Shown one piece after another: positions 1 to 64,000 of a stretch of DNA of 64,000 bases. This stretch comes from Candidatus Rokuibacteriota bacterium (GTDB taxonomy: Bacteria > Methylomirabilota > Methylomirabilia > Rokubacteriales > CSP1-6). How positions within the stretch are numbered: position 1 is the first letter of the stretch; each line of letters opens with the position of its first letter. A program made the position numbers and the translations under genes. The notes under the pieces were generated by a model that was not told the DNA's origin, ran no database searches, and was given only the letters and a program-made list of their open reading frames with translations. Location of the stretch: the NCBI GenBank assembly GCA_003221515.1, contig QHSI01000133.1:3530-67529 (forward strand), given 5' to 3'.

Positions 1-396
1 GCGGAGCGCCGCCTCGCGGAGGTCCTCCGACGGGACGCAGCCGGCGACCTCGACGATGACCGGCGTGCCAGTCCACAAGGGGACGCGGGCGGTCGGGGTG
101 ATCGGCAGGCTGAACAGCGACGGGTCACGGAGGACCGCATCCGAGACCTGAGACTGCACGATGACTGCCTCGCCTTCGCGCCGGCGCTTGAGGTCCAGCA
201 TCTTCACCAGCGCCCACAGGACCACGAGCAACACGATCGCCGAGCCCACCAGGGCAATCGTTTGCGCCCCCCCCGAGGGAGACGTGCTGGAGGGAGCACC
301 ACTACCGACCGTCTGGGCCCAACCGTGTCTGGTAAGCCCGATGAGCACGAGCGCACTCGCGACGAGAGCCGCACGAACTTCCTTGATCGTCTTCAT
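1..396 (-). CDS. hypothetical secreted/membrane protein; 3' end cut by window edge
   Basis: ATG at 394-396 (minus) preceded by GGAGGTGA Shine-Dalgarno; translation MKTIKEVRAALVASALVLIGLTRHGWAQ... has N-terminal signal/TM segment; frame open to position 1 so not listed in ORF track. Confidence 0.45.
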   Translation of the reverse strand, partial: MKTIKEVRAALVASALVLIGLTRHGWAQTVGSGAPSSTSPSGGAQTIALVGSAIVLLVVLWALVKMLDLKRRREGEAVIVQSQVSDAVLRDPSLFSLPITPTARVPLWTGTPVIVEVAGCVPSEDLREAALR

Positions 397-583
397 GGCG
401 TCACCTCCCACGTGGGCGCAGCGAACTGCGAAGTCCGTGCCAGCGAGCAGCTCGGGCTTCGCGGAACGCATCGAGATTCCTGCGGAGTTGACCGCGCCCT
501 GGCCTGGCATTCGGGTTGCTCCCCTCGGTCGTCAGCAGTGGCAAGGGTGCTCGCAATCACCGCACCCAACGAAAGGAGGCGCG

Positions 584-919
584 ATGTTCCGAGTCCTGGC
601 AATCCTCGTCGCGGTCCTGGTGATGGCAGGGTTCGGCGTCACGGCTCCGTCGGCTCAGATGAAGACGGATCCCGCGGTCCAGCCGAAGGCGACGGACCAG
701 AAGCCGGCCCCGATGGACCAGAAGACGGGTCAGAAGATCGAGGGTACGGTCAAGGCCGTGCGTGGCAACACGGTCACTCTCGAGGACGGCACCCAGCTAT
801 CCATTCCTGGCTCGGCGAAAGTGCCGATGAGCCAGCTGAAGCCGGGTGCGCAGATCAGTGCCGAATACGAGGAAAGAGGGGGCCAGAAAATCGCCACCTC
901 CCTGCAGATCAAGGGGTAG
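584..919 (+). CDS. small secreted protein (signal peptide, ~111 aa)
   Basis: In-frame part of ORF 161..919; ATG at 584 preceded by AAGGAGG; MFRVLAILVAVLVMAGFGVTAPSAQ signal peptide; upstream part of the long ORF overlaps the minus-strand gene 1..396. Confidence 0.6.
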   Translation: MFRVLAILVAVLVMAGFGVTAPSAQMKTDPAVQPKATDQKPAPMDQKTGQKIEGTVKAVRGNTVTLEDGTQLSIPGSAKVPMSQLKPGAQISAEYEERGGQKIATSLQIKG

Positions 920-946
920 GGGCCAGCCCCCAGGAGGAGTCACATA

Positions 947-1213
947 ATGACGAAGGTTCTAACGGGATTTTGCGCGCTTGCTCTCCTGGCCGGTGTCGCC
1001 GCAGGATGCACGGATGCGAACAAAGGCGGCCCGGTGAGCGAGAGCCCGAGCAGCACCGAGCGGTCGCCGTCGGCTTCGCCTCCGGCCACGCCGTCGACCC
1101 CGCCGGCCACCATGCCGTCGACGCCTCCGGCCGAGAGCGGTAGCTCGTCGCCTAGCTCGACTCCGGGCGGCAGCCAGCTCCCGAAGAGCGCGCCCGGTTC
1201 TCCCAGCCGATAG
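947..1213 (+). CDS. small lipoprotein, Pro/Ser/Thr-rich low-complexity tail
   Basis: ORF 947..1213; signal peptide with lipobox-like LLAGVAAGC; RBS AGGAGG upstream; PST-rich C-terminal region. Confidence 0.6.
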   Translation: MTKVLTGFCALALLAGVAAGCTDANKGGPVSESPSSTERSPSASPPATPSTPPATMPSTPPAESGSSSPSSTPGGSQLPKSAPGSPSR

Positions 1214-1221
1214 CTCGTAGC

Positions 1222-1252
1222 GCCTCGCGACGGCGCAGGGCCGTCGCGAGGC
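1222..1252 (+). terminator. GC-rich hairpin (13-bp stem) after lipoprotein gene
   Basis: GCCTCGCGACGGC-gcagg-GCCGTCGCGAGGC perfect inverted repeat 9 nt after stop; no U-tract, as is common in high-GC genomes. Confidence 0.4.
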
Positions 1253-1306
1253 GTGCTCTCATCGCCGTCTGCATCCTAGGTAAGAATTTCCCTCCGCATG
1301 CTCGGC

Positions 1307-1369
1307 AAAGAGCCGCAGTGTGCTCCGGTAAAGACCCGCAGTGTGCTCCGGAAAAGACCCGCGGTCGAA
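1307..1369. repeat. 2.7 tandem copies of a ~22-nt unit (AAAGASCCGCAGTGTGCTCCGG) in an intergenic leader
   Basis: aaagagccgcagtgtgctccgg / taaagacccgcagtgtgctccgg / aaaagacccgcggtcgaa; flanked by two copies of GGTAAGAATT (1279-1288, 1403-1412). Confidence 0.55.
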
Positions 1370-1519
1370 TCAGGGAATCACTTCACACCTCGAACCAGGC
1401 GTGGTAAGAATTGGACGACGTAGGTAAACGCTGTAGCCCAGGCTCCGGTTGGTTCCCTAGAATCTTCTCCGAAGGAGATCGCGCTGCCAGTCCTGCGCCG
1501 AGCCGCGGCCATCGCCTGC

Positions 1520-2407
1520 TTGGTCGTCGTGCCTCTCGTCGTGGCCACCGCCGATTGCAGCAGCAGTCGGATCGTGTTGCCACTGTCCCTCGATTCCCTC
1601 GAGCTCGCCGACCCGTCCGACGCTCACGCGCTCGACACGACCCAGGCGGCGGTTCGCGGTATCGCCGCCATCATCGCCAGGACGTTCAGCCTTCCGGTTC
1701 CGCGTCAGGTGACGGTGTTCGTGTACGACGGACGTCGCGCCTTCGAGCAGGGACTGATCTACGATGCCCGCGTCTCTCCGGTGCTGGCAGCAAAGCTGAG
1801 CGACTTCGCGATCGGCGTCGGCGCGCAGGGGCAGGTGCTCCTGAACGCAGACGTCAGCGACTGGACCTCACGCGAGCGGCTGCGCCTCATCGCTCACGAG
1901 CTCACGCACGTGTCGCAGATCGAGCTCGCCGGCGGCGAGGGCCGCGGCGAGCAGTGGCTCGCCGAGGGCATGGCGGAGTGGATCGCCTTCGCGACGCTGG
2001 AGCGACTCGGGCTCGACTCGGTGAATAGACGGCGCCAGAGCGCGACCTCCGGCGTCCGGCATCACGCGACTCTGCTCCGGGGGGGCCTGGACCTCGAGGC
2101 GCACGGAACGCCTCGCGCCTTCACCGCATGGCACCTGCGCGAGGGCACGCGGGCGACCTACCAGCTCACGTTCCTGCTGGCCGACTTTCTGATCACGCGC
2201 AAGGGCCTCGACCGCATGAAGGCGTACTTCACCTCGTTCCGGGGATCGCTGGATCGTCAGGTGAATTTTCAGCGCGCGTTCGGTGGAACGATCGCGGCCT
2301 TCGAAACCGACGTGCTCGCCGCCCTGAGCGCCACGACGGACCCCACCCTGGCAGGCGCACCCACCGTCACGGCGCCGCCTCCGCGCTCCGAACCCTCCGC
2401 TCCCTGA
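1520..2407 (+). CDS. putative secreted zinc metalloprotease-like protein (HExxH)
   Basis: ORF 1520..2407 (TTG start); hydrophobic N-terminus; HELTH motif (HExxH) plus downstream EGMAEW; no specific family recognised. Confidence 0.5.
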   Translation: MVVVPLVVATADCSSSRIVLPLSLDSLELADPSDAHALDTTQAAVRGIAAIIARTFSLPVPRQVTVFVYDGRRAFEQGLIYDARVSPVLAAKLSDFAIGVGAQGQVLLNADVSDWTSRERLRLIAHELTHVSQIELAGGEGRGEQWLAEGMAEWIAFATLERLGLDSVNRRRQSATSGVRHHATLLRGGLDLEAHGTPRAFTAWHLREGTRATYQLTFLLADFLITRKGLDRMKAYFTSFRGSLDRQVNFQRAFGGTIAAFETDVLAALSATTDPTLAGAPTVTAPPPRSEPSAP

Positions 2408-2437
2408 TACGGCCGCGCGTCCGCGCGGCGACGCTCT

Positions 2438-3820
2438 TCAGGACGGCGTTGAATCCGGCGGCGTTTGGCCCGTTCGTCCCGGATTGTCGTCGGCCCGGCC
2501 GTGCAGCTTGCGGTAGAGCGAGGCCAGGCTGATTCCCAGCAGTCGAGCGGCCTGGCGCTTGTCGGACTGCGTGGCCAGGACGTCCAGCAAATGCTGGCGC
2601 TCGAACCGCCGGACGGCCCCACGCAAGTTCTGCGGAGGCGCGCCGTGGGACGCCGCCGGATCGGCCGAGAGGTCGCGAAGAGAGACCAGCTCACCTCCGC
2701 CGAGCACTATGGCCCGCTCGAGCACATGCTCGAGCTCGCGCACGTTGCCCTTCCATGGCCGCCCGATGAGTGTCCAGAGCGCCTCGCGCTCGACGCCGAG
2801 GCAGCGGGTGCCGAGCTTGGTGTTGAGCCGCTCGACCAGGTGATCGACGAGGAGCGGGATGTCCCCGCGGCGCTCGCGGAGCGGCGGCACCTCCAGGTGC
2901 ACGACGTTGAGCCGGTAGAAGAGATCTTCGCGGAAGCGACCCGCCTCGACTTCGCGCGCGAGATCGCGGTTCGTGCTGGCGATGATCCGAGTATCCACCT
3001 GCACCGGCCGGGTGCCACCCACCGGCAGGACGTGCGTGTCCTCGATGACCCGGAGCAGCTTGACCTGCAACGGCAATGGCAGCTCGCCGATTTCGTCGAG
3101 GAAGAGCGAGCCGCGGGTCGCCGCGACGAAGAGCCCGGGATTGGCCTGCACCGCCGTCGTGAACGCGCCCCGCACGTGCCCGAAGAGCTGGCTCTCGAGC
3201 AACGCCTCCGGGATCGCGCCGCAGTTGATCGCCACGAAGGCGTAGTCGTGCCGCGCGCTCGCGTCGTGGATGGCGTGCGCGACCAGCTCCTTGCCGACGC
3301 CGCTCTCACCGGTGACCAGCACGTTGCTGGGCGCCCGCGCGGCCAGCGTGATCTGCTCGCGCACGGCGCGGATCGCGTCGCTCTCGCCGACGAGTGTGCC
3401 GCCGGCGGGTCTCTCCTGCAGCGCGCGGGGCACGAGCCGATCCTTCCAGATCGTCTCGCGGTACTGGAGCAGGCGCCGCACCCGCTGCTTGAGGTCCTCG
3501 ATCTCGAAGGGCTTCTCGAGGAAGTCGCAGGCACCGCCCCGAAGCGCGCTGATCGCGGTCTCGAGCGCGGCGTACGCGGTCATCACGATGACCGACGCAC
3601 GCGGGTTGAGCAGGCGCGACCGCTCGAGTACTTCGAGCCCGTCCACGCCGGGCATGACGATGTCGGTGAGAATTACGTCGAAGTCCTCCTGCTCGACGCG
3701 GGACAGTGCCTCTTCCCCGCTCCCAGCCGTCGCGACCTCGTACCCCTCGGCCGTGAGCGTGAAGGACAGAATCTCCTGGATCGCCTTTTCATCGTCCACG
3801 ACAAGGATCGATGCGGTCAT
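2438..3820 (-). CDS. sigma-54-dependent response regulator (NtrC family: REC + AAA+ sigma54-activator + Fis-type HTH)
   Basis: ORF 2438..3820; N-terminal receiver (DDEKAIQEIL..., DIVMPGVDG); Walker A GESGVGKE; GAFTGA-region reads GAFTTA; ESQLFG, FLDEIGELP, GNVRELE motifs; C-terminal HTH. Confidence 0.9.
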   Translation of the reverse strand: MTASILVVDDEKAIQEILSFTLTAEGYEVATAGSGEEALSRVEQEDFDVILTDIVMPGVDGLEVLERSRLLNPRASVIVMTAYAALETAISALRGGACDFLEKPFEIEDLKQRVRRLLQYRETIWKDRLVPRALQERPAGGTLVGESDAIRAVREQITLAARAPSNVLVTGESGVGKELVAHAIHDASARHDYAFVAINCGAIPEALLESQLFGHVRGAFTTAVQANPGLFVAATRGSLFLDEIGELPLPLQVKLLRVIEDTHVLPVGGTRPVQVDTRIIASTNRDLAREVEAGRFREDLFYRLNVVHLEVPPLRERRGDIPLLVDHLVERLNTKLGTRCLGVEREALWTLIGRPWKGNVRELEHVLERAIVLGGGELVSLRDLSADPAASHGAPPQNLRGAVRRFERQHLLDVLATQSDKRQAARLLGISLASLYRKLHGRADDNPGRTGQTPPDSTPS

Positions 3821-3909
3821 CCTCAGAACCTGCCTTCATTTCCAGAACCGACGCAGCCCTGGCGCTGCCGGGAACGTCCGACGCGGGCAATCCCGCTCTG
3901 CGAGGACCC

Positions 3910-3926
3910 GGGAACCATGCGTTCCC
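3910..3926. promoter_or_regulatory. perfect inverted repeat GGGAAC-N5-GTTCCC, candidate enhancer-binding site
   Basis: Located ~190 bp upstream of the predicted sigma54 promoter at 4102-4116, in the divergent region next to the NtrC-type activator gene. Confidence 0.3.
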
Positions 3927-4101
3927 AGGCGTGAGAACGATACCTCGCCTGGCGGCGTTATACAAGAGTAAGTCGTGATCTCACCCCTGAGAAACGCTCG
4001 GGGTTTCCCTTCCAGAAGTCGCGAACTCGACCATGCTCCAACGACGGTCTCCCGGGAGAATATCTCTTCGTTTTCACGATGTTCAGATCGGCTCGTCTGT
4101 C

Positions 4102-4116
4102 TGGCATCGCCCTTGC
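4102..4116 (+). promoter_or_regulatory. sigma-54 (-24/-12) promoter candidate for the DUF1111 gene
   Basis: TGGCAT-cgccc-TTGC matches TGGCAC-N5-TTGC with exact spacing, ~70 nt upstream of the ATG at 4187; adjacent divergent sigma54 activator gene. Confidence 0.55.
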
Positions 4117-4186
4117 GCCCTCTGCGGGCTTGCACGGGAATTGTGCCGTGCACTTCGCCAGGTCCACGCAGGAGCAAGGAGCAGAA

Positions 4187-5572
4187 ATGAGCAAGGTGAA
4201 ATTGCGACTTCTGGTGCTCGCGGCCACGTTGCTACTGCTCGGATTGTCCGAGGGCCTGCACTCGAGGACCAGCATGGGAATCGGTCCCGGCTACAAGGAT
4301 CCGGGCGTGCGCACAGGAGACGCGGGCGCCGGCGGGTCGCTCCCCGGCCTGACGCCCAAGGAGGAGATGTTTTTCCAGGCCGGCCTCGTGGAATTCGAAG
4401 AGGCCGAAGGAGTGGGTGACGGTCTCGGCCCGCGTTTCAACCTCGACAGCTGCGGCGGTTGCCACATCCAGCCGGCCACCGGCGGCACCTCACCAGCGAT
4501 GAACCCGCAGGTCGCCGTCGCTAGCGCCTTCGGCGCCAAGAACAAGGTGCCGTCGTTCATCAAGCTCGAGGGGCCGATCCGTGAAGCGCGGTTCCAGTAC
4601 AAATTCGACGGCAGCCGGGACGGTGGCGTCCACTCGCTCTTCGTCATCAGCGGCCGCGTCGACGATAGCGGCAACGCCGCCGGCTGCACCGCGGTCCAGG
4701 AGGACTTCGAGAAGCAGGTGGCGTTCAACAACATCATCTTCCGCATCCCCACTCCCACGTTCGGGGTCGGGCTCATCGAGCAGATTCCGGATCAGACCAT
4801 CATCAACAATATGAATACCAACGCGTCGACGAAGCTGTTGTTCGGGATCTTCGGCCGCCCGAACCGGAGCGGGAATGACGGCACGATCACCCGATTCGGC
4901 TGGAAGGCCCAGAACAAGTCGCTCCAGATCTTCTCGGGTGAGGCGTACAACGTGGAGATGGGCATCACGAACGAGGAGTTCCAGCAGGAGCGCGACGAGA
5001 ACTCGACCTGTCAGTTCGCGACGGTGCCGAACACCGTGGTACCGACGGAAGTCCCACCGGGCTCACCGGACGCCGACTTCTCCAGCGCCGTCACGAAGTT
5101 TTCCTTCTTCATGCGGTTCCTGGCCCCGCCCATGCCGTCGACGACCGACCCGGGTGGCCCGGACTCGATCAGCAGGGGCCGGCAGATCTTCGCGAACGTC
5201 GGGTGCGCGCTCTGCCACACGCCGAAGCTCAAGACCGGCCCACTCGCCACGGTCGGTGCTCTCCGGGACCAGGACGTCAACCTCTTCTCGGACTTGCTGG
5301 TCCACAATATGGGGCCGGGGCTGGCCGACGACATCGTCCAAGGGGTTGCGCGGGGCGATGAGTTCCGGACCGCGCCGCTCTGGGGCCTCGGCAAGCGAAT
5401 CTTCTTCCTGCACGATGGCCGCACGAATGACCTGGTGCAGGCCATCCTCGCCCATAGCAGCGGCGGCAACTTCCAGTTCGGGCCGTCGGAGGCGAACGCG
5501 GTGATCGGCAGGTTCAAGAGTCTCGGCGACACCGACAAGCAGCATCTGCTGAACTTCCTGCGCTCGCTCTAG
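4187..5572 (+). CDS. di-haem cytochrome c oxidoreductase, DUF1111 family (putative peroxidase / thiol oxidoreductase)
   Basis: In-frame part of ORF 4079..5572 starting at ATG 4187 (RBS GGAGCAAGGAGC); signal peptide MSKVKLRLLVLAATLLLLG; two CxxCH haem motifs (CGGCH, CALCH); ~460 aa as typical for DUF1111. Confidence 0.7.
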   Translation: MSKVKLRLLVLAATLLLLGLSEGLHSRTSMGIGPGYKDPGVRTGDAGAGGSLPGLTPKEEMFFQAGLVEFEEAEGVGDGLGPRFNLDSCGGCHIQPATGGTSPAMNPQVAVASAFGAKNKVPSFIKLEGPIREARFQYKFDGSRDGGVHSLFVISGRVDDSGNAAGCTAVQEDFEKQVAFNNIIFRIPTPTFGVGLIEQIPDQTIINNMNTNASTKLLFGIFGRPNRSGNDGTITRFGWKAQNKSLQIFSGEAYNVEMGITNEEFQQERDENSTCQFATVPNTVVPTEVPPGSPDADFSSAVTKFSFFMRFLAPPMPSTTDPGGPDSISRGRQIFANVGCALCHTPKLKTGPLATVGALRDQDVNLFSDLLVHNMGPGLADDIVQGVARGDEFRTAPLWGLGKRIFFLHDGRTNDLVQAILAHSSGGNFQFGPSEANAVIGRFKSLGDTDKQHLLNFLRSL

Positions 5573-5586
5573 TCGCCGAGCCGGCC

Positions 5587-5618
5587 GGGGCGCGCCGAAG
5601 CGCGCCCCCTTCGTTTTT
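5587..5618 (+). terminator. rho-independent terminator of DUF1111 gene
   Basis: GGGGCGCGC-cgaa-GCGCGCCCC stem-loop followed by CTTCGTTTTT, 15 nt after the stop codon. Confidence 0.75.
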
Positions 5619-5619
5619 A

Positions 5620-5670
5620 GCCGTGCCTCGGCCCGCGGGGTCCCGCCCCGCGACGGCTTGCGGCGCGGAC
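5620..5670 (+). repeat. REP-like GC-rich palindromic element, copy 1
   Basis: gccgtgcctcggcccgcggggtcccgccccgcgacggcttgcggcgcggac; shares consensus GCCTCGGCCGGCGGGGCCCCAGCCCCGCGACGGCCTGCGGCGCGCAC with copies at 20691, 37517, 38268, 42291, 42594, 42657; sits between convergent gene ends. Confidence 0.65.
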
Positions 5671-5671
5671 A

Positions 5672-6142
5672 TCACGCCATCGTCAGTCCGCGTCGCGCCA
5701 GCTCGCCCTCGAGATTCAGCTCGCTGGTCCGGGCCGGCACGCCGTCGGGCACCGTCCAGAAGATCTCGAACTCGAGCCCATCCGGATCCTTGGCGTACAG
5801 CGAGAGGCTGACGCCGTGGTCGGAAGAACCGACGAGCGCGCGGGCTTCGATCAAGCGTTTCCGGGCACGGGCCAGGTCGGGCAGCTCGTCGACCTCCCAC
5901 GCCGCGTGGTACATGCGCGCCACGCGCTCGTCGGGGCGCGCGACGCCGGCTTGCTCGAAGAGGCCGAGGTGGTGGTCGTCGGCGCTGCCGGGGATCTTCA
6001 GGAAGGCCGCGTTCGGATATCGCTTCGTCACCTCGAAGCCCACGACGTCGCAGTAGAAGCGCACGCTGCGCTCGACGTCGGAGACCCAGAGCACCAGGTG
6101 CTGCAGCCGCTTGAGTCCCGTCCCCCGCGCGGTCGCGCTCAC
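5672..6142 (-). CDS. VOC / glyoxalase family protein
   Basis: In-frame part of ORF 5672..6187 starting at GTG 6142 (GGAGG 7 nt upstream; GTGA overlap with upstream stop); HLVLWVSDVERSVRFY glyoxalase-type N-terminus. Confidence 0.65.
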   Translation of the reverse strand: MSATARGTGLKRLQHLVLWVSDVERSVRFYCDVVGFEVTKRYPNAAFLKIPGSADDHHLGLFEQAGVARPDERVARMYHAAWEVDELPDLARARKRLIEARALVGSSDHGVSLSLYAKDPDGLEFEIFWTVPDGVPARTSELNLEGELARRGLTMA

Positions 6143-6477
6143 CGGGACGCCTCCGGATATTCGACGCTCACGATGATGGCGGCGCACGCGATGAGGGTGT
6201 CGGAGCCGGCGCGCAGACCGCCGCTGACGGCGCGCACGGTGACCTCGCCGTGCGGCAGCTCGCGTCGGACCACGTCGACCTTGACCGAGTCCGGGTCGGG
6301 GACACCGATGGTCACGTCGACCAGCATCTTGCCGCCGCGCTCGCGGACCTCCTGGAACAACGGCAGGCTCGAATGCCGGATGGCGTCCGAGACGGCGCGG
6401 CAGGCCGCCTTGGTGGCATCCCGCCCGTGCACGTCGACACCCATCCCAAACTCCAGCACGCTCGGCTTAGCGGTCAC
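6139..6477 (-). CDS. conserved hypothetical protein, Lin0512-like family
   Basis: ORF 6139..6477, 112 aa; N-terminal LEFGMGVDVHGRDATKAA motif recalled from memory as characteristic of the Lin0512 family. Confidence 0.5.
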   Translation of the reverse strand: MTAKPSVLEFGMGVDVHGRDATKAACRAVSDAIRHSSLPLFQEVRERGGKMLVDVTIGVPDPDSVKVDVVRRELPHGEVTVRAVSGGLRAGSDTLIACAAIIVSVEYPEASR

Positions 6478-6512
6478 GCTCCACCTCCGTGGGCAGTTCA
6501 GCTCGTCGGCAG

Positions 6513-8057
6513 CTAGTCACTCGTTCCGGTCCGCGTCGCGTCGACGAACTGCTCGGTCGCGTCGTCGATGGCGCGGCCGTCGCGACCACGCGGTTGAAGC
6601 ACATAGAGCCCGCGCGGGTCCACCGTCGCGCGTGCCGGCGGCGGCAGCCGCATCTCGTAGGCGACCGGCCGCTGATGATCGGCCAGCAGCAGCGTCGGAT
6701 CGAACACCTTGTTGAACTTCCAGAGGCTCCGGAAGAAATTCGTCTGCCCACGCATCAGGTGACCCGCCACGATCGACGCCATCTCTCGCAGAGCCTTCCA
6801 GCCGAGATGCTTCATGGCGAGGACGCGCTGCGTGCGCACGAGCTCCTCGTAGAACTCGGCCAGGGGCAGACGGGTGGGCAGCACCGCGTGCTGGATGTCG
6901 TAGAGGCGATAGTCCCGCGTCTGGACGCGGCGCGCCTCCGTGTGCCAGGTTTCCGTGCCCGGGTAGGGTGTGTTGACGGAGATGTTGACGATCTCGGGGA
7001 TCTCCAAACACCACTGGCGGATCACCTCGAACCGCTCGTGGTCCCACTCCGGGTCGGCGATCAGGTTGATGGCCACGTTGATACCGAGGGAGCGGGCGAA
7101 CTCGAGGGCCTCGAAGGCACGGCCGAGCGAGATCCGCTTGCGATACTTGCGCAGCCCCTCCTCGTCGATGGCCTCGAGCCCGAGGAACATGTAGCTCAGG
7201 CCCAGGCGGGTCCAGAGCTTGAAGACCTCCTTGTTGCGGAGCAGGACGTCGCCGCGCGTCTCGAGATAGTACTGCTTGCGGATCCCGCGCCGCGCGACCG
7301 CCTCGCCGATCGCGAATCCGTGCTGGGCCTGCACGAATGCCACGTCGTCGACGATGAAGACGCCGGGCTCCCGGACCCGCGCCAGGTCTTCCACCGCGCG
7401 CTCCGGGCTGACGATCCGATAGCTCCGGCCGTAGAAGGTCCACGCGCTGCAAAACGAGCAGTCCCACGGGCAGCCGCGGGCGAACTCGATCGACGCGCAT
7501 GGCTCGAGCATGCCGAGGAAGTAGCGGCGGCGATGGCTCAACAGGTCGCGGGCCGGGACGAGATCGTCGAGGCTCTCCACCAGCTGCGGCGGCGGGCCCT
7601 CGCCGTCGAGGGCGACGACGCCGGCCACCCGTGTGATCGCCCGCCGATCGTGCTCGACGGCGTCGAGGAGCGGCGGTATCGACGCCTCCCCTTCGCCTCT
7701 GACGACACAATCGATCGCGCCGCGCGCATGCTCGAGCAGGTCGCGCGCGACGAAGGACGCGCTGTGGCCTCCCACGAGCACGAAGGTCTCCGACCGCCGG
7801 GCCCGCGTCAGTTTGGCCAGATCGACGATCTCGGGGACATTCGCCAGGTAGTTACACGAGAACGCCACCACGTCCGGCCGCCAGCGGTCGACTAGCGCGA
7901 AGTAATCCTCATGCGACGCGACCTGCAGGTCGAGCAGGCGCACGTCGTGCCCCGCACGACGGACCGCGGCAGCGACCAGCTCCAGCCCCAGCGGCTCGAG
8001 GCGAAGGAAGATCTTCGTGTACAGCAGCGGGCCCGGGTGGACGGCCAGGAATCGCAT
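6513..8057 (-). CDS. B12-binding radical SAM protein (class B rSAM methyltransferase-like; N-terminus resembles hopanoid C-3 methylase HpnR family)
   Basis: In-frame part of ORF 6513..8081 starting at ATG 8057 (MRFLAVHPGPLLYTKIFLRLEPLGLE); N-terminal B12-binding domain; CPWDCSFCS = CxxxCxxC radical SAM cluster motif. Confidence 0.8.
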   Translation of the reverse strand: MRFLAVHPGPLLYTKIFLRLEPLGLELVAAAVRRAGHDVRLLDLQVASHEDYFALVDRWRPDVVAFSCNYLANVPEIVDLAKLTRARRSETFVLVGGHSASFVARDLLEHARGAIDCVVRGEGEASIPPLLDAVEHDRRAITRVAGVVALDGEGPPPQLVESLDDLVPARDLLSHRRRYFLGMLEPCASIEFARGCPWDCSFCSAWTFYGRSYRIVSPERAVEDLARVREPGVFIVDDVAFVQAQHGFAIGEAVARRGIRKQYYLETRGDVLLRNKEVFKLWTRLGLSYMFLGLEAIDEEGLRKYRKRISLGRAFEALEFARSLGINVAINLIADPEWDHERFEVIRQWCLEIPEIVNISVNTPYPGTETWHTEARRVQTRDYRLYDIQHAVLPTRLPLAEFYEELVRTQRVLAMKHLGWKALREMASIVAGHLMRGQTNFFRSLWKFNKVFDPTLLLADHQRPVAYEMRLPPPARATVDPRGLYVLQPRGRDGRAIDDATEQFVDATRTGTSD

Positions 8058-8138
8058 CGTTTGACGCCTCCAGTACGTCAATTGTCCACCCTTGCGCCAC
8101 TGGGGCCGACCGAATCGGCCGGCGGTCTGCGCGCCCGG

Positions 8139-9737
8139 CTAGCCGCGCACGGCCCCGGGCCGGCCGTCCTCGACGACGAAGGAGGCCAGCGTGTCGGCTT
8201 CGGCACGCGGACGTGCGACGCCGCGGACCGTCCTCAGGTCGGCGCGCAGCCGAGCGGGCGTGATCTCCATGCGCAGATAACCCCGCCGCGCACCGTTGGC
8301 GAGCTTGATGTGCGGGTTGTCGGCCAGAAGCGCGTCGACTTCCTCCTGCCGCCGCCTGAATTGCGAGGTGATGGAGGTACCGACGAACTCGGTGCCGACC
8401 ACCGGCGAGCGTGGATCGTCGAAGTCTGCTTTCAGATCAGTGACCCAGAACGAGTGCACGTCGCCGCCGACCACGATGGGGTTGGCGGGCTTGCGCCGGC
8501 CGAGATAGTCGAGGAGGCGGCGACGCGCCGCCGGATAGCCGTCCCATCCGTCGGTCCAGAACAGTTGCCCCGGGCCGGGCTTCCGGTCGAGCTGGGCCAT
8601 CAACGTCTGCTGGGCGAGCACATTCCACCGCGCGGGCGAACGGTCGAGGCCCGCCTGGAGCCAGCTCTCCTGAGCGCCCCCGAGCATCGTCAGGCGCGGA
8701 TCGAGCCGCTCGGCGCAGTCTTCGACGACGTTGGCGCCGCCCCGACCCGGCGCCGCGCACGGCTGAGGCGAGCGATATTGCCGGTCGTCGAGCAGATGGA
8801 TCTGCGCGAGCCGACCGAAGCTCACGCGCGTGAAGATGCGCATGTGCGGCCCGAACGGCACCATCTGGCGACGCAACGGCATGTGCTCGTAGTAGGCCTT
8901 GTAGGCCGCGGCGCGGCGTTGCAGGAACCACTCCGGCGCGTGCAGGTCCTCGGAGCGATCGTTGGCGTAGTCGTTCTGGACCTCGTGGTCGTCCCAGGTC
9001 AGCACCCATGGGTAGGCCGCGTGCGCGGCCTGCAGATCGGGATCGCCCTTGTAGAGCGCGTGGCGGATCCGGTAGTCGTCGAGCGTGTGCGGCTCGGGCG
9101 CCCCGTGCGTGCGCACGTGGTCGCGCCCCCACGAGGACTCGTAGATGTAGTCGCCGACGTGGATGACCATGTCGAGGTCGTCCGCCAGCATGTGGCGATA
9201 CGCGGTGAAAAAGCCCTGCTCGTACTGCTGGCAGGAGGCGACCGCGACGCGCAGGCGATCGACACCGCCATTCGCGGCCGGCGTGGTGCGCGTTCGGCCG
9301 ATGGCGCTCACCTCACCGCCGGCGCGGAAGCGATACCAGTACCACCGGCCGGCGTCGAGCCCATCGACCTCGACGTGCACGGCGTGCGCGAACGACGGCT
9401 CCGCGCTGGCGGTGCCGCGCTGGACGATCTGGCCCATGCGCTCGTCGCTCGCCACCTCCCACTCGACCGCCACGACCTCGGGAGGCATGCCGCCACCCGG
9501 CACGAGCGGCGCCGGCGCCAGACGGGTCCAGAGCGCGACGCCCGTGGGCGTGGGATAGCCCGACGCGACGCCCAGTGTGAACGGGTGAGCCGAGAGCTTC
9601 GGTTGGGCCGAGACGCGGCCGACACCGAGCGGAGCGAGCTGCGACGTGCCGAGGGCGAGCGCGCTCACGAGGAACCGCCGGCGACTCAGGCGAGGGTGAG
9701 CTTCCAGCCGGGGCGCGGCTACCTTCGAGAGCATCAC
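8139..9737 (-). CDS. phoD: alkaline phosphatase D family protein with twin-arginine signal
   Basis: ORF 8139..9737; Tat motif SRRRFLVSALALG; metallophosphatase-type motifs along the length; ~530 aa typical of PhoD. Confidence 0.8.
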   Translation of the reverse strand: MMLSKVAAPRLEAHPRLSRRRFLVSALALGTSQLAPLGVGRVSAQPKLSAHPFTLGVASGYPTPTGVALWTRLAPAPLVPGGGMPPEVVAVEWEVASDERMGQIVQRGTASAEPSFAHAVHVEVDGLDAGRWYWYRFRAGGEVSAIGRTRTTPAANGGVDRLRVAVASCQQYEQGFFTAYRHMLADDLDMVIHVGDYIYESSWGRDHVRTHGAPEPHTLDDYRIRHALYKGDPDLQAAHAAYPWVLTWDDHEVQNDYANDRSEDLHAPEWFLQRRAAAYKAYYEHMPLRRQMVPFGPHMRIFTRVSFGRLAQIHLLDDRQYRSPQPCAAPGRGGANVVEDCAERLDPRLTMLGGAQESWLQAGLDRSPARWNVLAQQTLMAQLDRKPGPGQLFWTDGWDGYPAARRRLLDYLGRRKPANPIVVGGDVHSFWVTDLKADFDDPRSPVVGTEFVGTSITSQFRRRQEEVDALLADNPHIKLANGARRGYLRMEITPARLRADLRTVRGVARPRAEADTLASFVVEDGRPGAVRG

Positions 9738-9837
9738 CGCGAAGGATAGACGGCGGGGGCGTCGGAGGACAAGCGCGACGTGAGACGCGGCGCGGAAGCG
9801 CCGGGGCGCCCGGATCGGACACCCCGGCCCGAGAGAA

Positions 9838-10362
9838 TCAGCTTCGGACGTAGACCGTTTTCATCGCGCGGTCGCCGCTAGGCGTTTGCATCGTGGTGTC
9901 GATCGTGAGCAGTCGACCGTCAGGCGACACGGACCAGGTCGAGTGCTGGGACATCGTGCGCTCGCCCTGATCGCTCTTGCGGGTCTGCATCACCGTCACG
10001 ACCAGGCGATCGCCCTCGAAGGCGGCGCGGGTCACGACGTTGCCGCCGCGATAGCCGCGGTGGGTCTGGTCGCTGCCGTCGGCGACGTAGGTATCGGTCA
10101 TCGAGCGCTCCCGCGTCCCCATCGTCATGGTCCGCGTGACCTTTACCGCGTTGCCCTGCTGCTCGACCCGCAGCTTCACTTCGGGCGGCGGAGCCTGGGC
10201 GTCGGGGCTGGGCTTGTTCTGACCCTCGTGCGACGGCAACTGGCTCTGGGCGCGGTCGAGCACCCACGTGCCGGACAGCTGAGGCTGGGCCGGCGCCGTC
10301 GCCACGCCGACCGCCAGCAGCAGCGCCGCCACCGTCCCGATCATCACTTGAGCGTGCTTCAT
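9838..10362 (-). CDS. secreted hypothetical protein
   Basis: ORF 9838..10362; signal peptide MKHAQVMIGTVAALLLAVGVATAPAQ; no recognised motif. Confidence 0.5.
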   Translation of the reverse strand: MKHAQVMIGTVAALLLAVGVATAPAQPQLSGTWVLDRAQSQLPSHEGQNKPSPDAQAPPPEVKLRVEQQGNAVKVTRTMTMGTRERSMTDTYVADGSDQTHRGYRGGNVVTRAAFEGDRLVVTVMQTRKSDQGERTMSQHSTWSVSPDGRLLTIDTTMQTPSGDRAMKTVYVRS

Positions 10363-10510
10363 AGCGTCCTCCTTTGCACGATCTGTCCCGTAGGACGGCC
10401 TAATCTCCGGCCACGTTTACGATCGCTCGGCGGTATTGTGGTCGGCGCCGCGAGCGGCCGATCGCTCGCCGGAGCAGCCGGTCTCTACCGAGGGCAACGG
10501 GAGGGCGCGC

Positions 10511-10814
10511 ATGGACGCGGGGACAGGCGGACGGGCCGTCGTGGAGCTCCTGAAGGCAGAAGGGGTCCGCCACATTTTCGGAATCGTCGGCTCGACCTTT
10601 CTGGACGTGCTGGATACGCTCTAACATCGGCAATCCGCGCTACGACCAGTTCGCCCGCCTCTTCGGCGCGGCGGGCTACTACGTCGACCACCCCGACCAG
10701 GTCGGCGATGCGATCAAGGCCGCGATCGCCGCCGACAAGCCGGCGATCGTCGAGATCCCGATCGATCCCAACGAATTCCCGACTCCCGTCGCGGCGGTCC
10801 GCAAGATCTCGTGA
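10511..10814 (+). pseudogene. remnant of a thiamine-pyrophosphate enzyme (acetolactate-synthase-like): N-terminal ~37 aa and C-terminal ~64 aa joined out of frame
   Basis: ATG 10511 (RBS GGGAGGG) gives MDAGTGGRAVVELLKAEGVRHIFGIVGSTFLDVLDTL then stop at 10622; a second frame continues NIGNPRYDQFARLFGAAGYYVDHPDQVGDAIKAAIAADKPAIVEIPIDPNEFP to the stop at 10812-10814 (TPP-enzyme C-terminus); the ~450 aa in between are absent. Confidence 0.6.
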
Positions 10815-10909
10815 GCCGTGGCTTGGGGTCCGTCGAGGCCCCGAGCACGTCACGCGAGGTCGAGGAGCGCCACGGCTTACGCCGGGGCGCTTCCGCGAGC
10901 GCCGGGGGG

Positions 10910-10937
10910 TATGGGGGGCCCTTCAAGGCCCCCCATA
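10910..10937. terminator. strong 11-bp-stem hairpin shared by convergent genes; overlaps stop codon of VOC gene
   Basis: TATGGGGGGCC-cttcaa-GGCCCCCCATA; the minus-strand stop codon (10923-10925) lies in the loop. Confidence 0.5.
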
Positions 10938-11687
10938 ACGACTGATATGCAGGTGGACGCCGTGGCTCGAGGCGGGCTCGACGGTGACCTCGCCCGTGCC
11001 CCGCAGCAGTATCGTTCCGGCGCGGTCGAAGGCCGCGGTAAGCGCGGCGAAATCCTCGGCCACCATCGAGAGCGCGACCATTCCCTCCGTGCCCCCGACC
11101 TCTTCGGTCGGCACGACCAGGAGCGCGCCGCGCCCGACCGCCAGCATCGCGCGCGGGCCGCCGTTCATCGCGATCTCCTCGAGGCCGAAGAGCGACTGGA
11201 ACATCGCGCTGACCCGCTTGACGTCGAGCGCGCCGATCACGAGGCGCTTGAGCCGTAGCGGTGCCGCCGGCTCCGCCGCCGGCGCGGACGGCGTGGCGAG
11301 CTCGACGAGCACGCCGCAGCTCGCCCGCGGATGTACGAACGCGATCCGGCCGGCGAGCCCGGACCGCGGTGTCGCGTCGAGGAGCTCGACCTGTCGCTCC
11401 CTCAGCGCGGTCAGCGTCTTGGCGATGTCCGGGGTGTCGAAGCACAGATGATGGAGCCCCTCCCCGCGCTTGGCCAGGAAGCGTCCGACGCCCGACGTGT
11501 CGTCGAGCGGCTCGATCAGCTCGACTTCGCTCTCGCCGGCCGCGAGCAGCGCGGCGCGTACTCGCTGGTCGGGCAGCGTCGCCTCCTTGACCAGCGGCAG
11601 CCCCAGGGTGTCGCGGTAGAAGCGATATGCGTCCTCGAGACGCTTCACGATGATGCCAACGTGGTGAATCCGTCGCATCACGCCCAA
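10923..11687 (-). CDS. two-domain VOC family protein (methylmalonyl-CoA epimerase / glyoxalase-like)
   Basis: ORF 10923..11687; N-terminus RIHHVGIIVKRLEDAYRFYRDTLGL typical of the glyoxalase/MCE fold; second similar half. Confidence 0.65.
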   Translation of the reverse strand: MGVMRRIHHVGIIVKRLEDAYRFYRDTLGLPLVKEATLPDQRVRAALLAAGESEVELIEPLDDTSGVGRFLAKRGEGLHHLCFDTPDIAKTLTALRERQVELLDATPRSGLAGRIAFVHPRASCGVLVELATPSAPAAEPAAPLRLKRLVIGALDVKRVSAMFQSLFGLEEIAMNGGPRAMLAVGRGALLVVPTEEVGGTEGMVALSMVAEDFAALTAAFDRAGTILLRGTGEVTVEPASSHGVHLHISRYGGP

Positions 11688-11694
11688 TCCCTCC

Positions 11695-12153
11695 TCAACG
11701 GATGAACGGCGCGCCTCTCTTGGCGGAGGCGTCGCGGATCCGCACCCGGTGATTGGCGAGGAGCGTGGGCGGTAGGCGGCGCAGCGAGAAGTAGTCGAGC
11801 GCGAGCGTCTCGTCGCACGTCGTGAGCTCGCCGCCGCGCACCGCGCATTCGAAGCACAAGGTGACGGAGTGCCAGACGTGTCCGTCGGGATAGCGCACGA
11901 CCTGGAACGCCGGTTCCGAGTACACGCCCACCATCCGGCGCACGGCGATCGTCAGCCCGGTCTCTTCGCGAACCTCCCGCTCGATGGCGTCACGCACCGA
12001 CTCGCCGATGTCGACCGAGCCACCGGGCAGCCCCCACTGCTCGCCATCGGAGCGTTGCTGGAGCAGAAGTCGACCGCGGCGGTCGAAGATGACGGCAGAG
12101 ACAGAGGGTCGGATTCCGAGAGCGCGTGCGGCGTCACGCTCGAGCGTGATCAC
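11695..12153 (-). CDS. NUDIX hydrolase
   Basis: ORF 11695..12153; Nudix box GGSVDIGESVRDAIEREVREETGL. Confidence 0.85.
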   Translation of the reverse strand: MITLERDAARALGIRPSVSAVIFDRRGRLLLQQRSDGEQWGLPGGSVDIGESVRDAIEREVREETGLTIAVRRMVGVYSEPAFQVVRYPDGHVWHSVTLCFECAVRGGELTTCDETLALDYFSLRRLPPTLLANHRVRIRDASAKRGAPFIR

Positions 12154-12197
12154 CCGTTCACCCTACCCGACGCTCACGCCCTTCGCAATGTTTTGCA

Positions 12198-13328
12198 TCA
12201 GCCACCCGCCGCGCTGAACAGGCGCTGGAACTGCTTCCACGCGATCGGCGACGTCGCGCCCACCTTCGCGTTCTCGTCGACGTGCGCGCTCGTCTTCATG
12301 CCGACCAGCGCCGAGCCGACGCCCGGCGTCGAGCGCGCGAACTGAAGGGCCCGCTGCGCATCGGTCTCCAGCCCCGGCAGGAACTTGGCGAGCATCGGCG
12401 GCAGGCCGCGGCTCAGCTGGCCTTGATAGATCGAGGCGGAGGCCATCACGTACACGTCGAGCTGGCGGGCCGCTTCGAGCACGGGGACCATGCCCTTGTC
12501 CACGCGCTGGTTGGCGCGCGTGAACGCCTCGGTCATCGCGAGGTTGTACGGAAGCTGGATCACCTTGAAGTGGTGGTTCGGGCCGCCCACGTCGCGCGCC
12601 GCCGCCACCAGCTCCGCCAGCGAGAGATACCCGGGCGCGCCCGGGTCCTCGCGGTACCCGCTCCACGTCGCGGTGCCGTAGCGCCCGATGAGGCCGCCCG
12701 CCACCGCCTCCTCCAGCGCCGCGAATGCCGCGCGGATGCGCGCCATGAACTCGTCGCGCTTGACCTCGCCGAGCTGTGTCTCGGGGTTGTGGATGTAGTA
12801 CACGTCGAGCGTGGCGAGCCCGAGGTTCACGCGACTACGGTCGATCTGGTCGCGCAGATACCGCGGGGTCATGCAGTGCGCGCCGCCCACCACCTCCCCC
12901 GGCTTGACGATGCCCGACTCGAGGTACGTCGCCGTGAAGTACGCCCGGGCATCTCGGGGCACGGCGCCGTCGAACGGGATGAAGCCACCCTTGGTGGCCA
13001 CGAGGACCTCGTCACGCTCCACGACACCCTTGGCGATCGCGGTGGCGAGCGCCGTTCTGATGGCGCGCTCGCTGCGCTGGTGCCGGTAGTTCACGGCGGT
13101 GTCGAGGACGTTCACGCCCAGCTCCAGCGCGCGTACGATCGCGTCCTGATAGAGGACGTCGGTCGCGCCGTCGTCGGCGCCGAGATAGGTGCCGAGGCCC
13201 AGCGTCGAGAGCTGCGGGCCTTCGTCCAGCTGCCGGAAGTGTCCAGCGGTCAGCCGTGCGGCGAGTCGCTCGGCGTACCGCAGCGTCCCCTTGGCCGTCG
13301 CCTTGCCGGTGATCATCTTCGTCGTCAT
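12198..13328 (-). CDS. aldo/keto reductase family oxidoreductase
   Basis: ORF 12198..13328; AKR fold motifs (LGLGTY, LDTAVNYR, IQLPYNL). Confidence 0.8.
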   Translation of the reverse strand: MTTKMITGKATAKGTLRYAERLAARLTAGHFRQLDEGPQLSTLGLGTYLGADDGATDVLYQDAIVRALELGVNVLDTAVNYRHQRSERAIRTALATAIAKGVVERDEVLVATKGGFIPFDGAVPRDARAYFTATYLESGIVKPGEVVGGAHCMTPRYLRDQIDRSRVNLGLATLDVYYIHNPETQLGEVKRDEFMARIRAAFAALEEAVAGGLIGRYGTATWSGYREDPGAPGYLSLAELVAAARDVGGPNHHFKVIQLPYNLAMTEAFTRANQRVDKGMVPVLEAARQLDVYVMASASIYQGQLSRGLPPMLAKFLPGLETDAQRALQFARSTPGVGSALVGMKTSAHVDENAKVGATSPIAWKQFQRLFSAAGG

Positions 13329-13343
13329 GGCATTTCCATCTCG

Positions 13344-13416
13344 GCGCGCCTCCGGCGCGACATGCCCGCGCGCCTCCGCCGCGACACGTCCGCGCGCCTA
13401 CGGCGCGACACGGAAG
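13344..13416. repeat. three tandem ~24-nt units, each an imperfect hairpin (GCGCGCC-tcc-GGCGCGAC), between copC stop and AKR start
   Basis: gcgcgcctccggcgcgacatgcc / cgcgcgcctccgccgcgacacgtcc / gcgcgcctacggcgcgacacggaag; last unit overlaps the copC stop codon. Confidence 0.6.
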
Positions 13417-13757
13417 GAGAAGCTCCCGCTCACCACGTGGCCGTCCGTGGAGAGCACGCGCCACTCGACGCGCCAGGCGCCCGCCGGCAGCACATCCACC
13501 GTCGCGGTCAGCCAGTCCGCCGACCCGTCGGCGACCCGCACCGTGGCGGGGCGCGCCGCGCCGTGCTCGTCACGTAGACGGATCGTCGAAAGCTTCTTCT
13601 CGATGCGGTTGTTGAAGCGCAGCGACAACTCGGCTGGCGAGGCGGTGACCACCGAGCCGGCGCCGGGTGACGATTCGAGCAGGAGTGAATGCGCGGGGGC
13701 GCTGCCCGCGACCGCCAGCACGAGGGCGCCCGTGAGGATCGCCCACCGAGCCGCCAT
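13398..13757 (-). CDS. copC: copper resistance protein CopC family (periplasmic copper-binding)
   Basis: In-frame part of ORF 13398..14582 starting at ATG 13757; signal peptide then mature N-terminus HSLLLESSP and the usual CopC beta-sandwich length; ATGA overlap with upstream gene stop. Confidence 0.7.
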   Translation of the reverse strand: MAARWAILTGALVLAVAGSAPAHSLLLESSPGAGSVVTASPAELSLRFNNRIEKKLSTIRLRDEHGAARPATVRVADGSADWLTATVDVLPAGAWRVEWRVLSTDGHVVSGSFSFRVAP

Positions 13758-14722
13758 CAGCGCCAGTCGTCGAGCACCAAGTCCGCGGGGTTCTCGTAGT
13801 CCTCCTGCTTGCCCCGCTGCATCCGGATCATGGTGAAGTCGACCTGATAACCGCATTGGAGGAGGGTGTCGTAGGCAACCCAGTATCGAGAATACACGGG
13901 CAGGATCACGCGCTGGACGCCGAGCTCCTGGCCCAATCCCTCGATCGCGGCGACGAACTGCTCGAGATTCTCCACCTTGCGCTGCGGCGGGTCGATCGCG
14001 AGGAACTTGATGTAGAGCGCGCCGGTCGGCGCCTCGCTGACGCCGGGCGTGTGGCAGATCGCGAACCCGATCAGATCGCGCCCCCGCTCGAGCAGCAGCG
14101 TGTCTCCGAGGGCCAGGCCGTCGACGATCTCGATCTCCTTCGACAGATCCATGCCGCGGCAGATCGCGTTGGTGATCCGGTGGATGCGCGCGAGGGTGGC
14201 CTTCTTCTTCGCCTCCTCGAGCGTGGAGAAGCGCCGCATCGTCGGCGGCGTCTTGGCGGGCTTCGGCGCCGTCGCCGCCCGGGCCGGCCCGCGGTCGATC
14301 GCGCGGCTCATGATCGCGCCCAGGTTCTTCGGACGGTATCCGAACTTGTGGTAGAGGTACAGGTGCTTGGGGCTCGTCGGGTACGTGACGCAGCCGTGCA
14401 GCGTCGCCTTGTTCTCGTCGAAGAACTCCTGCGCCGCGCGGATGAGCTGCTGGCCGATCGTCTGGTTGTGATAGTTCGTCAGGACCGCGACCGGGCCCAG
14501 CACGCCGACGGTACCCCACGTCACCGCGAGGGCCGCCCCCACGATCTTGGAGTTGTCTTCCTCGGCGACGAAGCACCCCCACGGCTCCATGAGCCAGCGG
14601 TGGTGAACATACTGCGCGCCGCCGAACGCCTGGCGCGGCCGGGTGCCGAGCTGACGCTCGAGGAAGTCGCCGAAGGTCTGCTCCATCACGTCGCGGACCT
14701 TCGAGAGGTCGCCCTTCCGCAC
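13757..14722 (-). CDS. GNAT family N-acetyltransferase (two acetyltransferase-like halves)
   Basis: In-frame part of ORF 13757..15028; start uncertain (GTG 14722 or ATG 14686), must lie downstream of the stop of the upstream gene at 14788; GNAT-like motifs in both halves. Confidence 0.55.
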   Translation of the reverse strand: MRKGDLSKVRDVMEQTFGDFLERQLGTRPRQAFGGAQYVHHRWLMEPWGCFVAEEDNSKIVGAALAVTWGTVGVLGPVAVLTNYHNQTIGQQLIRAAQEFFDENKATLHGCVTYPTSPKHLYLYHKFGYRPKNLGAIMSRAIDRGPARAATAPKPAKTPPTMRRFSTLEEAKKKATLARIHRITNAICRGMDLSKEIEIVDGLALGDTLLLERGRDLIGFAICHTPGVSEAPTGALYIKFLAIDPPQRKVENLEQFVAAIEGLGQELGVQRVILPVYSRYWVAYDTLLQCGYQVDFTMIRMQRGKQEDYENPADLVLDDWR

Positions 14723-14787
14723 CCGACGGATCTGGACCTTGGGCAGCCGGCCCTGGGGCTCGAGCCCCGCGCGATCGACCGTGGCTC

Positions 14788-15672
14788 TCACTTCGTGAGG
14801 CCTGCGAGGTCTTCCAGCAGAGTGATCACTCCCGAGTGATCGAGTCCGCCGCGGCCCTTGACGCGGAGCGCGTTGAACAGCTCCTGCACCACCGCCGTCG
14901 CGGGCAACGGCACGCCGAGGGCGCGCGCCGATTCCATGATGAGTCCAAGATCCTTGAAGTGCAGATCGATCTTGAAGCCGGGGTTGTAGGTACCGGCCAG
15001 ATAGTTGGGCTTCTTCTGGTCGAGACACTTGGAGCCCGCGAGCCCGCCCGCCAGCGCGGTGAGCGTCAGGTCGCGGTCCAGCCCCGCCTTCTTCGCGAGC
15101 GTGAGCGCCTCGGCGAGCGCGGTCAGGTTGACGGCCACGATGATCTGGTTGGCGAGCTTGGTGAAGCCGCCGAACCCGAGCGGGCCGAGGTGAGTGATCG
15201 TCTTGCCCATTGCCTGGAAGATCGGCAGCACCGCATCGAAGACGCTCTTGTCGCCGCCGACCATGATCGAGAGCGCTCCGTCGATCGCCCCCCGCTCACC
15301 GCCGGACACCGGGGCGTCGAGCATCTTCACGGACTTCGCCGCCAGGGCCTGGCCGACCTTTTGCGAAAGGATCGGCGAGATCGTCGACATGTCGACGAAG
15401 ATGAGGCCGGGCCGGGCGCCCTCGATGATGCCGTCGCGACCGAGCGCGACCAGCTCGACGTCCGGCGAATTGGGAAGCATCGTGATCAGCACGTCGGATT
15501 GTGCGGCGACGTCTCGAGCCGACGTGCCCGCCTTGGCGCCAGCGTCGACGATCTCCTCCACGGGTCCGCGACTGCGACTGTGGACGACGAGGGAGTAGCC
15601 GGCCTTGAGGAGATTTCTGGCCATCGGGCGTCCCATGATTCCAAGGCCAATGAATCCAACAACTTGTGCCAT
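14788..15672 (-). CDS. NAD(P)-dependent 3-hydroxyisobutyrate dehydrogenase / tartronate semialdehyde reductase family
   Basis: In-frame part of ORF 14788..15735 from ATG 15672; GFIGLGIMGRPMA dinucleotide-binding motif; DAPVSGG, catalytic Lys region. Confidence 0.85.
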   Translation of the reverse strand: MAQVVGFIGLGIMGRPMARNLLKAGYSLVVHSRSRGPVEEIVDAGAKAGTSARDVAAQSDVLITMLPNSPDVELVALGRDGIIEGARPGLIFVDMSTISPILSQKVGQALAAKSVKMLDAPVSGGERGAIDGALSIMVGGDKSVFDAVLPIFQAMGKTITHLGPLGFGGFTKLANQIIVAVNLTALAEALTLAKKAGLDRDLTLTALAGGLAGSKCLDQKKPNYLAGTYNPGFKIDLHFKDLGLIMESARALGVPLPATAVVQELFNALRVKGRGGLDHSGVITLLEDLAGLTK

Positions 15673-15715
15673 AGGGCCCCCGTGGCGAGCAAAAGTGAGC
15701 GACAACAAATAACAC

Positions 15716-15748
15716 GAGCGGGTGGACAGGGTCAAGCCACCCGCGCTC
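15716..15748 (-). terminator. hairpin downstream of AOR gene
   Basis: GAGCGGGTGG-acagggtcaag-CCACCCGCGCTC located 50 nt 3' of the AOR stop on the minus strand. Confidence 0.35.
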
Positions 15749-15800
15749 GGCCAGCGGCTCAGTGGGGGTATCCGGGGCCGCTCCGCCGGTGGCTCGATCC

Positions 15801-17750
15801 CTACGCTTTATTGCCCCAGAGGCTCTTGGAAAGCCAGTCCAGCCCGAGGTCCTTCAGCGTCTTGGGCAGGGGCTTGCCGGTCTTGCGGTCGAATCCGACC
15901 TCGGAGTACCAGGTATCGAGCATTTTCTCCCACTGGGCCCGGATGGCCTGGCCCTTGGCCGGCCCGTCCACCGGCGTGGAGCCGTAGCGCGTCGACGGAT
16001 ACTCCATCGCGCCCGTGTGACCGCAGCGGAGCGCGGTGGCGCGATTGATGACGGCGGTGCGCTTCCCGAACCGAAGCGCCTCGTCGACCGTGAAGGCCCA
16101 GCCCGTCGCCGCCGACAGCGCGCGACAAACGTGCTCGAGCCGGGTCCGTGACGTGAAGATGCAGATGCCGAGCGAGTCCTCGAAGCTCCGACGCCCGCGC
16201 AGCCCGGCAACGTACTTGGCCACCTGCTCGCCGTCGAAAGGATTGATTCGCGCGGGCTGGCCGATCTCGGTCGGGTGGACGGGGTTGCCGGTTTCCATCG
16301 TCGCCGTGGAGGACGTGCAGGTGTCGAGCATCTCCTCCCAACGAGAGCGGTGATCGTGGCCGCGCGGCGTGGCGCCCTTCTCGATGTAGATCGCGCACTC
16401 CTTGGCCGGCCCGCCGAGCTTCTCAGCGGCGCGCTTGACGCCCTCGGCCAAGACGTTCCCGAAGCCTTCGCGACGGCTGACCATCTGGAGCAAACGGTGC
16501 GCGCCCTTGACGTCGCCCCACTTGAGCTCGAAGCCGAGCTGCTCACGGGTGATGTAGCCCTTCTCCTGGCACTCCATGACCCAGCCGCACAGCCAGCCCC
16601 ATTCGTTGACATCGACACAGGCCCGATCGCACTCGGTGTTGAGCCACGCGACGCTGTCGCGGTCGGCCGCCCCGATCGCCCAGCCGCACCCGGACCAACC
16701 TTCGTACTCCGGCTCGTCGACGATCTTGCCCTTCTGATCGCCGTGGCGGATGACGGACATGTGGCAGTGGTGCATGCCACACGCGTTGCACTGGTGGCCG
16801 CGGTGGTCGAAGTTCTCGCGGAGCTTCGGCGCCTCCCACACGCTCAGGTCGGCGCCGGCCACGTTCGACGTCAGGTTGGTCGTATAGTTCTTGATCGGCA
16901 GCGCGCCCATCTTCGAGAGGTTCACCACGCCCGGCAGCGTCCCGTACTCGTACAGCGAGCGCGCGGAGGCGTCAGTGCGCAGATCGTGGGCGATCTCGTC
17001 GGCGGCCTGCACCACGCCGCGCGGATCGGCGGCGCGCAGCGACTTCGTCCCCTTCACGATCGCGACCGCCTTGAGCCGCTTCTTGCCCATGACGGCGCCG
17101 CAGCCGTTCTTGGACGCGACATGGCCGTAGTCGCCCTGGATAGCGGCGAAGCGCACGAGGTTCTCGCCGGCGGGACCGATCGAGTAGACCGAGAGCTGGT
17201 GGCCCGCGAGCCCCGTTTCCTTGTAGAGCGCTCCCTGCGTCTCCCACGTGTCGAGACCGACCAGCGAGCGCGCGTCGCGCAGCTCCACGACATCGTCGTT
17301 GATGTACAGATAGAGCCAGTCCTTGGATTGGCCCTGGACGATGATCGCGTCGTATCCGCAGTACTTCAGATTGGTACCGAAGAAGCCGTTGGCCTGCGTC
17401 GAGGTGGGGCCGTTGGTCCCGGCGCCGATCGTGCACACGGTGAGACCGCCCGTGCCCCACACTGGCAGGCCGGCCAGCGGTCCCGTCGCCAGTACGAGCC
17501 GGTTGTCGGGATGGTCCCAGGAGACGTTGCCCTTGCCATCTCTGGTCGCGGTCTCGCGGTAGAGGATCATCGCGCCGAGGCCGACGCCCCCGATGAGCTC
17601 CCGCATCGTCTCGGGACTCCACGGCTCGGCGCGGCAGGTGCGGCGCGTGAGATCCACGCGCAGGAGGTTGCCGGCGTAGCCGCCGGGGCGCGCGGTCGCC
17701 GCGGACTTCGTCGTGGGCTTCGCAGGTGCGGTCGAGGTCGCTGGAGTCAT
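15801..17750 (-). CDS. aor: aldehyde:ferredoxin oxidoreductase (tungsten-type AOR family)
   Basis: ORF 15801..17750; AOR N-domain motif GYAGNLLRVDLT, cluster-ligand region CNACGMHHCH, AOR C-domains; N-terminal 20-aa S/T/A/P-rich extension; ATGA overlap with upstream gene. Confidence 0.9.
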   Translation of the reverse strand: MTPATSTAPAKPTTKSAATARPGGYAGNLLRVDLTRRTCRAEPWSPETMRELIGGVGLGAMILYRETATRDGKGNVSWDHPDNRLVLATGPLAGLPVWGTGGLTVCTIGAGTNGPTSTQANGFFGTNLKYCGYDAIIVQGQSKDWLYLYINDDVVELRDARSLVGLDTWETQGALYKETGLAGHQLSVYSIGPAGENLVRFAAIQGDYGHVASKNGCGAVMGKKRLKAVAIVKGTKSLRAADPRGVVQAADEIAHDLRTDASARSLYEYGTLPGVVNLSKMGALPIKNYTTNLTSNVAGADLSVWEAPKLRENFDHRGHQCNACGMHHCHMSVIRHGDQKGKIVDEPEYEGWSGCGWAIGAADRDSVAWLNTECDRACVDVNEWGWLCGWVMECQEKGYITREQLGFELKWGDVKGAHRLLQMVSRREGFGNVLAEGVKRAAEKLGGPAKECAIYIEKGATPRGHDHRSRWEEMLDTCTSSTATMETGNPVHPTEIGQPARINPFDGEQVAKYVAGLRGRRSFEDSLGICIFTSRTRLEHVCRALSAATGWAFTVDEALRFGKRTAVINRATALRCGHTGAMEYPSTRYGSTPVDGPAKGQAIRAQWEKMLDTWYSEVGFDRKTGKPLPKTLKDLGLDWLSKSLWGNKA

Positions 17751-19075
17751 ACGGCCACCGGGGTCTCCCCGGGCGCCTTCGATGGGCGCCCCAGCACGGT
17801 TTCGGGAAGCAGCGTGCTCGTGGTTTTCGCCGCGATGAACGCCGGCTTGACGTCGAACGGATTCTTCTTGAGGTACGCCTTCCAGCGCCCGAGGCTGACG
17901 CCGGACTGCACGAGGCCCTTGAGCATCCCCACGTCATTGACGGTCCAGATGTCGCTCGACCGCCCGAGGATGATCGCGCCGGTCAGCCGGTCGCCCCGCC
18001 AGAGCAGCTTGCGGTAGGCGGGCCGATCCGCCTTGACGCTGCTGGCCGCTTCGGCGCCGGTGTCGTCCCACGCGCCGAAGGAGGCCACGTCGAGGTGGCA
18101 CACCTCCACGATGTTGATGATGAGGCTGCCGCGATACCGCACGTTCTTGCCGGCCATGTTGGCGCCGACGATGCGGCCATGCTCCTGCGCGGTGGGCTCG
18201 ATCGCGTGCACCGCGGCCTTCTGCGAGATCAGGTCGCGGCCCTCGGCGACGTCGCCGGCGGCGTAGACGTTCGGGACGCTCGAACGCAGGTACTCGTCGA
18301 CGACGATGCCCTGGTTGACCTTCACGGGAGAGCCCTTGAGCCACTCGAGATTTGTCTTGATCCCGGTGGCCATGATGACCACGTCGCACACCAGATCGCC
18401 GCCGGCCGCGAACTTGAGCCGCCTTCTGCCCTTCACATCCTCGATGCGCGCGACCTTCGCGCCGGTGCGGACCGCGACGCCGTGCTCCTTGAGCCACGCC
18501 TGGACGAGCGCGGCGCCGGTGTCGTCGATCATGCGCGGCAAGATGCGGGGCGCGATCTCGACGATCGTCAGCTTGGCGCCGAGCGACAGGATCGAGTTCA
18601 GGATCGTGAACGCGATGAAGCCGGCGCCGACCATCACCACGTGGCTGCCCGGCTGGATCTGCGCGATCACGCCGCGGGCCTCGTCGAGCGTCCAGAACGA
18701 ATGCACGCCTCGCCCGTCGGCGCCCGGCACCGGCGCGCGGACCGCCGACGAGCCGGTGGCGATCAGGCAGTCGTCGTAAGGGATCGTGGTGCCGTCGTCG
18801 AGGGTGCACGCGCTCGCGGACGTGTCGAGCGCCGTGACGCGCTTGCCGAGGTGCGCCGTCACGCCCCAGTCGGCGAGCACCTTGCCCGTCGCGGTGAAGA
18901 CATGCGACTCGGCGATCGACCGATCGAGGTAGTACGGCAGGACCATCCGCGAGTACGGCCGCTCGGCACTCACCAGCGTGATCGACGAGCGCTCGGACTC
19001 CTCTTCGCGGATCGTCCGGATGGCGTTCATGCCGGCGGTGCCCCCGCCGATGACCAGGTGTCGGGCGGCCATCAC
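17747..19075 (-). CDS. FAD-dependent pyridine nucleotide-disulfide oxidoreductase (ferredoxin:NAD(P) reductase-like)
   Basis: ORF 17747..19075; two Rossmann motifs (VIGGGTAG, MVGAGFIA); ATGA overlap with polyferredoxin gene. Confidence 0.85.
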   Translation of the reverse strand: MMAARHLVIGGGTAGMNAIRTIREEESERSSITLVSAERPYSRMVLPYYLDRSIAESHVFTATGKVLADWGVTAHLGKRVTALDTSASACTLDDGTTIPYDDCLIATGSSAVRAPVPGADGRGVHSFWTLDEARGVIAQIQPGSHVVMVGAGFIAFTILNSILSLGAKLTIVEIAPRILPRMIDDTGAALVQAWLKEHGVAVRTGAKVARIEDVKGRRRLKFAAGGDLVCDVVIMATGIKTNLEWLKGSPVKVNQGIVVDEYLRSSVPNVYAAGDVAEGRDLISQKAAVHAIEPTAQEHGRIVGANMAGKNVRYRGSLIINIVEVCHLDVASFGAWDDTGAEAASSVKADRPAYRKLLWRGDRLTGAIILGRSSDIWTVNDVGMLKGLVQSGVSLGRWKAYLKKNPFDVKPAFIAAKTTSTLLPETVLGRPSKAPGETPVAV

Positions 19076-19542
19076 CGGGCCTCCGCCAGGACGCGCGCCG
19101 TCCGCTCGACGGCGAAGTCACCCAGCCAGTCGGCGGTGGCGACGTCCTCGTAGGTGATCGCCGCGGTCGGGCACGCCTCGGCGCACGCCGGGGCGCCGCC
19201 GCAGAGATTGCACTTGAAGGCCTTGCGCGTCGCCGGATCGTAGAACATCGTCCCGTAAGGACAGGCGATCGTGCAGAGCTTGCAGCCGACGCACTTGTCG
19301 TCGAGGACGTCCTTGGCGCCGACCGCGTTGATGGTGATCGCGCCCACCGGGCAAGCGGTCATGCACCATCCTTCCGCGCACTGCGGGCAGGTGTAGGGCG
19401 CATAGGAGGTGTGCCCCTCGAACGGCGAGACGCGGATCACCGACTTGGCGGGTTGGTACTCACCCGTCTGCATGTACGAGCAGGCGAGCTCGCAACGCAA
19501 GCAGCCCGTGCACTTTTCCGGATGGAGTTTGAGAACGCTCAC
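19072..19542 (-). CDS. polyferredoxin (multiple 4Fe-4S clusters)
   Basis: ORF 19072..19542; several CxxCxxCxxxCP motifs (CTGCLRCELAC, CPQCAEGWCMTACP, CVGCKLCTIACP, CNLCGG...CAEACP). Confidence 0.85.
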   Translation of the reverse strand: MSVLKLHPEKCTGCLRCELACSYMQTGEYQPAKSVIRVSPFEGHTSYAPYTCPQCAEGWCMTACPVGAITINAVGAKDVLDDKCVGCKLCTIACPYGTMFYDPATRKAFKCNLCGGAPACAEACPTAAITYEDVATADWLGDFAVERTARVLAEAR

Positions 19543-19742
19543 CGTTTCTTCCTCTCGTCACGCTTTCGTGGAGTCGAGCCCTCGAGCTGGTCCAGTCCGG
19601 GCGGCCGCGGAGAACCTTGGTCCCATTCGGACAGCGTGCTCAGCATCACGGACGTCGCCACCGCCGCTCCTCTCGCGCGCGCCCGGCTCGGCGTCGCGGT
19701 GCGAGTATAGCAGCCGACATTTCCGATTTGAAGCGCGGGCAA

Positions 19743-20645
19743 TCACACCGGCGCCTGCCCGCTCGATGGCTTCAGGAACACGTAGACGGATGAGAAGTCC
19801 TTGCGGCCCAGGCCGTGAGACGAGGCGAGCCTGAGCACCTGCTGCGCCGCCGGCGCCACCACGACCGGCACGCGCAGGTCGCGCGCCGCGTTCACCGCCA
19901 GCCCGAGATCCTTGGCCATCAGGTCGGTGGTGAAGCCCGGCGCGTAGTCGCGGCTCGAGGGCGCCTTCGCGACCAGACCACCCACCGGATGCATGTGCTC
20001 CATCACCCACGTGTTCCCGGACGACTTCGAGATCACGTCGGTCAGGATCTTCGGATCCACGCCGAACCCCTCCGCGATCCGGAACGCCTCGCTGACCGCG
20101 ACCGCGGCGACGCCGGCGATCAGGTTGTTGCAGAGCTTCGCGACCTCGCCCGAGCCCACCGGCCCGACGTGGATGATGTTGGCGCCCATCGCCGCCAGCA
20201 CCGGCCGCGCTTCATCGACGTCGCGCGGGTCCCCACCGACCATGATCGCCAGCGTGCCGTCTTCGGCGCGAGGCACGCCGCCCGACACGGGCGCGTCGAT
20301 GAATCGCACGCCGCGCTTGCCGGCGGCGTCGGCCACCCGTCGCGAAACGCTCGGATCGATCGTGGACATGTCGATGCAGAGACGACCGGCGACGGCGCCC
20401 TCGAGGACGCCGCCCGAACCGAGGTACGCCGTCTCCACGTGTGAGGACGATGGAAGCATCGTGATCACGAGGTCGCCCTCGCGCGCCGCCGCCGACGACG
20501 ACGACGCCCTGGCGGCGCCGAGCCTGGCGGCGGCGGTGAGCGCATCGTCCACCACGTCGTAGGCGACGACGCCGTGTCCCTTCTTCACGAGGTTCGCGAG
20601 CATCGGCCGGCCCATCGCGCCGGTCCCCACGAATGCGATCTTCAT
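19743..20645 (-). CDS. NAD(P)-dependent 3-hydroxyisobutyrate dehydrogenase family, paralog 2
   Basis: In-frame part of ORF 19743..20666 from ATG 20645; MKIAFVGTGAMGRPMLANL. Confidence 0.85.
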   Translation of the reverse strand: MKIAFVGTGAMGRPMLANLVKKGHGVVAYDVVDDALTAAARLGAARASSSSAAAREGDLVITMLPSSSHVETAYLGSGGVLEGAVAGRLCIDMSTIDPSVSRRVADAAGKRGVRFIDAPVSGGVPRAEDGTLAIMVGGDPRDVDEARPVLAAMGANIIHVGPVGSGEVAKLCNNLIAGVAAVAVSEAFRIAEGFGVDPKILTDVISKSSGNTWVMEHMHPVGGLVAKAPSSRDYAPGFTTDLMAKDLGLAVNAARDLRVPVVVAPAAQQVLRLASSHGLGRKDFSSVYVFLKPSSGQAPV

Positions 20646-20690
20646 CGGCGAATCCCCTTTGTTCATCGCGGCACCGCCTTGTTCATCGCC

Positions 20691-20740
20691 GCGCCTCGGC
20701 CGGCGGGGCCCCAGCCCCGCGACGGCCTGCAGCGCGCACC
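20691..20740 (+). repeat. REP-like element, copy 2
   Basis: gcgcctcggccggcggggccccagccccgcgacggcctgcagcgcgcacc in the divergent intergenic region; preceded by a duplicated GTTCATCGC (20661-20669, 20681-20689) plus a duplicated element-end fragment gcaccgcctt. Confidence 0.65.
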
Positions 20741-20766
20741 GCCTTCGTCGTTGCGCCGCGTGCTCG

Positions 20767-21705
20767 ATGTCGGCACGCGCGCGCTATGATCGCGACGTGC
20801 GCCGAGCCCGTCAAGCCCCCGCGAGCGCCGGCGGTCTCGCCCTCATCGCGCTCGCCGCGGTCTCGTGGGGGACGAGCGGCTCGGTGATGACGGTGCTGGC
20901 CGCGCGGGCGGCCGCGAGTCCCCTCCTGGTGGGCGTCGCCCGTCTCTGGGTCGCCGCCATTCTGTTGCTGCTCGCCGCGGCCGCGAGTCGCCAATCGCTC
21001 GCCGCGGCAACGGCGGGCGACCGCTGGCGCTGGCTCGCGATGGGCGCGTGCATGGCGGGCTACCAGGCCGCGTACTTCACGGCCGTGACGCTCAGTGGAA
21101 TCACGACCACCGCGCTCGTTGCGATCTGCTCGGCGCCGCTCATCATCGCCGCCCTTGCGCCCTGGCTGCTCGGCGAGCGCCTCACGACGCGCGCGCGTCT
21201 CGCGCTCGGGCTGGGCGTGACGGGCACGGCGCTCCTCGTCTCGGCGCCGGCCACGGTGAGCGACGGATCCGCGCGATTCCTCGCGGGCGCGCTCCTCGCG
21301 CTCATCGCGGGCCTGGCGTACGCGCTCTTCGTGCTGACGGCCAAGGCCGGCCTGGCTCGGACCGCGCCGCTCCCGCTGACCGCGCTCACCTTCGCTGCCG
21401 GCGCTGTGCTCCTCACGCCGGCCCTGCTCTGGACAGACGCACCGGGGCGCCAGCTGGCCATCGGCTGGCCGTGGCTCCTCTATCTGGGCGGCGTCGCGAC
21501 CGCTGGCGCCTACGGCGCCTACACGGTGGGACTGGGACGGGTGCCGGCGTCGATCGCGGGGATCGTGACACTGCTCGAGCCCTTGACCGCGACGATCCTC
21601 GGCGTGGCGCTCTTCGGCGAGAGGCTCGGCGCTCCCGCCGTCGTCGGCGCCGGGCTGCTCGTTGGCGCGCTCGGCCTGCTGCTCAGCGACGGCGAGGCGC
21701 GCTGA
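20767..21705 (+). CDS. EamA/DMT family transporter (10 TM)
   Basis: In-frame part of ORF 20659..21705 from ATG 20767; hydrophobic throughout with two EamA-like halves. Confidence 0.75.
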   Translation: MSARARYDRDVRRARQAPASAGGLALIALAAVSWGTSGSVMTVLAARAAASPLLVGVARLWVAAILLLLAAAASRQSLAAATAGDRWRWLAMGACMAGYQAAYFTAVTLSGITTTALVAICSAPLIIAALAPWLLGERLTTRARLALGLGVTGTALLVSAPATVSDGSARFLAGALLALIAGLAYALFVLTAKAGLARTAPLPLTALTFAAGAVLLTPALLWTDAPGRQLAIGWPWLLYLGGVATAGAYGAYTVGLGRVPASIAGIVTLLEPLTATILGVALFGERLGAPAVVGAGLLVGALGLLLSDGEAR

Positions 21706-21714
21706 GCGCGAGGG

Positions 21715-23319
21715 TCACAGCGGCTGGATCGGCCGCGTGACCGCGCGACTGAACGTGCAGTTCGGCACGACCGCGGAGTGCTTGCCCGGTCCGCCCGCGA
21801 CGATGACCATGACGTCCTCCGGCGACGGCACCTGCGGCAGGAGCGCGTCGTCGTCGGTGACCGCGTGCATCCAGCGCGGCCAGTCCTGAATGCCCCACAT
21901 GCCGCCGAGCTTCAGCGTTCGAAGCGGCAGGCGCGCGTGCTCGAAGACGAATCGCTGAACGTCCGCCCGGCTGAAGCCGTCACCCGCGATCGTTCGCGCG
22001 TGCTCGGGGCCGAGCACGATCAGCAGCTGACTCTGCGAGAAATACCAGCCCACGTTCGATCCGAGTGAGACGGCGGTGTCGGCGACGGTCGCGAGGATCC
22101 CCGCGGCGGTCGTCGACACGTGATCGTTCACGTTGTGCGGCGGCTCGCCGCCGAACACGGTCACCGCGCGGTCGGCGTGGAGCGGTCCCCACGGCACGTC
22201 ATCGCGCTCGGCGATGCAATACGAAAACTTCGCGGGACTCCCCTGGGTCGCCATGTCGTAACGGCCGGGCCAGGCGCCGCCGACGTTGAGCATGATCAAC
22301 CGGATCGCGCGGCCGATCGTCGCGTTGGCGCGGAAGCCCGGGCCGAAGCAGCCGCTACCCGCGTGCACGCCAAGCTCGTGCGCGGCCGGGCCGTGCACGA
22401 TCAGGAGCGGGGCGACCGGATGGGTCGTCGCCTGGACGCCGTAGAGGTTGAACGAGGGATCGAGCATCGCTTGCACCGCGGCCACGATCACGGGGAAGGA
22501 CGACGGCTCGCAGCCCGCCATCACCGCGTTGACGGCGAGCTTCTCGAGCGTCGCTTGACGCCAGAGCGGCGGCATCGCGCCCAGCGATCGCTGCGCGGCC
22601 GCGCCGCCCAGCATCGTTCGCACCCGCTCCTCGGTCGGTGGCACGATCGGCAACCCGTCGCACCACTCGCGCTCGCAAAACGCGGCCAGAATCGCTTCCG
22701 GTGTATCCAGTGTCTCGAGCGTCTCGGGTAAGATCGGGCGTGCGGAGCCGCGAGGCACCTCTCTCGGGCCACCCTCGGTAGAAGCCGGCCCTGCACCCCG
22801 TATCAGGGCGGCGAGCTGGTCAGTCGCCTGGCGAGCGCGGCGCGAGACTCCGTCGCTGCGCTCGCCGCCGAGCGGGTGCTCCACGAAGACCATGGGCAGG
22901 CCGGTGATGCCGAGGGCGCCGAGCTCGCTCACCGCGAGTCCTCGGAAGGTCGTCGTCCCGATCACACCGGACGGCGTGCCCGCCTTCGCCAGCTCGATGG
23001 CGTCGTGGAGACTCCACGACGTGCAGGACCCTCAGTCAGCCGAGCCGGCGAAGACGACGTCGCAGTCCTTCGCCAGGCCCGCCAGGATCTCCGGGGCGGC
23101 CGGCGTCGAGGCGTTGGCCTTGCGGCGCCGGATCACGGCCTTGACGCCGTGCTCGGCTCGCAGGAACGCACCGATCTCGTCGGCGAGCCGATCGAAATTC
23201 GCTTTCGTGTTGTCGAGGAAGCCGACCGTGCGGCCGGCGAGGGATCCGGGTAACGTCGGTACGCTCAGAGTTTCTCCGACGGTGACGCCGATCGGGCTCA
23301 AGACTCGAATGACGGTCAT
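21715..23319 (-). CDS. candidate selenoprotein: single ~534-codon frame with in-frame UGA (23032-23034) in a U-G-S-C motif (UGSC-type / UxxC redox motif)
   Basis: ORF-track pieces 23032..23319 (95 aa) and 21715..22965 (416 aa) are in the same frame; only interruption is TGA; context ...CDVVFAGSAD-U-GSCTSWSLHDAIELAKAG...; the 66-nt bridge has coding-type GC3 bias; perfect hairpin begins 11 nt 3' of UGA; ATG 23319 overlaps stop of upstream small ORF (ATGA). Confidence 0.5.
23001..23021 (-). other. SECIS-like stem-loop immediately 3' of the in-frame UGA
   Basis: cgtcgtggag-a-ctccacgacg perfect inverted repeat (about 8-bp stem, loop AGUCU on the mRNA) starting 11 nt downstream of UGA, the spacing used by bacterial SECIS elements. 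Confidence 0.45.
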
Positions 23320-23534
23320 GACGATCTCCGCTTGACGCCAGTTGATCGGGCCAGCAGGCGCCCGAGGTTTTCGTGGAGCTCGGCCAGCACCGTTCGCTTG
23401 ATCGACACCGAGACGGAGTCGACGGGCTCCGTGCTGTCCTCACGATGGATGACGAGCGTGCCGGTGAATCGCTCGGCGCGCTCGTCGGTCGACGCCAGAC
23501 CTCTCAATGTCAGGATTTCCCAGCTTTCCGCCAT
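23316..23534 (-). CDS. small hypothetical protein (72 aa) translationally coupled to the candidate selenoprotein
   Basis: ORF 23316..23534; stop overlaps downstream start (ATGA); no recognised motif. Confidence 0.4.
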   Translation of the reverse strand: MAESWEILTLRGLASTDERAERFTGTLVIHREDSTEPVDSVSVSIKRTVLAELHENLGRLLARSTGVKRRSS

Positions 23535-23552
23535 GGGCGCTATCTTACCCTA

Positions 23553-24995
23553 GTGGTGATCGCGCTCGACGTCGGGACCTCGTCGGCCCGGGCCGCGCTC
23601 TTCGACGAAAGAGGGCGCCCCCTCCCCGGGCGATCGCATCAGGTGCCCTATTCACCCGCGGTGACGCCCGATGGCGGTGTCGAGCACGACGCGGCGCGAC
23701 TGCTCGACGCGGTCGCTGCGTGCCTCGACGGGGTGCACCCGAATCGGCCGCCCGCCGAGACGCGCGCCGTCGGTGTGACCACGTTCTGGCACGGGCTGCT
23801 CGGATTCGACGCGAGCGGCCGGCCGATCACGCCGGTCTACATGTGGGGCGACACGCGGAGCGCCCGCGACGCGCAGCTGCTCCGCGGGGCACTCGACGAC
23901 GACGCGCTCCACGGACGCACGGGCTGTCATCTGCATTCCTCGTACTGGCCGGCGAAGCTCCGATGGCTCGCGCGCGAGCGCCCGACCGAATCTCGGCGCG
24001 TCGCGCGCTGGGGCTCCTTCGGCGAGTTTCTCGAGCTCGCGCTCTTCGGCGAGGCGACGACGAGCGTCTCGATGGCGTCGGCCACCGGGCTCTTTGATCA
24101 GTCGGCCGGACGCTGGGATGCCGAAGCCCTGGCCGCGGCCGAGATCGACGAGCGGCATCTCTTTCGCCTCGCCGGCCGCGCGGAGCCTCGCCGAGGCCTG
24201 CGAGCGCCCTGGGCAGGGCGATGGCCGGCGTTGAGATCCGCGAGCTGGTTCTCGGCGGTCGGCGACGGCGCGGCCAGCAACGTGGGCTCGGATTGCGTCG
24301 ACCCGACGCGCATCGCGCTCAACGTCGGTACGTCCGCCGCGATGAGAGTCGTGACCCGCGAGCCAGGGGTCCCGCCGCGCGGCCTCTGGCGGTATCGCGT
24401 CGATGGCCGACGCGCCGTGGTCGGCGGCGCGACTTCGGAAGGCGGGAACGTCTATGCCTGGTGTCGCCGAACCCTACAGTTGGCGCCCGACGAGGAGGTC
24501 GAGGCCGCACTCGCCGCGTTGCCGCCGGACGGTCACGGCCTGACTGTGCTCCCGCACCTGGCGGGCGAACGGTCGCCCGGATGGCGCGGCGACCGGCGGG
24601 GAGCGATCGGCGGCCTGCGTTTGGACACGACAGGTGTCGAGATCTTGCGAGCCGCCCTCGAGGCCGTGGCCCTGCGGCTCGCCATGGTCTACGAATTGAT
24701 CGCGCCCTGCGCAGCGGGCGATCACACGATCGTGGCCTCTGGGGCTGCGCTCGGACGCTCTCGCGCCTGGACCCAGATCGTGGCCGACGCCCTCGGACGC
24801 ACCATCACGTGGTCATCGGAGCCCGAAGCCACAAGCCGCGGGGCCGCGCTGCTCACGCTCGAAGCACTCGGCGTGCTGCCGGACCTCGCCACCGCCCGCC
24901 AGCCGCTGGGTGAGGCGTTCACACCCGACCGGGCCCGCCACGCGCGCTACCGCGATGCGCTAGAGCGACAACGCCGCTTCGACGAGAGGGTATGA
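23553..24995 (+). CDS. FGGY-family carbohydrate kinase (gluconokinase-like)
   Basis: In-frame part of ORF 23373..24995 from GTG 23553 (VVIALDVGTSSARAALFD typical FGGY N-terminus); FGGY C-terminal domain motifs. Confidence 0.8.
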   Translation: MVIALDVGTSSARAALFDERGRPLPGRSHQVPYSPAVTPDGGVEHDAARLLDAVAACLDGVHPNRPPAETRAVGVTTFWHGLLGFDASGRPITPVYMWGDTRSARDAQLLRGALDDDALHGRTGCHLHSSYWPAKLRWLARERPTESRRVARWGSFGEFLELALFGEATTSVSMASATGLFDQSAGRWDAEALAAAEIDERHLFRLAGRAEPRRGLRAPWAGRWPALRSASWFSAVGDGAASNVGSDCVDPTRIALNVGTSAAMRVVTREPGVPPRGLWRYRVDGRRAVVGGATSEGGNVYAWCRRTLQLAPDEEVEAALAALPPDGHGLTVLPHLAGERSPGWRGDRRGAIGGLRLDTTGVEILRAALEAVALRLAMVYELIAPCAAGDHTIVASGAALGRSRAWTQIVADALGRTITWSSEPEATSRGAALLTLEALGVLPDLATARQPLGEAFTPDRARHARYRDALERQRRFDERV

Positions 24996-25002
24996 TCAAC
25001 GT

Positions 25003-25651
25003 ATGGGATCGGATGCCAGCGTAACCATCTGCGCGGATGCAAACGGGCTCGCCGAGGGCGCGGCCCAGCTCGTCGTCGACGCCGCGCACGAGGCGGCCGA
25101 GGCGCGCGGGCGTTTCATGCTCTGTCTGGCCGGCGGCGCGACGCCGCGCGCGACGTATGAACGGCTCGCGCGTCCGCCGCTCAGCGCGCGCATGCCGTGG
25201 GATCGAACGTGGATCTTCTTCGGCGACGAACGCGCCGTGGCGCCGGACGACGACGAATCGAACTATCGAATGGCGCAGGAAGCCCTGCTGTCGCGCGTGC
25301 CGGTGGCGCCGACACGAGTCTTCCGGATGCATGGCGAGGATGGCGACGCGCCACACCGCGTCGCTGTTCCCGAGCTCACCGGTGCTCCGCGAAGTCTTTC
25401 GCTCGGTCGCGGCGGTGCACGTCGCGGCCGCGAAGATCCCTCAGCGGTTGACGCTCACCTTTCCCGTGCTCAACGCGGCGGCGCGTGTCCTGTTCCTGGT
25501 CACCGGCGCAGAGAAGGCGAAGATCCTCAAGAAGGTGCTGGACGAGCGGGCGACGCTGCCCGCCACGATGGTGCGGCCGACGGACGGCGAGCTCATCTGG
25601 CTCGTGGACCGCGCGGCCGCGTCGCTCCTGCAAGTCGGCCAGGCCCGCTAG
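25003..25651 (+). pseudogene. pgl: 6-phosphogluconolactonase with internal deletion and frameshift
   Basis: N-terminal half (MGSDASVTICADANGLAEGAAQLVV...FRMHGEDGDAPH) is in the frame of ORF 25003; C-terminal half (HTASLFPSSPVL...LTLTFPVLNAAARVLFLVTGAEKA...) is in the +1 frame (ORF 25037..25651); ~40 residues normally between the halves are missing. Confidence 0.65.
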
Positions 25652-25654
25652 CGT

Positions 25655-27145
25655 ATGCCGAGGACCGACGAGCCGTTCGCGCTCGTGATCCTCGGCGCCT
25701 CGGGAGACCTGACGCGCCGCAAGCTCGTGCCCGCGCTCTGGAGCCTCTACGCCGGGCGCACGCTGCCGGAGCCCTTCGCGATCATCGGCAGCGCGCGCAG
25801 CGAGGCGAGCGCCGACGAGTTTCGCCGGCGCATGCGCGCGACCGTCCGCGAGTTCGCGCGCGTAAAGCCGCCGTCCGAGAACGTCTGGGACCGGTTCGCC
25901 TCGGCGCTCTCCTACGTGCCGGGCGATCCGGCCGATCCCGCGCTCTACGCGAAGCTCGAGGCGGCGCTGCGGGAAATGGAGGGCGCCCGTCCGGGCCCCG
26001 CGAACCGCCTCCTCTACTGCGCGACGCCCCCGAGCCTCTACGAGACGATCATCGGCAACCTGGGCGCTTCGGGGCTGGCGCGTCCGCAGGGCGGCTGGAC
26101 GCGCATCATCGTCGAGAAGCCGTTCGGACGCGATTACGAGAGCGCGCGGGCCCTCAACCGCCAGCTCGGCGCCGTCTTCCGCGAGGAGCAGATCTACCGC
26201 ATCGACCACTACCTCGGGAAGGAGACGGTCCAGAACCTGCTCGTGCTCCGATTCGCGAACACGATCTTCGAGCCGTTGTGGAACCGAAACCACGTGGCCG
26301 AGGTGCAGATCACCGTCGCCGAGGCGCTCGGCGTCGAGACGCGCGGCACGTACTACGAAGAGGCCGGCGCGCTCCGCGACATGATGCAGAACCACCTGCT
26401 CCAGCTGCTGTGCCTGCTCGCGATGGAGCCTCCGGTGACGTTTGACGCCGGCCCGGTGCACGACGAGAAGAACAAGGTCATGCACGCGATTCGGCCGATC
26501 GACCCGCGCAAGATCGACGAGGTCGCCCTGCGCGGCCAGTACGGGCCGGGGTTCGTCGAGGGTAAGGCCGTCGTCGGCTACCGGCAGGAGAAAGGCGTCG
26601 CGCCCGATTCGAGGACTGACACCTACGCGGCGTTGCGGCTGCTCGTAGACAACTGGCGCTGGGCGGGCGTGCCGTTCTATCTGCGGACGGGCAAGCGCAT
26701 GGCCAAGCGCGTGAGCGAGATCGCGATCAGGTTCCACCGCACGCCGCACATGATCTTCCATCGCGATCCGTCCGGCGTCGAGCCGAACGAGCTCGTGATT
26801 CGCATCCAGCCCGACGAGGGCATGGCGCTGACGGTCGCCGCGAAGACGCCAGGTCCCGAGCTCAAGCTGGGGACGGTCGGCCTGGACTTCCGCTATGGCG
26901 AGGTGTTCGGCGCCGAGCCGCCCGAAGCCTACGAGCGGCTCCTGCTGGACGCCGTCCACGGCGACTCGACACTGTACGCGCGCGCCGATTGGGTCGAGCA
27001 CGCCTGGTCGCTACTGGGCCCGGTGCTCGATGCGTGGGCGCAGGATTCCGCCGCCCAGCCCTATCGCTACGAAGCGGGCTCCTGGGGACCCGCCGAAGCC
27101 GACGCCTTCATCTCCCGCGACGGCGGCGCCTGGCGCAAACCCTAG
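25655..27145 (+). CDS. zwf: glucose-6-phosphate 1-dehydrogenase
   Basis: ORF 25655..27145; GASGDLTRRKL NADP motif, RIDHYLGKE active-site motif, EKPFGRD. Confidence 0.95.
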   Translation: MPRTDEPFALVILGASGDLTRRKLVPALWSLYAGRTLPEPFAIIGSARSEASADEFRRRMRATVREFARVKPPSENVWDRFASALSYVPGDPADPALYAKLEAALREMEGARPGPANRLLYCATPPSLYETIIGNLGASGLARPQGGWTRIIVEKPFGRDYESARALNRQLGAVFREEQIYRIDHYLGKETVQNLLVLRFANTIFEPLWNRNHVAEVQITVAEALGVETRGTYYEEAGALRDMMQNHLLQLLCLLAMEPPVTFDAGPVHDEKNKVMHAIRPIDPRKIDEVALRGQYGPGFVEGKAVVGYRQEKGVAPDSRTDTYAALRLLVDNWRWAGVPFYLRTGKRMAKRVSEIAIRFHRTPHMIFHRDPSGVEPNELVIRIQPDEGMALTVAAKTPGPELKLGTVGLDFRYGEVFGAEPPEAYERLLLDAVHGDSTLYARADWVEHAWSLLGPVLDAWAQDSAAQPYRYEAGSWGPAEADAFISRDGGAWRKP

Positions 27146-27170
27146 CCAACCTCCAAGCCCGCGACGTGTA

Positions 27171-27310
27171 GCGGTGCGGGGTCGGTTGGCGGTAGCCCCC
27201 CGGCGGCCTGTGTAGTCAGGGTTGTCCCGAGATGAACCCGCACAGATCGAACCTGACGGGTGTTGGCTACCAGGCCGCTGGGGGGCTACCGCCAACCGAC
27301 CCCGCACCGC
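27171..27310. repeat. perfect 31-bp inverted repeat (arms 27171-27201 and 27280-27310) separated by 78 nt
   Basis: gcggtgcggggtcggttggcggtagcccccc ... ggggggctaccgccaaccgaccccgcaccgc; lies between convergent zwf and lipoprotein genes. Confidence 0.7.
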
Positions 27311-27385
27311 GGGCGCGAACGCGGCCGGCGACCAGGCCGCTGGGGGCCTACCGCCATCCCGCCCCGGACCGCGGGCGCAGACGCG
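27269..27385. repeat. two tandem ~55-nt units related to the inverted-repeat arm
   Basis: accaggccgctggggggctaccgccaaccgaccccgcaccgcgggcgcgaacgcgg / accaggccgctgggggcctaccgccatcccgccccggaccgcgggcgcagacgcg. Confidence 0.6.
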
Positions 27386-27387
27386 AG

Positions 27388-27798
27388 CTAGCGAGTCGTC
27401 GTAGTTTGTTGCTGAGCGCGACTAGCCGTGAGCTCGACGTACGTGAACCACCACCCGTCCAGCAGACGCACCTCGAGCGAGCTTCCCGCCTTCTCGTAGA
27501 CCTGCGTCGTGCCGTGGGTCGCGACCGCCGTGCTGCTGACGTGGCGCCAGCCGTTCGCCTCGAGGGTCGTCCGCAGCGCCAGCCCCAGGCTCTCGACTTC
27601 CAGGCGACCGCGGTACACGAGGCGCGCCGCCTTGACCGTCGGCGACTCGATGATCGTCGACTTGTCGGCCTGGTAGCTCAGCCCCTTCGGCACCGGAATG
27701 TCCTCGAACTCGCTCCGCACCGGCCTACTGGGAGCGGAGGCGCACCCGGCAACGAACACCACGACGAGGAGCGTGAGGAGTACGCGTTGAATGCTCAT
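27388..27798 (-). CDS. hypothetical lipoprotein
   Basis: In-frame part of ORF 27388..27834 from ATG 27798; MSIQRVLLTLLVVVFVAGCAS lipobox. Confidence 0.55.
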   Translation of the reverse strand: MSIQRVLLTLLVVVFVAGCASAPSRPVRSEFEDIPVPKGLSYQADKSTIIESPTVKAARLVYRGRLEVESLGLALRTTLEANGWRHVSSTAVATHGTTQVYEKAGSSLEVRLLDGWWFTYVELTASRAQQQTTTTR

Positions 27799-27857
27799 GG
27801 CGGCAGCGTAGCAAGATGCGTGTTGGGTATCCAAGAAATTTGGAGCGCGCCGCTGGG

Positions 27858-29441
27858 CTACAGCAGTCTTATCAATCTTGCGAAATCGGCCTCGACGGCC
27901 TGGCCAACATCGGCCACCTGCTCGGCCGTGAGATCCTCGTCGAGAATCAGCACGACGATCGCCCGGCCGCGCTTGCTCTTTCGCCCGACGTGCATCGAGG
28001 CGATGTTGACGTTCTGCCGGCCCAGCGTCGACCCGATCCGGCCGACCATGCCGGGCCGGTCCTCGTAGGACAGCATGAGGATGTAGCCCTCGGGGACGAA
28101 CTCGACGTCGAAATCGCGCAGCCGCACGACGCGCGGCTGGCCGTCGAAGACGGTGCCGGCGATGATCTTTTGGCCGTCGCGCGTCTGCGTGGTGACCCGC
28201 AGGACGCTCTTGTACCCCGACGCCTCCCCCGCGCGCTCGATGCGGACCTCGACGCCGCGTTCGGCCGCCACCAGCCGTGCGTTGACCAGGTTCACCGGTC
28301 CCGCCATCACCGGGCCGAGGAGCCCGGTCAGGACGGCGCGGGCCAGCAGCTCGGGATCGGCGTCGGCGATCGCCCCGGCCAGGGTGATCTCGACGCTCGC
28401 CAGGTGCCCCGGGTCGAGCTGGACGCTGAACCGGCCGAGCCGCTCCGCGAGCGCCACCCAGGGTCGCAGCTCGGCGACCGCGGTCCGATCGCCGACCGGG
28501 ATGTTGACCGCGTGCTCGACCAGCTCACCGTCGCGGAACGCGACGAGCTGGCGCGCGACGTCGACCGCGACGTTGACCTGCGCCTCGCTGGAGTTGGCGC
28601 CGAGGTGCGGGGTGACGACCACCCGCGGGTGCTGGATCAGCCGGCGGAGCGTCTCGCTCTGAGGCGGCTCCTCGCTCCAGACGTCGATGGCCGCGCCGGC
28701 GACCTGGCCGCTCTCCAGCGCGGCGAGGAGATCGGCTTCGTTGACGATCCCGCCCCGCGCGCAGTTCACCAGCCGCACCCCGCGCTTGGTCAGCGCGAGC
28801 TCGCGCGCGGTCAGCATGTTGTCGGTCTCCTGCGTGAGCGGCACGTGCACGGTGATGACGTCGGACTGGCGCAGGAGCGTCTCGAAGTCGGTGAGGCGTG
28901 CCCCCAGGTCTTTGGCGCGGTTCTCCGAGACGTAGGGATCGTAGACGATCAGCTCAGCGTCGAAGGCCCGCAAGCGCGCGGCGACCCGCGAGCCGACCTT
29001 GCCGAGCCCCACGATGCCGACCGTCTTGCGCAGGAGCTCCACGCCGTAGATCGCGCGGCTCCACTCGAGCGACTTGAGTCGAGCGTGAGCGTCGGGGATG
29101 CGCCGCACCAGCGCCAGCAGCATGCCCACCGTGTGCTCGGCCGCCGACACCACGTTCCCGTACGGTGCGTTGCACACGATGATCCCGCGTCGCGAGCACG
29201 CCTCGACGTCGACGTTGTCGATCCCGACGCCGGCGCGTCCGATGATGCGGAGGCGCGGCGCGTGGTCCAGCAGCTCGGCGGTGACCGCGGTGCCCGAGCG
29301 GGTGATCAGCCCGTCGTAGTCGTTGACGCGGGCGTACAGCGTCTCGAGGGACGGGCGGGCGAGCTCGTCGACCTCGACGCCGCGCTCGCGGAGATAGGCG
29401 ATGCCCTCCGGCGCGATCGCCTCGACGACGAGGATCCGCAC
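27858..29441 (-). CDS. serA: D-3-phosphoglycerate dehydrogenase (with ASB and ACT domains)
   Basis: In-frame part of ORF 27858..30935 from GTG 29441; NAD-binding GIVGLGKVGSRVA, catalytic RGG...H region, C-terminal ACT domain; ~527 aa. Confidence 0.9.
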   Translation of the reverse strand: MRILVVEAIAPEGIAYLRERGVEVDELARPSLETLYARVNDYDGLITRSGTAVTAELLDHAPRLRIIGRAGVGIDNVDVEACSRRGIIVCNAPYGNVVSAAEHTVGMLLALVRRIPDAHARLKSLEWSRAIYGVELLRKTVGIVGLGKVGSRVAARLRAFDAELIVYDPYVSENRAKDLGARLTDFETLLRQSDVITVHVPLTQETDNMLTARELALTKRGVRLVNCARGGIVNEADLLAALESGQVAGAAIDVWSEEPPQSETLRRLIQHPRVVVTPHLGANSSEAQVNVAVDVARQLVAFRDGELVEHAVNIPVGDRTAVAELRPWVALAERLGRFSVQLDPGHLASVEITLAGAIADADPELLARAVLTGLLGPVMAGPVNLVNARLVAAERGVEVRIERAGEASGYKSVLRVTTQTRDGQKIIAGTVFDGQPRVVRLRDFDVEFVPEGYILMLSYEDRPGMVGRIGSTLGRQNVNIASMHVGRKSKRGRAIVVLILDEDLTAEQVADVGQAVEADFARLIRLL

Positions 29442-29443
29442 GA

Positions 29444-30193
29444 TCAGCCCAGGACGGAGTACCCGCCGTCCACCGGGATGGCGGTGCCGGTGACGAAGTC
29501 GGACGCGGGGCTCGCCAGGAACACGGCGACGCCGGCCATGTCCTCGATCGTCCCCCAGCGCCCGGCGGGTGTGCGACGGAGCACGTTCTCGTGGAGGCCC
29601 TCGACCTGGCGCCGCGCACCGCGCGTGAGGTCGGTGTCGATCCAGCCCGGCAGGACGGCGTTGACCTGGATGTTGTCGCGGGCCCACGCAGTCGCGAGGG
29701 ATTTGGTGAGCTGGACGACACCGCCCTTGCTCGGCCCGTACGCGGGTGAGAACGGCACCCCGAAGATCGACATCATCGAGCCGATGTTGATGATCTTGCC
29801 GCCGCCCACCACCTTCATCGGCGCGTACGCCGCGCGGCAGGCGAGGAAGATCGAGGTGAGGTTGGTGTCGAGCACGTGGTGCCAGTCGGCGAGCGTGTAC
29901 TCCTGCGGGACCTTGCGGATGTTGGTCCCGGCGTTGTTCACGAGGATGTCGAGGCGACCGCACTGGTCGAGCGTGGACCGGACGAGGGCGTTGACCGACG
30001 TCTCGTCGGCGACGTCGACGGCGATCGCGAGCGCTTGACCGCCGAGCTGGCGAACGGCGGCGGCCGACTTCGTCTGGTTGCGCGCGGCGACCACGACGCG
30101 GGCGCCGGCGGCGGCGAGGCCCTGGGCCATGCCGAGCCCGATTCCCCCGTTTCCGCCGGTGACGACGGCGACCTTGCCCTTGAGATCGAACAT
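29444..30193 (-). CDS. SDR family oxidoreductase
   Basis: ORF 29444..30193; TGGNGGIG, NNAG, YxxSK (YGPSK) motifs. Confidence 0.85.
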   Translation of the reverse strand: MFDLKGKVAVVTGGNGGIGLGMAQGLAAAGARVVVAARNQTKSAAAVRQLGGQALAIAVDVADETSVNALVRSTLDQCGRLDILVNNAGTNIRKVPQEYTLADWHHVLDTNLTSIFLACRAAYAPMKVVGGGKIINIGSMMSIFGVPFSPAYGPSKGGVVQLTKSLATAWARDNIQVNAVLPGWIDTDLTRGARRQVEGLHENVLRRTPAGRWGTIEDMAGVAVFLASPASDFVTGTAIPVDGGYSVLG

Positions 30194-30211
30194 TGGTCCC
30201 TCCGGCGCATC

Positions 30212-33200
30212 TTACCCGAAGTCGTGTGAGGGGACGTGATGGCCGAGGGCTGGCAGGCTCCGCACCGTGTTCGCGCGGACGGAGATGACCCCGTCCTGCC
30301 GCTGCGCGATCCCCGTCACCAGAAGGTATGGCTCGGCCACCAGCGCGACACGATGGCGCGCGAAAATCGGCGGCGTCACGATCACGTTCGCGATCCCCGT
30401 CTCGTCCTCCAGGGAAAGGAAGACGAAGCCCTTCGCGGTGCCCGGCCGCTGGCGAACGATGACGCTGCCCGCCACCTGGACTCTGGCGCCGTCCTCCACG
30501 CCGGCCAGCTCGCGCGCGCTCACCACCCCCAAGCGCCGGAGCGACGCGCGGCGCAGCGCCATCGGATGGCGGCCGAGCGTCACACCCGTGCCGGCGTAAT
30601 CGGCGGCGAGGCGCTCGATGTCCGTCATCTCGGTCAACGGGCTGGGCTCGCGCGGCGGATCCGTGAACAACGGGCCGGGATCCGACACCGCCGCCGCCCA
30701 GAGGTTGGCCCGGCGGCTCCCGCCGAGCGGCGCGAGCGCGCCGATGGCCGCGAGCGTCTCCAGTTCGTCCCGCCCGAGCTCGGCCCGGCGCGCGAGGTCG
30801 TGGACGGACGCGAATGGCCGCGCCTCGCGCGCCCGCACGATCGCACGCGCCGCCCGCGCGCGCAGGCCCTTCACGTACCGTAACCCCAGCCGCACCACGA
30901 CGGCGCCGTCGGCGCGCTCGAGCACGCACAACCACGGGGAGCGCGTGACGTCGATCGGCAGGATCCGCAGGCCGTGGCGCTGCGCGTCCTTCACGATGGT
31001 CGCCGGGTGATAGAACCCCATCGGCTGGTTGTTGAGGAGCGCCGCGTAGAACGCCGCCGGATGGTGGACGCGCAGGTACGCACTCGCGTAGGCGAGCAGC
31101 GCAAAGCTGGAGGCGTGCGAGTTGTGGACGACCAGGTCGTTCGCGAGGAAGTTGTGATCTCCCTCGATATGGAGGTCATACGTTTCCTGGATCCCGACGG
31201 GATCGATGGATACGATTCGATCCCAGTACAGATCAGATTCCGCCAGGCGGCCCAGCTCTGGCGAGTCGAAGTACCGAGCCAGCCGAGCAATGACCCAGCG
31301 ACGATATCCTTGCTTCGACGCATCCGGAGTCACGAGTGCACGCAAGGCGAGCTTCGCCCCCTGACCGAGCTCATCCCAGGTGACGCCTCGATGCTTGCGC
31401 TCACGATCGATGAGGGTTTTGACCGCGACCGGAACGACGTCATGGGATGAGCGTCCCCAAGCGCCTGTCAGCGAGAGATCCTTGGCCATCTGCTGCTTTC
31501 GACCATCCAGAAACCGGCGCGCGACTCGATGGTAGAAGCGCCGCAAATTCCCCTGGCCGGTGACGGTCACGACGAAGCTGGCGACGCGCCGCCCTCGATA
31601 CGGGTGAGTGCGCGAATACAGACGCGACACGATCCCGAGCCCAAGCAGGAGATGTTGGACGTCTTCGGCCAGGCGACGAGAAACCGTGTCGTACGACGCG
31701 TGACCCGTCCGTGACAGAGAACCATCGCCTTCCCATAAACGAGCGAGCAGCAACGCCTGATCGGCGGCGCAAAGCTCGAACACTTCCTCGGGCAATCGTT
31801 TCGCCCGCGCCGTGGCGCCCCAGAGCCCGAGTTTTCGGGCCCACTGGACGGCTCCGATCGGCGCCGACGCGCCGTTGCGACGGACGTGCACGCTGTAGCA
31901 GCTGCGGTGGCGAGCGACGGTCGCTCGCGTATTGGCAAATTGCTGCACAGCCTCCACGAACTCGTCACGATACTGAGCGTCCGTCGTGTAGAAATAGAAC
32001 GTGCTCGGGTGGCACAGCTTGCCTTCGGCGATCAGGTCGGCAAGCACGATCAGCTGGTAACGAGGCCAGCGCCGACGCCCCAGCGTGGGGAGCGTACGGG
32101 CTGCAGCAATACGGTCGCCCGCCCTGAGACTCACCAGGGCGCGCCAGCCCTGCATCGTGAGCAGTGGATGCTCGGCGGTCGCCACGATCTCTCGACCAAG
32201 CGCCGTACGAACGCGATAGACCATCCGGCGTCCGCTCGGCGTGGCCGCGAGCACGCGGCGCTTCTGCAGCCTCATGTTCGCGTCGCAGGCGAGCGTGCTC
32301 TCGACACGTACCCGGCCGCTCACGATGTCCTCGATCGCGGCCCAACGTCCCCGGTCGGCATCGATCACGCGCGTCTCGCCGACCACACATTCCGGGAACC
32401 CGTACAGCGCGAACGCGGTGATGGAGCGCACGATCTCTTCAGCGGCGTCGCCGTGGATGCCCTGGCGCGCCATGCCCGCGCGCAGCTTCGTCTCCACCTC
32501 GGCCATGAGCCGCTCGCTGCGCTTGAAGCCGAACGCCCGCCGGAGCTCCTCGGCCTCCGTCGCGGTGAAGCCGGCCGTCACCATCGCCATCCGCAGCAAC
32601 TGCTCCTGGAACAGCGGGACGCCGAGCGTGCGGCGGAGGATGGGCTCCAGGCTCGGGTGCGGGTACGTCACCGGCTCGCGCCCGCGCCGGCGGTTGATGT
32701 AGGGATGGACCATGTCGCCCACGATCGGTCCGGGGCGGATGATCGCGACCTGCACGACGAGGTCGTAGAATCGCTCGGGGCGGACGCGCGGGAGCGTCGC
32801 CATCTGCGCGCGGCTCTCGACCTGGAACACGCCGATGGTGTCGGCCTCTTGCAGGCTCCGATAAACGGCCGGATCGTCCGGGGGCAGCCGCGCCAGATCT
32901 ACCTCGCCGCCGGATTCGCGGACGAGCGTCAGCGAATCCTGGAGCACCGACATCATCCCGAGCCCCAGCAGATCCACCTTGACGATACCGAGCGCCGCGC
33001 AGTCGTCCTTGTCCCACTGCACGACGACGCGCCCCGGCATCGTCGCCGGCTCGAGCGGCACCACGTCGTCGAGCCGGCCCGCGGCGATGACCATGCCTCC
33101 CGAGTGCTGGCCGAGGTGGCGCGGCAGATCCTGGATCCGCGTCCAGAGAGCGGCGAAGCGCCGGATGCGCGGGGAGCTCGGATCGCAGCCGGCCTCCGGG

Positions 33201-34585
33201 AGATGCTTCGTCAGGAGCTCGTTCGGATCCTGATAGCCCCAGTTCGCGACGAGCTGGGCGAGCCGGTCCCGCATGTCGCCCGGAAGCCCGAGCGCCTGGC
33301 CGACTTCGCGGGCGGCGCTCCGGCCTCGATAAGAAATCACGTTGGCGGTCATCCCAGCGCCGAGGCGACCGTACCGCCGATAGACGTGCTGGATGACCGC
33401 TTCTCGGCGCTCACCGCTCGGCAGATCCAGATCGATATCAGGCCATTCACCCCGCGCTTCGCTGAGAAAGCGTTCGAACAGCAGCTCCATGCCGACCGGA
33501 TCCACCGCGGTGATGCCGAGGGCGTAGCAGACCGCGCTGTTGGCCGCCGAGCCGCGGCCCTGCACGAGGATGTCGTGGGTCCGGCAGTGCTCGACGATGT
33601 CCCACACGATCAGGAAGTAGCCCGCGAGATCGAGCCGCCCGATGAGCTCGAGCTCGTGAGCGACCTGACGGCGCGCGCGCGCGGCCAGCGGGCCCGTGCC
33701 ATAGCGCGCGCCCACACCGCGCCGGGTCAGCTCGCGCAGGTAGCCGAGCGGCGTCTGGCCCGGCGGCAGCGGAAACTCCGGGAACCGGTACCCGAGATCC
33801 TTCAGCGTGAAGGCCAGCCGCAGCGCCAGCTCACCGCTGTTGGCGAGCGCGTCGGGAAGATCACGGAAGAGCTGCGTCATCTCGACCCCGCCCTTCAAGA
33901 CGCGCTCGCCGTTGGCCAGCAGCCGGCGGCCGGCGCGATCGAGATCGGTCTTCTCGCGGATGCACGTGAAGACGTCGGCGAGCGGACGGCCCTCCGGGCG
34001 CGCGAAGAGCGGCTGGTTGGAGGCGACGAGCGGCACGCCGGCTCCCCGGCCCAGCGCCACCAGCGCCTGAAGCATCGCCTCCTGCTCGCGGAGGAAGTGT
34101 CGCTGGACCTCGACGAAGCAGCTCGAACGCCCAAAGATTGCCACGAGGCGGTCCAGGCACGCCCGGGCGCCCTCGCCGTCGCCGGCGGCGAGCCGCCGCG
34201 CGAGCGGACCGCGAGCTCCCCCGGTGAGACACACGAGTCCAGCGGCGTACGGCTCGAGGTCGTCGAGCGTGGTCGCGGCGGCGCCCTTGGGGGCACCGAG
34301 CTTCATTCGTGTGATCAGCCGGCAGAGGTTCTGATATCCCTCGCGATCCTCCACCAGCAGGGGTAGCCGCGAGCCGTCGGCGAGCGTGATCTCGCTGCCG
34401 ACGATCGGCTTCACCCCCGCGTTCAGAGCCGCGCCGGCTAGCCGAGCCGCTCCGTACACGCCGTCGCGATCGACCAGGGCGACCGCCGGCATGTCGAGCC
34501 GAGCCGCCTCGGCAGCGAACGCCTCGGGATGCTCGGCGCCCTCGAGGAACGAGAACGCCGACTGCGCGTGGAGCTCGATGAACAT
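30212..34585 (-). CDS. dnaE2: error-prone DNA polymerase DnaE2 (ImuC), interrupted by an in-frame intein
   Basis: ORF 30212..34585, 1457 aa; PHP domain N-terminus MFIELHAQSAFSFLEGAEHPE; Pol III alpha core; 1034 aa once the intein is removed; downstream of imuA-imuB. Confidence 0.9.
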   Translation of the reverse strand: MFIELHAQSAFSFLEGAEHPEAFAAEAARLDMPAVALVDRDGVYGAARLAGAALNAGVKPIVGSEITLADGSRLPLLVEDREGYQNLCRLITRMKLGAPKGAAATTLDDLEPYAAGLVCLTGGARGPLARRLAAGDGEGARACLDRLVAIFGRSSCFVEVQRHFLREQEAMLQALVALGRGAGVPLVASNQPLFARPEGRPLADVFTCIREKTDLDRAGRRLLANGERVLKGGVEMTQLFRDLPDALANSGELALRLAFTLKDLGYRFPEFPLPPGQTPLGYLRELTRRGVGARYGTGPLAARARRQVAHELELIGRLDLAGYFLIVWDIVEHCRTHDILVQGRGSAANSAVCYALGITAVDPVGMELLFERFLSEARGEWPDIDLDLPSGERREAVIQHVYRRYGRLGAGMTANVISYRGRSAAREVGQALGLPGDMRDRLAQLVANWGYQDPNELLTKHLPEAGCDPSSPRIRRFAALWTRIQDLPRHLGQHSGGMVIAAGRLDDVVPLEPATMPGRVVVQWDKDDCAALGIVKVDLLGLGMMSVLQDSLTLVRESGGEVDLARLPPDDPAVYRSLQEADTIGVFQVESRAQMATLPRVRPERFYDLVVQVAIIRPGPIVGDMVHPYINRRRGREPVTYPHPSLEPILRRTLGVPLFQEQLLRMAMVTAGFTATEAEELRRAFGFKRSERLMAEVETKLRAGMARQGIHGDAAEEIVRSITAFALYGFPECVVGETRVIDADRGRWAAIEDIVSGRVRVESTLACDANMRLQKRRVLAATPSGRRMVYRVRTALGREIVATAEHPLLTMQGWRALVSLRAGDRIAAARTLPTLGRRRWPRYQLIVLADLIAEGKLCHPSTFYFYTTDAQYRDEFVEAVQQFANTRATVARHRSCYSVHVRRNGASAPIGAVQWARKLGLWGATARAKRLPEEVFELCAADQALLLARLWEGDGSLSRTGHASYDTVSRRLAEDVQHLLLGLGIVSRLYSRTHPYRGRRVASFVVTVTGQGNLRRFYHRVARRFLDGRKQQMAKDLSLTGAWGRSSHDVVPVAVKTLIDRERKHRGVTWDELGQGAKLALRALVTPDASKQGYRRWVIARLARYFDSPELGRLAESDLYWDRIVSIDPVGIQETYDLHIEGDHNFLANDLVVHNSHASSFALLAYASAYLRVHHPAAFYAALLNNQPMGFYHPATIVKDAQRHGLRILPIDVTRSPWLCVLERADGAVVVRLGLRYVKGLRARAARAIVRAREARPFASVHDLARRAELGRDELETLAAIGALAPLGGSRRANLWAAAVSDPGPLFTDPPREPSPLTEMTDIERLAADYAGTGVTLGRHPMALRRASLRRLGVVSARELAGVEDGARVQVAGSVIVRQRPGTAKGFVFLSLEDETGIANVIVTPPIFARHRVALVAEPYLLVTGIAQRQDGVISVRANTVRSLPALGHHVPSHDFG
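31121..32389 (-). mobile_element. 423-aa intein with LAGLIDADG homing-endonuclease domain inside DnaE2
   Basis: Begins with Cys (GFPE|CVVGETRV), block B TAEHPLLT, LAGLIDADG-like LADLIAEGKL and LARLWEGDGS, terminal DLHIEGDHNFLANDLVVHN followed by +1 Ser; splicing would restore the conserved GFPESHASSFA polymerase motif. Confidence 0.85.
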
Positions 34586-34588
34586 AGA

Positions 34589-36058
34589 TCAGTCGTAGAG
34601 GCCGTCGAGGTACCAGTGACCGGTCAGGCGATCGCGCGCGAGCCGACAGAGCGCGCCGTCTCCGAGCGCCACGTCCCACTCGTCACGCGCCCATGCCTCG
34701 GTGTCCCACCACTCGCCCGACGCGCGCCACGGTCCGGCGCACGCGACGACGTGTTGCGCGTCCACCCGCGCCGGCCGCTCGCCCACCACCGCGACGTCCA
34801 CGCGTCGAGCCGGCCGCATCCGCCGCAGCGCCAGCCGAGGCTCCACGTCCCCGCGCGCGGGTGCGTCGGGCTCGGTCGGCGGAGAGAACGCGAGCATCGC
34901 GAAGGCGTCGGGGCGGTGCGAGTCCACGAGGGTGGGCGAGCCCAGACTGTCGGTGCCGACGAGCGCGGCCAGGCGCGCGAGCACGGACACGAGGTCGCGA
35001 ATGGCCGGCACGGGCGGCTGCCAGAGCCCGCCCTGCCCCATCTGGGCCCGGATCGGATGCGCGCTGACCGCGACCCGCGTCACCGGGGCCGGCGGCGGAT
35101 GCGCCTCGAGGTCGAGCCCCACCAGGGCGAGCATCGGCTTGACCTCGCTCATGGGGTACGCGAGCGAGACCACGCGCGCGTGGTGGCCGCCCGAGGCGAG
35201 GCCGAGCCGGATGTCGAGGACGTCGGCGGCGAGCGCGGCCGCCCCGAGTCGCCCGCACAGACGCGTCAGCACGGGCTCGAGCACGACGGTGAGGACCTCG
35301 AGCGACTCGATCTCCCACTCGACCCCTTGCGCCTCTTCCCAGAAGGGCGGCGGAGTCCACGGACGGAACGGCTCGTGGTCACGGCCCAGCGCCTGATCGT
35401 GCGCGCGGAGCCCGGCCGGCCCGAGCCTCATGGTGACTCCTTCTCGAGGCAGCGCCGCCATCTCTCCGAGCGTGCGCACGCCCCACCGCGCGAGGGTCGC
35501 GGCGAGCGGCGGATCGAGATCGAGCACGCCGAGCGGTACTCCGGCGAGCGCCGCGCGCTCACGCCCGGGAGCGACGACCGTCACCGGAACCGATGCGCTC
35601 GCCGCGGCGACACGCGCCGCCGTGCGGCTCCCCGCAACCCCGACGCGCGCGACGAGCCCGACGGTTCGCGCCTGGTGCACGAGACGACGCCCGATCGCCT
35701 CGGGATCGCCGATGAGCCGATCGAGCCCGGCGGTGTCGACGTAGACGATTCCCGCTCCGCCATCCTCGATCCGCGGCGAGACGGCCAGAGCCGCCTCGAG
35801 CAGGGCATGGCGGGCGGCAGCGACGTGCTCCTCGATGTGAGGCCGGGTCACGAGGGTTGGACAGCGGGCGGCGGCTTCGGTCTCCGTCATGCCCGAGCGC
35901 ACGTCTCGCTCACGGGCAGCCGCGTTGGCGTCGGCGAGGATCTTGATGTTCGCGGTCTGGGTGAGGACCGCAAGGGGCTGCTCGCGGAGCGCGGGCTCGC
36001 ATCGCTCGACGGCGGCCGCCGCGAAGTGCGCCACCAGCACGCAGGCGAACCGGCTCAC
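34589..36058 (-). CDS. imuB: ImuB, Y-family DNA polymerase homolog of the mutagenesis cassette
   Basis: In-frame part of ORF 34589..36529 from GTG 36058 (overlaps imuA stop, GTGA); Y-family polymerase fold, position between imuA and dnaE2. Confidence 0.75.
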   Translation of the reverse strand: MSRFACVLVAHFAAAAVERCEPALREQPLAVLTQTANIKILADANAAARERDVRSGMTETEAAARCPTLVTRPHIEEHVAAARHALLEAALAVSPRIEDGGAGIVYVDTAGLDRLIGDPEAIGRRLVHQARTVGLVARVGVAGSRTAARVAAASASVPVTVVAPGRERAALAGVPLGVLDLDPPLAATLARWGVRTLGEMAALPREGVTMRLGPAGLRAHDQALGRDHEPFRPWTPPPFWEEAQGVEWEIESLEVLTVVLEPVLTRLCGRLGAAALAADVLDIRLGLASGGHHARVVSLAYPMSEVKPMLALVGLDLEAHPPPAPVTRVAVSAHPIRAQMGQGGLWQPPVPAIRDLVSVLARLAALVGTDSLGSPTLVDSHRPDAFAMLAFSPPTEPDAPARGDVEPRLALRRMRPARRVDVAVVGERPARVDAQHVVACAGPWRASGEWWDTEAWARDEWDVALGDGALCRLARDRLTGHWYLDGLYD

Positions 36059-36612
36059 GCCCGCCACCAGCGCGACGGCGACTCCGCGGGCGGAGCGTGG
36101 CGCGCGCGGAGCACCGCCGTCGTCGTGCGCACGCGCGCGAGCCGCGTGGGCGCGGGCCCCGGCCCGGCCCACTCGATCGCCTGGCGCCGGGTCTCGATCG
36201 CCAGCGTCGCGCTTGCTCCGGTGAGCCGACGACGTCCGACGATCAGCAGCGCCACGTCGGCGCGCCGGACAGCGAACTTCAGCCGGAACGCGAGCGTCGC
36301 GGGAAGACGCACGACCAGCTCGCCGAGATCCAGCGCGACCAGCGCGAACCCGGGGCAGCGAACGAGCATGTCGACGGCGCGAAGCGCGACGTCGCGGCGA
36401 CCACCGCAGCGCACCCACAGGAGCCGGCGCAGATCGACCCCGGCCTGCGCGGCCGACGCTGGATCGAACGTCTCCTCGGTGTCGACGAGGGCGGCGGTCT
36501 CGCCGCTCTGCGCGACGTCGCGCAGACACGCGACGAGAAGGCTCGTGCGCCCCGACGACGGCCGGCCCACGATCTCGGTGATCTCCCCGCGAGCCGCAGC
36601 CACGCGCTCCAT
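36055..36612 (-). CDS. imuA: ImuA, RecA/SulA-like cell-division-inhibitor-family protein
   Basis: In-frame part of ORF 36055..36684 from ATG 36612; Walker-A-like VGRPSSGRTSLL; first gene of the imuA-imuB-dnaE2 cassette. Confidence 0.7.
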   Translation of the reverse strand: MERVAAARGEITEIVGRPSSGRTSLLVACLRDVAQSGETAALVDTEETFDPASAAQAGVDLRRLLWVRCGGRRDVALRAVDMLVRCPGFALVALDLGELVVRLPATLAFRLKFAVRRADVALLIVGRRRLTGASATLAIETRRQAIEWAGPGPAPTRLARVRTTTAVLRARHAPPAESPSRWWRA

Positions 36613-36680
36613 ACCCAGAAAACTAATCAGGTGATGAGTATCAGACAAGCCTGAAGATGTGGGGGCTCTCTGAAGAGCCG

Positions 36681-36709
36681 CCACTAGATAGTGGGGTTCA
36701 GGCTCGAAC
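36681..36709. promoter_or_regulatory. two adjacent palindromes upstream of imuA (CCACTA-GA-TAGTGG and GTTC-N6-GAAC): candidate operator
   Basis: Located in the AT-richer divergent region between imuA (start 36612) and the SDR gene (start 36747). Confidence 0.3.
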
Positions 36710-36746
36710 GAAGGATCGGCTAGAATGCGAGGCCGAGGGGGGCTCC

Positions 36747-37514
36747 ATGGAACTTCGCGCGGTAACAGCGGTTGTGACCGGCGGCGCTTCGGGCCTCGGA
36801 CGCTCCACAGCCGAGCGGCTCATCGCTGCGGGCTCCCGGGTTGCCCTGCTCGACCGGCCGGCCTCGGCGGGGGCGGACGTCGCGAAGGTGATGGGCCAGG
36901 CCGCGATCTTCACACCCGCCGACGTCACGAGCGGCGAAGAGGTGGGTGCCGCACTCCAGGGCGCCTGGGATCGCCTCGATGGCTTCAACGTCCTCGTGAA
37001 CTGTGCCGGCATCGGGCCGGCCATGAAAACCGTCGGGAGATCCGGGCCGGCGAAGCTCGAGGAGTTCACCCGCGTCATCCAGGTGAACCTCATCGGCACC
37101 TTCAACTGCATCCGCCTTGCCGCCGCGCTCATGGCGAAGAACACACCCACCGCCGAGGGCGAGCGCGGCGTGGTCATCAATACCGCCTCCGTCGCCGCCT
37201 TCGACGGCCAGATCGGCCAGGCCGCCTACTCCGCCTCCAAGGGGGGCATCGTGGGCATGACGCTCCCGGTCGCGCGCGACCTCGCCGGGCTCGGGATCCG
37301 GGTCATGACGATCGCGCCCGGCATCTTCGACACGCCGCTGCTCGCCACCCTGCCCGAGCCCGTTCGCGCCTCGCTCGGCAAGCAGGTCCCCTTCCCGCCG
37401 CGTCTCGGCCGCCCCGAGGAATTCGCCGCGCTGGCGCTCCACATCATCGAGAACGCCATGTTGAACGGGGAGACGATCCGCCTCGACGGCGCCATCCGGA
37501 TGCAGCCGCGCTAG
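36747..37514 (+). CDS. SDR family oxidoreductase (3-hydroxyacyl-CoA dehydrogenase type-2-like)
   Basis: In-frame part of ORF 36657..37514 from ATG 36747; [17 protein letters not shown] motifs. Confidence 0.85.
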
Positions 37515-37516
37515 CC

Positions 37517-37572
37517 CGCACCGCGAGCCGCAGGACGTCGCGGGGCTGCGCTCCGCCGGCCGAGGCGAACCT
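37517..37572 (-). repeat. REP-like element, copy 3 (reverse orientation) plus a partial copy at ~37586-37610
   Basis: cgcaccgcgagccgcaggacgtcgcggggctgcgctccgccggccgaggcgaacc is the reverse complement of the family consensus. Confidence 0.6.
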
Positions 37573-37611
37573 ATGAACCCAGTGCGAGCCCCAGGACGCC
37601 GCGGGGCTTAC

Positions 37612-38262
37612 GTGGCCGCCAGAGTTCGTACCGTCTATCGGGCATGGTCCGCGGCCTCGGGCCGGATTCGGGTAACCGACCGCGGCGCGGAGCGCCGCCT
37701 CATCGTCCGCGGGGACACGCTCTCGATCTACCGTACCGACGGCAACTGGACGCCGGTGCGCCGCGAGTACTGGTGGAAGGCGCTCGAGGTCGTCGACATC
37801 CCGCGGCGGCCATCGGCCCTGCTCGTCGGGCTGGGTGGCGGCACACAGATCCACCTGCTGCACCAGGTGGCCGCGCCACGCCTCATCACGGTGATCGAGC
37901 ACGATCCGATCATCGTGCGCATCGCGCGCGAGTGGTTCGGCCTCGATCGGATCACTCGGCTGGAGATCCTCTGCACGGACGCCGAAACCGCGATCCGGGG
38001 GCTGGCGCGCGCGGGGCGACGGTTCGACTACGTCATGGACGACGTCAGCTACGCCGACGCGCCGCTGATCGCACTGCCGAAGCTGCTGACGCTCGCGCCG
38101 CTGGTGGCGCGCCGCGGCTCGCTCGTCGTGAACCGCCACCGCAACGGCGACCCGCGAGTGCTGGCCCGCGCGCTCCGGTTCTACTTCCGACGAGTGCGGA
38201 TCCGCCGCATACGACGCACGGGCGAGAACACGCTGATCTGCTGCGCCGGGTCCATGTATTAG
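37612..38262 (+). CDS. spermidine-synthase-like methyltransferase-fold protein
   Basis: In-frame part of ORF 37573..38262 from GTG 37612 (start uncertain; the ATG at 37573 would overlap the REP copy); LLVGLGGGTQIHLL, VIEHDPIIV, DYVMDD spermidine-synthase-type motifs. Confidence 0.55.
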   Translation: MAARVRTVYRAWSAASGRIRVTDRGAERRLIVRGDTLSIYRTDGNWTPVRREYWWKALEVVDIPRRPSALLVGLGGGTQIHLLHQVAAPRLITVIEHDPIIVRIAREWFGLDRITRLEILCTDAETAIRGLARAGRRFDYVMDDVSYADAPLIALPKLLTLAPLVARRGSLVVNRHRNGDPRVLARALRFYFRRVRIRRIRRTGENTLICCAGSMY

Positions 38263-38267
38263 CTCGC

Positions 38268-38321
38268 CTCGGCTGGCGGGGCCCCAGCCCCGCGACAGCC
38301 TGCGGCTCGCACGACCACTTG
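38268..38321 (+). repeat. REP-like element, copy 4, flanked by 9-bp direct repeats TTAGCTCGC (38259-38267 and 38322-38330)
   Basis: ctcggctggcggggccccagccccgcgacagcctgcggctcgcacgaccacttg; the direct repeats resemble a target-site duplication; sits between convergent stop codons. Confidence 0.6.
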
Positions 38322-38331
38322 TTAGCTCGCA

Positions 38332-40005
38332 CTACTTCAGGCGCTTGAAGCGGAGACGGTGCGGGCGGTCCGCCTCGGCGCCGAGCCGCCGGCGGCGGTC
38401 GGCCTCGTAATCGGCGTGGTTGCCCTCGAACCACACGGCGCGGCCTTCGTCCTCGAAGGCGAGCACGTGGGTCGCGATCCGGTCGAGGAACCAGCGGTCG
38501 TGACTGATGATCACCGCGCAACCCGCGAACGCGAGCAGCCCGTCTTCGAGGGCGCGTAGCGTGTCCACGTCGAGGTCGTTCGTCGGCTCGTCGAGCAGCA
38601 GAAGATTTGCGCCGCTCTTGAGGATCTTCGCCAGATGCAGGCGGTTGCGCTCGCCGCCCGAGAGGTCGGCGACGCGCTTCTGCTGGTCGCTGCCGCGGAA
38701 ATTGAACGATGCGACGTAGGCCCGCGACTGCATCGTGCGGGTCCCGAGCGTGAGGATCTCGGCACCCTCGGAGATTTCCTCCCACACCGTCTTCTTGCCG
38801 TCGAGCGCATCGCGGCTCTGGTCGACGTAGGCCAGCCGGACCGTCTCGCCCACCCGCAGCGTGCCGGAGTCCGGCTTCTCCTGGCCGGCGATCATCCGGA
38901 AGAGCGTCGTCTTGCCGGCGCCGTTGGGGCCGATCACACCGACGATCCCGCCCCGCGGCAGCTTGAACGACAGATCGTCGATCAACACGCGATCGCCGTA
39001 CCCCTTCGTCACGTGGTCGGCCTCGACGACGAGGTCGCCGAGGCGAGGCCCGGGCGGGATGGCGATCTCCAGCGCGGCGGCGCGCGTCTCGAACGACTCG
39101 GTCAGCAGCGCGTCGTACGCCTGCAGCCGAGCCTTGGACTTCGCCTGGCGAGCGCGCGGCGACATCTGGACCCACTCGAGCTCGCGCGCGAGCGTGCGTT
39201 GTCGCGCCACGTCCGCTTTCTCCTCCTGCGCGAGACGCTGCTGCTTCTGGTCGAGCCAGGAGGAATAGTTCCCCTCCCAGGGGATCCCGTGGCCGCGATC
39301 GAGCTCGAGGATCCAGCCGGCCGCGTTGTCGAGGAAGTAGCGGTCGTGGGTGATCGCGACGACCGTCCCCGTATACTCCTTGAGATAGCGCTCGAGCCAC
39401 GCCACCGACTCGGCGTCGAGGTGGTTCGTCGGCTCGTCCAGCAGGAGCATGTCGGGTCGCGAGAGCAACAACCGGCAGAGCGCGACGCGCCGCCGCTCGC
39501 CGCCCGAGATCTTGGCGACGTCCATGTCGCCGGGCGGCACGCGGAGCGCGTCCATCGCCATCTCGACGGTGCGGTCGAGATCCCAGGCGTTGGCGGCGTC
39601 GATCTTGTCTTGCAGCCGCGCCTGCTCGTCGAGCAGCTTCTCCATCTCGTCGCTCTCGAGCGGCTCGCCGAGTTTGGCGCTCACTTCCTCGAACCGCGTC
39701 AGCAGCGCACGCGTCTCGCTCACACCGTCCTCGACGTTGGCCCGCACGTCCTTGGCGGAGTCGAGCTGAGGCTCCTGCGAGAGATAGCCGACGCGCAGGC
39801 CCGCGGCGGGAAACGCCTCGCCGAGAATGTCCGTGTCCACGCCGGCCATGATCCGGAGCAGCGTGGACTTGCCGGCGCCGTTGGCGCCGAGCACGCCGAT
39901 CTTGGCGCCGTGGAAGAACGACAGATAGATGCCGCGAAGGATCTCCCGCTTGGGCGGGACGACCTTCCGGAGATCTTTCATGACGAACGCGTATTCGCCA
40001 GCCAT
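38332..40005 (-). CDS. ettA: energy-dependent translational throttle protein EttA (ABC-F ATPase)
   Basis: ORF 38332..40005, 557 aa; two ABC cassettes (Walker [10 protein letters not shown] and GPNGAGKTT, signature LSGGERRR and LSGGERNR), ABC-F linker. Confidence 0.9.
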
Positions 40006-40063
40006 TCATTTGGAGAAGGGGGCTCCGTCGCCCCCCTCTCGACTCCCCCTATCTGTCAGTCGG

Positions 40064-40504
40064 TCAGGATCGAATGAGACGGCGGTGTTCGGGCATCATG
40101 CAGCGGTCCTGGACGACGCGGATCCCGGCGCGGGCCAGTGCCTCGGCGGCCGAGTCGTTCCGGATGCCGAGCTGGAACCAGACCGCGCGCGGCCGCCACG
40201 GCAGCGCCAGGATCTCGGCCGCGTGGCCCGGAAGGTATTCGGAGCGGCGGAAGACCTCGATCACGTCGACCGGCTCCGGAAGATCGGCGACCCGCGCCAC
40301 CGTCGCCACGTCGTGGAGCCGGCGCCCCGTGAGCTTAGGATTCACGGGCAGAATCCGGTAGCCTCGCGCGTGGAGGTAGGCCGGAACGTAGTGGGCCGGC
40401 TCGGCCGGATCGTCCTTGGCGCCAACGACCGCGACGGTCTTCGCTTCGCGAAAAATCGCGGTCAGGCCCGCATCGTCACTCACGAGGTGTCCGCGCCAGT
40501 CGCT
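40064..40504 (-). CDS. CoA-binding domain protein (YccU-like)
   Basis: In-frame part of ORF 40064..40789 from ATG 40504; KTVAVVGAKDDPAEPAHYV CoA-binding Rossmann-like motif. Confidence 0.7.
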   Translation of the reverse strand, partial: SDWRGHLVSDDAGLTAIFREAKTVAVVGAKDDPAEPAHYVPAYLHARGYRILPVNPKLTGRRLHDVATVARVADLPEPVDVIEVFRRSEYLPGHAAEILALPWRPRAVWFQLGIRNDSAAEALARAGIRVVQDRCMMPEHRRLIRS

Positions 40505-40523
40505 CATCGTGAGACTCACCTTC

Positions 40524-41681
40524 TCACGTGGAGGCGAGCACGGCAACGATCTCCGTGCCGAACGCCTCCGCGCGCCAGCGACGAACCCCGTCCACCGACG
40601 CCAGCGCGCCGGGATCGCCGGGCCAGGCCGCCGCGACCGCGCCGATGAGTCGGTTGGGCAACAGCAATCCCGGCTCCAGACCGAACCGGGGCGCCGCGCC
40701 GGTTCGCCACTGCCGGAGCGCTTCGATCCGGCGGGCGACCGCCCCGGAAATTCGGGGCCGCGGTCGGCGCTCGAGCACGGGCAGCGCATCGTCGGGCAAC
40801 GCCTGGGCGCGCGCCACCGCGGCCAAGATCACATCGCCCCACCGCGCGATCACCCGCGCCGGGCAGCCCACGATCTGCGCCATCGCCGCGCGGTCGGCCG
40901 GCGGCGCCTGCGCCAGGGCCACGAGCGTCTCCGGGCTCAGGATCTTGAAAGGCGGGCGGTCCGCCGCGCGCGCGAGCTGCTCGCGGAGGTCGTGCAGCTC
41001 GCGCAGGATCGCGAGATTGCGCGGGGAGAGCTCGCGGGCGCCCTTGAGGCCAGCGAACGCATTCGGGTCGGAGATCCGCGCGCTGGCCGGCTGCGCCGCG
41101 AGCGCCGCGCACTCTTCCTCGACCCACGCGAGGCGTCCCACTCGCGCCAGCTCCTCGGTAAGGCGGTCCTTGAGCGCGAACAGGTGCAGCACGTCGGCCT
41201 CGGCGTAGCGAAGCTGAGCTTCGGAGAGCGGACGCCGCGACCAGTCGTCGCGCTGCTTCGAGGGCGGCAGCTCGAGGCTCAGGTAGGTCTGCAGCAGCAC
41301 GTCGAGACCGAGGGCCCGGACGCCGAGAAATCGCGCGGCGATGGACGTGTCGAAGATCGACGTGAACGCGAAGCCGCGACGCTTGAGCTGGACGAGGTCG
41401 TTGTCGCCGGCGTGGACCACCGTCACGACGTGGGGTGCTGCGAACACGGATGCGAGGGACGAGAGATCGGTGACGGCGAGCGGATCCACGAGCCAGGCCT
41501 CGCTCGACGGGACGGCCAGCTGGATGAGCGAGAGGCGCTCCGGATAGTGATGGAGGCTGTCGCCCTCCGTGTCGAGGGCGACCTGGCCGGGCGCCCGAAG
41601 GCGATGTGAGATCTCGGCGAGATCGGTGGGGGTGTCGACCCAGCGTGACGGGATCGTGGCGATGGGCGGTGGTCCGGTCAA
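40524..41681 (-). CDS. rnd: ribonuclease D (DEDDy 3'-5' exonuclease + HRDC)
   Basis: ORF 40524..41681; exo motifs ALDTEGDSLHHY, HAGDNDL, YAEADV; C-terminal HRDC-like region. Confidence 0.8.
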   Translation of the reverse strand: MTGPPPIATIPSRWVDTPTDLAEISHRLRAPGQVALDTEGDSLHHYPERLSLIQLAVPSSEAWLVDPLAVTDLSSLASVFAAPHVVTVVHAGDNDLVQLKRRGFAFTSIFDTSIAARFLGVRALGLDVLLQTYLSLELPPSKQRDDWSRRPLSEAQLRYAEADVLHLFALKDRLTEELARVGRLAWVEEECAALAAQPASARISDPNAFAGLKGARELSPRNLAILRELHDLREQLARAADRPPFKILSPETLVALAQAPPADRAAMAQIVGCPARVIARWGDVILAAVARAQALPDDALPVLERRPRPRISGAVARRIEALRQWRTGAAPRFGLEPGLLLPNRLIGAVAAAWPGDPGALASVDGVRRWRAEAFGTEIVAVLAST

Positions 41682-42283
41682 GCCTTCGTCTCGCGGACCG
41701 CCTGCTCGAGGCGCTCGGCGCGTCGTCGGAACGGCTCGAGGCTCTCCTCGTGGGTGATCACGAAGAGCCGGTTCGCCTGGATCGCGCCGAACACCATGTC
41801 GGCCGCGGTCTCGGGCCCGAGCGTGCAGCCCATAAGCTCAACGCGCTCGGGCGCGCTCGCCGCTTCGTTCCTGAGGTCCGCGGGCCGATTGCGCTCGCTG
41901 GCCCTGATCTGCGTCGCCACCCCCATCGGGCACAGGATCGACACGCCGATCCCGTAGGGCTTCAGGTCCCCGCCCGGGAGGTTCACGCCGAGCAGCCACA
42001 GCGCGACACCTGCATTGTTGCAGAGCACGTGCACCTTGCCGAAGGCGGCGAAGGCGCGGTCGGCCGGCGCCTGGACCGACGCGAGCTCCGTCACGTCGGT
42101 GCGGACGCCGATCGCCTCGCCGCCGCGAGCACGCACCGACGCCACGACGGCCGCGAGGACACGCTCGTCGACGTCTGCGATGACCACCTTGGCGCCCTCG
42201 CGCGCCAGGCGATCGACCATGGCGCGGCCGATACCGCCGCCTCCACCCGTCACAACCGCGACCCGACCCGCGAGATCTCTCAT
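41678..42283 (-). CDS. SDR-family protein lacking the catalytic Ser/Tyr-x-x-x-Lys core (probable internally deleted gene)
   Basis: ORF 41678..42283, 201 aa; TGGGGGIG and NNAG present; sequence jumps from the NNAG region directly to the post-catalytic GIGVSILCPMGVATQI segment; ~65 residues including the catalytic region appear missing. Confidence 0.55.
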   Translation of the reverse strand: MRDLAGRVAVVTGGGGGIGRAMVDRLAREGAKVVIADVDERVLAAVVASVRARGGEAIGVRTDVTELASVQAPADRAFAAFGKVHVLCNNAGVALWLLGVNLPGGDLKPYGIGVSILCPMGVATQIRASERNRPADLRNEAASAPERVELMGCTLGPETAADMVFGAIQANRLFVITHEESLEPFRRRAERLEQAVRETKA

Positions 42284-42290
42284 TGAGCGT

Positions 42291-42341
42291 CGCGCCTCGG
42301 CCGGCGAGGCCCCTGCCCCGCGACGGCCTGCAGCCGCGCAC
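42291..42341 (+). repeat. REP-like element, copy 5
   Basis: cgcgcctcggccggcgaggcccctgccccgcgacggcctgcagccgcgcac, in the gap between the SDR start and the receiver-domain gene stop. Confidence 0.6.
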
Positions 42342-42829
42342 TACCAGCCCTCCGTTCCCGATGGCGTGCCGTCGCCGACGATGGGCTCGAGCACGGCCCG
42401 GAGCCCCTCGGCGGTCGCCGGAGCACGCAGCATCGCACGAACGCCGGCGGCTTCGGCCCTCATGAGGGTAGCCGGGCCCATCTCGGGGGTCAACGCGACG
42501 ACGCGCAGGACGGGCCTGCGCGACATGCTGGCGATTCGCTCGGCGTCGGCCAGACCGGCCAGTACGATGCTTCCGTCCTCAATATATCGCCGCGCCTCAG
42601 CCGGCGGGGCCCCAGCCCCGCGACGGCTTGCGGCGCGCACCTTAATATCTCGCCGCGCCTCAGCCGGCGGGGCCCCAGCCCCGCGACGGCTTGCGGCGCG
42701 CACCTCCACGCGCGCGAGCTCTGCCGGCGTCCCGGTGAGCACTTGCACGTGCGGGAAGAGGCGGCCCAGCTGCTCGGCCAGGGCCGCTCGCGCGGGCGCG
42801 TCGTCGTCCAGCACGAGGATCACGGACAT
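42341..42829 (-). CDS. stand-alone receiver (REC) domain protein carrying an in-frame 126-bp insertion of two REP copies
   Basis: ORF 42341..42829; N-terminus MSVILVLDDDAPARAAL is CheY-like; the central 42 residues (VRAASRRGAGAPPAEARRDIK / VRAASRRGAGAPPAEARRYIE) are the translation of two tandem 63-bp REP-containing units; phospho-acceptor region displaced. Confidence 0.55.
   Translation of the reverse strand: MSVILVLDDDAPARAALAEQLGRLFPHVQVLTGTPAELARVEVRAASRRGAGAPPAEARRDIKVRAASRRGAGAPPAEARRYIEDGSIVLAGLADAERIASMSRRPVLRVVALTPEMGPATLMRAEAAGVRAMLRAPATAEGLRAVLEPIVGDGTPSGTEGW
42581..42706. repeat. two tandem 63-bp units each containing a REP-like element (copies 6 and 7), in-frame inside a coding sequence
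   Basis: aatatatcgccgcgcctcagccggcggggccccagccccgcgacggcttgcggcgcgcacctt followed by a near-identical unit; 63 bp = 21 codons each. Confidence 0.75.
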
Positions 42830-42909
42830 CGCGCTCGAGTGTAGCGCGCGGCCGAGACGCGGCTATGAACAGTGATAGGATGCCCGAACGAGAATCGCGG
42901 AGGGCCGCA

Positions 42910-43235
42910 ATGTCGAAAGAGATCTCGATCGTTCACCATTCCGACCGACGCACCGACGTGATGATGCCGTACGCGCCCGGGATCGTCGTGCGCCGCGGGA
43001 AGCTCGTCTTTCTGTCCGGCGTCACCGCCGCCGCCGTCTATCACAGCCACCCGCATCGGCGACTCGATTCCTGACCGACGTCGGCGAGCAGGACGACTTG
43101 AACCGGGTGTGGGCCGCGTACCTCGGCGGCCATCTGCCGACGACGACCACGGTGGAGGTGTCGCGTCTCGCGACCCATCCGCGGTGCAAGATCGAGATCA
43201 GCGCGATCGCGGTCGCCGACGATGGCGGCGCCTGA
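42910..43235 (+). pseudogene. ridA: RidA (reactive-intermediate deaminase) family gene with internal deletion/frameshift
   Basis: ATG 42910 (RBS GGAGGG) gives MSKEISIVHHSDRRTDVMMPYAPGIVVRRGKLVFLSGVTAAAV then stop at 43072; +1 frame continues FLTDVGEQDDLNRVWAAYLGGHLPTTTTVEVSRLATHPRCKIEISAIAV (RidA C-terminus) to the stop at 43233-43235 overlapping the next ATG; ~40 central residues missing. Confidence 0.6.
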
Positions 43236-44134
43236 TGGCCGCGGTCGGCTTCGTCGGGCTCGGGGCGATGGGCGGCCGCATGGCCAAGCGGCTGCTCGAC
43301 GCCGGTCACCGGGTCGTCGGCTATAACCGCACCGCCGAGAAGGCGCGCGCGCTGGTGGCCGCCGGCCTCGTGCTCGAGAAGTCGCCGCGCGCGGTGGCGG
43401 AAAGCGTCGACGCCGTCCTCAGCATGGTCACCGATGACAAGGCGCTCCGCGCGATCGCGCTCGGGCCCGACGGCGTAATCGCGGGGCTGCGGCCTGGCGC
43501 CGTGTGGGCCGAGATGAGCACGGTCAGCCCCGAGGTCACGCGCGAGCTGGGCGCGGCGATCACCGCCCGCGGCGCCGCGCTGATCGACGCGCCGGTCTCC
43601 GGTAGCCCCATCACGCTGGAGGCCGGCCAGCTCTCGTTCATGGTCGGCGGCGATCCGGCGGCGCTCGAGAAGGTGCGCCCCTGCCTGCTGGCCATCGGGC
43701 CGACGATCACCCACGTGGGCGAGCTGGGACTCGCGGTGACGATGAAGATCGCCACGAACCTGGGGCTTGCCGTGCAGATGCTCGCGTTCAGCGAGGCGGT
43801 GGTCCTGGCGGAAAAGGCCGGGATCGCCCGCGAGCGCGCGGTCGAGGTGCTGCTCAAGTCGGTGATCGCGTCGCCGATGATCAAGTACCGCGGTCCGTTC
43901 GTGCTGGGCATGCCGACCGAGGCGCTGTTCGACGTGAACATGGCCCAGAAGGACCTGGGGCTGGCGCTCTCGATGGGCCGAGCGCTCGGTGTGCCGCTGC
44001 CGAGCGTGGCGCTGGTCGACGAGCTGCTCAGCGCCGCGCGCGGGCTGGATCTGGCCGACTACGACTTCGCGGTGGTGTTCGACGTGATCGCGCGGATGAG
44101 CGGCCTGCGGCCCAGCCTGAAGAAGCCGCGCTAG
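43235..44134 (+). CDS. NAD(P)-dependent 3-hydroxyisobutyrate dehydrogenase family, paralog 3
   Basis: In-frame part of ORF 43109..44134 from ATG 43235; MAAVGFVGLGAMGGRMA motif. Confidence 0.85.
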   Translation: MAAVGFVGLGAMGGRMAKRLLDAGHRVVGYNRTAEKARALVAAGLVLEKSPRAVAESVDAVLSMVTDDKALRAIALGPDGVIAGLRPGAVWAEMSTVSPEVTRELGAAITARGAALIDAPVSGSPITLEAGQLSFMVGGDPAALEKVRPCLLAIGPTITHVGELGLAVTMKIATNLGLAVQMLAFSEAVVLAEKAGIARERAVEVLLKSVIASPMIKYRGPFVLGMPTEALFDVNMAQKDLGLALSMGRALGVPLPSVALVDELLSAARGLDLADYDFAVVFDVIARMSGLRPSLKKPR

Positions 44135-44700
44135 CGCAGCGTCAGCGTGGCGCGTCCGGAGGCGGTGTCCACGCTGAGCGTGAAGGCATCCAGCACGTCC
44201 CGCCCGAGGAGACCGTCGATCGCGTCGGGCGCTAGACCGCGACGCAGCGTCGACGGCAGCGCGTAGACGATCACCGCCAGGGGCCCGATGCGCGCTCCGG
44301 CGATGTCGAGCAGCGGAAGCGTGACGAGCGTGGCGGTGGCCGAGCCGGTGACCCCGATGACCTCGACCGGCCGGCCCGGCTGGCCCGCCAGCCCGGCGCG
44401 CGCAAGCGCGTCGGGTGAGATCACCGTACGGTCGGCTCCCGTATCGACGATCAGGGTGAGCGCGGCGCCGTTGAGGCGAGCCTCGACGGTGATCGGCGCG
44501 CCCGGCGCGGGCCTGAGCGGCACCGGCTGGTTCGCCGCCTCACTCGCGCCGGGCGTCGGCTCGTCGCGCGGCTGGGGAGTGCTCAGCGGCGTGGCGTCGT
44601 CGCGGAAGTTCGGCGGAATCGAGGCGAGATCCGCCGTGTAGTGCACGGTCCCCTCGGCATCCGTCCAACGATAGAGCTGGGCGGCAGCCGGCGCCGCCAC
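44131..44700 (-). CDS. retropepsin-like (clan AA) aspartic protease with N-terminal DUF4124-like segment
   Basis: ORF 44131..44700; YRWTDAEGTVHYTAD N-terminal motif; LIVDTGADRTVIS aspartic-protease active-site motif; an upstream in-frame signal-peptide-like stretch (LWLIVLAGCLVAAPAAAQ) suggests the true start is upstream at a non-ATG codon. Confidence 0.6.
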   Translation of the reverse strand: MAAPAAAQLYRWTDAEGTVHYTADLASIPPNFRDDATPLSTPQPRDEPTPGASEAANQPVPLRPAPGAPITVEARLNGAALTLIVDTGADRTVISPDALARAGLAGQPGRPVEVIGVTGSATATLVTLPLLDIAGARIGPLAVIVYALPSTLRRGLAPDAIDGLLGRDVLDAFTLSVDTASGRATLTLR

Positions 44701-44758
44701 GAGGCAACCCGCCAGGACGATCAGCCAGAGTCGGGTGTGACGCGTAACGTCAGCCCTC

Positions 44759-45955
44759 CTAGCGGACGACCTTCTTCGCCCGCAGCGCGCTGATCTCGTC
44801 GGCGGAGTAGCCGAACTCTGCGAGGACCTGGTCGGTGTGCTCGCCCTGGAGCGGGGCCGGGGTGCGGGCGCCCGGGCGCATGCGCGAGAACTTCACGGGT
44901 GTGCCGATGACGGGAATCTCGCCGAGCCGCGGATGCAGGACGCGCTCGATCATCTGGCGCGCCGCGGTCTGCGGATCGTTCATGACCTGGTCCACGGTGT
45001 TCACCGGCGTCGCCGGGACTCCCGCGTCCTCCAGCAGTTTCAGCAGCGGCTCGCGGTCGAAGGCCACGATCGCCTCGGAGACCGCCGCCTCCAGCTCGGC
45101 GCGATGCCGGACTCGCCCGAGGTTGGTCGCGAAGCGCTCGTCGCGCAGCGCCGGGAGGTCGAGCGCCCCCACCAGCTTCTGCCAGAACCGGTCGTTGGCG
45201 CCGGCGATGAACACCCACTGGCCGTCGCGACAGCGAAAGGTGCGGTAGGGCGACAGCGAGGGGTGGGCGGAGCCGAGCGGCTTGGGCACGGCTCCCGTCA
45301 GCAGGTAGCCCTCAGCGTGATAGTTCAGCAGCGTCACCGCCGTCTCCAGCAGCGAGCCGTCGACACGCTGGCCGAGCCCGGTCTTCGCGCGATACAGGAG
45401 CGCGTTGACGATCCCGAACGCCGAGAAGATCCCGGTGGTGAGGTCGAGGAACGAGACGCCGGCACGCACCGGCGGCCCGTCGGGCTCACCGGTGATCGAC
45501 ATGATCCCGCTGAACGCCTGCATGAGCGCCTCGTAGCCGGCGCCGTCCTTGCGCGGCCCGGTGCGCCCGAACGCCGAGACCGAACAATAGATCAGTCCCG
45601 GATTGATCGCCGAGAGCGTGTCGTAGCCCAGCCCGAAGCCCTCCATGGTGCCGGTACGGAAGTTCTCGATGAGCACGTCCGCGCTCGCCACGAACTTCTT
45701 GAGCACCGCCGCCCCTTCCGGGGCCTTGAGGTCGAGCGTGAGATCGCGCTTGTTGCGGTTGATGACGAGGTAGGCCGCCGACTCGCCGTCCTTGTGCGGC
45801 GGCCACGTGCGTGACTCGTCGCCCGCGCCGGTGTCTTCGATCTTGATGACGTCGGCGCCCAGGTCCGCGAGCAGCATGCCGCAGAATGGCCCGGCCAGAA
45901 CGCGTGAGAGATCGAGGATTCGGACGCCGTCGAGCGAGAGGGCCGTGGAGGTCAT
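44759..45955 (-). CDS. CoA-transferase family III protein (CaiB/BaiF family)
   Basis: In-frame part of ORF 44759..47635 from ATG 45955; GVRILDLSRVLAGPFCGMLLADLGADVIKIE family-III motif; ~399 aa. Confidence 0.85.
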   Translation of the reverse strand: MTSTALSLDGVRILDLSRVLAGPFCGMLLADLGADVIKIEDTGAGDESRTWPPHKDGESAAYLVINRNKRDLTLDLKAPEGAAVLKKFVASADVLIENFRTGTMEGFGLGYDTLSAINPGLIYCSVSAFGRTGPRKDGAGYEALMQAFSGIMSITGEPDGPPVRAGVSFLDLTTGIFSAFGIVNALLYRAKTGLGQRVDGSLLETAVTLLNYHAEGYLLTGAVPKPLGSAHPSLSPYRTFRCRDGQWVFIAGANDRFWQKLVGALDLPALRDERFATNLGRVRHRAELEAAVSEAIVAFDREPLLKLLEDAGVPATPVNTVDQVMNDPQTAARQMIERVLHPRLGEIPVIGTPVKFSRMRPGARTPAPLQGEHTDQVLAEFGYSADEISALRAKKVVR

Positions 45956-45973
45956 CTGCGCTACTATAACGCC

Positions 45974-48900
45974 ATGTCTCTTTTCCGGAACGCGCTGACC
46001 GAGCGCATCCTCGTCCTCGACGGCGCGATGGGCACCATGATCCAGGCGGCCGGACTCGGCGCCGAGGACTTCGGCGGCGCCCCGTACGAAGGCTGCAACG
46101 AATACTTGAACCTCACGCGCCCCGACGTCATCCGAGGCGTCCACGCCGCCTACCTCGACGCCGGCGCGGACGTGATCTCGACCAACACCTTCGGGTGCGC
46201 GCCGTACGTGCTCGGCGAGTACGGCCTGGCCGAGCGCGCCCACGAGATCACGCTGGCCGCTGCGCGGCTGGCCCGCGAGGCCGCCGGCGCCCGCTTCGTC
46301 GTCGGCGCGATGGGACCGTCGACGCGCTCGATCAGCGTCACGCGCAACGTCACCTTCGATCAGGTCCGGGAGGCGTACGAGCTTCAGGCCGCCGCGCTCA
46401 TCGTCGGGGGCGTGGACGCGCTGCTGCTCGAGACAGCCCAGGACACGCTGAACCTCAAGGCGGCGACGATCGGCGTGCGCGCGGCGATGCAGCGCGCGGG
46501 CGTCGCGCTGCCGCTGATGGTCAGCGGGACGATCGAGCCGATGGGCACGATGCTGGCGGGCCAGGGGGTCGAGGCGCTCTATGCGGCGCTCGAGCACCTG
46601 GACCTCTTCTCGATCGGCCTCAACTGCGCGACCGGGCCCGAGTTCATGACCGACCACCTCCGCTCGCTGTCCGCGATGTCGACGCGCTTCGTGAGCGTCT
46701 ACCCCAACGCCGGTCTGCCCGACGAGCGCGGCCAGTACGCGGAGACGCCCGGGAGCCTGGCCTTCAAGCTGAAGCGCTTCGTCGATGAAGGCTGGGTCAA
46801 CCTCGTCGGCGGCTGCTGCGGGACGACGCCGGCCCACATCACCGCGATCAAGGCGCTGGTCAACGGCCGTCCGCCGCGCGTCCCGGCGGCGCACGAGCAA
46901 CAGGCGGTCAGCGGGATCGAGGTGCTCTACCCGACCGAGGACAACCGCCCGCTGTTCGTGGGCGAGCGCACGAACGTCATCGGCTCCCGACGGTTCAAGG
47001 AGCTGATCGTCGCCGACCAGTTCGAGGAAGCGGCCGAGATCGGTCGCGCCCAGATTCGCACCGGCGCCCACATCCTCGACGTCTGCCTGGCCAACCCCGA
47101 CCGCGACGAGACCGCCGACGTCGACCGGTTCATGACCCAGATCACCCGCAAGGTGAAGGTGCCGCTCATGATCGACTCGACCGACGCGCGGGTGCTCGAG
47201 GTGGCCTTGCGCCACTGCCAGGGCAAGTCGATCGTGAATTCGATCAACCTCGAAGACGGCGAGGAGCGGTTCGAGAAGGTCGTGCCCCTGCTCCGGACCT
47301 ACGGCGGCGCCGTCATCGTCGGCTGCATCGACGAGGACAAGCGCCAGGGCATGGCGGTCACGCGCCAGCGTAAGCTCGCGATCGCCGAGCGCAGCCATTA
47401 TTTGTTGACGGGCAAGTACGGGGTGCCGGCCCGCGACCTGATCTTCGACGCGCTGGTCTTTCCGGTCGGCACCGGCGACGCCAACTACATCGGCTCCGCG
47501 GTGGAGACGATCGAGGGCATCCGGGCGATCAAGGCGCGATTTCCGGAGTGCAAGACGATCCTCGGGATCTCGAACGTCTCGTTCGGCCTGCCGGTCGCCG
47601 GCCGCGAGGTCCTGAACTCGGTTTTCCTCTACCACTGCACCAAGGCGGGGCTCGACTACGCGATCGTCAACACCGAGCGCCTGGAGCGCTATCCCTCGAT
47701 CCCAGAAGAGGAGCGGCGCCTGGCCGAGGACCTCATCTACTGGCGCGGGGCCGACCCGGTCGCGGCGTTCGCCGCGTATTTCCGGGAAAAGAAGAAGGCG
47801 CCGCCGGCGGCCAGCACGCTGTCGCTCGACGAGCGCCTGGCACGCTACATCGTCGAGGGCTCTCGCGACGGCCTCGTCGACGACCTGAACGTCAAGCTCG
47901 GCGAGGCGACGCCGCTCGAGATCATCAACGGACCGCTGATGCGCGGCATGGACGAGGTCGGCCGGCTGTTCAACGACAACCAGCTCATCGTGGCCGAAGT
48001 CTTACAGTCCGCGGAGGCGATGAAGACGGCGGTCGCCCACCTGGAGCCGTTCATGGAGAAGTCCGAGTCGGCGACGCGCGGCTCGATCGTGCTGGCCACC
48101 GTCAAGGGCGACGTCCATGACATCGGCAAGAACCTCGTCGAGATCATCCTCTCGAACAACGGCTACCGGGTGATCAACCTGGGCATCAAGGTTCCGCCCG
48201 AAGAGCTGATCGCGGCCTACCACCTGCACAAGCCCGACGCGTTCGGGCTGTCCGGGCTCCTGGTGAAGTCGGCCCAGCAGATGGTGGTGACGGCACAAGA
48301 TCTCAAGGTCGCGGGCATCGAGGTGCCGCTCTTCGTCGGGGGCGCCGCGCTCACCAAGAAGTTCACCGCGACCAGGATCGCCGCCGAGTACGGCGGGCTC
48401 ACGCTCTACGCCAAGGACGCGATGGACGGGCTCGACCTCGCCAACCAGCTCTTCTCGGCGCCGACACGCGAGGCGCTGGTCGAGCGCGTGCGCCGCGAGC
48501 AAGCGACGCTGGTGGCGACCGCGGCCGGTGGTGCCGAGCCCGCGCCGGCCACGGCGGCGCCGATGCCGGCGCGGCGGCTCGAGCGGGTCGCGGTGCCGGC
48601 GCCGCCGGATCTCGAGCGCCACGTGCTGCGCGACGTGCCGCTCTCGCACGTCTTCCCGTACCTGAACCTCCAGATGCTCTACGGCAAGCACCTGGGCCTG
48701 CGCGGGCTGGTCGAGCGCCTGCTCGAGTCCGGCGACGCGAAGGCGCTCGAGCTCCGGGAGATCGTGGAGGGGCTCGAGCGCGACGCGGTGGCCGGCGGCC
48801 TCGTCCGCGCCCACGGCGCCTACCGCTGGTACCGCGCGCGCGCGGCCGGCGATACGGTGACGCTCTTCGACGCCTCCGGTGGCGAAGCCGGGCGCTTCGA

Positions 48901-49375
48901 GTTTCCCCGTCAGAAGGACGGCGAGCGTCTCTGTCTGGCCGACTACCTGCGGGACGACACCGACGACTACCTCGCGCTGTTCGCGGTGACGTGCGGCACC
49001 GGCGTGCGCGAGGTCGCCTCGGCGTGGAAGGATCGCGGTGAGTACGTGCGGTCCCACGCCCTGCAGGCGCTGGCGATCGAGTGCGCCGAAGCGTTCGCCG
49101 AGATGCTGCACGCGCGGCTGCGGACCCTCTGGGGATTTCCGGACTCGCCCGAGCTGTCCATCGCCGAGAAGCTCAAGGCGCGTTACCGGGGGCTCCGCGT
49201 GTCGTTCGGCTATCCGGCCTGCCCGAACCTCGCCGACCAGGCCACGCTGTTCAGGCTGCTCGAGCCGGAGACCTTCGGGCTCAGCCTGACGGAGGGGTTC
49301 ATGATGGATCCGGAGGCCTCGGTCTCCGCGCTCGTGTTCCACCATCCCGCCGCGAAGTACTTCAAGGCCGACTGA
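45974..49375 (+). CDS. metH: cobalamin-dependent methionine synthase
   Basis: ORF 45974..49375, 1133 aa; Hcy-binding N-domain, pterin-binding domain, B12-binding GDVHDIGKN motif, C-terminal AdoMet activation domain. Confidence 0.95.
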
Positions 49376-49401
49376 CGCGAGGGACATCCGACACGCAACG
49401 A

Positions 49402-49427
49402 GCCCGAGCCGGTGATCCGGCTCGGGC
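49402..49427. terminator. bidirectional terminator hairpin between convergent metH and secreted-protein genes
   Basis: GCCCGAGCCGG-tgat-CCGGCTCGGGC perfect 11-bp stem, 27 nt after the metH stop. Confidence 0.6.
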
Positions 49428-49453
49428 CCGGTAGCGAGGCACGAGGAGTCGGA

Positions 49454-50209
49454 CTAGAACTTGATCTCGATCCGTACCGTCGGGACGCCGAGCGCCCGCT
49501 CATTGGCCTTCACCCAGACCGTCAGGCCCGAGTCGCTGATGTAATAGGCGTCCAGCTGAAGGATGTCCGAGAGGGTGCCCTTGACCTTGACGGGCATCCG
49601 GAACGTCCCGCTGAAGCTGAACTTGAGGTCGCTACCGTCGATCGTAACGACGCCGTTCTTGATGTACCCCAGCGGCGCTACACCTGCGAAGGCCGGCGAG
49701 AGGTCGGCTTCGCCGAAGAATGTCCCGGTCATGATGACGAACTCACCCGCGTCCACCAGGTTGTCGCCCTGGACCACCACCGAGAACGCCCCACTGAGCG
49801 TACCCTTGCCGGTGGCCAGGCTCAGATCGTCGGCTCCCGTGGCGTTCACCGCGCACTTCGTGGCCGTCGGAGCGACCAGCAACACCCACGACGGGCAGAG
49901 CGGGCTTCCGAGCTTCGCCCAGCCGGAAAGCTGAGCGACCGCGGTCCGCCGGCCACCCGGGACAGGACTCGTCACGAAGTTGCCATCGGCGTCTCTGAGG
50001 TACATGTCCTCGGTGACTTCGTAGAGAACCACATCCGCCAGCGCATTCGTATCGGCCCAATACTGCGACAGATCCCACTGCGACTCCGTTTTGGTTCTGT
50101 CCTTCCCCGCCAGGGCGGGCGCGGGCTCGACCACCAGGGCGAACAGCAGAAACATCAGCCCCAGCAGGCCCCACGTTCCAGCGTTTCTCCAACTCACAGT
50201 CGTTGTCAT
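49454..50209 (-). CDS. secreted hypothetical protein, paralog A (related to the 56009..56680 product)
   Basis: In-frame part of ORF 49454..50296 from ATG 50209 (RBS GGAGAGA); signal peptide; shares AEFVIM(T/Y)GTF(F/A)G and C-terminal ERALG..TVR(I/V)EI motifs with paralog B. Confidence 0.6.
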   Translation of the reverse strand: MTTTVSWRNAGTWGLLGLMFLLFALVVEPAPALAGKDRTKTESQWDLSQYWADTNALADVVLYEVTEDMYLRDADGNFVTSPVPGGRRTAVAQLSGWAKLGSPLCPSWVLLVAPTATKCAVNATGADDLSLATGKGTLSGAFSVVVQGDNLVDAGEFVIMTGTFFGEADLSPAFAGVAPLGYIKNGVVTIDGSDLKFSFSGTFRMPVKVKGTLSDILQLDAYYISDSGLTVWVKANERALGVPTVRIEIKF

Positions 50210-50269
50210 GATCTCTCTCCTCGTGCCTCGTTCCGCTACGTCTTCAATTCCATCTGGACGCCAGTAAGT

Positions 50270-50284
50270 GCAAGCAGGGGACCA
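50270..50284 (-). promoter_or_regulatory. sigma-54 (-24/-12) promoter candidate for secreted paralog A
   Basis: Minus-strand reading TGGTCC-cctgc-TTGCA matches TGGCAC-N5-TTGCA at the GG and TTGCA positions, ~60 nt upstream of ATG 50209; lies in a ~300-bp low-GC leader. Confidence 0.45.
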
Positions 50285-50509
50285 AGCCCGCGCCATCCTA
50301 AGCTGCGGATTCCATTGAGATAATCCGGTGGATTTGTGGAAGGGTGAATTCTAAGTGGGTGATTTCTTTGCGAATTCTCCGGAAATAGGGCCAGAACTCA
50401 CCAGACCCATACGTGTCGGGTACTTACCGAGCGAGGGGGCGAGTAATCGATTTGATTCTAGGAGCTTACCGGTCGAAGCGTGGCGAAGCGGGCAGCTACA
50501 GGCCCGAGA

Positions 50510-53194
50510 TCAGGCGTCCGGGTCGTCCTCGACCGACGCGCCGGGCTTGGCAGGGAGCTTCACCGTGAAGGTGGAGCCGACCCCGAGCTCGCTCTGGACG
50601 CCGATCGTTCCGCCGTGGCTCTCCACGATCCCCAGGCTCACGGACAGTCCGAGACCGGTCCCGCTGACCTCGGGCTTGGTCGTGAAGAACGGCTCGAAGA
50701 TACGGCCGAGGTGCTCCGGCGCGATGCCGGTGCCGGTGTCCGCCACCTCGACCCGCACCATGCCGCCGCTGAACGACGACCGGAGCGTCAGGGAGCCGCC
50801 CCGCTCTTGCATGACGTAGACGGCGTTGTTGATGAGGTTCAGGAACACCTGCTTGATGCGCGGCACGTCGACCTCGACCGGCGGCAGGCCCTCGGCGTAT
50901 TCCTCGTGCAGCGTGATCGAGTCGAAGGCGCCCTGGCGGCGCACCATTACCAGCGTCTGCTCCAGGACTTGATTGAGGTCGGTGACCTGGGGAACGAACT
51001 CGCGCTGGCGGCTGAAGTGCAGGAGGTCGCGCACGATGTCGCGCGCGCGCCCGGCCTCTTCCTGGATCAGGTCGAGCTCTTCGCGCATCGGCTGACCGTG
51101 CGGCACCTGCTCGGCGAGGTACGATGCGAAGCCGAGCACGCTGGTCAGCGGATTGTTGATCTCGTGAGCGATGTTGGCGGCGAGCTCGCCGATGGCCGCG
51201 AGCTTCGTGGACTGGATGAGCTGGGCCTGCGTGCGCTGGAGCTCGGCGTACTGCTGCTTCACGCCCTCGTAGAGACGCGAGTTCTCGCTCGCGACCGCCG
51301 CCTGGAGCGCGATGCCCTCCGCGAGCCGGAGCTCGTCCGGTGTAACGCGGTGCTGCTCCTTCAGCCAGACGATCACGAAGCCGCCAATGTTCTCGCCCTT
51401 CCACCGCATCGGCTGGATGAGCAATGACTTGTGCGGGATAAGCCGGCCTAGTGGCCGGTCGAACCGCGGGTCGGCCTGGCTGTCCGGGGAGCAGATTGGC
51501 TCGGCCACGCGGCGCCACTCGGCGGCGGCCGGGTTCAGCGCCCGTAGATTTTCGCCGTCGAGCGCCTGCAGCAGGTCCTTGGGAACGCGATAGCCGACGA
51601 TCGGCAGGAAGCGGCCGTCCTCGCTCTGGAGCCAGGCGCCGCCGGTGTCGGCGCCGAGGGCGCGCACCATCGCCCGGGTCGTCCGTCTCAAGACCTCGGT
51701 CAGCTCGAGCGTCGAGCTGGCGTCGTGGCTGACGGCCAGCAGCGTCTCGGTGTGCCGCAGCCGTTCCTGCGTCTGCTCGTAGAGCCTGGCGTTGCGAATC
51801 GCCGCCGACGCCGACGTCGCGAGCGCCTCGCCCAGCGCCTGCTCCTCCGGCGTGAACTCGTGACGCGGCCGGTAGAGGATCGTGAGGACGCCCACCAGCT
51901 CGCTCTCGAGGAAGAGCGGGAGCCCCAGGTAGGACACGAGCTGTTCGCCCTCGAGCCACTCCGTGTACTTGACACGCGGCTGCGCCGCGATGTCGCTGTA
52001 CGACACCGGCTTCTGATGCTTGACGATCCAGCCGAGGTATCCGTCGCCGTCCTCGACGCCGTGCTCCTCGACCTCCATGGGCGCCCGGGTGACGCCGGCC
52101 TGGGCGTGGAGGCGGAAGACGCCCGGGGCTTCGTCCCGGATGAGGATCCGGGCCACGTCGGCGCCGAACCGGCTGCGCACGAGCTCGGCGAGCCGGTGGA
52201 GCACCTCGGAGACCTGGAGCGTCTCGGTGAGCAGGCGCCCCGACTCCACGAGGCTCTCCTGCTCGGCGGCGCGGCGCATCACGCCCTCGTAGAGCCGCGC
52301 GTTCTCGACGGCGATCGCGACCTGGTCCGCCACGATCTTCAGCAGCTGCTCCTCGTCGGCCTTCGCGCCCGGCGGCAGCACGTGGCGCGCGATCATCACG
52401 CCGAGCTGCCGGCCGCGCACGTTGAGGGGCAGCGTCCACTCGACCTCGGTCCAGTCGTCGGCCGTCGCGGCGCCGGTGCCGGCCAGGACACTGCGCGGCT
52501 GCGCGCCCGCCTCGCTGTTGACCGTGACGTTGACGCCGGGCGGCTCGCTCAGCTCGACGCGGAGGCTGGACGTCCCGATCGACTGCGCGAGGCCCCCCAG
52601 CAGCTTCTCGAGCATCCCCGCCACCCCCATCTCGGAGGTGATGTCCTGCAGCGAGCGGTGCAGGTCCTCGAGCTGCGAGGCCCGCCGCACGAAGTGCTGG
52701 TTCAGCCGCTTGAGCTCTTCGACCTGGTTGAGCAGGCGGTAGACGAGCCGCTGGTTGAGCTCGCGGAGATAGACGCCCTCGTCGCGGCCTTCGACCCGCT
52801 CGCGCTTGCCACCCAGGAACTCGGCCACCTGGCGTGGGAAGGCGTCGACGTCGATGGGCTTCTGGATGTAGCCGTCGCAGCCGGCCACGAGGGTCCGCTG
52901 GCGATCGCCTTGCATCGCATACGCCGTCACCGCGATGACCGGCGTCGCGGCGAGGTTCGGGAACGATTTCAGGATCGCGACGATCTCGTACCCGTCCACG
53001 CCCGGCAGGTTGATGTCGAGCAGGATCAGCGCCGGCTCTTCGCGAATCGCGGCCTCGATCCCGGTCAGGCCGTCCTCGGCGTCCACGATCGCGTAGCCGG
53101 CCGCCTCCAGGACCGCCCGCACGAGCATACGGTTCTCGCGGTTGTCCTCGATGTAGAGGATCTTCACCTTCTGATCGGCTGGCCGTCCCGGCAT
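50510..53194 (-). CDS. hybrid signalling protein: N-terminal receiver + three GAF domains + HisKA/HATPase histidine kinase
   Basis: ORF 50510..53194; REC (KILYIEDNRENR..., DINLPGVDG), GAF regions, H-box HEINNPLTSV, ATPase G-boxes DTGTGI and GTGLGLSV. Confidence 0.9.
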   Translation of the reverse strand: MPGRPADQKVKILYIEDNRENRMLVRAVLEAAGYAIVDAEDGLTGIEAAIREEPALILLDINLPGVDGYEIVAILKSFPNLAATPVIAVTAYAMQGDRQRTLVAGCDGYIQKPIDVDAFPRQVAEFLGGKRERVEGRDEGVYLRELNQRLVYRLLNQVEELKRLNQHFVRRASQLEDLHRSLQDITSEMGVAGMLEKLLGGLAQSIGTSSLRVELSEPPGVNVTVNSEAGAQPRSVLAGTGAATADDWTEVEWTLPLNVRGRQLGVMIARHVLPPGAKADEEQLLKIVADQVAIAVENARLYEGVMRRAAEQESLVESGRLLTETLQVSEVLHRLAELVRSRFGADVARILIRDEAPGVFRLHAQAGVTRAPMEVEEHGVEDGDGYLGWIVKHQKPVSYSDIAAQPRVKYTEWLEGEQLVSYLGLPLFLESELVGVLTILYRPRHEFTPEEQALGEALATSASAAIRNARLYEQTQERLRHTETLLAVSHDASSTLELTEVLRRTTRAMVRALGADTGGAWLQSEDGRFLPIVGYRVPKDLLQALDGENLRALNPAAAEWRRVAEPICSPDSQADPRFDRPLGRLIPHKSLLIQPMRWKGENIGGFVIVWLKEQHRVTPDELRLAEGIALQAAVASENSRLYEGVKQQYAELQRTQAQLIQSTKLAAIGELAANIAHEINNPLTSVLGFASYLAEQVPHGQPMREELDLIQEEAGRARDIVRDLLHFSRQREFVPQVTDLNQVLEQTLVMVRRQGAFDSITLHEEYAEGLPPVEVDVPRIKQVFLNLINNAVYVMQERGGSLTLRSSFSGGMVRVEVADTGTGIAPEHLGRIFEPFFTTKPEVSGTGLGLSVSLGIVESHGGTIGVQSELGVGSTFTVKLPAKPGASVEDDPDA

Positions 53195-53207
53195 TCGACC
53201 TTTTCTC

Positions 53208-55328
53208 CTAGATCAAGGGTAGCGTGAAATGGAACGTAGACCCCTGATTCTCGCGACTCTCGGCCCAGACCCGGCCGCCGTGCAGCTCCACGAACTTTTT
53301 GCTGATGGCGAGCCCGAGCCCGGTGCCCCCGGCCCCGCGGGCGACCGGGTTGTCGAGCTGCTGGAAGGGCTCGAACAGGCGCGCCAGGTCGTCCTCACGG
53401 ATGCCGACGCCGGTGTCGGCGACGCTCACCCGCACCGCCTCCTGCTCGGCCACGACGCTGACTAGCACCCGGCCCTGCGTGGTGAACTTCACCGCGTTGG
53501 ATAAAAGGTTCAGGAGGATCTGCTTGACCTTCGTGCGGTCGGCCGCGAGCGGCGGCAGCTCGAGCGGCACGTTCTTCTCGAGCTTCAGCTGCTTGCCGCG
53601 GGCGAGTGGCATCGACGACTCGAGGCATTCGTCGATCAGCTCGTGCAGGTCGATCTCCTCGGAGATCATCTCGAGCTTGCCGGCCTCGATGCGCGAGAAG
53701 TCGAGGATCCCGTTGATGAGCTGGAGCAGGTGGCTGCCGCTGTTGTGGACCGAGCGGATATACGTCTCCTGCCGCTCGGTCAGCTCGCCGTCGAGCCGGT
53801 TCAGCAGCACCTTCGAGAAGCCGATGATCGAATTGAGCGGCGTCCGGAGCTCGTGGGACATGCTGGCCAGGAACTGGGACTTGAGCCGGCTTGCCTGCAT
53901 CAGCTGGGCGTTCGAGCCCGAGAGCTCCTCGTACAGCCGCGCGTTCTCGAGCGAGATCGCCACCTGGTTGGCCAGGACGGCGAGCACCTCGAGCTCCTGC
54001 TCGTCGAAGATGTCGCCGGAGAGCTTCTCGCCGACCAGGAGGATGCCGGTGAGCTTGCCCTCGATCTTCAGCGGCACGATCAACGCCGCCTTGATCTCGT
54101 CGAGCTCGCTCTCGGCCGCCTCGAAGTAGGCGGAGATCTCGGGGTTCAGCTTGACCTCTTCCTTGACCAGCACGCGCCCGGTCTGGTTCAGCCACAGCAC
54201 GATCGGGCTGTCGACCGCGATCGCGTTGGCCCCGGCGCCCTCCCCGGCGGTCGCGTCCTCCCGAAAGACCGCGAACGCGCTGCGCTGCGGGTCGTAGATC
54301 ATCAGCACGCAGTGCGTGAGGGGCACGCCGCGGACGAGCCCGTGGACGAGCGTCTCCATGAGCCGCCCGAAGTCGAGGATCGCGCCCATCCGCTTGCTCA
54401 AGTCCAGGAGTGTCTCGTAGCAGCCGCGCCGGCGGCGGAACATGAGCCGCTCGATGCGCTCTTCCAGCCGCTGGCCGAGCGGGCTCACCAGCAGCGTCAT
54501 CACGAAGCCCAGCGGCAGGATGATCCAGAGCGGGTTGACCTGATCCCAGTCGGCGTACTGCTCGGCCATGGCCAGGGCGGAAGTGAGCACGCCCCACAGC
54601 AACAGGTAGATCGCGGACTTCTTGACCGCCACGTTCACGTCGAAGAGGCGGTAGCGGACGATCGACGTGCCCAGCATCAGGGCGAAGATCATGTTCGCCG
54701 GAATGCCCATCGGGTACACGAGGTCCGTGGCCGGGACGAAGCGCACCAGGATGAACCGCGCGAAGTCGATGACACCCCCGATGAGGCTGACGAGCGTACC
54801 GAGCAGGATCAGGGTCGCGCGGTTGCGCCGGAAGCTCGACTCGACGTCCTTGTACACCCCGACCAGGTGCATGAGACCGTAGATCAGGAAGAAGTTCCAG
54901 TAGATGAAGAACGGCGTGTACAGGATGCCGGTGGCCGGCGCCCAGCCCCAGTAGGTCGTCTTCACCCCGCTCATGAAGAACGCCGTGCCGCTCAGGTTGA
55001 TGATGCTGAAGACGATCGCCAGCGCGTACGCGGCGGCCAGCGAGCGGCGATGGCGCGTCGTGCTCTCGAGGAAGATCAGGACGAAGTGATAGTAGAAGAC
55101 GGGGAGGACGATGACCCCGCTGTGAATGACGACTTCCCAGAACACCGCGGTCGCCTCGTCCGGCGAGCGCCGCAGCATGAAGACGCCGAAGTTCCATGCC
55201 GCCATGCCGCCCACGAAGTAGGCGAACAGGCGGTTCAGGCGGCTCTCCGGGTTGCGGAACAGCGTGATCCCGGCGAGGGAGACGTTCAGGAGCAGCGCGA
55301 AGAGCGGGAGGAGGTTATGAAGGGTCAA
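53208..55328 (-). CDS. sensor histidine kinase with N-terminal multi-TM sensor domain, GAF domain, HisKA and HATPase
   Basis: In-frame part of ORF 53208..55856 from TTG 55328 (GGGGAGA RBS; TTGA overlap with upstream GNAT stop); ~7 predicted TM helices; H-box SHELRTPLNSI; G-boxes DTGVGI and GTGLGLAIS. Confidence 0.85.
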   Translation of the reverse strand: MTLHNLLPLFALLLNVSLAGITLFRNPESRLNRLFAYFVGGMAAWNFGVFMLRRSPDEATAVFWEVVIHSGVIVLPVFYYHFVLIFLESTTRHRRSLAAAYALAIVFSIINLSGTAFFMSGVKTTYWGWAPATGILYTPFFIYWNFFLIYGLMHLVGVYKDVESSFRRNRATLILLGTLVSLIGGVIDFARFILVRFVPATDLVYPMGIPANMIFALMLGTSIVRYRLFDVNVAVKKSAIYLLLWGVLTSALAMAEQYADWDQVNPLWIILPLGFVMTLLVSPLGQRLEERIERLMFRRRRGCYETLLDLSKRMGAILDFGRLMETLVHGLVRGVPLTHCVLMIYDPQRSAFAVFREDATAGEGAGANAIAVDSPIVLWLNQTGRVLVKEEVKLNPEISAYFEAAESELDEIKAALIVPLKIEGKLTGILLVGEKLSGDIFDEQELEVLAVLANQVAISLENARLYEELSGSNAQLMQASRLKSQFLASMSHELRTPLNSIIGFSKVLLNRLDGELTERQETYIRSVHNSGSHLLQLINGILDFSRIEAGKLEMISEEIDLHELIDECLESSMPLARGKQLKLEKNVPLELPPLAADRTKVKQILLNLLSNAVKFTTQGRVLVSVVAEQEAVRVSVADTGVGIREDDLARLFEPFQQLDNPVARGAGGTGLGLAISKKFVELHGGRVWAESRENQGSTFHFTLPLI

Positions 55329-55990
55329 GCGTGTCTCCCCCCGGCGCCCTCGAGCGGGAGATGGATCCGGTCCTTCCGACGCTGCTCCGCGATCTCGTCC
55401 TTCAGGATGCCGAAGACGAACATGTCCCAGCACTGGCCGTCCTGAAATCCTGCCTTCCGGAGGACGCCCTCCTGCCGGAAGCCGTTGCGCCGGAGCGAGT
55501 TGGCGCTCAAACGGTTGTACTCGTACACCTTGGCTTCGATGCGCCGGAGCCCCAGCACATCGACCCCATAGTACGAGATGAGCTTGCCCGCCTCCACGCC
55601 AAACCCGCGGCGAATCGCCCGCCGATCGGTCAGCATGACCTCGAGGAACGCGTAGCCTTCCAGGAGGTGGATGTCGAAGAGCCTCGCCACGCCGATCGGG
55701 CGGTCCCATCCGAGATTGGCTTCGATGATCAGCACGACCTGCGTGGTGTCGGTGAGGCAGGCGTCGTAGAACGAGGGATCCTTGTCGTAGACGTGCTTGT
55801 AGGTGTTCAGGAACTGGCTGCCGACCATGCGCTCGGTGACCGGATCCTCCGCCCACTCCGAGAGATGCTCGAGGTCGGCGGGGCGCATCGTCCGGAGGTA
55901 GACCCGCGTGCCCTGGGAGACCACCCCCGCGCGGCGCGTCCTCCCGTCGGCCAGGTTCGACGACACAGACGGTTCGTTCACGGCGATCAT
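55325..55990 (-). CDS. GNAT family N-acetyltransferase (RimJ/RimL-like)
   Basis: ORF 55325..55990; acetyl-CoA binding region RRGFGVEAGKL and GNAT fold length. Confidence 0.75.
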   Translation of the reverse strand: MIAVNEPSVSSNLADGRTRRAGVVSQGTRVYLRTMRPADLEHLSEWAEDPVTERMVGSQFLNTYKHVYDKDPSFYDACLTDTTQVVLIIEANLGWDRPIGVARLFDIHLLEGYAFLEVMLTDRRAIRRGFGVEAGKLISYYGVDVLGLRRIEAKVYEYNRLSANSLRRNGFRQEGVLRKAGFQDGQCWDMFVFGILKDEIAEQRRKDRIHLPLEGAGGRHA

Positions 55991-56008
55991 TCCCCCAGCC
56001 GTCCTGCG

Positions 56009-56680
56009 TTAGTCGAAGCTGATCTCGACCCGCACCGTCGCGTCGCCGAGCGCGCGCTCGTCCGGGCGCACCGGGATCGGTGTGCCGTGGTCGCTCTCAT
56101 ACACGGCGATGTGGTTGAACTTGAACGGCCGCCGGAACTTGCCGGTAAACGAGGCCGGGGTGCGGTCCAGCGGGAAGCCCGGCAACGCCGCGACGAGCGT
56201 AAAGGCGGCGCCCGGCAGGATGTCGATGATCAGGCCCTCGGGGTCGGCCGCCGCGATGTCCCCGGCAAACGTCCCGTACATGATTACGAACTCGGCCGCG
56301 TCGGCCAGGTTGGTCGCGTTCGTGTTGACAACCACCCAGAACTCACCGCTGATGCTGCCAGTGAGGTTGCTGAGGTCGATCTGACTTCTGCCGATCGCCA
56401 CCACCGTGCAGCGCCGAGCCAGCCGAATGCCGAGCGGCTCGAGCGCCAACTTCGCATACTCCAGCAGATCTTCTTGGCAGAGCGGCGTTCCTCGCTCCAC
56501 CTTCCCTTCGAGCGCGGACTCGGCGATGCTGAAGCCGCCGGTAATCGTCGCGTGCTCGGTCAGCTCGTACAGAACCGCGTTCGTGTGCAGGGAGCCGCCG
56601 GGATGACCGGCCTCGCTGGTCCCGAACGTCGAGACGAGCGCCGCGAGCAGCACCAGGAGCGAACCGGCACGTCTCGTCAT
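56009..56680 (-). CDS. secreted hypothetical protein, paralog B
   Basis: ORF 56009..56680; signal peptide MTRRAGSLLVLLAALVSTFGTSEA; motifs shared with paralog A. Confidence 0.6.
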   Translation of the reverse strand: MTRRAGSLLVLLAALVSTFGTSEAGHPGGSLHTNAVLYELTEHATITGGFSIAESALEGKVERGTPLCQEDLLEYAKLALEPLGIRLARRCTVVAIGRSQIDLSNLTGSISGEFWVVVNTNATNLADAAEFVIMYGTFAGDIAAADPEGLIIDILPGAAFTLVAALPGFPLDRTPASFTGKFRRPFKFNHIAVYESDHGTPIPVRPDERALGDATVRVEISFD

Positions 56681-56756
56681 GACATCGCACTCCTTGTCAG
56701 TGGCCGCATGATCCGGGGTGGATCCCCGGCCCTCCCCTCGCGCACGTGTCGCGCGC

Positions 56757-57551
56757 TCATCGCGCCCGGCACCACGCGAGGTGACTCAGGTCCGACAGGA
56801 AGGTGTCACGAGCCTCGAGGACTTCGAACCCGGCGCGCCCGAGCGCGTCGTGGAATTCGGCGGTGCTGAGGTAGCGGTGCTCGCAGTCGCGGAAGCGCTC
56901 GAAGAGCGCCGTCGGCAAGAGCCAGCGCAGGGCGCGCACGGCGGCGCCGAGCCCCTTGGCGGCCCACAGCTCACGGAACGTCCGGATCACGCTCGCCGGC
57001 CGCCCGTAGGTCAGGAACACGGCGTGCCCGCCCGCCCGGAGCGCGCTCCGGCAACCCTCCAGCAGCGCCGCGGGTTGGGGATGCCAGTAGAGCGTGTGCA
57101 TGCTCACCAGCACGTCGAAGTTCCCCGCGCCCGGCACGGGATCCCGCGAGATGTCGAGGTGCTGAAAGGTCATGGTCGCGCGACGTTCTGCGGTCTTCTC
57201 ACGCGCGATCTCGACCAGATGCCGGACGCCGTCGATCCCGACGACCGAGTACCCCTCGCGGGCGAGCCGGATGCTGACGTTGCCGATCCCGCACGCGACG
57301 TCGAGCACGCGGATGGAGCGGGGCGTGGCCTCGGCGGAGACCGAGCGGCCGACGAACCCCACGACCTCCTCGACCATCGCCTCGTAGGCAGGAAAGCGCC
57401 TGACGATGGCGTCGTACGTGACGCCATACGTGACGGCGATCATGTGCTCCATCGCATCCCGAACCGGCATTCGAGCCCCCGCCTTCTCCTTCGGCGCGCC
57501 CGCGGCGACGCCGGTGAGAGGCTGCGATGAGTACGGCGCGTCCTGGTCCAC
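56757..57551 (-). CDS. class I SAM-dependent methyltransferase
   Basis: ORF 56757..57551; motif I VLDVACGIGN; paralogous to the adjacent gene. Confidence 0.8.
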   Translation of the reverse strand: MDQDAPYSSQPLTGVAAGAPKEKAGARMPVRDAMEHMIAVTYGVTYDAIVRRFPAYEAMVEEVVGFVGRSVSAEATPRSIRVLDVACGIGNVSIRLAREGYSVVGIDGVRHLVEIAREKTAERRATMTFQHLDISRDPVPGAGNFDVLVSMHTLYWHPQPAALLEGCRSALRAGGHAVFLTYGRPASVIRTFRELWAAKGLGAAVRALRWLLPTALFERFRDCEHRYLSTAEFHDALGRAGFEVLEARDTFLSDLSHLAWCRAR

Positions 57552-58343
57552 TTAGATACCGGTCCTCTTCCTCGCCCACACCAGGAGGCTGGCGCCCGTG
57601 AGAAACGTCCGGCGCATCTCCAGCACCGTGAACCCCGCCCGCCGGACGTGCGCCGAGAACGCGTCTTCGGTCCAGTAGTGCGGCCCGATCCGAATGCGGA
57701 CCGCCTCGAAGATCGAGTTGGGCAGTACCCACAGAAGACAGTGGAGCGCGGCCCGCCACCCGTCGCGCCGAGCGACTTCTCGCAGCGTCGACCAGCATCC
57801 GACCAGCCGCGTGTGGTTCACGAACACGGCATGGCCGCCGGGCTTGAGCACCCGGTAGGCCTCCTGCAGCAACTTTTCGGGCGCCGGGTGCACGTACAGG
57901 GAGTGGATGTTGACGACCTGGTCGAAGGCGCCGTCGCGGAACGTGTTGCCCCGAGTCAGGTCGCCGTGTCGGAACCCGAGATTCGACAGGTGACGCGCCC
58001 GGCGCTTTTCTTTCGCGACTTCGACCAGCGCGCCGTAGGAATCGAGCCCGGTGACGGTGAATCCGGCCTCGGCGAGCGCGCACGTGAAGTTGCCGGGCCC
58101 GCACGCGACCTCCAGCACCTGGACGTCGCGACGGTCGCCGCACGACGGCGAACCCGCCTCGACCAGCTGCCGGACCTCGGTCTGGAGTCGCTGGTAGGGC
58201 GTGAAGCGTTCGTAGACGTAGTCGTAGACGACACCGTAGGCGACCGAGAGCATCCGGTCCAATCCCCAACGGATCGCGCCGACCGCCGAGCCCATGGTAA
58301 TCCTCGTACCCCGCGTGTGCGCCGCGGGCGCCATCGACGACAC
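57552..58343 (-). CDS. class I SAM-dependent methyltransferase (tandem paralog)
   Basis: ORF 57552..58343; motif I VLEVACGPGN; shared architecture with 56757..57551. Confidence 0.8.
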   Translation of the reverse strand: MSSMAPAAHTRGTRITMGSAVGAIRWGLDRMLSVAYGVVYDYVYERFTPYQRLQTEVRQLVEAGSPSCGDRRDVQVLEVACGPGNFTCALAEAGFTVTGLDSYGALVEVAKEKRRARHLSNLGFRHGDLTRGNTFRDGAFDQVVNIHSLYVHPAPEKLLQEAYRVLKPGGHAVFVNHTRLVGCWSTLREVARRDGWRAALHCLLWVLPNSIFEAVRIRIGPHYWTEDAFSAHVRRAGFTVLEMRRTFLTGASLLVWARKRTGI

Positions 58344-58355
58344 GATGCGCGCCTC

Positions 58356-58736
58356 CTAGGCTTTGCTCGCGAGGACCTTGTCGACCGCCCCGCGAAGCTC
58401 TGACGGCGTGAAGGGCTTCAAGAGGATATAGTCGAATCCGAGGCGGGTCGCCTCGTTGATGATATCCGGCGTGCCGTGCGCCGTCATGAGCATGCACGCC
58501 ATGCGGGGGCGAGCGTGGCGTGCTTGTGCCAGCACGTCGAACCCGTTCATCCCGGGCATCTTGTAGTCGACCACCAGCAAGTCGAACGGCTCCTTACGAA
58601 CCAGGTCCACAGCCGTCTCGCCTCGGTTCGCCGCCTTGATCGAGTAGCCGAGAGCCTGGAGCACGTTCACGCAGAGAATGACGACAGGGCCGGCGTCGTC
58701 GACGACCAGGATCTTCGGTTTCACCGAATCGATCAC
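58356..58736 (-). CDS. single-domain response regulator (CheY-like receiver)
   Basis: ORF 58356..58736; KILVVDDAG, DLLVVDYKMPGMNG, T...K receiver motifs. Confidence 0.85.
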   Translation of the reverse strand: MIDSVKPKILVVDDAGPVVILCVNVLQALGYSIKAANRGETAVDLVRKEPFDLLVVDYKMPGMNGFDVLAQARHARPRMACMLMTAHGTPDIINEATRLGFDYILLKPFTPSELRGAVDKVLASKA

Positions 58737-60298
58737 AGGCCCTCCATCGAAGGTTGAACGGCGGCGCTGGCCGCCGGCACGGACCGCAAGTCGAGGTGGT
58801 GGCTGATCTGCTCCAGGCGCGCCAGCGGGATCGTGCTGAAGGCGTCGGCGGCCCTCGGCTCGAACTGCGTGCCGGAGCCGCGCAGGATTTCGTCCATCGC
58901 CGTCGGCAGCGGTCGCTTGCTCCGATAGGGGCGGTCGGACGTCATCGCGTCGAACGCGTCGGCCACCGTCACGACGCGGGCGATGAGGGGGATGTCGTCG
59001 CCCTTGAGGCCGTCCGGATAGCCTTTGCCGTCGTAGCGTTCGTGGTGATGACGCACCGCTTTAGCCTCGCACGACAGAAACCGCAGTGGCTTCAGAATCT
59101 TGTCGCCGACCACCGGATGCGTGCGGATCAGCTCGAACTCTTCTTCGGTCAGCTGTCGCGGCTTGCGGAGGATGTTGTCCATGATGGCGAGCTTGCCGAG
59201 GTCGTGCAGCATCCCGGCGCGGCTCATCAGGACCACCTCGGCGGGCGGCACGCCCATGACCATGGCGAGCTCGCCGGAATAGAGCGACACGCGCGCCGAG
59301 TGGCCCTTGAGGTACGGATCCTTGGACTCCAGCGCAATGACGAACGACGAGATGGTGTCGATCAGGTTCTTTTCGAGGTTCTCGCGCAGGAGGATCTTCT
59401 GGAGCGCGACCGCGGTGGTCTGCGCGTAACCGAGCAAGAGCGCCTTCTCGTCGGGCAGGAAGGCGCCGTTCTCGCCGCCCCGGCCCATGCAGAGGATCCC
59501 CATCGCGTCGCCGACCCCGGGCACCAGCGCGGCGAGAGCTTCGAAGTTGTGCTCTCGCTTCGTCAACGTGAACGTCTCCTGGCCGCCGGTCTTGACGACG
59601 GCGCCGAACGAGGCCTGCAGCAGCGTCACGATCTGGCCGACGAGGCCGGGCTCGCCCCTGCGGCTGGCATTGAACTGGCCGGCCTGGTCTCGCAGCAGCA
59701 TGACCGCGCCGTCGCAGCGGAGGCTCTGCATCGTCTGCTCGAGAACCTTTTCGACGAAGACGCTCGGTTCGAGCCCCTGCAGCGCGATCTCGCCGATGCG
59801 CGAGAGCACTTCGACACCGGTCTGGCGCCGCGACAGCTCCTCCGTCAGTCCCGCGGGATAGTTGACGTTCCCGTTGCCGTCGGCCCGATCCCGCCGCAGG
59901 CGCGTGATGAGATCACGCACCTCGGTGACCGAGAACGGCTTCGGCAGGTAGTCGTACGCGCCGTGGCGCAGCCCGAACACCGCCGAGTTGACGGACGGCA
60001 CGCCGGTGATCAGCACGACCGGCGTCCCCGGCTGCTTGCCCTTGACGGCGCGGAGCAGGTCGAGGCCGCTCAGACCCGGCATCTTGATGTCGGACACCAC
60101 GAGGTCGAACGGATCGTCGCCCAGCTGATCGAGCGCCTGCTCCGCGGTCCCCGCGGTCGTGACCTGGCACTGGTTCGAGGAGAACGCCGAGGCGAGGAAG
60201 CGGAGCACCGAGGCGTTGTCGTCGACCAAGAGTACGCGCAGGCTCTCGATGGCCGCACCGCCCTTGGTTTCCGTCTGTGAATCAGTCTTGGTCGTCAC
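58733..60298 (-). CDS. response regulator with receiver, GAF and HD-GYP (c-di-GMP phosphodiesterase-type) domains
   Basis: ORF 58733..60298; REC (RVLLVDDNASV, DIKMPGLSG), GAF-like middle, HD..HDLGK and HHERYDGKGYP HD-GYP motifs. Confidence 0.85.
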   Translation of the reverse strand: MTTKTDSQTETKGGAAIESLRVLLVDDNASVLRFLASAFSSNQCQVTTAGTAEQALDQLGDDPFDLVVSDIKMPGLSGLDLLRAVKGKQPGTPVVLITGVPSVNSAVFGLRHGAYDYLPKPFSVTEVRDLITRLRRDRADGNGNVNYPAGLTEELSRRQTGVEVLSRIGEIALQGLEPSVFVEKVLEQTMQSLRCDGAVMLLRDQAGQFNASRRGEPGLVGQIVTLLQASFGAVVKTGGQETFTLTKREHNFEALAALVPGVGDAMGILCMGRGGENGAFLPDEKALLLGYAQTTAVALQKILLRENLEKNLIDTISSFVIALESKDPYLKGHSARVSLYSGELAMVMGVPPAEVVLMSRAGMLHDLGKLAIMDNILRKPRQLTEEEFELIRTHPVVGDKILKPLRFLSCEAKAVRHHHERYDGKGYPDGLKGDDIPLIARVVTVADAFDAMTSDRPYRSKRPLPTAMDEILRGSGTQFEPRAADAFSTIPLARLEQISHHLDLRSVPAASAAVQPSMEGL

Positions 60299-60307
60299 AA
60301 GCGCCCT

Positions 60308-61804
60308 CTACTTTGTCGCGCCGAGCTGGCTGAGGAACTCCAGCCATTGCCGGGACAGCCCATCCTTCGGGAAGCTGAGCGACTCGAGCACCGGGTGGTC
60401 GTCGTTGACCTGAGGCGCGGCCGGCTTCGCCGGCGCGACCGGTACCGCCGCCGCAACCGGCGCAGCGGGCGCAGCCGGCAGAGCGGGCGTGACCTGCACG
60501 ATGGGCTCCTCGATCGCCGGCGCCACCGACGCGGGCGGGGCCGGAGTCTCGATGCTGCCCTTGCTCGCCTGCGCGAAGAAGTAGGGGCGGCCGGCCGGCG
60601 CCTGCGGCTTCGCCCACACGGGGTGAGCGGGGGCCGGCGCCGGAACGATTGGCTCGGGTTCGACCGAGGCCTCGATGCGGACGGACGGCTCGGGGCTCAC
60701 GGCTTCGAGGGCGGACTCGATCGTCATCGTCTCCACAACCAGCTCGCTCACAGGCTCTGGCACGCGCGCCGGCGCGACCTCGGCGTGGACGGTGACCGTC
60801 TCGGCCTCGGTGCCGATGACGAAGGCCGGTCGTACGATTTCTTCCATCACGGCCTCGATCACGGAATGGGACGCACCGTTGAGCGGAGCTTCGAGCACGA
60901 ACGGAAGCGCGGCCGGAGCGGGCGCGCTGGTCACGATCTCGACCGGCGGCTCCACCATCACTGGCGGCTCGACCTTCACCGGAGCCTCGACCTCGACGGG
61001 CTGCTCCACCATCACCGGCGGCTCCACGTTCGTGGGTGGCTCAGCGGGAGCCGCAGCGGCGAACTGGAGAACCAGCGGCTCACGAACTGGCGGGGCCGCG
61101 ACCGGCGCGACCACCGGTGGCGCCGCGGGAACCTGAGCGACGGGCGCCGTGATCGGCGCCGGGACCACCGGCGTGACCGGAGAGGCGGCTTGCATGATCA
61201 GCGGAGCGAGCGACGCAACGAGGGGCGCGGCCGCCGCCATCACCGGTGCGGCAGCTGCGACCACCGGCACGGCAGCCGCGACGACCGGCGCAGCGGGCGC
61301 GGGAGACGGCGCGACGGCCTCGGCGGCGAGGACCCCTGGCGTCGACTTGCGGAGTCGCTCGACGAGATCGAAGTAGACGGCGGACGCGCCGTTCATCTCG
61401 AAGTGACGGAACTCGAGGCAGTCGATCTCGACGACGCTGAGCTGCTTGATCCTTCTCAGGAACGAGTCGGTGATCCGCTCGACGATGAACAGGATCCGCG
61501 GTGGTCTGGCGGCGGAGAGCTGCGCCATCGGATATAGGCGACGAATGGTGTCGGGGTACTCGAGACACCAGGAGTAGGCATCCATGACCCGGATGAGGAG
61601 GCCTTCGTCAGCGGTGAAGTCGAGGGCGATCAGCACGAGCGATCCCCTGGTGTCGAGCCCGACGAGGTCGATAGCCGCCTGGCCCAGCAGCAAGCGCGAG
61701 TCCACGATCTGCAGGCCGGGCTCGATGCCCTCGACATTCTCGGCCACCAGCTTCTCCAAGTCGCCGATGTCCTTGACTTCGAGCTTCCGAAACGTGGGTC
61801 TCAT
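60308..61804 (-). CDS. hypothetical protein: ~170-aa N-terminal globular domain followed by ~280 aa of Pro/Ala/Val-rich tandem repeats
   Basis: In-frame part of ORF 60308..61867 from ATG 61804 (GGGGAGA RBS); repeats such as VEPPVMVEQPVEVEAPVKVEPPVMVEPPVE are also visible as DNA tandem repeats around 60930-61030. Confidence 0.55.
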   Translation of the reverse strand: MRPTFRKLEVKDIGDLEKLVAENVEGIEPGLQIVDSRLLLGQAAIDLVGLDTRGSLVLIALDFTADEGLLIRVMDAYSWCLEYPDTIRRLYPMAQLSAARPPRILFIVERITDSFLRRIKQLSVVEIDCLEFRHFEMNGASAVYFDLVERLRKSTPGVLAAEAVAPSPAPAAPVVAAAVPVVAAAAPVMAAAAPLVASLAPLIMQAASPVTPVVPAPITAPVAQVPAAPPVVAPVAAPPVREPLVLQFAAAAPAEPPTNVEPPVMVEQPVEVEAPVKVEPPVMVEPPVEIVTSAPAPAALPFVLEAPLNGASHSVIEAVMEEIVRPAFVIGTEAETVTVHAEVAPARVPEPVSELVVETMTIESALEAVSPEPSVRIEASVEPEPIVPAPAPAHPVWAKPQAPAGRPYFFAQASKGSIETPAPPASVAPAIEEPIVQVTPALPAAPAAPVAAAVPVAPAKPAAPQVNDDHPVLESLSFPKDGLSRQWLEFLSQLGATK

Positions 61805-61851
61805 CGTTATCTCCCCTGGCCTCTCGGCTGCGAGCCTCGCTCCTGAACACA

Positions 61852-61866
61852 GCAAACGCGGGACCA
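61852..61866 (-). promoter_or_regulatory. sigma-54 (-24/-12) promoter candidate for the Pro-rich protein gene
   Basis: Minus-strand TGGTCC-cgcgt-TTGCT, ~45 nt upstream of ATG 61804; sigma54 activator gene immediately upstream; two TTCCGGAA palindromes at 61976-61983 and 62011-62018 as possible enhancer sites. Confidence 0.4.
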
Positions 61867-62073
61867 AGGGTATGCACAGGAATAAATATAAGCGGAATAT
61901 GGAGATTTTCGATTTCCGGCTCGGCGCTCGAATGGCTGATTAGTTGCCAAGATTTCTTCGGTCTAGCGAGAGGCATTCCGGAAAGCATTTACTTTCATAC
62001 ACTTGGGGTTTTCCGGAAGCCAGGATCGCGCGTGGCGAAGAACTCACCACTGGCGATGGACTGGTCGGGAAGG

Positions 62074-63423
<1,350 letters not shown>

Positions 63424-63570
63424 ATTGGCTAAAGTAGCTGATCCGCAGGGTACTTCGTCCAATTTCTTACCACCTGGAAGCGCCCCTGTCAGTCGTGTCC
63501 AAGCGCCGTCAGACCCCCACCGCAGGGACCGCCGGGTTTCCGGTTACTTCGTTACCAGCGATCGGGGATT

Positions 63571-64000
63571 TCAGTGGTGGCAGGTGACGCAGTCGAGCGG
63601 GGCCTTGGCTCCGCGCGTCGCGTTCTGCTCACGGTGGCACTCGATGCACCAGCCCATCGTGAGAGCCCGAGACGACGGTTTGAATCCGACTAGGACCTGC
63701 AGATCGTGGAGCAATGCCGGTCCGGTGTCGGCCCCGACGACGCGCATGCGCTCGATGGGGCCGTGGCAGGTCTGGCACGCGATGGGAAAGCGCACGTGCG
63801 GCGCGTGAGGGAAGAACGTGAACTCCGGCATCTTGAAGACGCGGACCCACGGGATCGGCTGGCCGCGCCGCGCGAAGTCGTGGAGCTTGGCGATCTCTGG
63901 ATTGTCCTGGGCGCCGATGATCTTGTGGCAGCCCATGCATCGCTCGACCGAGGGAAGCCCCGCGTACTCGGAGCGCCGCGCATCGGCGTGGCAGTACTGG
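63571..64000 (-). CDS. multihaem c-type cytochrome, 5' end outside window
   Basis: ORF 63571..63936 extends in frame to the window edge; four CxxCH motifs (CMGCH, CQTCH, CIECH, CVTCH) within ~140 aa. Confidence 0.7.
   Translation of the reverse strand, partial: QYCHADARRSEYAGLPSVERCMGCHKIIGAQDNPEIAKLHDFARRGQPIPWVRVFKMPEFTFFPHAPHVRFPIACQTCHGPIERMRVVGADTGPALLHDLQVLVGFKPSSRALTMGWCIECHREQNATRGAKAPLDCVTCHH

Follow-up and report, generated by a model that had tools for sequence, protein, structure and literature searches.

The genome of an uncultured soil member of the Rokubacteria (Methylomirabilota) carries a divergently transcribed pair of genes, one coding for an NtrC-type activator and the other for a di-haem protein of the DHOR/DUF1111 family, and the question that this locus raises is whether the activator controls its neighbor and, if so, through which DNA sites. 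We refer to the whole stretch of DNA analyzed, 64,000 nucleotides (64 kb) in length, as the window, and give coordinates relative to its first nucleotide. The answer that we favor, with good confidence, is that the pair constitutes a self-contained sigma-54 module, in which the activator would act at two upstream sites (A and B, described below) on a predicted −24/−12 promoter (TGGCATcgcccTTGC, that is TGGCATCGCCCTTGC; 4102–4116, + strand; TGGCAT-N5-TTGC) to drive expression of the DHOR gene alone.

The activator gene (2438–3820, leftwards-transcribed) and the DHOR gene (4187–5572, rightwards-transcribed) are separated by a 366-nt intergenic region, and the genes 3′ of DHOR are convergent with it. 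When the neighbors of 168 related loci are clustered, the activator alone recurs beside this DHOR subfamily, and the association is also seen from the other side, with DHOR adjoining the activator in four of four look-ups begun from activator homologues (75–98% identity). The DHOR relatives at 81–97% identity were obtained through exact-protein look-ups, and a metagenome scan with DHOR gave nothing closer than 67%. As the original prediction had it, the cognate kinase is not adjacent: histidine kinase genes are missing from both flanks of the pair in the 64-kb window, in which the nearest are at 50.5–55.9 kb, and an adjacent kinase is likewise absent from the relatives surveyed (L001, L003, L019, L042, L051, L096, L162, L163, L169, L170, L171 and L172), which include five distant orthologous loci and four look-ups that started from the activator. 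A second enhancer-binding protein gene is located in the window at 62074–63462. No RpoN box is present within the 64 kb, and we infer that the host has rpoN from the presence of two activator genes, together with three −24/−12 motifs that are conserved. A permissive Rfam scan of 3700–5800 gave no match, and in the literature we found nothing relevant on TTCTCA/TGAGAA with enhancer-binding proteins, on Rokubacteria with sigma-54, or on DHOR.

The activator is a 460-residue NtrC-family enhancer-binding protein, assigned through its Pfam domains, and is an orphan response regulator with a complete architecture (REC, sigma-54 AAA+, AAA lid and Fis-type HTH_8, in this order), in agreement with the NtrC-type gene first proposed at this position. 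The Pfam scores are 1.5e-65 for Sigma54_activat, 8e-31 for Response_reg and 1.4e-7 for HTH_8, and the PF00158 match spans the full profile (positions 1–167 of 168). Receiver residues D9, D10, D53, T81 and K103 are kept in nine orthologues, the Walker A motif is GESGVGKE, and LFLDEIGEL is also present. The sigma-54 contact loop reads GAFTTA rather than the canonical GAFTGA; its orthologues have GAFT(T/N/G/S)A, with the F and T kept, and a changed fifth residue in GAFTGA is considered to leave activation possible (PMC4641369). Across nine orthologues spanning 61–98% identity, the recognition helix, ISLASLYRKL, does not vary. The protein scores below every NCBIfam equivalog cut-off (NtrC, 392 vs 559; AtoC, 409 vs 714; ZraR, 365 vs 760; GlrR, 347 vs 763), with the 409 bits for AtoC as its best score.

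Upstream of the activator gene, a conserved block (ATCCCGCTCTGCGAGGACCC; 3890–3909) lies in the leader/promoter region, with 14 of 20 positions invariant in the 81–97% clade, and is unique in the window; the RNA fold of the activator leader is not significant (z = −1.5). A possible sigma-70-type activator promoter, TTGTAT-17 nt-TATCGT, is situated at 3937–3965 on the − strand. It is assigned with low confidence, as it matches the E. coli consensus at 7 of 12 positions and is not listed by the sigma-70 scan; two conserved footprints, ACGATA and ACAAG(A), fall at this position.

Comparison of related loci identifies a 16-bp inverted repeat, TTCTCA-N4-TGAGAA, as the conserved candidate enhancer. 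The main predicted enhancer palindrome, site A (ATCTCAccccTGAGAA; 3978–3993), is centered at about −142 from the predicted transcription start, and a degenerate second site, site B (TTCCAGaagtCGCGAA; 4010–4025), follows 32 bp 3′ of A with its center at about −110, the two sites lying 124 and 92 nt 5′ of the promoter TGG, within the 80–200 bp expected for an activator-binding enhancer. This arrangement is shared widely: every orthologous locus has site A 99–124 nt 5′ of its −24 TGG, and a second site occurs 31–32 bp after it in all 18 distinct loci tabulated as well as in the window. Site B in the window's clade is mismatched at 5 of the 12 consensus positions, yet is nearly invariant. A third site, site C (TTCCCAggcgTGAGAA; 3922–3937; one mismatch to the repeat; center about −198), is clade-specific, being present in all eight close relatives and absent from distant ones. 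It overlaps the possible −10/+1 region of the activator's own promoter, and because of this overlap with the promoter/start region autoregulation is possible and, we think, probable. A terminator-like match at 3985–4003 was rejected, as it overlaps site A, has no + strand gene 5′ of it and is not conserved in distant loci.

The repeats and the activator travel together. With up to two mismatches allowed, each of the 11 loci that have an activator orthologue shows the repeat no more than 400 nt 5′ of DHOR, compared with a background rate of 0.02 per kb, and at a threshold of one mismatch, 14 of the 15 sites in about 1.07 Mb of sequence lie 67–180 nt 5′ of a DHOR sigma-54 promoter. The 64-kb window holds two sites with no more than one mismatch, both in the activator-DHOR intergenic region; sites A and C were recovered independently by a repeat search, and no UAS-like sites are located near the other sigma-54 promoters at 428–519. 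An alternative is that the repeats are operators of some other protein, or serve autoregulation of the activator alone, and that a different enhancer-binding protein, for example that encoded at 62074–63462, fires DHOR. We judge this improbable, while recognizing several observations in its favor, including the overlap of site C with the putative activator promoter. DHOR loci with a sigma-54 promoter and without an adjacent activator orthologue have mostly different upstream repeats, so DHOR can evidently be wired to other activators elsewhere in the Rokubacteria, and two exceptions among these loci (L026, and L084, whose −24 element has the variant form TGGCAG) carry TTCTCA-N4-TGAGAA with no activator gene beside them; because of these two, we treat binding of the activator to the repeats as putative and supported by co-occurrence. 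Set against this are the joint presence of repeat and activator orthologue in every one of the 11 loci, the placement of the repeats at a fixed 67–124 nt 5′ of the −24 element in tandem with a spacing of 31–32 bp, as is typical for NtrC-type enhancers, the parallel between an invariant recognition helix and an invariant site, and the position of sites A and B, which are nearer to the DHOR promoter than to the activator gene.

A different enhancer had been put forward in the original prediction, namely the palindrome GGGAAC-N5-GTTCCC (spacer catgc) at 3910–3926, roughly 190 bp upstream. The palindrome is indeed perfect and is positioned there, 176–192 nt 5′ of the −24 element, but an enhancer role for it does not hold up well, and that the activator binds it as its enhancer seems unlikely to us. 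Exact or near copies are present in six of the eight close relatives, and the conserved motif has a GTTCYC / GRGAAC half to which the half-sites of the palindrome are similar. However, its right arm alone belongs to a conserved element, forming the left half of site C, whereas in two members of the 81–97% clade the left arm has become degenerate (L167) or disappeared (L162), and both retain TTCyCr-N4-yGAGAA at this position. More distantly, L003, L019, L025, L042 and L051 lack the palindrome, and it has no counterpart in orthologous loci at 58–70%, though these loci retain sites A and B as well as the promoter. With one mismatch allowed, 0.14 copies are expected in the window and at least one appears in 11 of 100 shuffles, and when the 366-nt intergenic region is dinucleotide-shuffled, 71% of the shuffles contain at least one perfect inverted repeat of similar size (6-nt arms, spacer of 0–12); the palindrome alone is thus not beyond chance.

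Two further elements lie between the enhancer sites and the promoter. A perfect 12-bp palindrome, TCTCCCGGGAGA (4048–4059), is attributed to chance because it varies even among close relatives. A T-rich block (TTTTCAcgatgTTC; 4071–4087) includes TTTTCA, which is 6/6 invariant within the close clade, and an AT-rich segment occupies its position in distant loci; the block could serve as an additional half-site, or as a bend or IHF-like element, and inspection of the interval between enhancer and promoter for IHF sites gave weak WATCAA-N4-TTR matches at best.

The sigma-54 promoter itself was correctly anticipated as TGGCAT-N5-TTGC at 4102–4116, about 70 nt upstream of the DUF1111 gene. Its GG and GC doublets are one helical turn apart and face the DHOR gene. 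It matches TGGCAC-N5-TTGC at nine of ten specified consensus positions, its GC end is 70 nt from the ATG at 4187, and the predicted DHOR transcription start is at about 4127–4128. TGGCAY-N5-TTGC occurs twice in the 64 kb, where 0.17 copies are expected (1 of 100 shuffles reached two), and both copies are on the right strand and 64–70 nt 5′ of a start codon. Wherever the divergent activator gene is retained, even at a DHOR identity as low as about 58%, the −24/−12 element is kept too, and TGG, CA and CTTGC show no variation in either alignment (A2 and A3, of two depths). A scan of 2000–7000 with E. coli rules revealed no sigma-70-like promoter. The reading in which the −24/−12 match is fortuitous, an unrecognized sigma-70-type promoter drives DHOR and the activator regulates something else can be dismissed as very improbable, even with the Rokubacteria promoter consensus not established and the sigma-70 scan built on E. 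coli rules, given that the motif stays invariant while mean column identity in the intergenic DNA around it has fallen to about 51% among the orthologues, that 31 of 168 loci have its strict form 5′ of DHOR where fewer than 0.3 are expected, and that the GC-to-ATG distance is held at 57–75 nt in the loci with a placeable start codon. From the sequence comparisons we regard this conserved sigma-54 promoter as real and as serving a monocistronic DHOR/DUF1111 gene.

The limits of the predicted transcript can be drawn on both sides. The DHOR start is placed at ATG 4187 on account of the invariant AAGGAGCAGAnATG, the signal peptide and the indels of lengths not divisible by three that relatives carry between 4079 and 4186; the ATG at 4079, although the first in frame, was rejected in its favor. 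A ribosome-binding site, AAGGAG (4176–4181, + strand), is 5 nt 5′ of this ATG, and AAGGAGC is invariant in nine sequences. A possible hairpin in the 5′ leader, TGCACGG-gaattgtg-CCGTGCA (4131–4152, + strand), has its pairs mostly kept with one-sided changes (covariation term +0.75), and was set aside because it lacks convincing covariation. Downstream of the gene is an intrinsic terminator, GGGGCGCGC-cgaa-GCGCGCCCC (5587–5618, + strand), with nine G-C pairs followed by the T-run CTTCGTTTTT. As predicted from these signals, the DHOR transcription unit is a single gene running from promoter to strong terminator.

The 461-residue product belongs to a stand-alone DHOR/DUF1111 subfamily. It matches PF06537 with 117.3 bits (cut-off 22), with profile positions 183–499 alone aligned, so the match covers its C-terminal two thirds only, and it is without an NCBIfam match. 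An N-terminal hydrophobic Sec signal peptide is predicted, and the two CxxCH haem motifs expected of the DUF1111 product are found as C89GGCH and C340ALCH; C89, C92, H93, C340, C343, H344 and M375 are invariant among 121 homologues. The AlphaFold model reaches a pLDDT of 84 with the 121-sequence alignment and 39 with a 15-sequence alignment. Each of the nine PDB fold matches (Foldseek, E ≤ 0.07) is to a bacterial di-haem cytochrome c peroxidase or to the CCP-like subunit of hydrazine synthase, and these matches are remote (E-values of 7e-3 to 7e-2, target-normalized TM-scores of 0.30–0.46, 12–19% identity). A single-sequence search of the PDB with DHOR gave no match, and a profile search gave marginal di-haem peroxidase matches, among them 2c1u (E-value 0.25), to which the profile is aligned over two regions, that of the second CxxCH and that of FRxxPL...HxG. 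To propose peroxidase activity from such a model would be a guess. The suggestion that sigma-54 input provides a clue to DUF1111 function stands in part: the sigma-54 promoter and a dedicated NtrC-type regulator are in place, but the clue is still weak.

In the module that we favor, the orphan regulator (3820–2438) would be phosphorylated on D53 by an unlinked histidine kinase, and its dimers would bind sites A (3978–3993) and B (4010–4025), which, at 32 bp apart, would present them on the same helical face. The bound dimers would assemble into an AAA+ oligomer that, through DNA looping, could touch the sigma-54 RNA polymerase at TGGCAT-N5-TTGC, with ATP hydrolysis leading to promoter opening. 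The resulting transcript, of about 1.5 kb from approximately 4128 to the terminator at 5587–5618, would encode DHOR/DUF1111 alone, and the protein, once exported by its signal peptide, would mature in the periplasm to a c-type oxidoreductase with two haems, of the same type as bacterial cytochrome c peroxidase / MauG. Site C (3922–3937), which is confined to the window's clade, would probably provide for autoregulation of the activator.

The regulatory mechanism is ordinary and shows no departure from the NtrC paradigm; it is the family that is new. A broader and distinctly more tentative proposal, which we consider possible and would not call likely, is that the pair represents a dedicated single-gene regulon widespread in soil Rokubacteria, in which an orphan NtrC-type regulator with the previously undescribed site TTCTCA-N4-TGAGAA links a signal, possibly redox- or peroxide-related, to a stand-alone DUF1111 protein with a role distinct from the proposed iron uptake, sister lineages having been rewired to other sigma-54 activators. 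If so, DHOR would be a tightly gated, condition-specific periplasmic oxidoreductase. The locus offers a cis-regulatory map, with promoter, enhancer consensus and spacing, leader and terminator, for an uncharacterized gene of an uncultured but abundant soil phylum, and a candidate DNA recognition motif can now be assigned, from comparison of loci, to an uncharacterized NtrC-family activator. The motif is usable for searching Rokubacteria genomes for regulon members and, with co-occurrence profiling, could point to the kinase and hence to the signal. The stand-alone, sigma-54-gated DUF1111 subfamily is distinct from members encoded in iron-uptake operons, and caution is warranted in transferring the "iron uptake" annotation to it.

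The closest parallel in organization is E. coli glnAp2, where two dyad-symmetric NtrC sites are 32 bp apart, at about −140 and −108 from the sigma-54 start (PMC5159524). The geometry here is nearly identical, with sites A and B centered at about −142 and −110, and further weaker sites may exist in this system as well. The activator also resembles NtrC (NRI) in its REC, AAA+ and Fis-type HTH domains. At glnAp1 and glnL, an activator site overlaps a second promoter, permitting negative control, and the overlap of site C with the likely activator promoter is reminiscent of this. The NtrC site is TGCACC-N5-GGTGCA. The repeat here, in contrast, is TTCTCA-N4-TGAGAA, and the activator differs further in having no adjacent NtrB-like kinase, in its NtrC score of 392 bits against a cut-off of 559, in its GAFTTA contact loop, and in its target, a predicted periplasmic haem protein rather than nitrogen assimilation. 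Regulators of the AtoC, ZraR, GlrR and PilR type share its domain order, and their small or single-operon regulons with an upstream enhancer are similar to the arrangement proposed here, but their cognate kinases are adjacent, whereas this activator is an orphan in all loci examined.

The DUF1111/DHOR family has been described as putative di-haem peroxidases (PMC3143127; bioRxiv 10.1101/072470). Like the classical DUF1111 proteins of imelysin (EfeO-like) – DUF1111 – DUF1513 iron-uptake operons, this DHOR has PF06537, two CxxCH motifs and a predicted periplasmic location, but it is monocistronic and under predicted sigma-54 control as opposed to being part of an iron-regulated operon, and no imelysin, EfeO or DUF1513 neighbors are present in the window or in the 168 clustered loci. 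Relative to the di-haem peroxidase / MauG superfamily (CcpA, MacA, BccP and hydrazine synthase gamma), DHOR is about 140 residues larger and has no CCP_MauG Pfam match, and its likeness to these proteins is that of remote fold matches.

The divergent pair formed by the DUF1111 di-haem protein gene (DHOR; 4187–5572, transcribed rightwards) and the NtrC-type activator gene (3820..2438, transcribed leftwards) was compared with 172 related loci (L001–L172) obtained from a genome scan, a metagenome scan and exact-protein look-ups. Well conserved, the module adds a new member to the NtrC/sigma-54 class; its candidate recognition motif, TTCTCA-N4-TGAGAA, is previously undescribed, and a stand-alone DUF1111 gene is its probable target. 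It offers good annotation and modest novelty. Candidatus Rokuibacteriota MAG GCA_003220525.1 (contig QHST01000128) encodes a protein with 98% identity to the activator and shows the gene order of the window there, with 95% identity across the intergenic region; soil metagenomes are rich in DHOR homologues.

The -24/-12 element TGGCATCGCCCTTGC (4102–4116, rightwards), with 70 nt between its GC doublet and the ATG at 4187, is the promoter that the original prediction had placed before DUF1111, and it is conserved in orthologues. The window has a G+C content of 69% and contains two copies of TGGCAY-N5-TTGC in 64 kb, vs 0.17 expected. Of 168 loci, 31 carry the strict form, TGGCA[CT]-N5-T[TC]GC, no more than 500 nt upstream of DHOR (chance expectation <0.3, scaled from the window chance rate); it is present in all loci retaining a divergent activator orthologue. 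Across the orthologous intergenic regions (proteins 58–97% identical) mean column identity is 51%, and TGG, CA and CTTGC are invariant, as they also are in the alignment of the close clade (81–97% relatives). No sigma-70-like promoter was detected in 2000–7000. With C4116 set at -12, the DHOR transcript is predicted to start near 4127–4128 with a leader of about 60 nt. Translation begins at ATG 4187 and not at the first in-frame ATG (4079), since AAGGAGCAGAnATG before 4187 is invariant and the stretch 4079–4186 differs among relatives by indels with lengths not divisible by three. An intrinsic hairpin with nine G-C pairs and a T-run (5587–5618) follows the stop codon and the next genes are convergent, so that the transcription unit comprises DHOR only.

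The conserved element upstream of DHOR is a 16-bp inverted repeat, TTCTCA-N4-TGAGAA, represented by site A (ATCTCAccccTGAGAA, 3978–3993), which begins 99–124 nt upstream of the -24 TGG among the loci. A second copy lies 31–32 bp downstream of site A in all loci examined and corresponds to site B (TTCCAGaagtCGCGAA, 4010–4025), which is degenerate relative to the consensus and almost invariant within the clade; a third, site C (TTCCCAggcgTGAGAA, 3922–3937), is present in the close clade, and its relationship to site A was recovered independently by a repeat search. Nine loci have the perfect repeat (L003, L019, L025, L042, L051, L084, L096, L162 and L169), and with two or fewer mismatches it is present in 11/11 loci with an activator orthologue, against a background of 0.02 per kb. 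Approximately 1.07 Mb searched yielded 15 sites with at most one mismatch, 14 of which are 67–180 nt upstream of a DHOR sigma-54 promoter; the 64-kb window has only two such sites, both in the DHOR/activator intergenic region. Loci L026 and L084 are exceptions in having TTCTCA-type sites and no adjacent activator gene. At L025 the activator orthologue (L025:2250–3522, leftwards) is seemingly split or frameshifted (tblastn segments 1–301 and 303–425), and the upstream sites and -24/-12 promoter beside it are intact. Within the close clade, TTTTCA (4071–4076), about 26 nt upstream of the TGG, is invariant, and ATCCCGCTCTGCGAGGACCC (3890–3909) is the most conserved intergenic block, with 14 of 20 positions invariant.

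A different repeat had been proposed as the enhancer, the perfect palindrome GGGAAC-catgc-GTTCCC, which is indeed present at 3910–3926. We reject GGGAAC-N5-GTTCCC in this role, as its left arm decays in the close clade (degenerate in L167, lost in L162) and intergenic alignment gave no counterpart in distant orthologous loci. Alone it is unremarkable, being present with at most one mismatch in 11% of window shuffles, and when the 366-nt intergenic region is shuffled, a perfect inverted repeat of some kind with arms of 6 nt turns up in 71% of cases. The palindrome overlaps a real element yet is not the functional unit, because its right arm, GTTCCC, is the left half of site C; it is TTCTCA-N4-TGAGAA that is conserved instead.

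The activator reading frame is complete, and Pfam matches to Response_reg (8e-31), Sigma54_activat (1.5e-65), AAA_lid_14 and HTH_8 confirm the divergent NtrC-type enhancer-binding protein that had been anticipated. The receiver keeps D9, D10, D53, T81 and K103, both Walker motifs, A (GESGVGKE) and B, are present in the AAA+ domain, and the sigma-54 contact loop is GAFTTA (GAFT(T/N/G/S)A in orthologues); fifth-position variants such as GAFTDA and GAFTHA are regarded as activation-compatible in a Desulfovibrio survey (PMC4641369). Orthologues of 61–98% identity all share the HTH recognition helix ISLASLYRKL unchanged, in parallel with the invariant DNA site. None of the NCBIfam equivalog cut-offs is reached (AtoC, 409 vs 714; NtrC, 392 vs 559). 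No gene other than the activator recurs beside members of this DHOR subfamily, and 4/4 look-ups begun from activator homologues arrived beside DHOR. As expected of a non-adjacent cognate kinase, no histidine kinase flanks the activator in the window or in any relative examined. At one distant locus a glutathione peroxidase gene (L042:1458–2204, leftwards) lies directly downstream of the activator orthologue on the same strand, which is at most an isolated hint of a link to oxidative stress.

DHOR has an N-terminal signal peptide and is, as previously recognized, a DUF1111 protein with two CxxCH haem motifs (PF06537, 117 bits vs cut-off 22); among 121 homologues, C89, C92, H93, C340, C343, H344 and M375 do not vary, and nor do many Gly, Pro and Arg residues. 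An AlphaFold model using the alignment of these homologues (pLDDT 84, pTM 0.83) has nine PDB fold matches at E-value ≤0.07, all bacterial di-haem cytochrome c peroxidases (CCPs) or the hydrazine synthase CCP-like subunit, the peroxidases including MacA, CcpA, Paracoccus CCP, Pseudomonas CCP, BccP and a Nitrosomonas enzyme. The similarity is remote (E-values 7e-3 to 7e-2; target-normalised TM-scores 0.30–0.46), and profile alignment with 2c1u, over the second haem motif and the FRxxPL...HDG region, has an E-value of only 0.25. In the literature, classical DUF1111 belongs to imelysin/EfeO-like–DUF1111–DUF1513 iron-uptake operons, and one member is reported to be peroxide-induced; in contrast, neighbour comparison found no imelysin/EfeO-like or DUF1513 partner genes near this subfamily, and the iron-uptake annotation should therefore not be transferred to it.

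Strict -24/-12 DHOR promoters are also present in eleven loci, mostly of Rokubacteria (L008, L010, L083; L012, L085, L090, L095; L013, L088; L082; L086), in which the upstream repeats differ, being TGTCA/TGACA dyads or three copies of CGCCGCTGACG, and no activator gene adjoins DHOR. In these sister lineages the same DHOR gene seems to have come under different sigma-54 activators.

Two more sigma-54-type promoters form a divergent pair at 397–583: TGGCACGGACTTCGC (442..428, leftwards) is 32 nt before the ATG of gene 396..1, and TGGCATTCGGGTTGC (505–519, rightwards) precedes the gene for a small secreted protein (584–919) by 64 nt, with a lipoprotein gene (947–1213) coming next. L172 and L170 keep both elements, and L171 keeps them in part; there is no TTCTCA-type site near the pair, implying another activator. 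At about 450 the window is without a segment of ~112 nt common to L172:13209–13510, L170:9075–9374 and L171:8888–9274, between the divergent promoters, which could reflect a deletion or an assembly difference; the segment contains a conserved GCAACTTCTACAC...GTAAGG...TACAC block, possibly the enhancer of these promoters. After the lipoprotein gene there are a perfect hairpin with 14-nt arms (1221–1253), a 23-nt tandem repeat present three times (CGGnAAAGAnCCGCAGTGTGCTC, 1303–1371) and two copies of GGTAAGAATT (1279 and 1403), all upstream of a metalloprotease-like gene (1520–2407). Other genes code for a B12-binding radical-SAM protein (6513–8081, leftwards; 890 bits vs the equivalog cut-off of 650 for HpnR, hopanoid C-3 methylase), syntenic with DHOR in L001, L162 and L169–L172; an aldehyde:ferredoxin oxidoreductase with AFOR_N and AFOR_C domains (15801–17750, leftwards), of a family of tungsten/molybdopterin enzymes; and DnaE (DNA polymerase III alpha; 30212–34585, leftwards) with an intein insertion carrying a LAGLIDADG homing-endonuclease domain. 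A signalling cluster (50510–63462) includes a REC-GAF-GAF histidine kinase (50510–53194), a 7TM-GAF histidine kinase (53208–55856), a REC-HD protein (58733–60298) and a second sigma-54 activator (62074–63462).

The blocks ACGATA and ACAAG, which are conserved and overlapped by site C, read on the minus strand as TTGTAT-17 nt-TATCGT, a weak sigma-70-type candidate promoter of the activator gene; through this overlap the activator may regulate its own gene. At the DHOR promoter, the activator receiver would be phosphorylated by an unlinked kinase, dimers bound at sites A and B on the same helical face would nucleate an AAA+ oligomer, and the oligomer would loop to the sigma-54 holoenzyme and open the promoter. 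This classical NtrC mechanism is the best reading because of the positions of the sites: with the start taken as ~4128, the centres of A and B fall at about -142 and -110, a geometry close to that of E. coli glnAp2, whose NtrC sites I and II have their centres at -140 and -108 (PMC5159524).

Follow-up and report, generated by a model that had tools for sequence, protein, structure and literature searches.

Our analysis revealed that the dnaE2 (imuC) gene in the window, by which we mean the whole 64-kb stretch of soil Rokubacteria (Methylomirabilota) DNA analyzed here, is interrupted by a 423-aa intein. This is very probably a class-1 intein with a nested homing endonuclease, derived from a family seated at the same site in DnaE1, which crossed once into DnaE2 and is now cycling in Rokubacteria. 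It is a typical mobile intein, in a host gene that is unreported in the searchable literature. A sequence-only reading had placed a 423-aa LAGLIDADG intein at 31121-32389, and ORF mapping reproduced that placement exactly to the base. No further intein was found in the 64-kb window.

The intein and its host gene

The host is the error-prone polymerase DnaE2/ImuC, as had been proposed, on the grounds of model score and cassette context. Specifically, the ORF scored 1222 bits against the NCBIfam model for error-prone DNA polymerase (NF004225; cut-off 939), in two stretches that flank the intein, and 651 bits against the DnaE1 equivalog NF004226, below the cut-off of 1002. Its Pfam domains are PHP, DNA_pol3_alpha, finger, HHH_6, and OB. 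Both cassette neighbors, imuB and imuA', lie on the same strand as dnaE2, and a synteny comparison found the order imuA'-imuB-dnaE2 to be common to the window, L065, and L067. A conserved palindrome, CCACTATCTAGTGG, stands upstream of imuA' and is a candidate operator; no LexA motif is known to us for Methylomirabilota. Purifying selection acts on the exteins (dN/dS 0.08-0.38), and the G+C content of the intein (0.642) is lower than theirs (0.712). The features of the region are as follows.

30212..34585, minus strand: dnaE2 (imuC) precursor ORF, 1457 aa plus stop (NF004225 match, Pfam polymerase domains)
32390..34585, minus strand: N-extein, aa 1-732, ending ...TAFALYGFPE (junction mapping on the ORF)
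31121..32389, minus strand: intein, 423 aa, Cys1-Asn423 (precursor Cys733-Asn1155; profile matches, AF2, empty-site comparison)
32090..32389, minus strand: Hint N-terminal lobe, intein aa 1-100, with block A Cys1 and block B (aligns to 1mi8 and the Mtu RecA intein)
32156..32179, minus strand: block B TAEHPLLT, with Thr71 and His74 (both invariant in the 38-sequence alignment)
31259..32089, minus strand: LAGLIDADG homing endonuclease with helical C-terminal extension, intein aa 101-377 (LAGLIDADG_3, AF2)
32018..32044, minus strand: LAGLIDADG motif 1, LADLIAEGK, with catalytic Glu122-Gly123 and unusual Lys124 (alignments)
31718..31747, minus strand: LAGLIDADG motif 2, LARLWEGDGS, with catalytic Asp222-Gly223 (alignments)
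31121..31258, minus strand: Hint C-terminal lobe, aa 378-423 (aa 376-422 align to the C-terminal part of the Ssp DnaB intein)
31121-31183, minus strand: intein blocks F/G, TYDLHIEGDHNFLANDLVVHN (coordinates checked)
31118..31120, minus strand: TCG, encoding the +1 Ser that serves as nucleophile of the C-extein (from alignment with 2hnh and 3e0d)
30212..31120, minus strand: C-extein, aa 1156-1457 and stop codon, with SHASSFALLA at its start (junction mapping on the ORF)
34589..36058, minus strand: imuB, Y-family polymerase-like, directly upstream of dnaE2 (Pfam IMS, 7.7e-20)
36055..36612, minus strand: imuA', RecA-like, the first gene of the cassette (Pfam RecA, 1.3e-11)

The identity of the intein is far beyond chance, given its scores against Pfam Intein_splicing (PF14890, 1.5e-19) and LAGLIDADG_3 (PF14528, 4e-15), TIGR01445 and TIGR01443, with both cut-offs exceeded, and the mycobacterial DnaB model over its intein portion (PRK07773, 244 bits). 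The junctions read ...ALYGFPE/CVVGETRV...DLVVHN/SHASSFA, and the hallmarks named in the sequence-only reading were all located, namely the Cys start, TAEHPLLT, the two LAGLIDADG blocks (LADLIAEGK and LARLWEGDGS), and the C-terminal motif HNFLANDLVVHN, followed by Ser. Across 38 aligned sequences, C1, T71, H74, E122, G123, G223, D405, H422, and N423 are invariant, D222 is kept in at least 90%, and the +1 residue is Ser at all junctions extracted for this site, so that the terminal Asn and the +1 Ser, on which the earlier reading had staked its claim, are conserved in relatives. Cys1, a TxxH block B, a block F Asp, a His-Asn end, and Ser+1 together place the element in class 1. The AF2 model of the intein (pLDDT 90, pTM 0.90) superimposes on the splicing domains of the RecA and DnaB inteins with an rmsd of 1.4-1.5 A, and its best Foldseek matches are the intein-endonucleases TliVMA (7qss), PI-PfuI, PI-TkoII, and PI-SceI.

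By its motifs, PF14528 match, and fold, the nested domain is a two-motif LAGLIDADG homing endonuclease, and it would be expected to cleave DNA. Its AF2 model comprises two alpha-beta-beta-alpha-beta-beta-alpha halves followed by helices at aa 296-384, and its resemblance to PI-PfuI, PI-SceI, and I-DmoI in Foldseek agrees with the double-LAGLIDADG assignment. One residue is out of keeping with the family: the window copy has Lys124 (codon AAG) where 150 of 156 related inteins (96%) have Asn, and this change, directly after the catalytic Glu-Gly, may impair the endonuclease. In shortened alleles, the deletions are confined to aa 101-386, nearly all of them ending by aa 378; every such allele retains the N-terminal Hint lobe and is spared deletion in the core of the splicing lobes. 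This retention in relatives whose endonuclease decays, like the purifying selection on the exteins, lends indirect support to the predicted splicing.

Comparison with empty sites leaves the boundaries clear. In the syntenic, intein-less L065, the exteins span 3105 nt, as in the window, and are 92.8% identical, with 1269 bp cleanly absent, which marks the segment as an insertion rather than a conserved region of the polymerase. The over-length of the window DnaE2 (1457 aa) was likewise borne out, given that the spliced-out protein would have about 1034-1035 aa and its intein-less orthologues have 1034-1035 aa (1034 aa in the syntenic ones). Excision had been predicted to restore GFPESH, and YGFPESHASSFALLA is indeed unbroken in the intein-less orthologues (YGFPE-SHASSFALLA). 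Further, 118 of the 120 listed relatives span the site, and in each of these the same exact point is either empty or occupied; P0069 (995 aa) and P0110 (1033 aa) yielded no junction.

Insertion point and known inteins

The intein sits in the fingers-domain O-helix of DnaE2/ImuC. Alignment to 2hnh and 3e0d puts it between the equivalents of K758 and S759 in Pol III alpha from E. coli, one residue before His760, the steric gate of that enzyme (PMC8485763). An intein hot spot in the fingers domain of Pol III alpha has been described (PMC4760082), and the K758/S759 site falls within it. The same alignment confirmed that the insertion lies four residues downstream of the site of the cyanobacterial split DnaE intein, whose native C-extein is Cys-Phe-Asn (PMC3585056). 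The suggestion of a different insertion allele holds in part: with its displaced site and contiguous dnaE2 gene, the window intein is distinct from the split allele, but its site is not new, since it is already used in DnaE1. Specifically, the same point is taken in 60 DnaE1-type sequences among those retrieved, from dozens of 50%-identity clusters, with an occupied junction that reads YGFNK/C...HN/SH.

These DnaE1 inteins (for example, those of Chloroflexota) share with the window intein the identical insertion point, Cys1, Ser+1, a Hint and LAGLIDADG layout of about 425 aa, and the motifs EGNxCHP, WxGDG, and HNFxAN. They differ in that the host in the window is the non-essential, SOS-type paralogue DnaE2/ImuC and that its inteins form their own clade. 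The Ssp/Npu split DnaE intein (point "a", PMC4760082) is a class-1 member of the same superfamily, with Cys1 and the YGFNKSH motif, but sits four residues upstream, is spread over two genes, lacks an endonuclease, and has Cys rather than Ser at +1. The closest experimentally characterized relatives by sequence are the DnaB inteins (1mi8, 2.7e-23; PRK07773), which have the same architecture and, in 1mi8, align up to the penultimate His (...DIIVH against ...DLVVH in the window), although they occupy another host protein and other sites and are only 28-30% identical. TliVMA (7qss, TM 0.73), PI-PfuI (1dq3, 0.64), PI-TkoII (2cw7, 0.65), and PI-SceI (1vde_B, 0.52) have the same Hint and double-LAGLIDADG fold, but come from archaeal or yeast hosts, are 12-19% identical, and lack the extra helical segment at aa 296-384. 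Finally, the Mtu RecA intein (PI-MtuI) also resides in an SOS/DNA-damage-response protein, and 97 residues of its N-terminal splicing lobe could be aligned at 37% identity (rmsd 1.4 A), in a different host and site.

Distribution, allele states, and the homing-site codon

Species-level genomes with a DnaE2 intein number at least 60 and belong to Methylomirabilota, Gamma- and Betaproteobacteria, Myxococcota, and Armatimonadota. The earlier view that inteins are uncommon in the SOS polymerase holds in a relative sense: our literature search found no paper on inteins in DnaE2/ImuC, yet they recur in genomes across several phyla. In related literature, inteins were excised before analysis, or "dnaE2" denoted the cyanobacterial split gene.

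In a neighbor-joining tree built on identity-based distances, for which just two DnaB inteins served as the root, the DnaE2 inteins form a single clade in 100 of 100 bootstraps and are nested in the DnaE1 inteins in 99 of 100. They are at least 46% identical to each other and at most 48% identical to DnaE1 inteins; those at K758/S759 are 30-43% identical to the window intein. Intein and extein divergence are decoupled. Across phyla, the inteins are 53-65% identical versus 43-48% for the exteins, while relative to the closest relatives, dS is 1.0-1.4 for the intein (values above 1 being near saturation) versus 0.45-0.6 for the exteins.

Within extein clusters of at least 94% identity, Rokubacteria dnaE2 genes with intein lengths of 0, 146, 350, 401, and 423 aa are interspersed, the states comprising the full intein, decayed endonucleases, a 146-aa mini-intein, and the empty site. 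Together with the decoupled divergence, the interspersed alleles indicate that a homing cycle is probably ongoing in Rokubacteria dnaE2.

The +1 Ser codon adds a possible mark of this process. At occupied sites it is TCN in 54 of 57 cases overall and in 14/14 from Rokubacteria, whereas it is AGY at 8/9 empty Rokubacteria sites, a comparison that ignores kinship and includes only nine empty sites. A metagenome scan for empty sites provides a general baseline of codon use, with AGY at 58 of 120 unrelated empty sites among the matches listed, which include no Rokubacteria (best identity, 63%). The TCN/AGY split is, as far as this kinship-blind association can be read, a putative DNA-level footprint of homing.

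Proposed mechanism, alternatives, and implications

In the mechanism that we propose, the 1457-aa precursor would be unable to polymerize, because the Ser759/His760 helix is split. Splicing would begin with the N-S acyl shift at Cys1 that is established class-1 chemistry, after which the hydroxyl of the +1 Ser would attack the thioester, Asn423 would cyclize, aided by His422, and an O-N shift would rebuild YGFPE-SHASSF, releasing mature DnaE2 and the free intein. The endonuclease would cut the empty site of intein-less dnaE2 alleles, and repair templated by the occupied allele would copy the intein in (homing). Over longer times, an intein family at the same DnaE1 point would have made a single crossing into the DnaE2 paralogue and later have passed by horizontal transfer between dnaE2 genes in several soil phyla; in Rokubacteria, it would currently be cycling from gain to endonuclease decay, mini-intein, and empty-site states.

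One potential alternative, which we consider possible but doubtful, is that the intein splices yet is immobile here, with an endonuclease that is inactive or decaying and that is kept only since imprecise loss would destroy DnaE2. The N124K change, at a highly conserved position beside catalytic Glu122, is consistent with such a history, as are the partial or complete endonuclease deletions in many relatives, which suggest that decay is common in this intein family. The window copy, however, has kept its full length, its reading frame, and both catalytic acidic residues, and the family-wide endonuclease dN/dS of 0.09-0.19, in the comparisons that yielded a value, points to purifying selection on full-length copies. 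The intein might instead have been co-opted as a conditional switch, with splicing under stress (redox, DNA damage, or ssDNA) licensing an inactive mutagenic polymerase post-translationally. The steric-gate helix is split by the insertion, so the precursor would have to be inactive; the host gene belongs to an SOS-type cassette; Cys35, Cys126, and Cys164 are conserved among related inteins in the alignment; and PMC11377839 discusses conditional splicing for the Mtb RecA intein. Nevertheless, closely related genomes have no intein or mini versions of it, and the sporadic, horizontally acquired distribution is a better fit to a selfish element than to a regulator, which makes a switch very unlikely. 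We also hold it to be quite unlikely that a polymerase-dead DnaE2 precursor would license the SOS mutasome through stress-responsive splicing or, in a more modest version, that AGY at +1 would be a selected dnaE2 "immunity" allele against the endonuclease.

It seems next to impossible that the segment is a polymerase domain specific to this lineage, a Hint/BIL domain that does not splice, or a chimera created in assembly. The metagenome-derived origin of the sequence raises this a priori and nothing more, while intein-less syntenic orthologues exist, the same architecture recurs in more than 60 independent assemblies, the C terminus has the canonical His-Asn followed by a Ser nucleophile, and the Hint and LAGLIDADG folds are predicted at high confidence (AF2, Foldseek). 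BIL domains typically lack a C-terminal His-Asn and nucleophile. All three readings, a conserved polymerase segment, a BIL domain, and an assembly artifact, were rejected, the empty-site alleles already being enough to refute them.

If the element is, as we prefer, a mobile intein that came from the DnaE1-site family, it offers a case of an intein family crossing between paralogues, from DnaE1 to DnaE2, via a shared and highly conserved active-site motif. It also extends the range of intein hosts in DNA metabolism to the SOS mutagenesis polymerase ImuC/DnaE2, while leaving the general understanding of inteins unchanged. Further, Rokubacteria dnaE2 provides an unusually complete natural allele series, with exteins more than 94% identical within clusters, and the series, which comes with a synonymous codon as a marker of the homing site, could be used to follow the dynamics of homing and the immunity of target sites in soil bacteria that are uncultured. 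Finally, those intein-bearing dnaE2 alleles that are named at NCBI are labeled "DNA polymerase III subunit alpha", and given such labels, automated surveys of imuABC mutasomes may misclassify intein-bearing DnaE2.

An intein in the error-prone polymerase

The host gene belongs to a gene set (36612-30212) that is a canonical imuA'-imuB-dnaE2 cassette, and the whole DnaE2 protein scores 1222 bits (cut-off 939) against the NCBIfam error-prone-polymerase model NF004225, in two stretches that flank the insert. Those relatives that carry names are Candidatus Rokubacteria/Methylomirabilota metagenome-assembled genomes.

Features of the cassette (window positions)
36055-36612, minus strand: imuA' (RecA-like), upstream of imuB
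34589-36058, minus strand: ImuB-like gene (IMS family), directly upstream of dnaE2
30212-34585, minus strand: dnaE2 ORF, 1457 aa
31121-32389, minus strand: intein, Cys733-Asn1155 of the ORF

The intein comprises exactly 423 aa between the junctions TAFALYGFPE↓CVVGETRV (N side) and NDLVVHN↓SHASSFALLA (C side), and the coordinates and motifs given in the sequence-only reading are therefore correct. Its G+C content is 0.642, versus 0.712 for the remainder of the gene. Pfam matched Intein_splicing (1.5e-19) and LAGLIDADG_3 (4e-15) within the segment, and PHP, Pol III alpha, finger, HhH, and OB domains in the exteins. On its own, the insert matched the NCBIfam intein N- and C-terminal models, with the intein portion of a mycobacterial DnaB model as its top match (244 bits), and a PDB sequence search placed the Ssp DnaB mini-intein and the Mtu RecA intein at the top. 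An AlphaFold2 model from 38 aligned sequences (mean pLDDT 90, pTM 0.90) predicts a beta-rich Hint domain (residues ~1-100 and ~385-423), two alpha-beta-beta-alpha-beta-beta-alpha halves, each led by a LAGLIDADG helix, and a helical extension (residues 296-384); the top Foldseek ranks were intein-endonucleases, specifically the TliVMA intein (TM 0.73), PI-PfuI, PI-TkoII, and PI-SceI. All class-1 splicing residues (Cys1, Thr71/His74, Asp405, His422, Asn423, and Ser+1) and both acidic residues of the endonuclease (Glu122 and Asp222) are present and conserved family-wide. Judged by sequence and predicted fold, the earlier interpretation was right, and the element appears to be a conventional class-1 intein carrying a LAGLIDADG homing endonuclease.

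Of the 120 best database relatives, 118 span the site, and in each of these it is either empty or filled precisely at this position; the other two, P0069 (995 aa) and P0110 (1033 aa), gave no junction. Intein-less relatives are 1034-1035 aa long and read YGFPESHASSFALLA. The locus of the closest such protein (L065, GCA_003220435.1) has the gene order of the window (SDR, imuA', imuB, dnaE2, SDR, small ORF, G6PD), to which the window adds a serA-like gene, and its exteins are equal in length to those of the window (3105 nt) and 92.8% identical. It lacks the 1269 bp and shows no duplication at the site. Aligned intein-less orthologues such as this one identify the segment as an insertion, as had been proposed, and not as a conserved part of the polymerase.

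Several other features of the gene and its surroundings were observed. The database twin P0001 differs from the window protein at four positions (G51H, I61N, G296D, and K856N). At position 61, it is the window that matches the family consensus and P0001 that departs from it; the four changes resemble strain variation, or sequencing errors in one record or the other. Where relatives carry an NCBI name, it is "error-prone DNA polymerase" for intein-less alleles and "DNA polymerase III subunit alpha" for those with the intein; the intein seems to mislead the automated naming of ImuC. The serA-like gene (~27858-29440, minus strand), by its translation a D-3-phosphoglycerate dehydrogenase whose C terminus is ACT-like, has the SDR gene that follows dnaE2 on one side and the small ORF and G6PD on the other, and is absent from L065. 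A palindrome, CCACT-ATCT-AGTGG (36681-36694, minus strand), lies ~70 nt upstream of the imuA' start and is the sole such site in the window (chance expectation 0.14). Two orthologous loci of Rokubacteria, L065 and L002, keep the palindrome, and L008 has the variant CCACTGTATGTAGTGG. It is followed by a conserved promoter-like pair (CTTGTC...TGATTAG), and is a candidate SOS/LexA operator of the cassette.

The insertion point and its use by other inteins

When the spliced sequence was aligned to solved Pol III alpha structures, the junction fell at E. coli Lys758/Ser759, equivalent to Taq Lys815/Ser816. In Pol III alpha, His760 is the proposed steric gate, and Ser759 packs on the palm, its substitutions changing base and sugar selectivity (PMC8485763). 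The intein therefore interrupts the O-helix within the active site; the active-site Ser would itself be the +1 nucleophile, and we infer that unspliced DnaE2 precursor should be inactive. The native C-extein of the Npu split DnaE intein is Cys-Phe-Asn (PMC3585056), so that intein is inserted before the residue aligned with Gly755, which confirms the claimed offset: the split site lies four residues upstream of the DnaE2 site.

When 1.84 billion cluster representatives were scanned in full with HMMER, using just the intein as the query, 468 proteins fell below 1e-30. Junctions of the best 150 of these 468 revealed the same point occupied in dozens of DnaE1-type proteins, reading YGFNK↓C...HN↓SH(A/S) where the DnaE2 intein has YGFPE↓C...HN↓SH; within this set, the named DnaE1-type carriers are Chloroflexota, and DnaB inteins, at two other sites, rank behind the DnaE1 ones. 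Hence, the insertion point is not new but already in use in DnaE1. PMC4760082 had earlier described the Pol III alpha fingers domain as an intein hot spot, where several insertion points fall in a stretch of 75 residues.

A literature search turned up no report of an intein in this host paralogue, DnaE2/ImuC, and the element is widespread among soil metagenome-assembled genomes. At least 64 loci matched when a single genome was scanned for each species. Among the matches listed, the DnaE1-type or unresolvable ones are L051 and L052 from Chloroflexota, the Gemmatimonadaceae fragment L063, and the partial L056, L059, and L060, and the DnaE2-type junction YGFP(E/Q)↓C...HN↓SH occurs in all loci showing the N-side junction, save L051. 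Hosts among these matches are Methylomirabilota/Rokubacteria, Steroidobacteraceae and other Gammaproteobacteria, Burkholderiales/Casimicrobiaceae, Kofleriaceae/Haliangiales, and Armatimonadota. In three dnaE2 loci from long-read MFD assemblies (L054, L055, and L061), which are otherwise related, a frameshift or stop breaks the intein frame; they may be genuine pseudogenes or may reflect errors of long-read assembly.

Evolution and probable homing

Identity is at least 46% among DnaE2 inteins and no more than 48% between them and DnaE1 inteins. In a neighbour-joining tree rooted with DnaB inteins, the DnaE2 inteins are monophyletic (bootstrap 100/100) and nested in the DnaE1 inteins (99/100), suggesting, on this sequence evidence, a single jump between the paralogues. 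Across phyla, the intein is better conserved (53-65% identity to the window) than the exteins (43-48%), whereas against the closest Rokubacteria relatives the pattern is reversed (77% versus 89-90%), with synonymous divergence of 1.0-1.4 in the intein versus 0.45-0.6 in the exteins. The histories of intein and host are therefore decoupled, as expected from horizontal movement. Further, in extein clusters at least 94% identical, inteins of 423, 401, 350, and 146 aa and empty alleles are interspersed. Deletions in the shortened inteins all lie within residues 101-386, nearly all ending by 378 (the common mini-intein has lost 101-377), and none touches the core of the splicing lobes; full-length endonuclease domains gave dN/dS of 0.09-0.19 in the comparisons yielding a value. 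Together, the paralogue jump, decoupling, interspersed alleles, deletions, and dN/dS fit the classic homing-cycle picture. As a natural data set, the element is of some use for the study of homing dynamics, and it leaves current understanding unchallenged.

In the window copy, intein residue 124, right after the catalytic Glu122-Gly123 of LAGLIDADG motif 1, is Lys (AAG, 32018-32020); 150 of 156 related DnaE1/DnaE2 inteins, including the near-identical P0001, have Asn. The endonuclease of this copy may be impaired, and Lys124 may be an early step of its decay, or neutral. The splicing residues are unaffected by the change.

A codon footprint at the +1 Ser

Codons of the +1 Ser (31118-31120 in the window; other loci include L001-L067 and L188-L196)
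All occupied dnaE sites: TCN 54, AGY 3
Unrelated empty DnaE2 sites from metagenomes, among the matches listed: TCN 62, AGY 58
Rokubacteria occupied alleles: TCN 14, AGY 0
Rokubacteria empty alleles: TCN 1, AGY 8

Occupied and unrelated empty sites among the matches listed differ at a Fisher p of ~2e-9, with kinship ignored, and for Rokubacteria alone the exact p, calculated by hand from the counts, is ~2e-5. Target-site immunity and flank co-conversion are known traits of homing elements generally. AGY alleles may be immune if the endonuclease disfavours that codon in the middle of its target; alternatively, co-conversion during homing may bring the TCN of the donor into the flank. A parallel tendency is seen at the Ser codon that varies next, three residues past the +1 Ser (TCC/TCT if occupied, AGT/AGC if empty), and two loci, L065 and L190, are mosaics.

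Follow-up and report, generated by a model that had tools for sequence, protein, structure and literature searches.

In-frame insertion of REP and RPE elements into bacterial genes is already known, and the locus described here shows no new mechanism. Di Nocera et al. (2013, PMC3733652) described intragenic REPs and the ‘REP-decorated’ proteins that contain them. More than half of these inserts are dimers or groups, of 20–30 aa, and some intragenic REP clusters encode 43–82 aa. REP stems are 5–13 bp long and are accompanied by an unpaired GTAG or CGTC, and degenerate variants that have been published retain the initial G (PMC3733652). RPEs are likewise inserted in frame in Rickettsia protein-coding genes, as reviewed in PMC10969869.

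Here we describe a gene in a 64,000-nucleotide stretch of Candidatus Rokuibacteriota DNA (hereafter the window) that carries two tandem units of a dispersed repeat. As with intragenic REPs, the repeat is a short dispersed palindrome, normally intergenic and transcribed, that sits in frame in a coding gene, where two units contribute 42 aa. It differs from them in its 49-nt palindrome with a composite stem of ∼19 bp, in its ATAG/ATAA head, and in the strain-level copy-number polymorphism documented for the coding array. The survey of intragenic REPs (PMC3733652) did not cover the Rokubacteria/Methylomirabilota phylum, and our literature search found no paper linking Rokubacteria with such repeats. 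The resemblance to RPEs lies in a selfish palindromic element that adds a peptide at a predicted fold-compatible position. However, RPE-1 is ∼150 bp long and occupies dozens of genes per genome, whereas just one of 129 sampled clusters of the Rokubacteria family is intragenic, and the Rokubacteria element is a variable tandem array. In this last respect the locus recalls bacterial coding minisatellites (VNTRs), in which an in-frame tandem unit varies in copy number among near-identical strains, except that the unit here is a captured genome-wide intergenic repeat rather than a duplication of host sequence. The present case stands out for the completeness of its allelic series and for a repeat family that is atypical.

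The host gene and its repeat units

The gene and the two repeat units within it are located as follows.

42341–42829, minus strand: ORF of a receiver-like (pseudo-receiver) stand-alone protein, 162 codons plus stop, carrying the insert
42641–42703, minus strand: repeat unit 1, 63 nt, which comes first in the protein and encodes VRAASRRGAGAPPAEARRDIK (…RRDIK), with its 28-nt core at 42663–42690
42578–42640, minus strand: repeat unit 2, 63 nt, encoding VRAASRRGAGAPPAEARRYIE (…RRYIE), with its 28-nt core at 42600–42627

A preliminary description of this DNA reported a 162-codon minus-strand ORF with two tandem 63-bp units, and both the ORF list and Tandem Repeats Finder (42577–42706, period 63, 2.1 copies, 95% matches, score 246) bear it out. 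Unit coordinates of 42581–42643 and 42644–42706 denote the same repeat at an offset of one codon from the codon register used here; both registers are valid because a GAG codon borders the array on either side. Each unit encodes 21 Arg/Ala/Gly/Pro-rich residues, and, as had been proposed, two directly translated copies of a palindromic repeat that is dispersed elsewhere make up the middle 42 residues of the protein. Folded as RNA, the hairpin of one in-gene unit has an energy of −38.5 kcal/mol. Nearly all differences between units fall in the 9-nt tail; they are non-synonymous (H/Y/D, I/S and E/K) and give no indication that the insert is constrained at the protein level. Three substitutions in the arms of in-gene hairpins all preserve pairing (two G·U wobbles and one A·T pair), which is suggestive of structural selection rather than pure neutrality, although three events are anecdotal.

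The 162-codon ORF is a real gene. The sequences flanking the insert have GC3 values of 0.93 and 0.85 and GC2 values of 0.44 and 0.59, a codon-position pattern that fits coding in the ORF frame, and the insert alone has a GC3 of 0.67. A plus-strand ORF over the same DNA (42015–42875, 286 aa) was rejected as a shadow ORF, as its codon-position GC of 0.60/0.79/0.82 is a non-coding pattern. A protein search returned 33 close homologs of the 162-aa protein, and a profile search at E ≤ 0.001 returned 157, mostly stand-alone proteins of 113–133 aa from Rokubacteria and relatives. The exact protein is recorded from four contigs under PYM98532.1, which belongs to a Candidatus Rokuibacteriota MAG. Its 90% cluster, whose members are drawn from NCBI, JGI and ENA assemblies, holds 12 further proteins, of which 11 are 162 aa long and one is a 223-aa fusion product. 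Gene order is kept across the fetched loci, with CoA-transferase, DUF4124/Asp-protease, HIBADH and RidA genes (opposite strand to the pseudo-receiver gene) on one side and, after the pseudo-receiver gene, an SDR gene in some lineages followed by RNase D, CoA-binding protein and EttA genes.

An atypical family of palindromic repeats

With ≤3 mismatches allowed, the window contains five occurrences of the 28-nt core, GCCGGCGGGGCCCCAGCCCCGCGACGGC, whereas 100 shuffles give an expectation of 0.00. In total, the 64 kb contain six copies of the repeat, all in the same orientation. Besides the two in-gene units these are three copies with the core and one degenerate copy; they are given here together with a half-copy remnant.

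42277–42339, minus strand: intergenic copy that separates the stop codon of the ORF from the beginning of a truncated SDR gene, in the same orientation as the in-gene units
42841–42870, plus strand: half-copy remnant upstream of the ORF, consisting of the 3′ arm and tail and lying in the divergent intergenic region, read against the family consensus
38249–38311, minus strand: intergenic copy just downstream of an ABC-F (EttA-like) gene
20676–20738, minus strand: intergenic copy with a core identical to that of the in-gene units
5620–5673, minus strand: degenerate copy (repeat family D7)

No reading frame that runs through a window copy outside the ORF looks coding on both sides of the repeat. 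Members of the window's clade have the copy at 42277–42339, but locus L005 lacks it, and there the pseudo-receiver and SDR genes abut. At the position equivalent to the half-copy remnant, locus L015 has an intact repeat copy (272–299).

Beyond the window, MAGs of Rokubacteria/Methylomirabilota, including a few with the label Binatia, contain the exact core in at least 113 stretches. The family consensus, read in the strand sense of the pseudo-receiver gene, is GTGCGCGCCGCAGGCCGTCGCGGGGCTGGGGCCCCGCCGGCCGAGGCGCGCCTATGAAT, and it forms a three-segment hairpin (−42.8 kcal/mol, z −3.25). The palindrome is 49 nt long and imperfect, with stem segments of 7+5+7 bp, and the whole unit measures 59–66 nt including a short, less G+C-rich tail. 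The outer stems covary, with T-A six times at pair 4–50 and A-T four times at pair 13–42. One outer-stem pair is C-G in 65 cases and U·G in another 65, and so pairs only in the transcribed (gene-sense) strand. The unpaired head has the consensus cATAG/ATAA, each position being ∼67–71% conserved, and its first base is A, not G. Between co-directional genes, 40 copies lie in the sense orientation versus 10 in the other. All 17 doublets are head-to-tail, with periods of 59–66 nt and a mode of 63; inverted doublets of the REPIN type account for none of the 17.

According to the preliminary description, each unit carries a full REP-like element. The name suits the stem-loop palindrome, the high dispersed copy number and the overwhelmingly intergenic habit of the family, but the GTAG/CGTC tag, the REP size (20–40 bp, with stems of 5–13 bp) and the predominance of inverted dimers are all missing. 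RAYT genes were sought in ∼1 Mb of repeat-bearing loci and in the window, by tblastn with an approximate RAYT-like consensus, which is a weak query, and by an HUH/NPxRA motif scan; neither found one. A search of 42000–43000 against Rfam (E ≤ 1) gave no match on the repeat, and the sole match was a chance one to a miRNA model elsewhere in that interval.

Insertion of this repeat into a coding sequence is rare, as had been suspected. Of 129 sampled clusters, only the one in the window's gene has flanks that both look coding in a single frame. This crude census also flagged five further clusters with an ORF through the repeat, none of which was accepted as intragenic. Three of them show an antisense pattern on both flanks (GC1 0.82–0.90, GC3 0.70–0.79); the remaining two show it on the right flank only, so that their flanks disagree. 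The pseudo-receiver gene had no tblastn match in the 113 repeat-bearing genome loci, which means that the remaining 63-bp doublets belong to separate loci rather than to orthologs. In each of the three sense frames 54–80% of copies are free of stops, so an insertion that preserves an ORF is not improbable. Moreover, since 63 is the modal tandem period of the family, this length is not a product of frame selection, and arithmetic is probably the main reason why the frame is kept.

Receiver-like fold and position of the insert

Pfam gave no Response_reg match to the ORF, whether the insert was kept or removed; the sole hit was AmiR_N at E = 0.033, below threshold. A precomputed PF00072 hit is attached to only two of the 120 homologs listed. 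Searches by fold and by profile were therefore used to test the claim that the protein begins like a CheY-type receiver. AF2 predicts a (βα)5 domain for both the window protein (mean pLDDT 73.9) and an insert-free ortholog, P0019 (mean pLDDT 85.4). In the window protein the block-mean pLDDT of the core is 81–93, except for 70 over residues 101–110. A Foldseek search of the PDB placed TadZ/CpaE atypical receiver domains on top, followed by many genuine REC domains, with a probability of 1.00 to many REC structures and target-normalised TM scores of 0.56–0.74 for all single-domain targets. The family profile, searched against the PDB, reached CheY homologs at E ∼1e-3.

The same comparisons show where the family departs from CheY. 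In the hhalign alignment, the CheY segment SDWNMPNM, which holds the phospho-acceptor D57, lies opposite an eight-residue gap in the pseudo-receiver family, and a gap opens at the same place when HMMER aligns the family with 3cnb or with a CheY homolog. The Asp57 segment is missing from every aligned family member, insert-bearing or insert-free. Among 100–108 homologs no conserved Asp stands at the phospho-acceptor position, where the residues are L-T/A-G-L. The acidic pair after beta1 (D9 and D10) and T114 at the end of beta4 are near invariant (window numbering, alignment A4). The fold is thus receiver-like and the family is a pseudo-receiver family regardless of the insert; ‘CheY-type receiver’ is true at the level of the fold only. 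TadZ/CpaE N-terminal domains and AmiR_N likewise combine a CheY-like (βα)5 fold with the loss of the phospho-acceptor Asp, and the best matches are 4dad, 4dn6 and 4lda. The window family differs from these in being stand-alone, at ∼120 aa, and shares 15–20% identity with the three structures; the likeness implies no link to pilus assembly or antitermination.

The insert had been thought to fall where the phospho-acceptor beta3 region should be. As the family has no phospho-acceptor Asp, there was none for the insert to disrupt, and the models place it elsewhere. In the model of P0019, alpha2 spans residues 35–40, a loop 41–45 and beta3 46–50, and the insertion point follows residue 41–42 in this numbering. 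The model of the window protein predicts that alpha2 continues into the first eight residues of the insert, and block-mean pLDDT is 40–58 over residues 41–80, which comprise most of the insert (43–84). Beta3 (SIVLAG, residues 87–92) and everything downstream are retained. Structure prediction, which the preliminary description had proposed as a check, accordingly gives a preserved (βα)5 core with a low-pLDDT insert in the alpha2-beta3 loop, on the other pole of the domain from the would-be active site.

Empty site, single origin and copy-number series

The protein alignment and the DNA of 18 loci yield an allelic series of zero to four units. Orthologs with no unit are 119–133 aa long (P0019, P0020, P0023–P0028 and P0030). 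Those with one unit measure 140–141 aa and are many, the divergent L005 among them. Two units give 162 aa, as in the window, P0002, L006 and others, and three units give 183 aa in L011 and, independently, in L138. Four units are present in P0029, which also has a C-terminal deletion-fusion. Comparison with orthologous genes, also proposed beforehand, showed distant orthologs without the 42 residues and, for orthologs of 120 aa, a clean empty site, which is given here for two loci, L001 and L014. The empty and filled sites read as follows, with ^ marking the junctions.

Empty site (L001/L014): …GAG CTC GCC CGC GTC (C/G)CG ^ GAC GGA AGC…
Filled site: …GAG CTC GCG CGC GTG GAG ^ GTG CGC GCC … CGA CAT AGT GAG ^ GAC GGA AGC…

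A single insert is exactly 63 nt with GAG at either end, and a target-site duplication can be defined only as far as this GAG, or possibly TGAG. These orthologs lack the insert, which is itself one copy of a dispersed repeat. Two partial deletions of the array are also represented, both in frame. L016 and L017 lack 27 nt between two CGC codons, including the 5′ hairpin arm. L015 lacks 63 nt comprising the host alpha2 and the 5′ hairpin arm, and in its protein the repeat-derived PPAEARLHIE replaces the host GTPAELARV.

A neighbour-joining tree built from the flanks only unites the insert-bearing genes as a monophyletic group in 293 of 300 bootstraps, and one ancestral insertion is therefore the simplest history. 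Members of this clade differ by dS ∼0.1. Unit number varies even among contigs that are 99.2–99.6% identical over kilobases, so units are gained and lost fast relative to point substitution.

We also scanned metagenomes with a 30-nt invariant stretch of the pseudo-receiver gene as the query, independently of gene calling, and recovered 13 contigs. Five of these have one unit, one has three, three have none, one carries the 27-nt partial deletion and another ends inside the array. The other two are broken alleles. L139 has two units and has lost the 5′ end of the gene with its start codon and promoter region, and L140 is a window-like allele in which a 10-nt deletion in unit 2 causes a frameshift that shortens the ORF to 109 aa. 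The argument that 63-nt units preserve the frame thus holds for the window and for most alleles, with L140 as the exception; in the nine metagenome contigs where the whole gene is readable, the ORF is intact in eight.

The preliminary description had offered two readings, a recently disrupted regulator or a repeat element fixed as a coding insertion. The first fits less well with an insert common to a monophyletic clade whose members are already dS ∼0.1 apart. The second fits better, as the insert is shared by that clade, but ‘fixed’ is too strong a word for an array of one to four units with broken alleles in a weakly constrained gene.

Constraint on the host gene and explanations for the insert

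Estimates of dN/dS (NG86) point to weak constraint on the pseudo-receiver gene. For the flanks, the ratio is 0.8–1.25 among the three insert-bearing lineages (the window clade, L005 and L015; Sd 7–11, Nd 20–25) and 0.35–0.7 in pairs that include an insert-free gene. For the same genome pairs, it is 0.10–0.25 in the RidA, RNase D, HIBADH and CoA-binding genes. The rise after insertion is not significant (∼31 N:12 S versus 54 N:36 S), the counts being too small. The gene looks weakly constrained everywhere and unconstrained in the insert-bearing clade; constraint on it is low and may already have been lost.

We consider it probable that the insert is a tolerated passenger. It would be neutral to slightly deleterious rather than an adapted module, with its frame kept mainly by the 63-nt tandem period of the family, and it shows no sign of a gained function. 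A high-copy palindromic repeat of Rokubacteria, normally intergenic and usually sense-oriented within operons, entered a weakly constrained pseudo-receiver gene once, in the ancestor of one clade. It came to lie in the alpha2-beta3 loop with the sense orientation that is usual for its family, and the ORF stayed open because the inserted unit was 63 nt long and had no stop in that frame. Each unit is predicted to add a brief extension of alpha2 and then disorder, leaving the (βα)5 core intact. Expansion and contraction in 63-nt steps, most likely by slippage or unequal recombination of head-to-tail copies, then produced one to four units, and partial deletions also hit the array.

A doubtful explanation, though one with a real chance of being right, is that the gene is non-functional in the insert-bearing clade and that its ORF stays open through the 63-nt steps and a stop-poor G+C-rich sequence. 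A dN/dS near 1 in the three insert-bearing lineages, far from the values of their neighbours, would be expected of a pseudogene, but the contrast between insert-bearing and insert-free genes lacks significance and the C-terminal half of the protein is highly conserved in every lineage. The frameshifted L140 and 5′-deleted L139 alleles also point to decay, as do deletion-fusion products (P0029, P0031, P0032 and P0135) and an eroding locus, in which RidA has a 109-nt deletion at the window locus and the SDR gene is 267, 201 or 82 aa long, or absent, depending on the lineage. Against these stand the in-frame character of both partial array deletions (27 nt in L016/L017, 63 nt in L015) and the preponderance of intact ORFs among the fully readable metagenome contigs.

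We judge it improbable that the insert acts at the RNA or DNA level, with hairpins inside the ORF that act as a stabiliser or attenuator within an operon and so tune expression of the genes downstream (SDR remnant, RNase D), and with copy number setting the strength. The sense bias of the family between co-directional genes, the outer-stem pair that forms only in the transcribed strand and the pairing-preserving substitutions in the in-gene arms are all consistent with such a role. In addition, the pseudo-receiver gene abuts or overlaps the next gene in insert-free loci, suggesting one operon. However, a promoter and terminator consensus scan of 41500–43300 scored no terminator-like site in the region and none at the repeat units, whose tail is not U-rich, and two natural alleles that lack the 5′ arm fold no better than shuffles (z 0.20 and −0.21). 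A shade less probable still is a strain-level contingency module, in which fast 63-nt changes in the array would tune either the length of a flexible linker at the alpha2-beta3 pole or, through mRNA hairpins, expression of the downstream RNase D operon. In that case, hairpin and reading frame alike would be preserved by selection.

Assemblies from short reads are known to collapse or expand tandem repeats. That the tandem copy arose in this way from one inserted unit is highly unlikely: although these are short-read metagenome assemblies and the 63-bp unit is shorter than a read, the exact two-unit protein is on record from four contigs, 12 of the 13 proteins in its 90% cluster (NCBI, JGI and ENA) are 162 aa long with the 223-aa fusion as the thirteenth, the two positions at which units 1 and 2 differ give unit-specific variants that recur in the independent contigs L134 and L140, and three-unit arrays occur independently in L011 and L138.

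Implications

The locus carries a warning for annotation. The 42 extra residues of the window protein are repeat-derived, and its ‘CheY-like’ family is without a phospho-acceptor irrespective of the insert. The repeat family itself departs from the textbook REP in its larger palindrome, in the lack of a GTAG tag and in forming head-to-tail dimers only. The locus extends in-frame insertions of the REP/RPE type to Rokubacteria, an uncultured soil phylum. Within one gene it offers a well-resolved natural series that comprises an empty site, one to four units, two partial deletions that keep the frame, one frameshifted allele and another without its 5′ end, and that shows the stepwise entry of an intergenic palindrome into a gene, its probable tolerance in a loop, and its subsequent behaviour as a coding minisatellite.

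Repeat-occupied sites at the receiver-like gene

Three separate sites at the receiver-like locus are occupied by the palindromic repeat, the dispersed hairpin element of Rokubacteria: an upstream half-copy, the in-gene array, and a further copy at 42277–42339. The first of these, and the host sequence bordering the array, are located in the window as follows:

42841–42870: half-copy of the palindromic repeat (3′ arm plus tail), intergenic, upstream of the receiver-like gene
~42713–42724: repeat-like host flank, codons T-P-A-E (ACG CCG GCA GAG on the gene strand), just upstream of the in-gene array

L015, an insert-bearing lineage with a 63-nt deletion, carries a full repeat copy (272–299) in the intergenic region upstream of its receiver-like gene. 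The period-63 similarity extends ∼12 nt beyond the array into the upstream host flank (ACGCCGGCAGAG versus CCGCCGGCTGAG, 10 of 12), and the L015 deletion falls exactly between these two similar segments. One flank codon reads CCG (Pro) in insert-bearing genes versus GAG (Glu) in insert-free orthologs; this is an adjacent double substitution, and the flank of the insert-bearing genes is the more repeat-like. The substitution could record a short conversion tract.

Neighbouring genes and chimeric products

The receiver-like gene lies between its downstream neighbour, the SDR gene, and a divergent RidA gene:

41678–42283, minus strand: SDR gene, downstream of the receiver-like gene (4423–5226 in L005; 3484–3732 in L007)
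42910–43235: RidA (Ribonuc_L-PSP) gene, in divergent orientation to the receiver-like gene, with a deletion point near 43055

The SDR gene is eroding via in-frame deletions. Its product is 267 aa long in L005. The window and L011 encode 201 aa (a net loss of 201 nt), and L006–L013, where 357 nt more are lost, encode 82 aa. In L002–L004 the gene is missing, and RNase D directly adjoins the receiver-like gene. Four proteins (P0029, P0031, P0032, and P0135; sources ‘src’/SRR) are chimeras of the receiver-like N-terminal part, with one to four repeat units, and SDR sequence, the SDR parts or frames differing among them. One of them, P0032, has the receiver-like N-terminus joined in frame with the beginning of the SDR gene, apparently through loss of the DNA between the in-gene repeat and the intergenic copy lying 300 nt further downstream. 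Each chimera is either a genuine deletion allele or an assembly error across direct repeats.

Compared with L005, L007, L011, and L140, the window RidA gene lacks 109 nt internally. A short CGA repeat borders this deletion, which breaks the gene into two short ORFs; the window RidA is therefore likely a pseudogene. L140, whose identity to the window is 99.6% across ∼7.8 kb, retains the 109 nt.

Repeat doublets and other repeats

Head-to-tail doublets of the palindromic repeat, with periods of 59–66, recur at many unrelated intergenic sites (L028, L029, L035, L040, L046, L051, L061, L067, L076, L088, L093, L101, L104, L125, and L127). None of 17 doublets is inverted (REPIN-like), which is unusual in comparison with published REP families. 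The window also contains other repeats:

27187–27385: distinct G+C-rich repeat GGCCGCTGGGGGCCTACCGCCA, two head-to-tail 62-nt copies, 86% alike
1299–1362: tandem repeat, 23-nt unit, 2.8 copies, 90% matches (TRF)
13344–13412: tandem repeat, 24-nt unit, 2.9 copies (TRF)
60432–61301: several 18–21-nt arrays (TRF), probably low-complexity coding repeats

The G+C-rich repeat has an inverted partial copy ∼80 nt upstream of its head-to-tail pair, and was found in none of the other fetched loci.

A conserved stretch within the receiver-like gene

When the receiver-like gene is compared with insert-free genes, its C-terminal half shows about half the dS of its N-terminal half. Within the gene lies a conserved stretch:

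42467–42496 and adjoining bases, minus strand: GTCGCGTTGACCCCCGAGATGGGCCCGGCTACCCT, ∼35 nt

Its synonymous sites, rare codons included, are unchanged in 12 of 14 compared sequences. The stretch holds TTGACC-N17-TACCCT, a sigma-70-like spacing, and could act as an internal promoter for the downstream genes.
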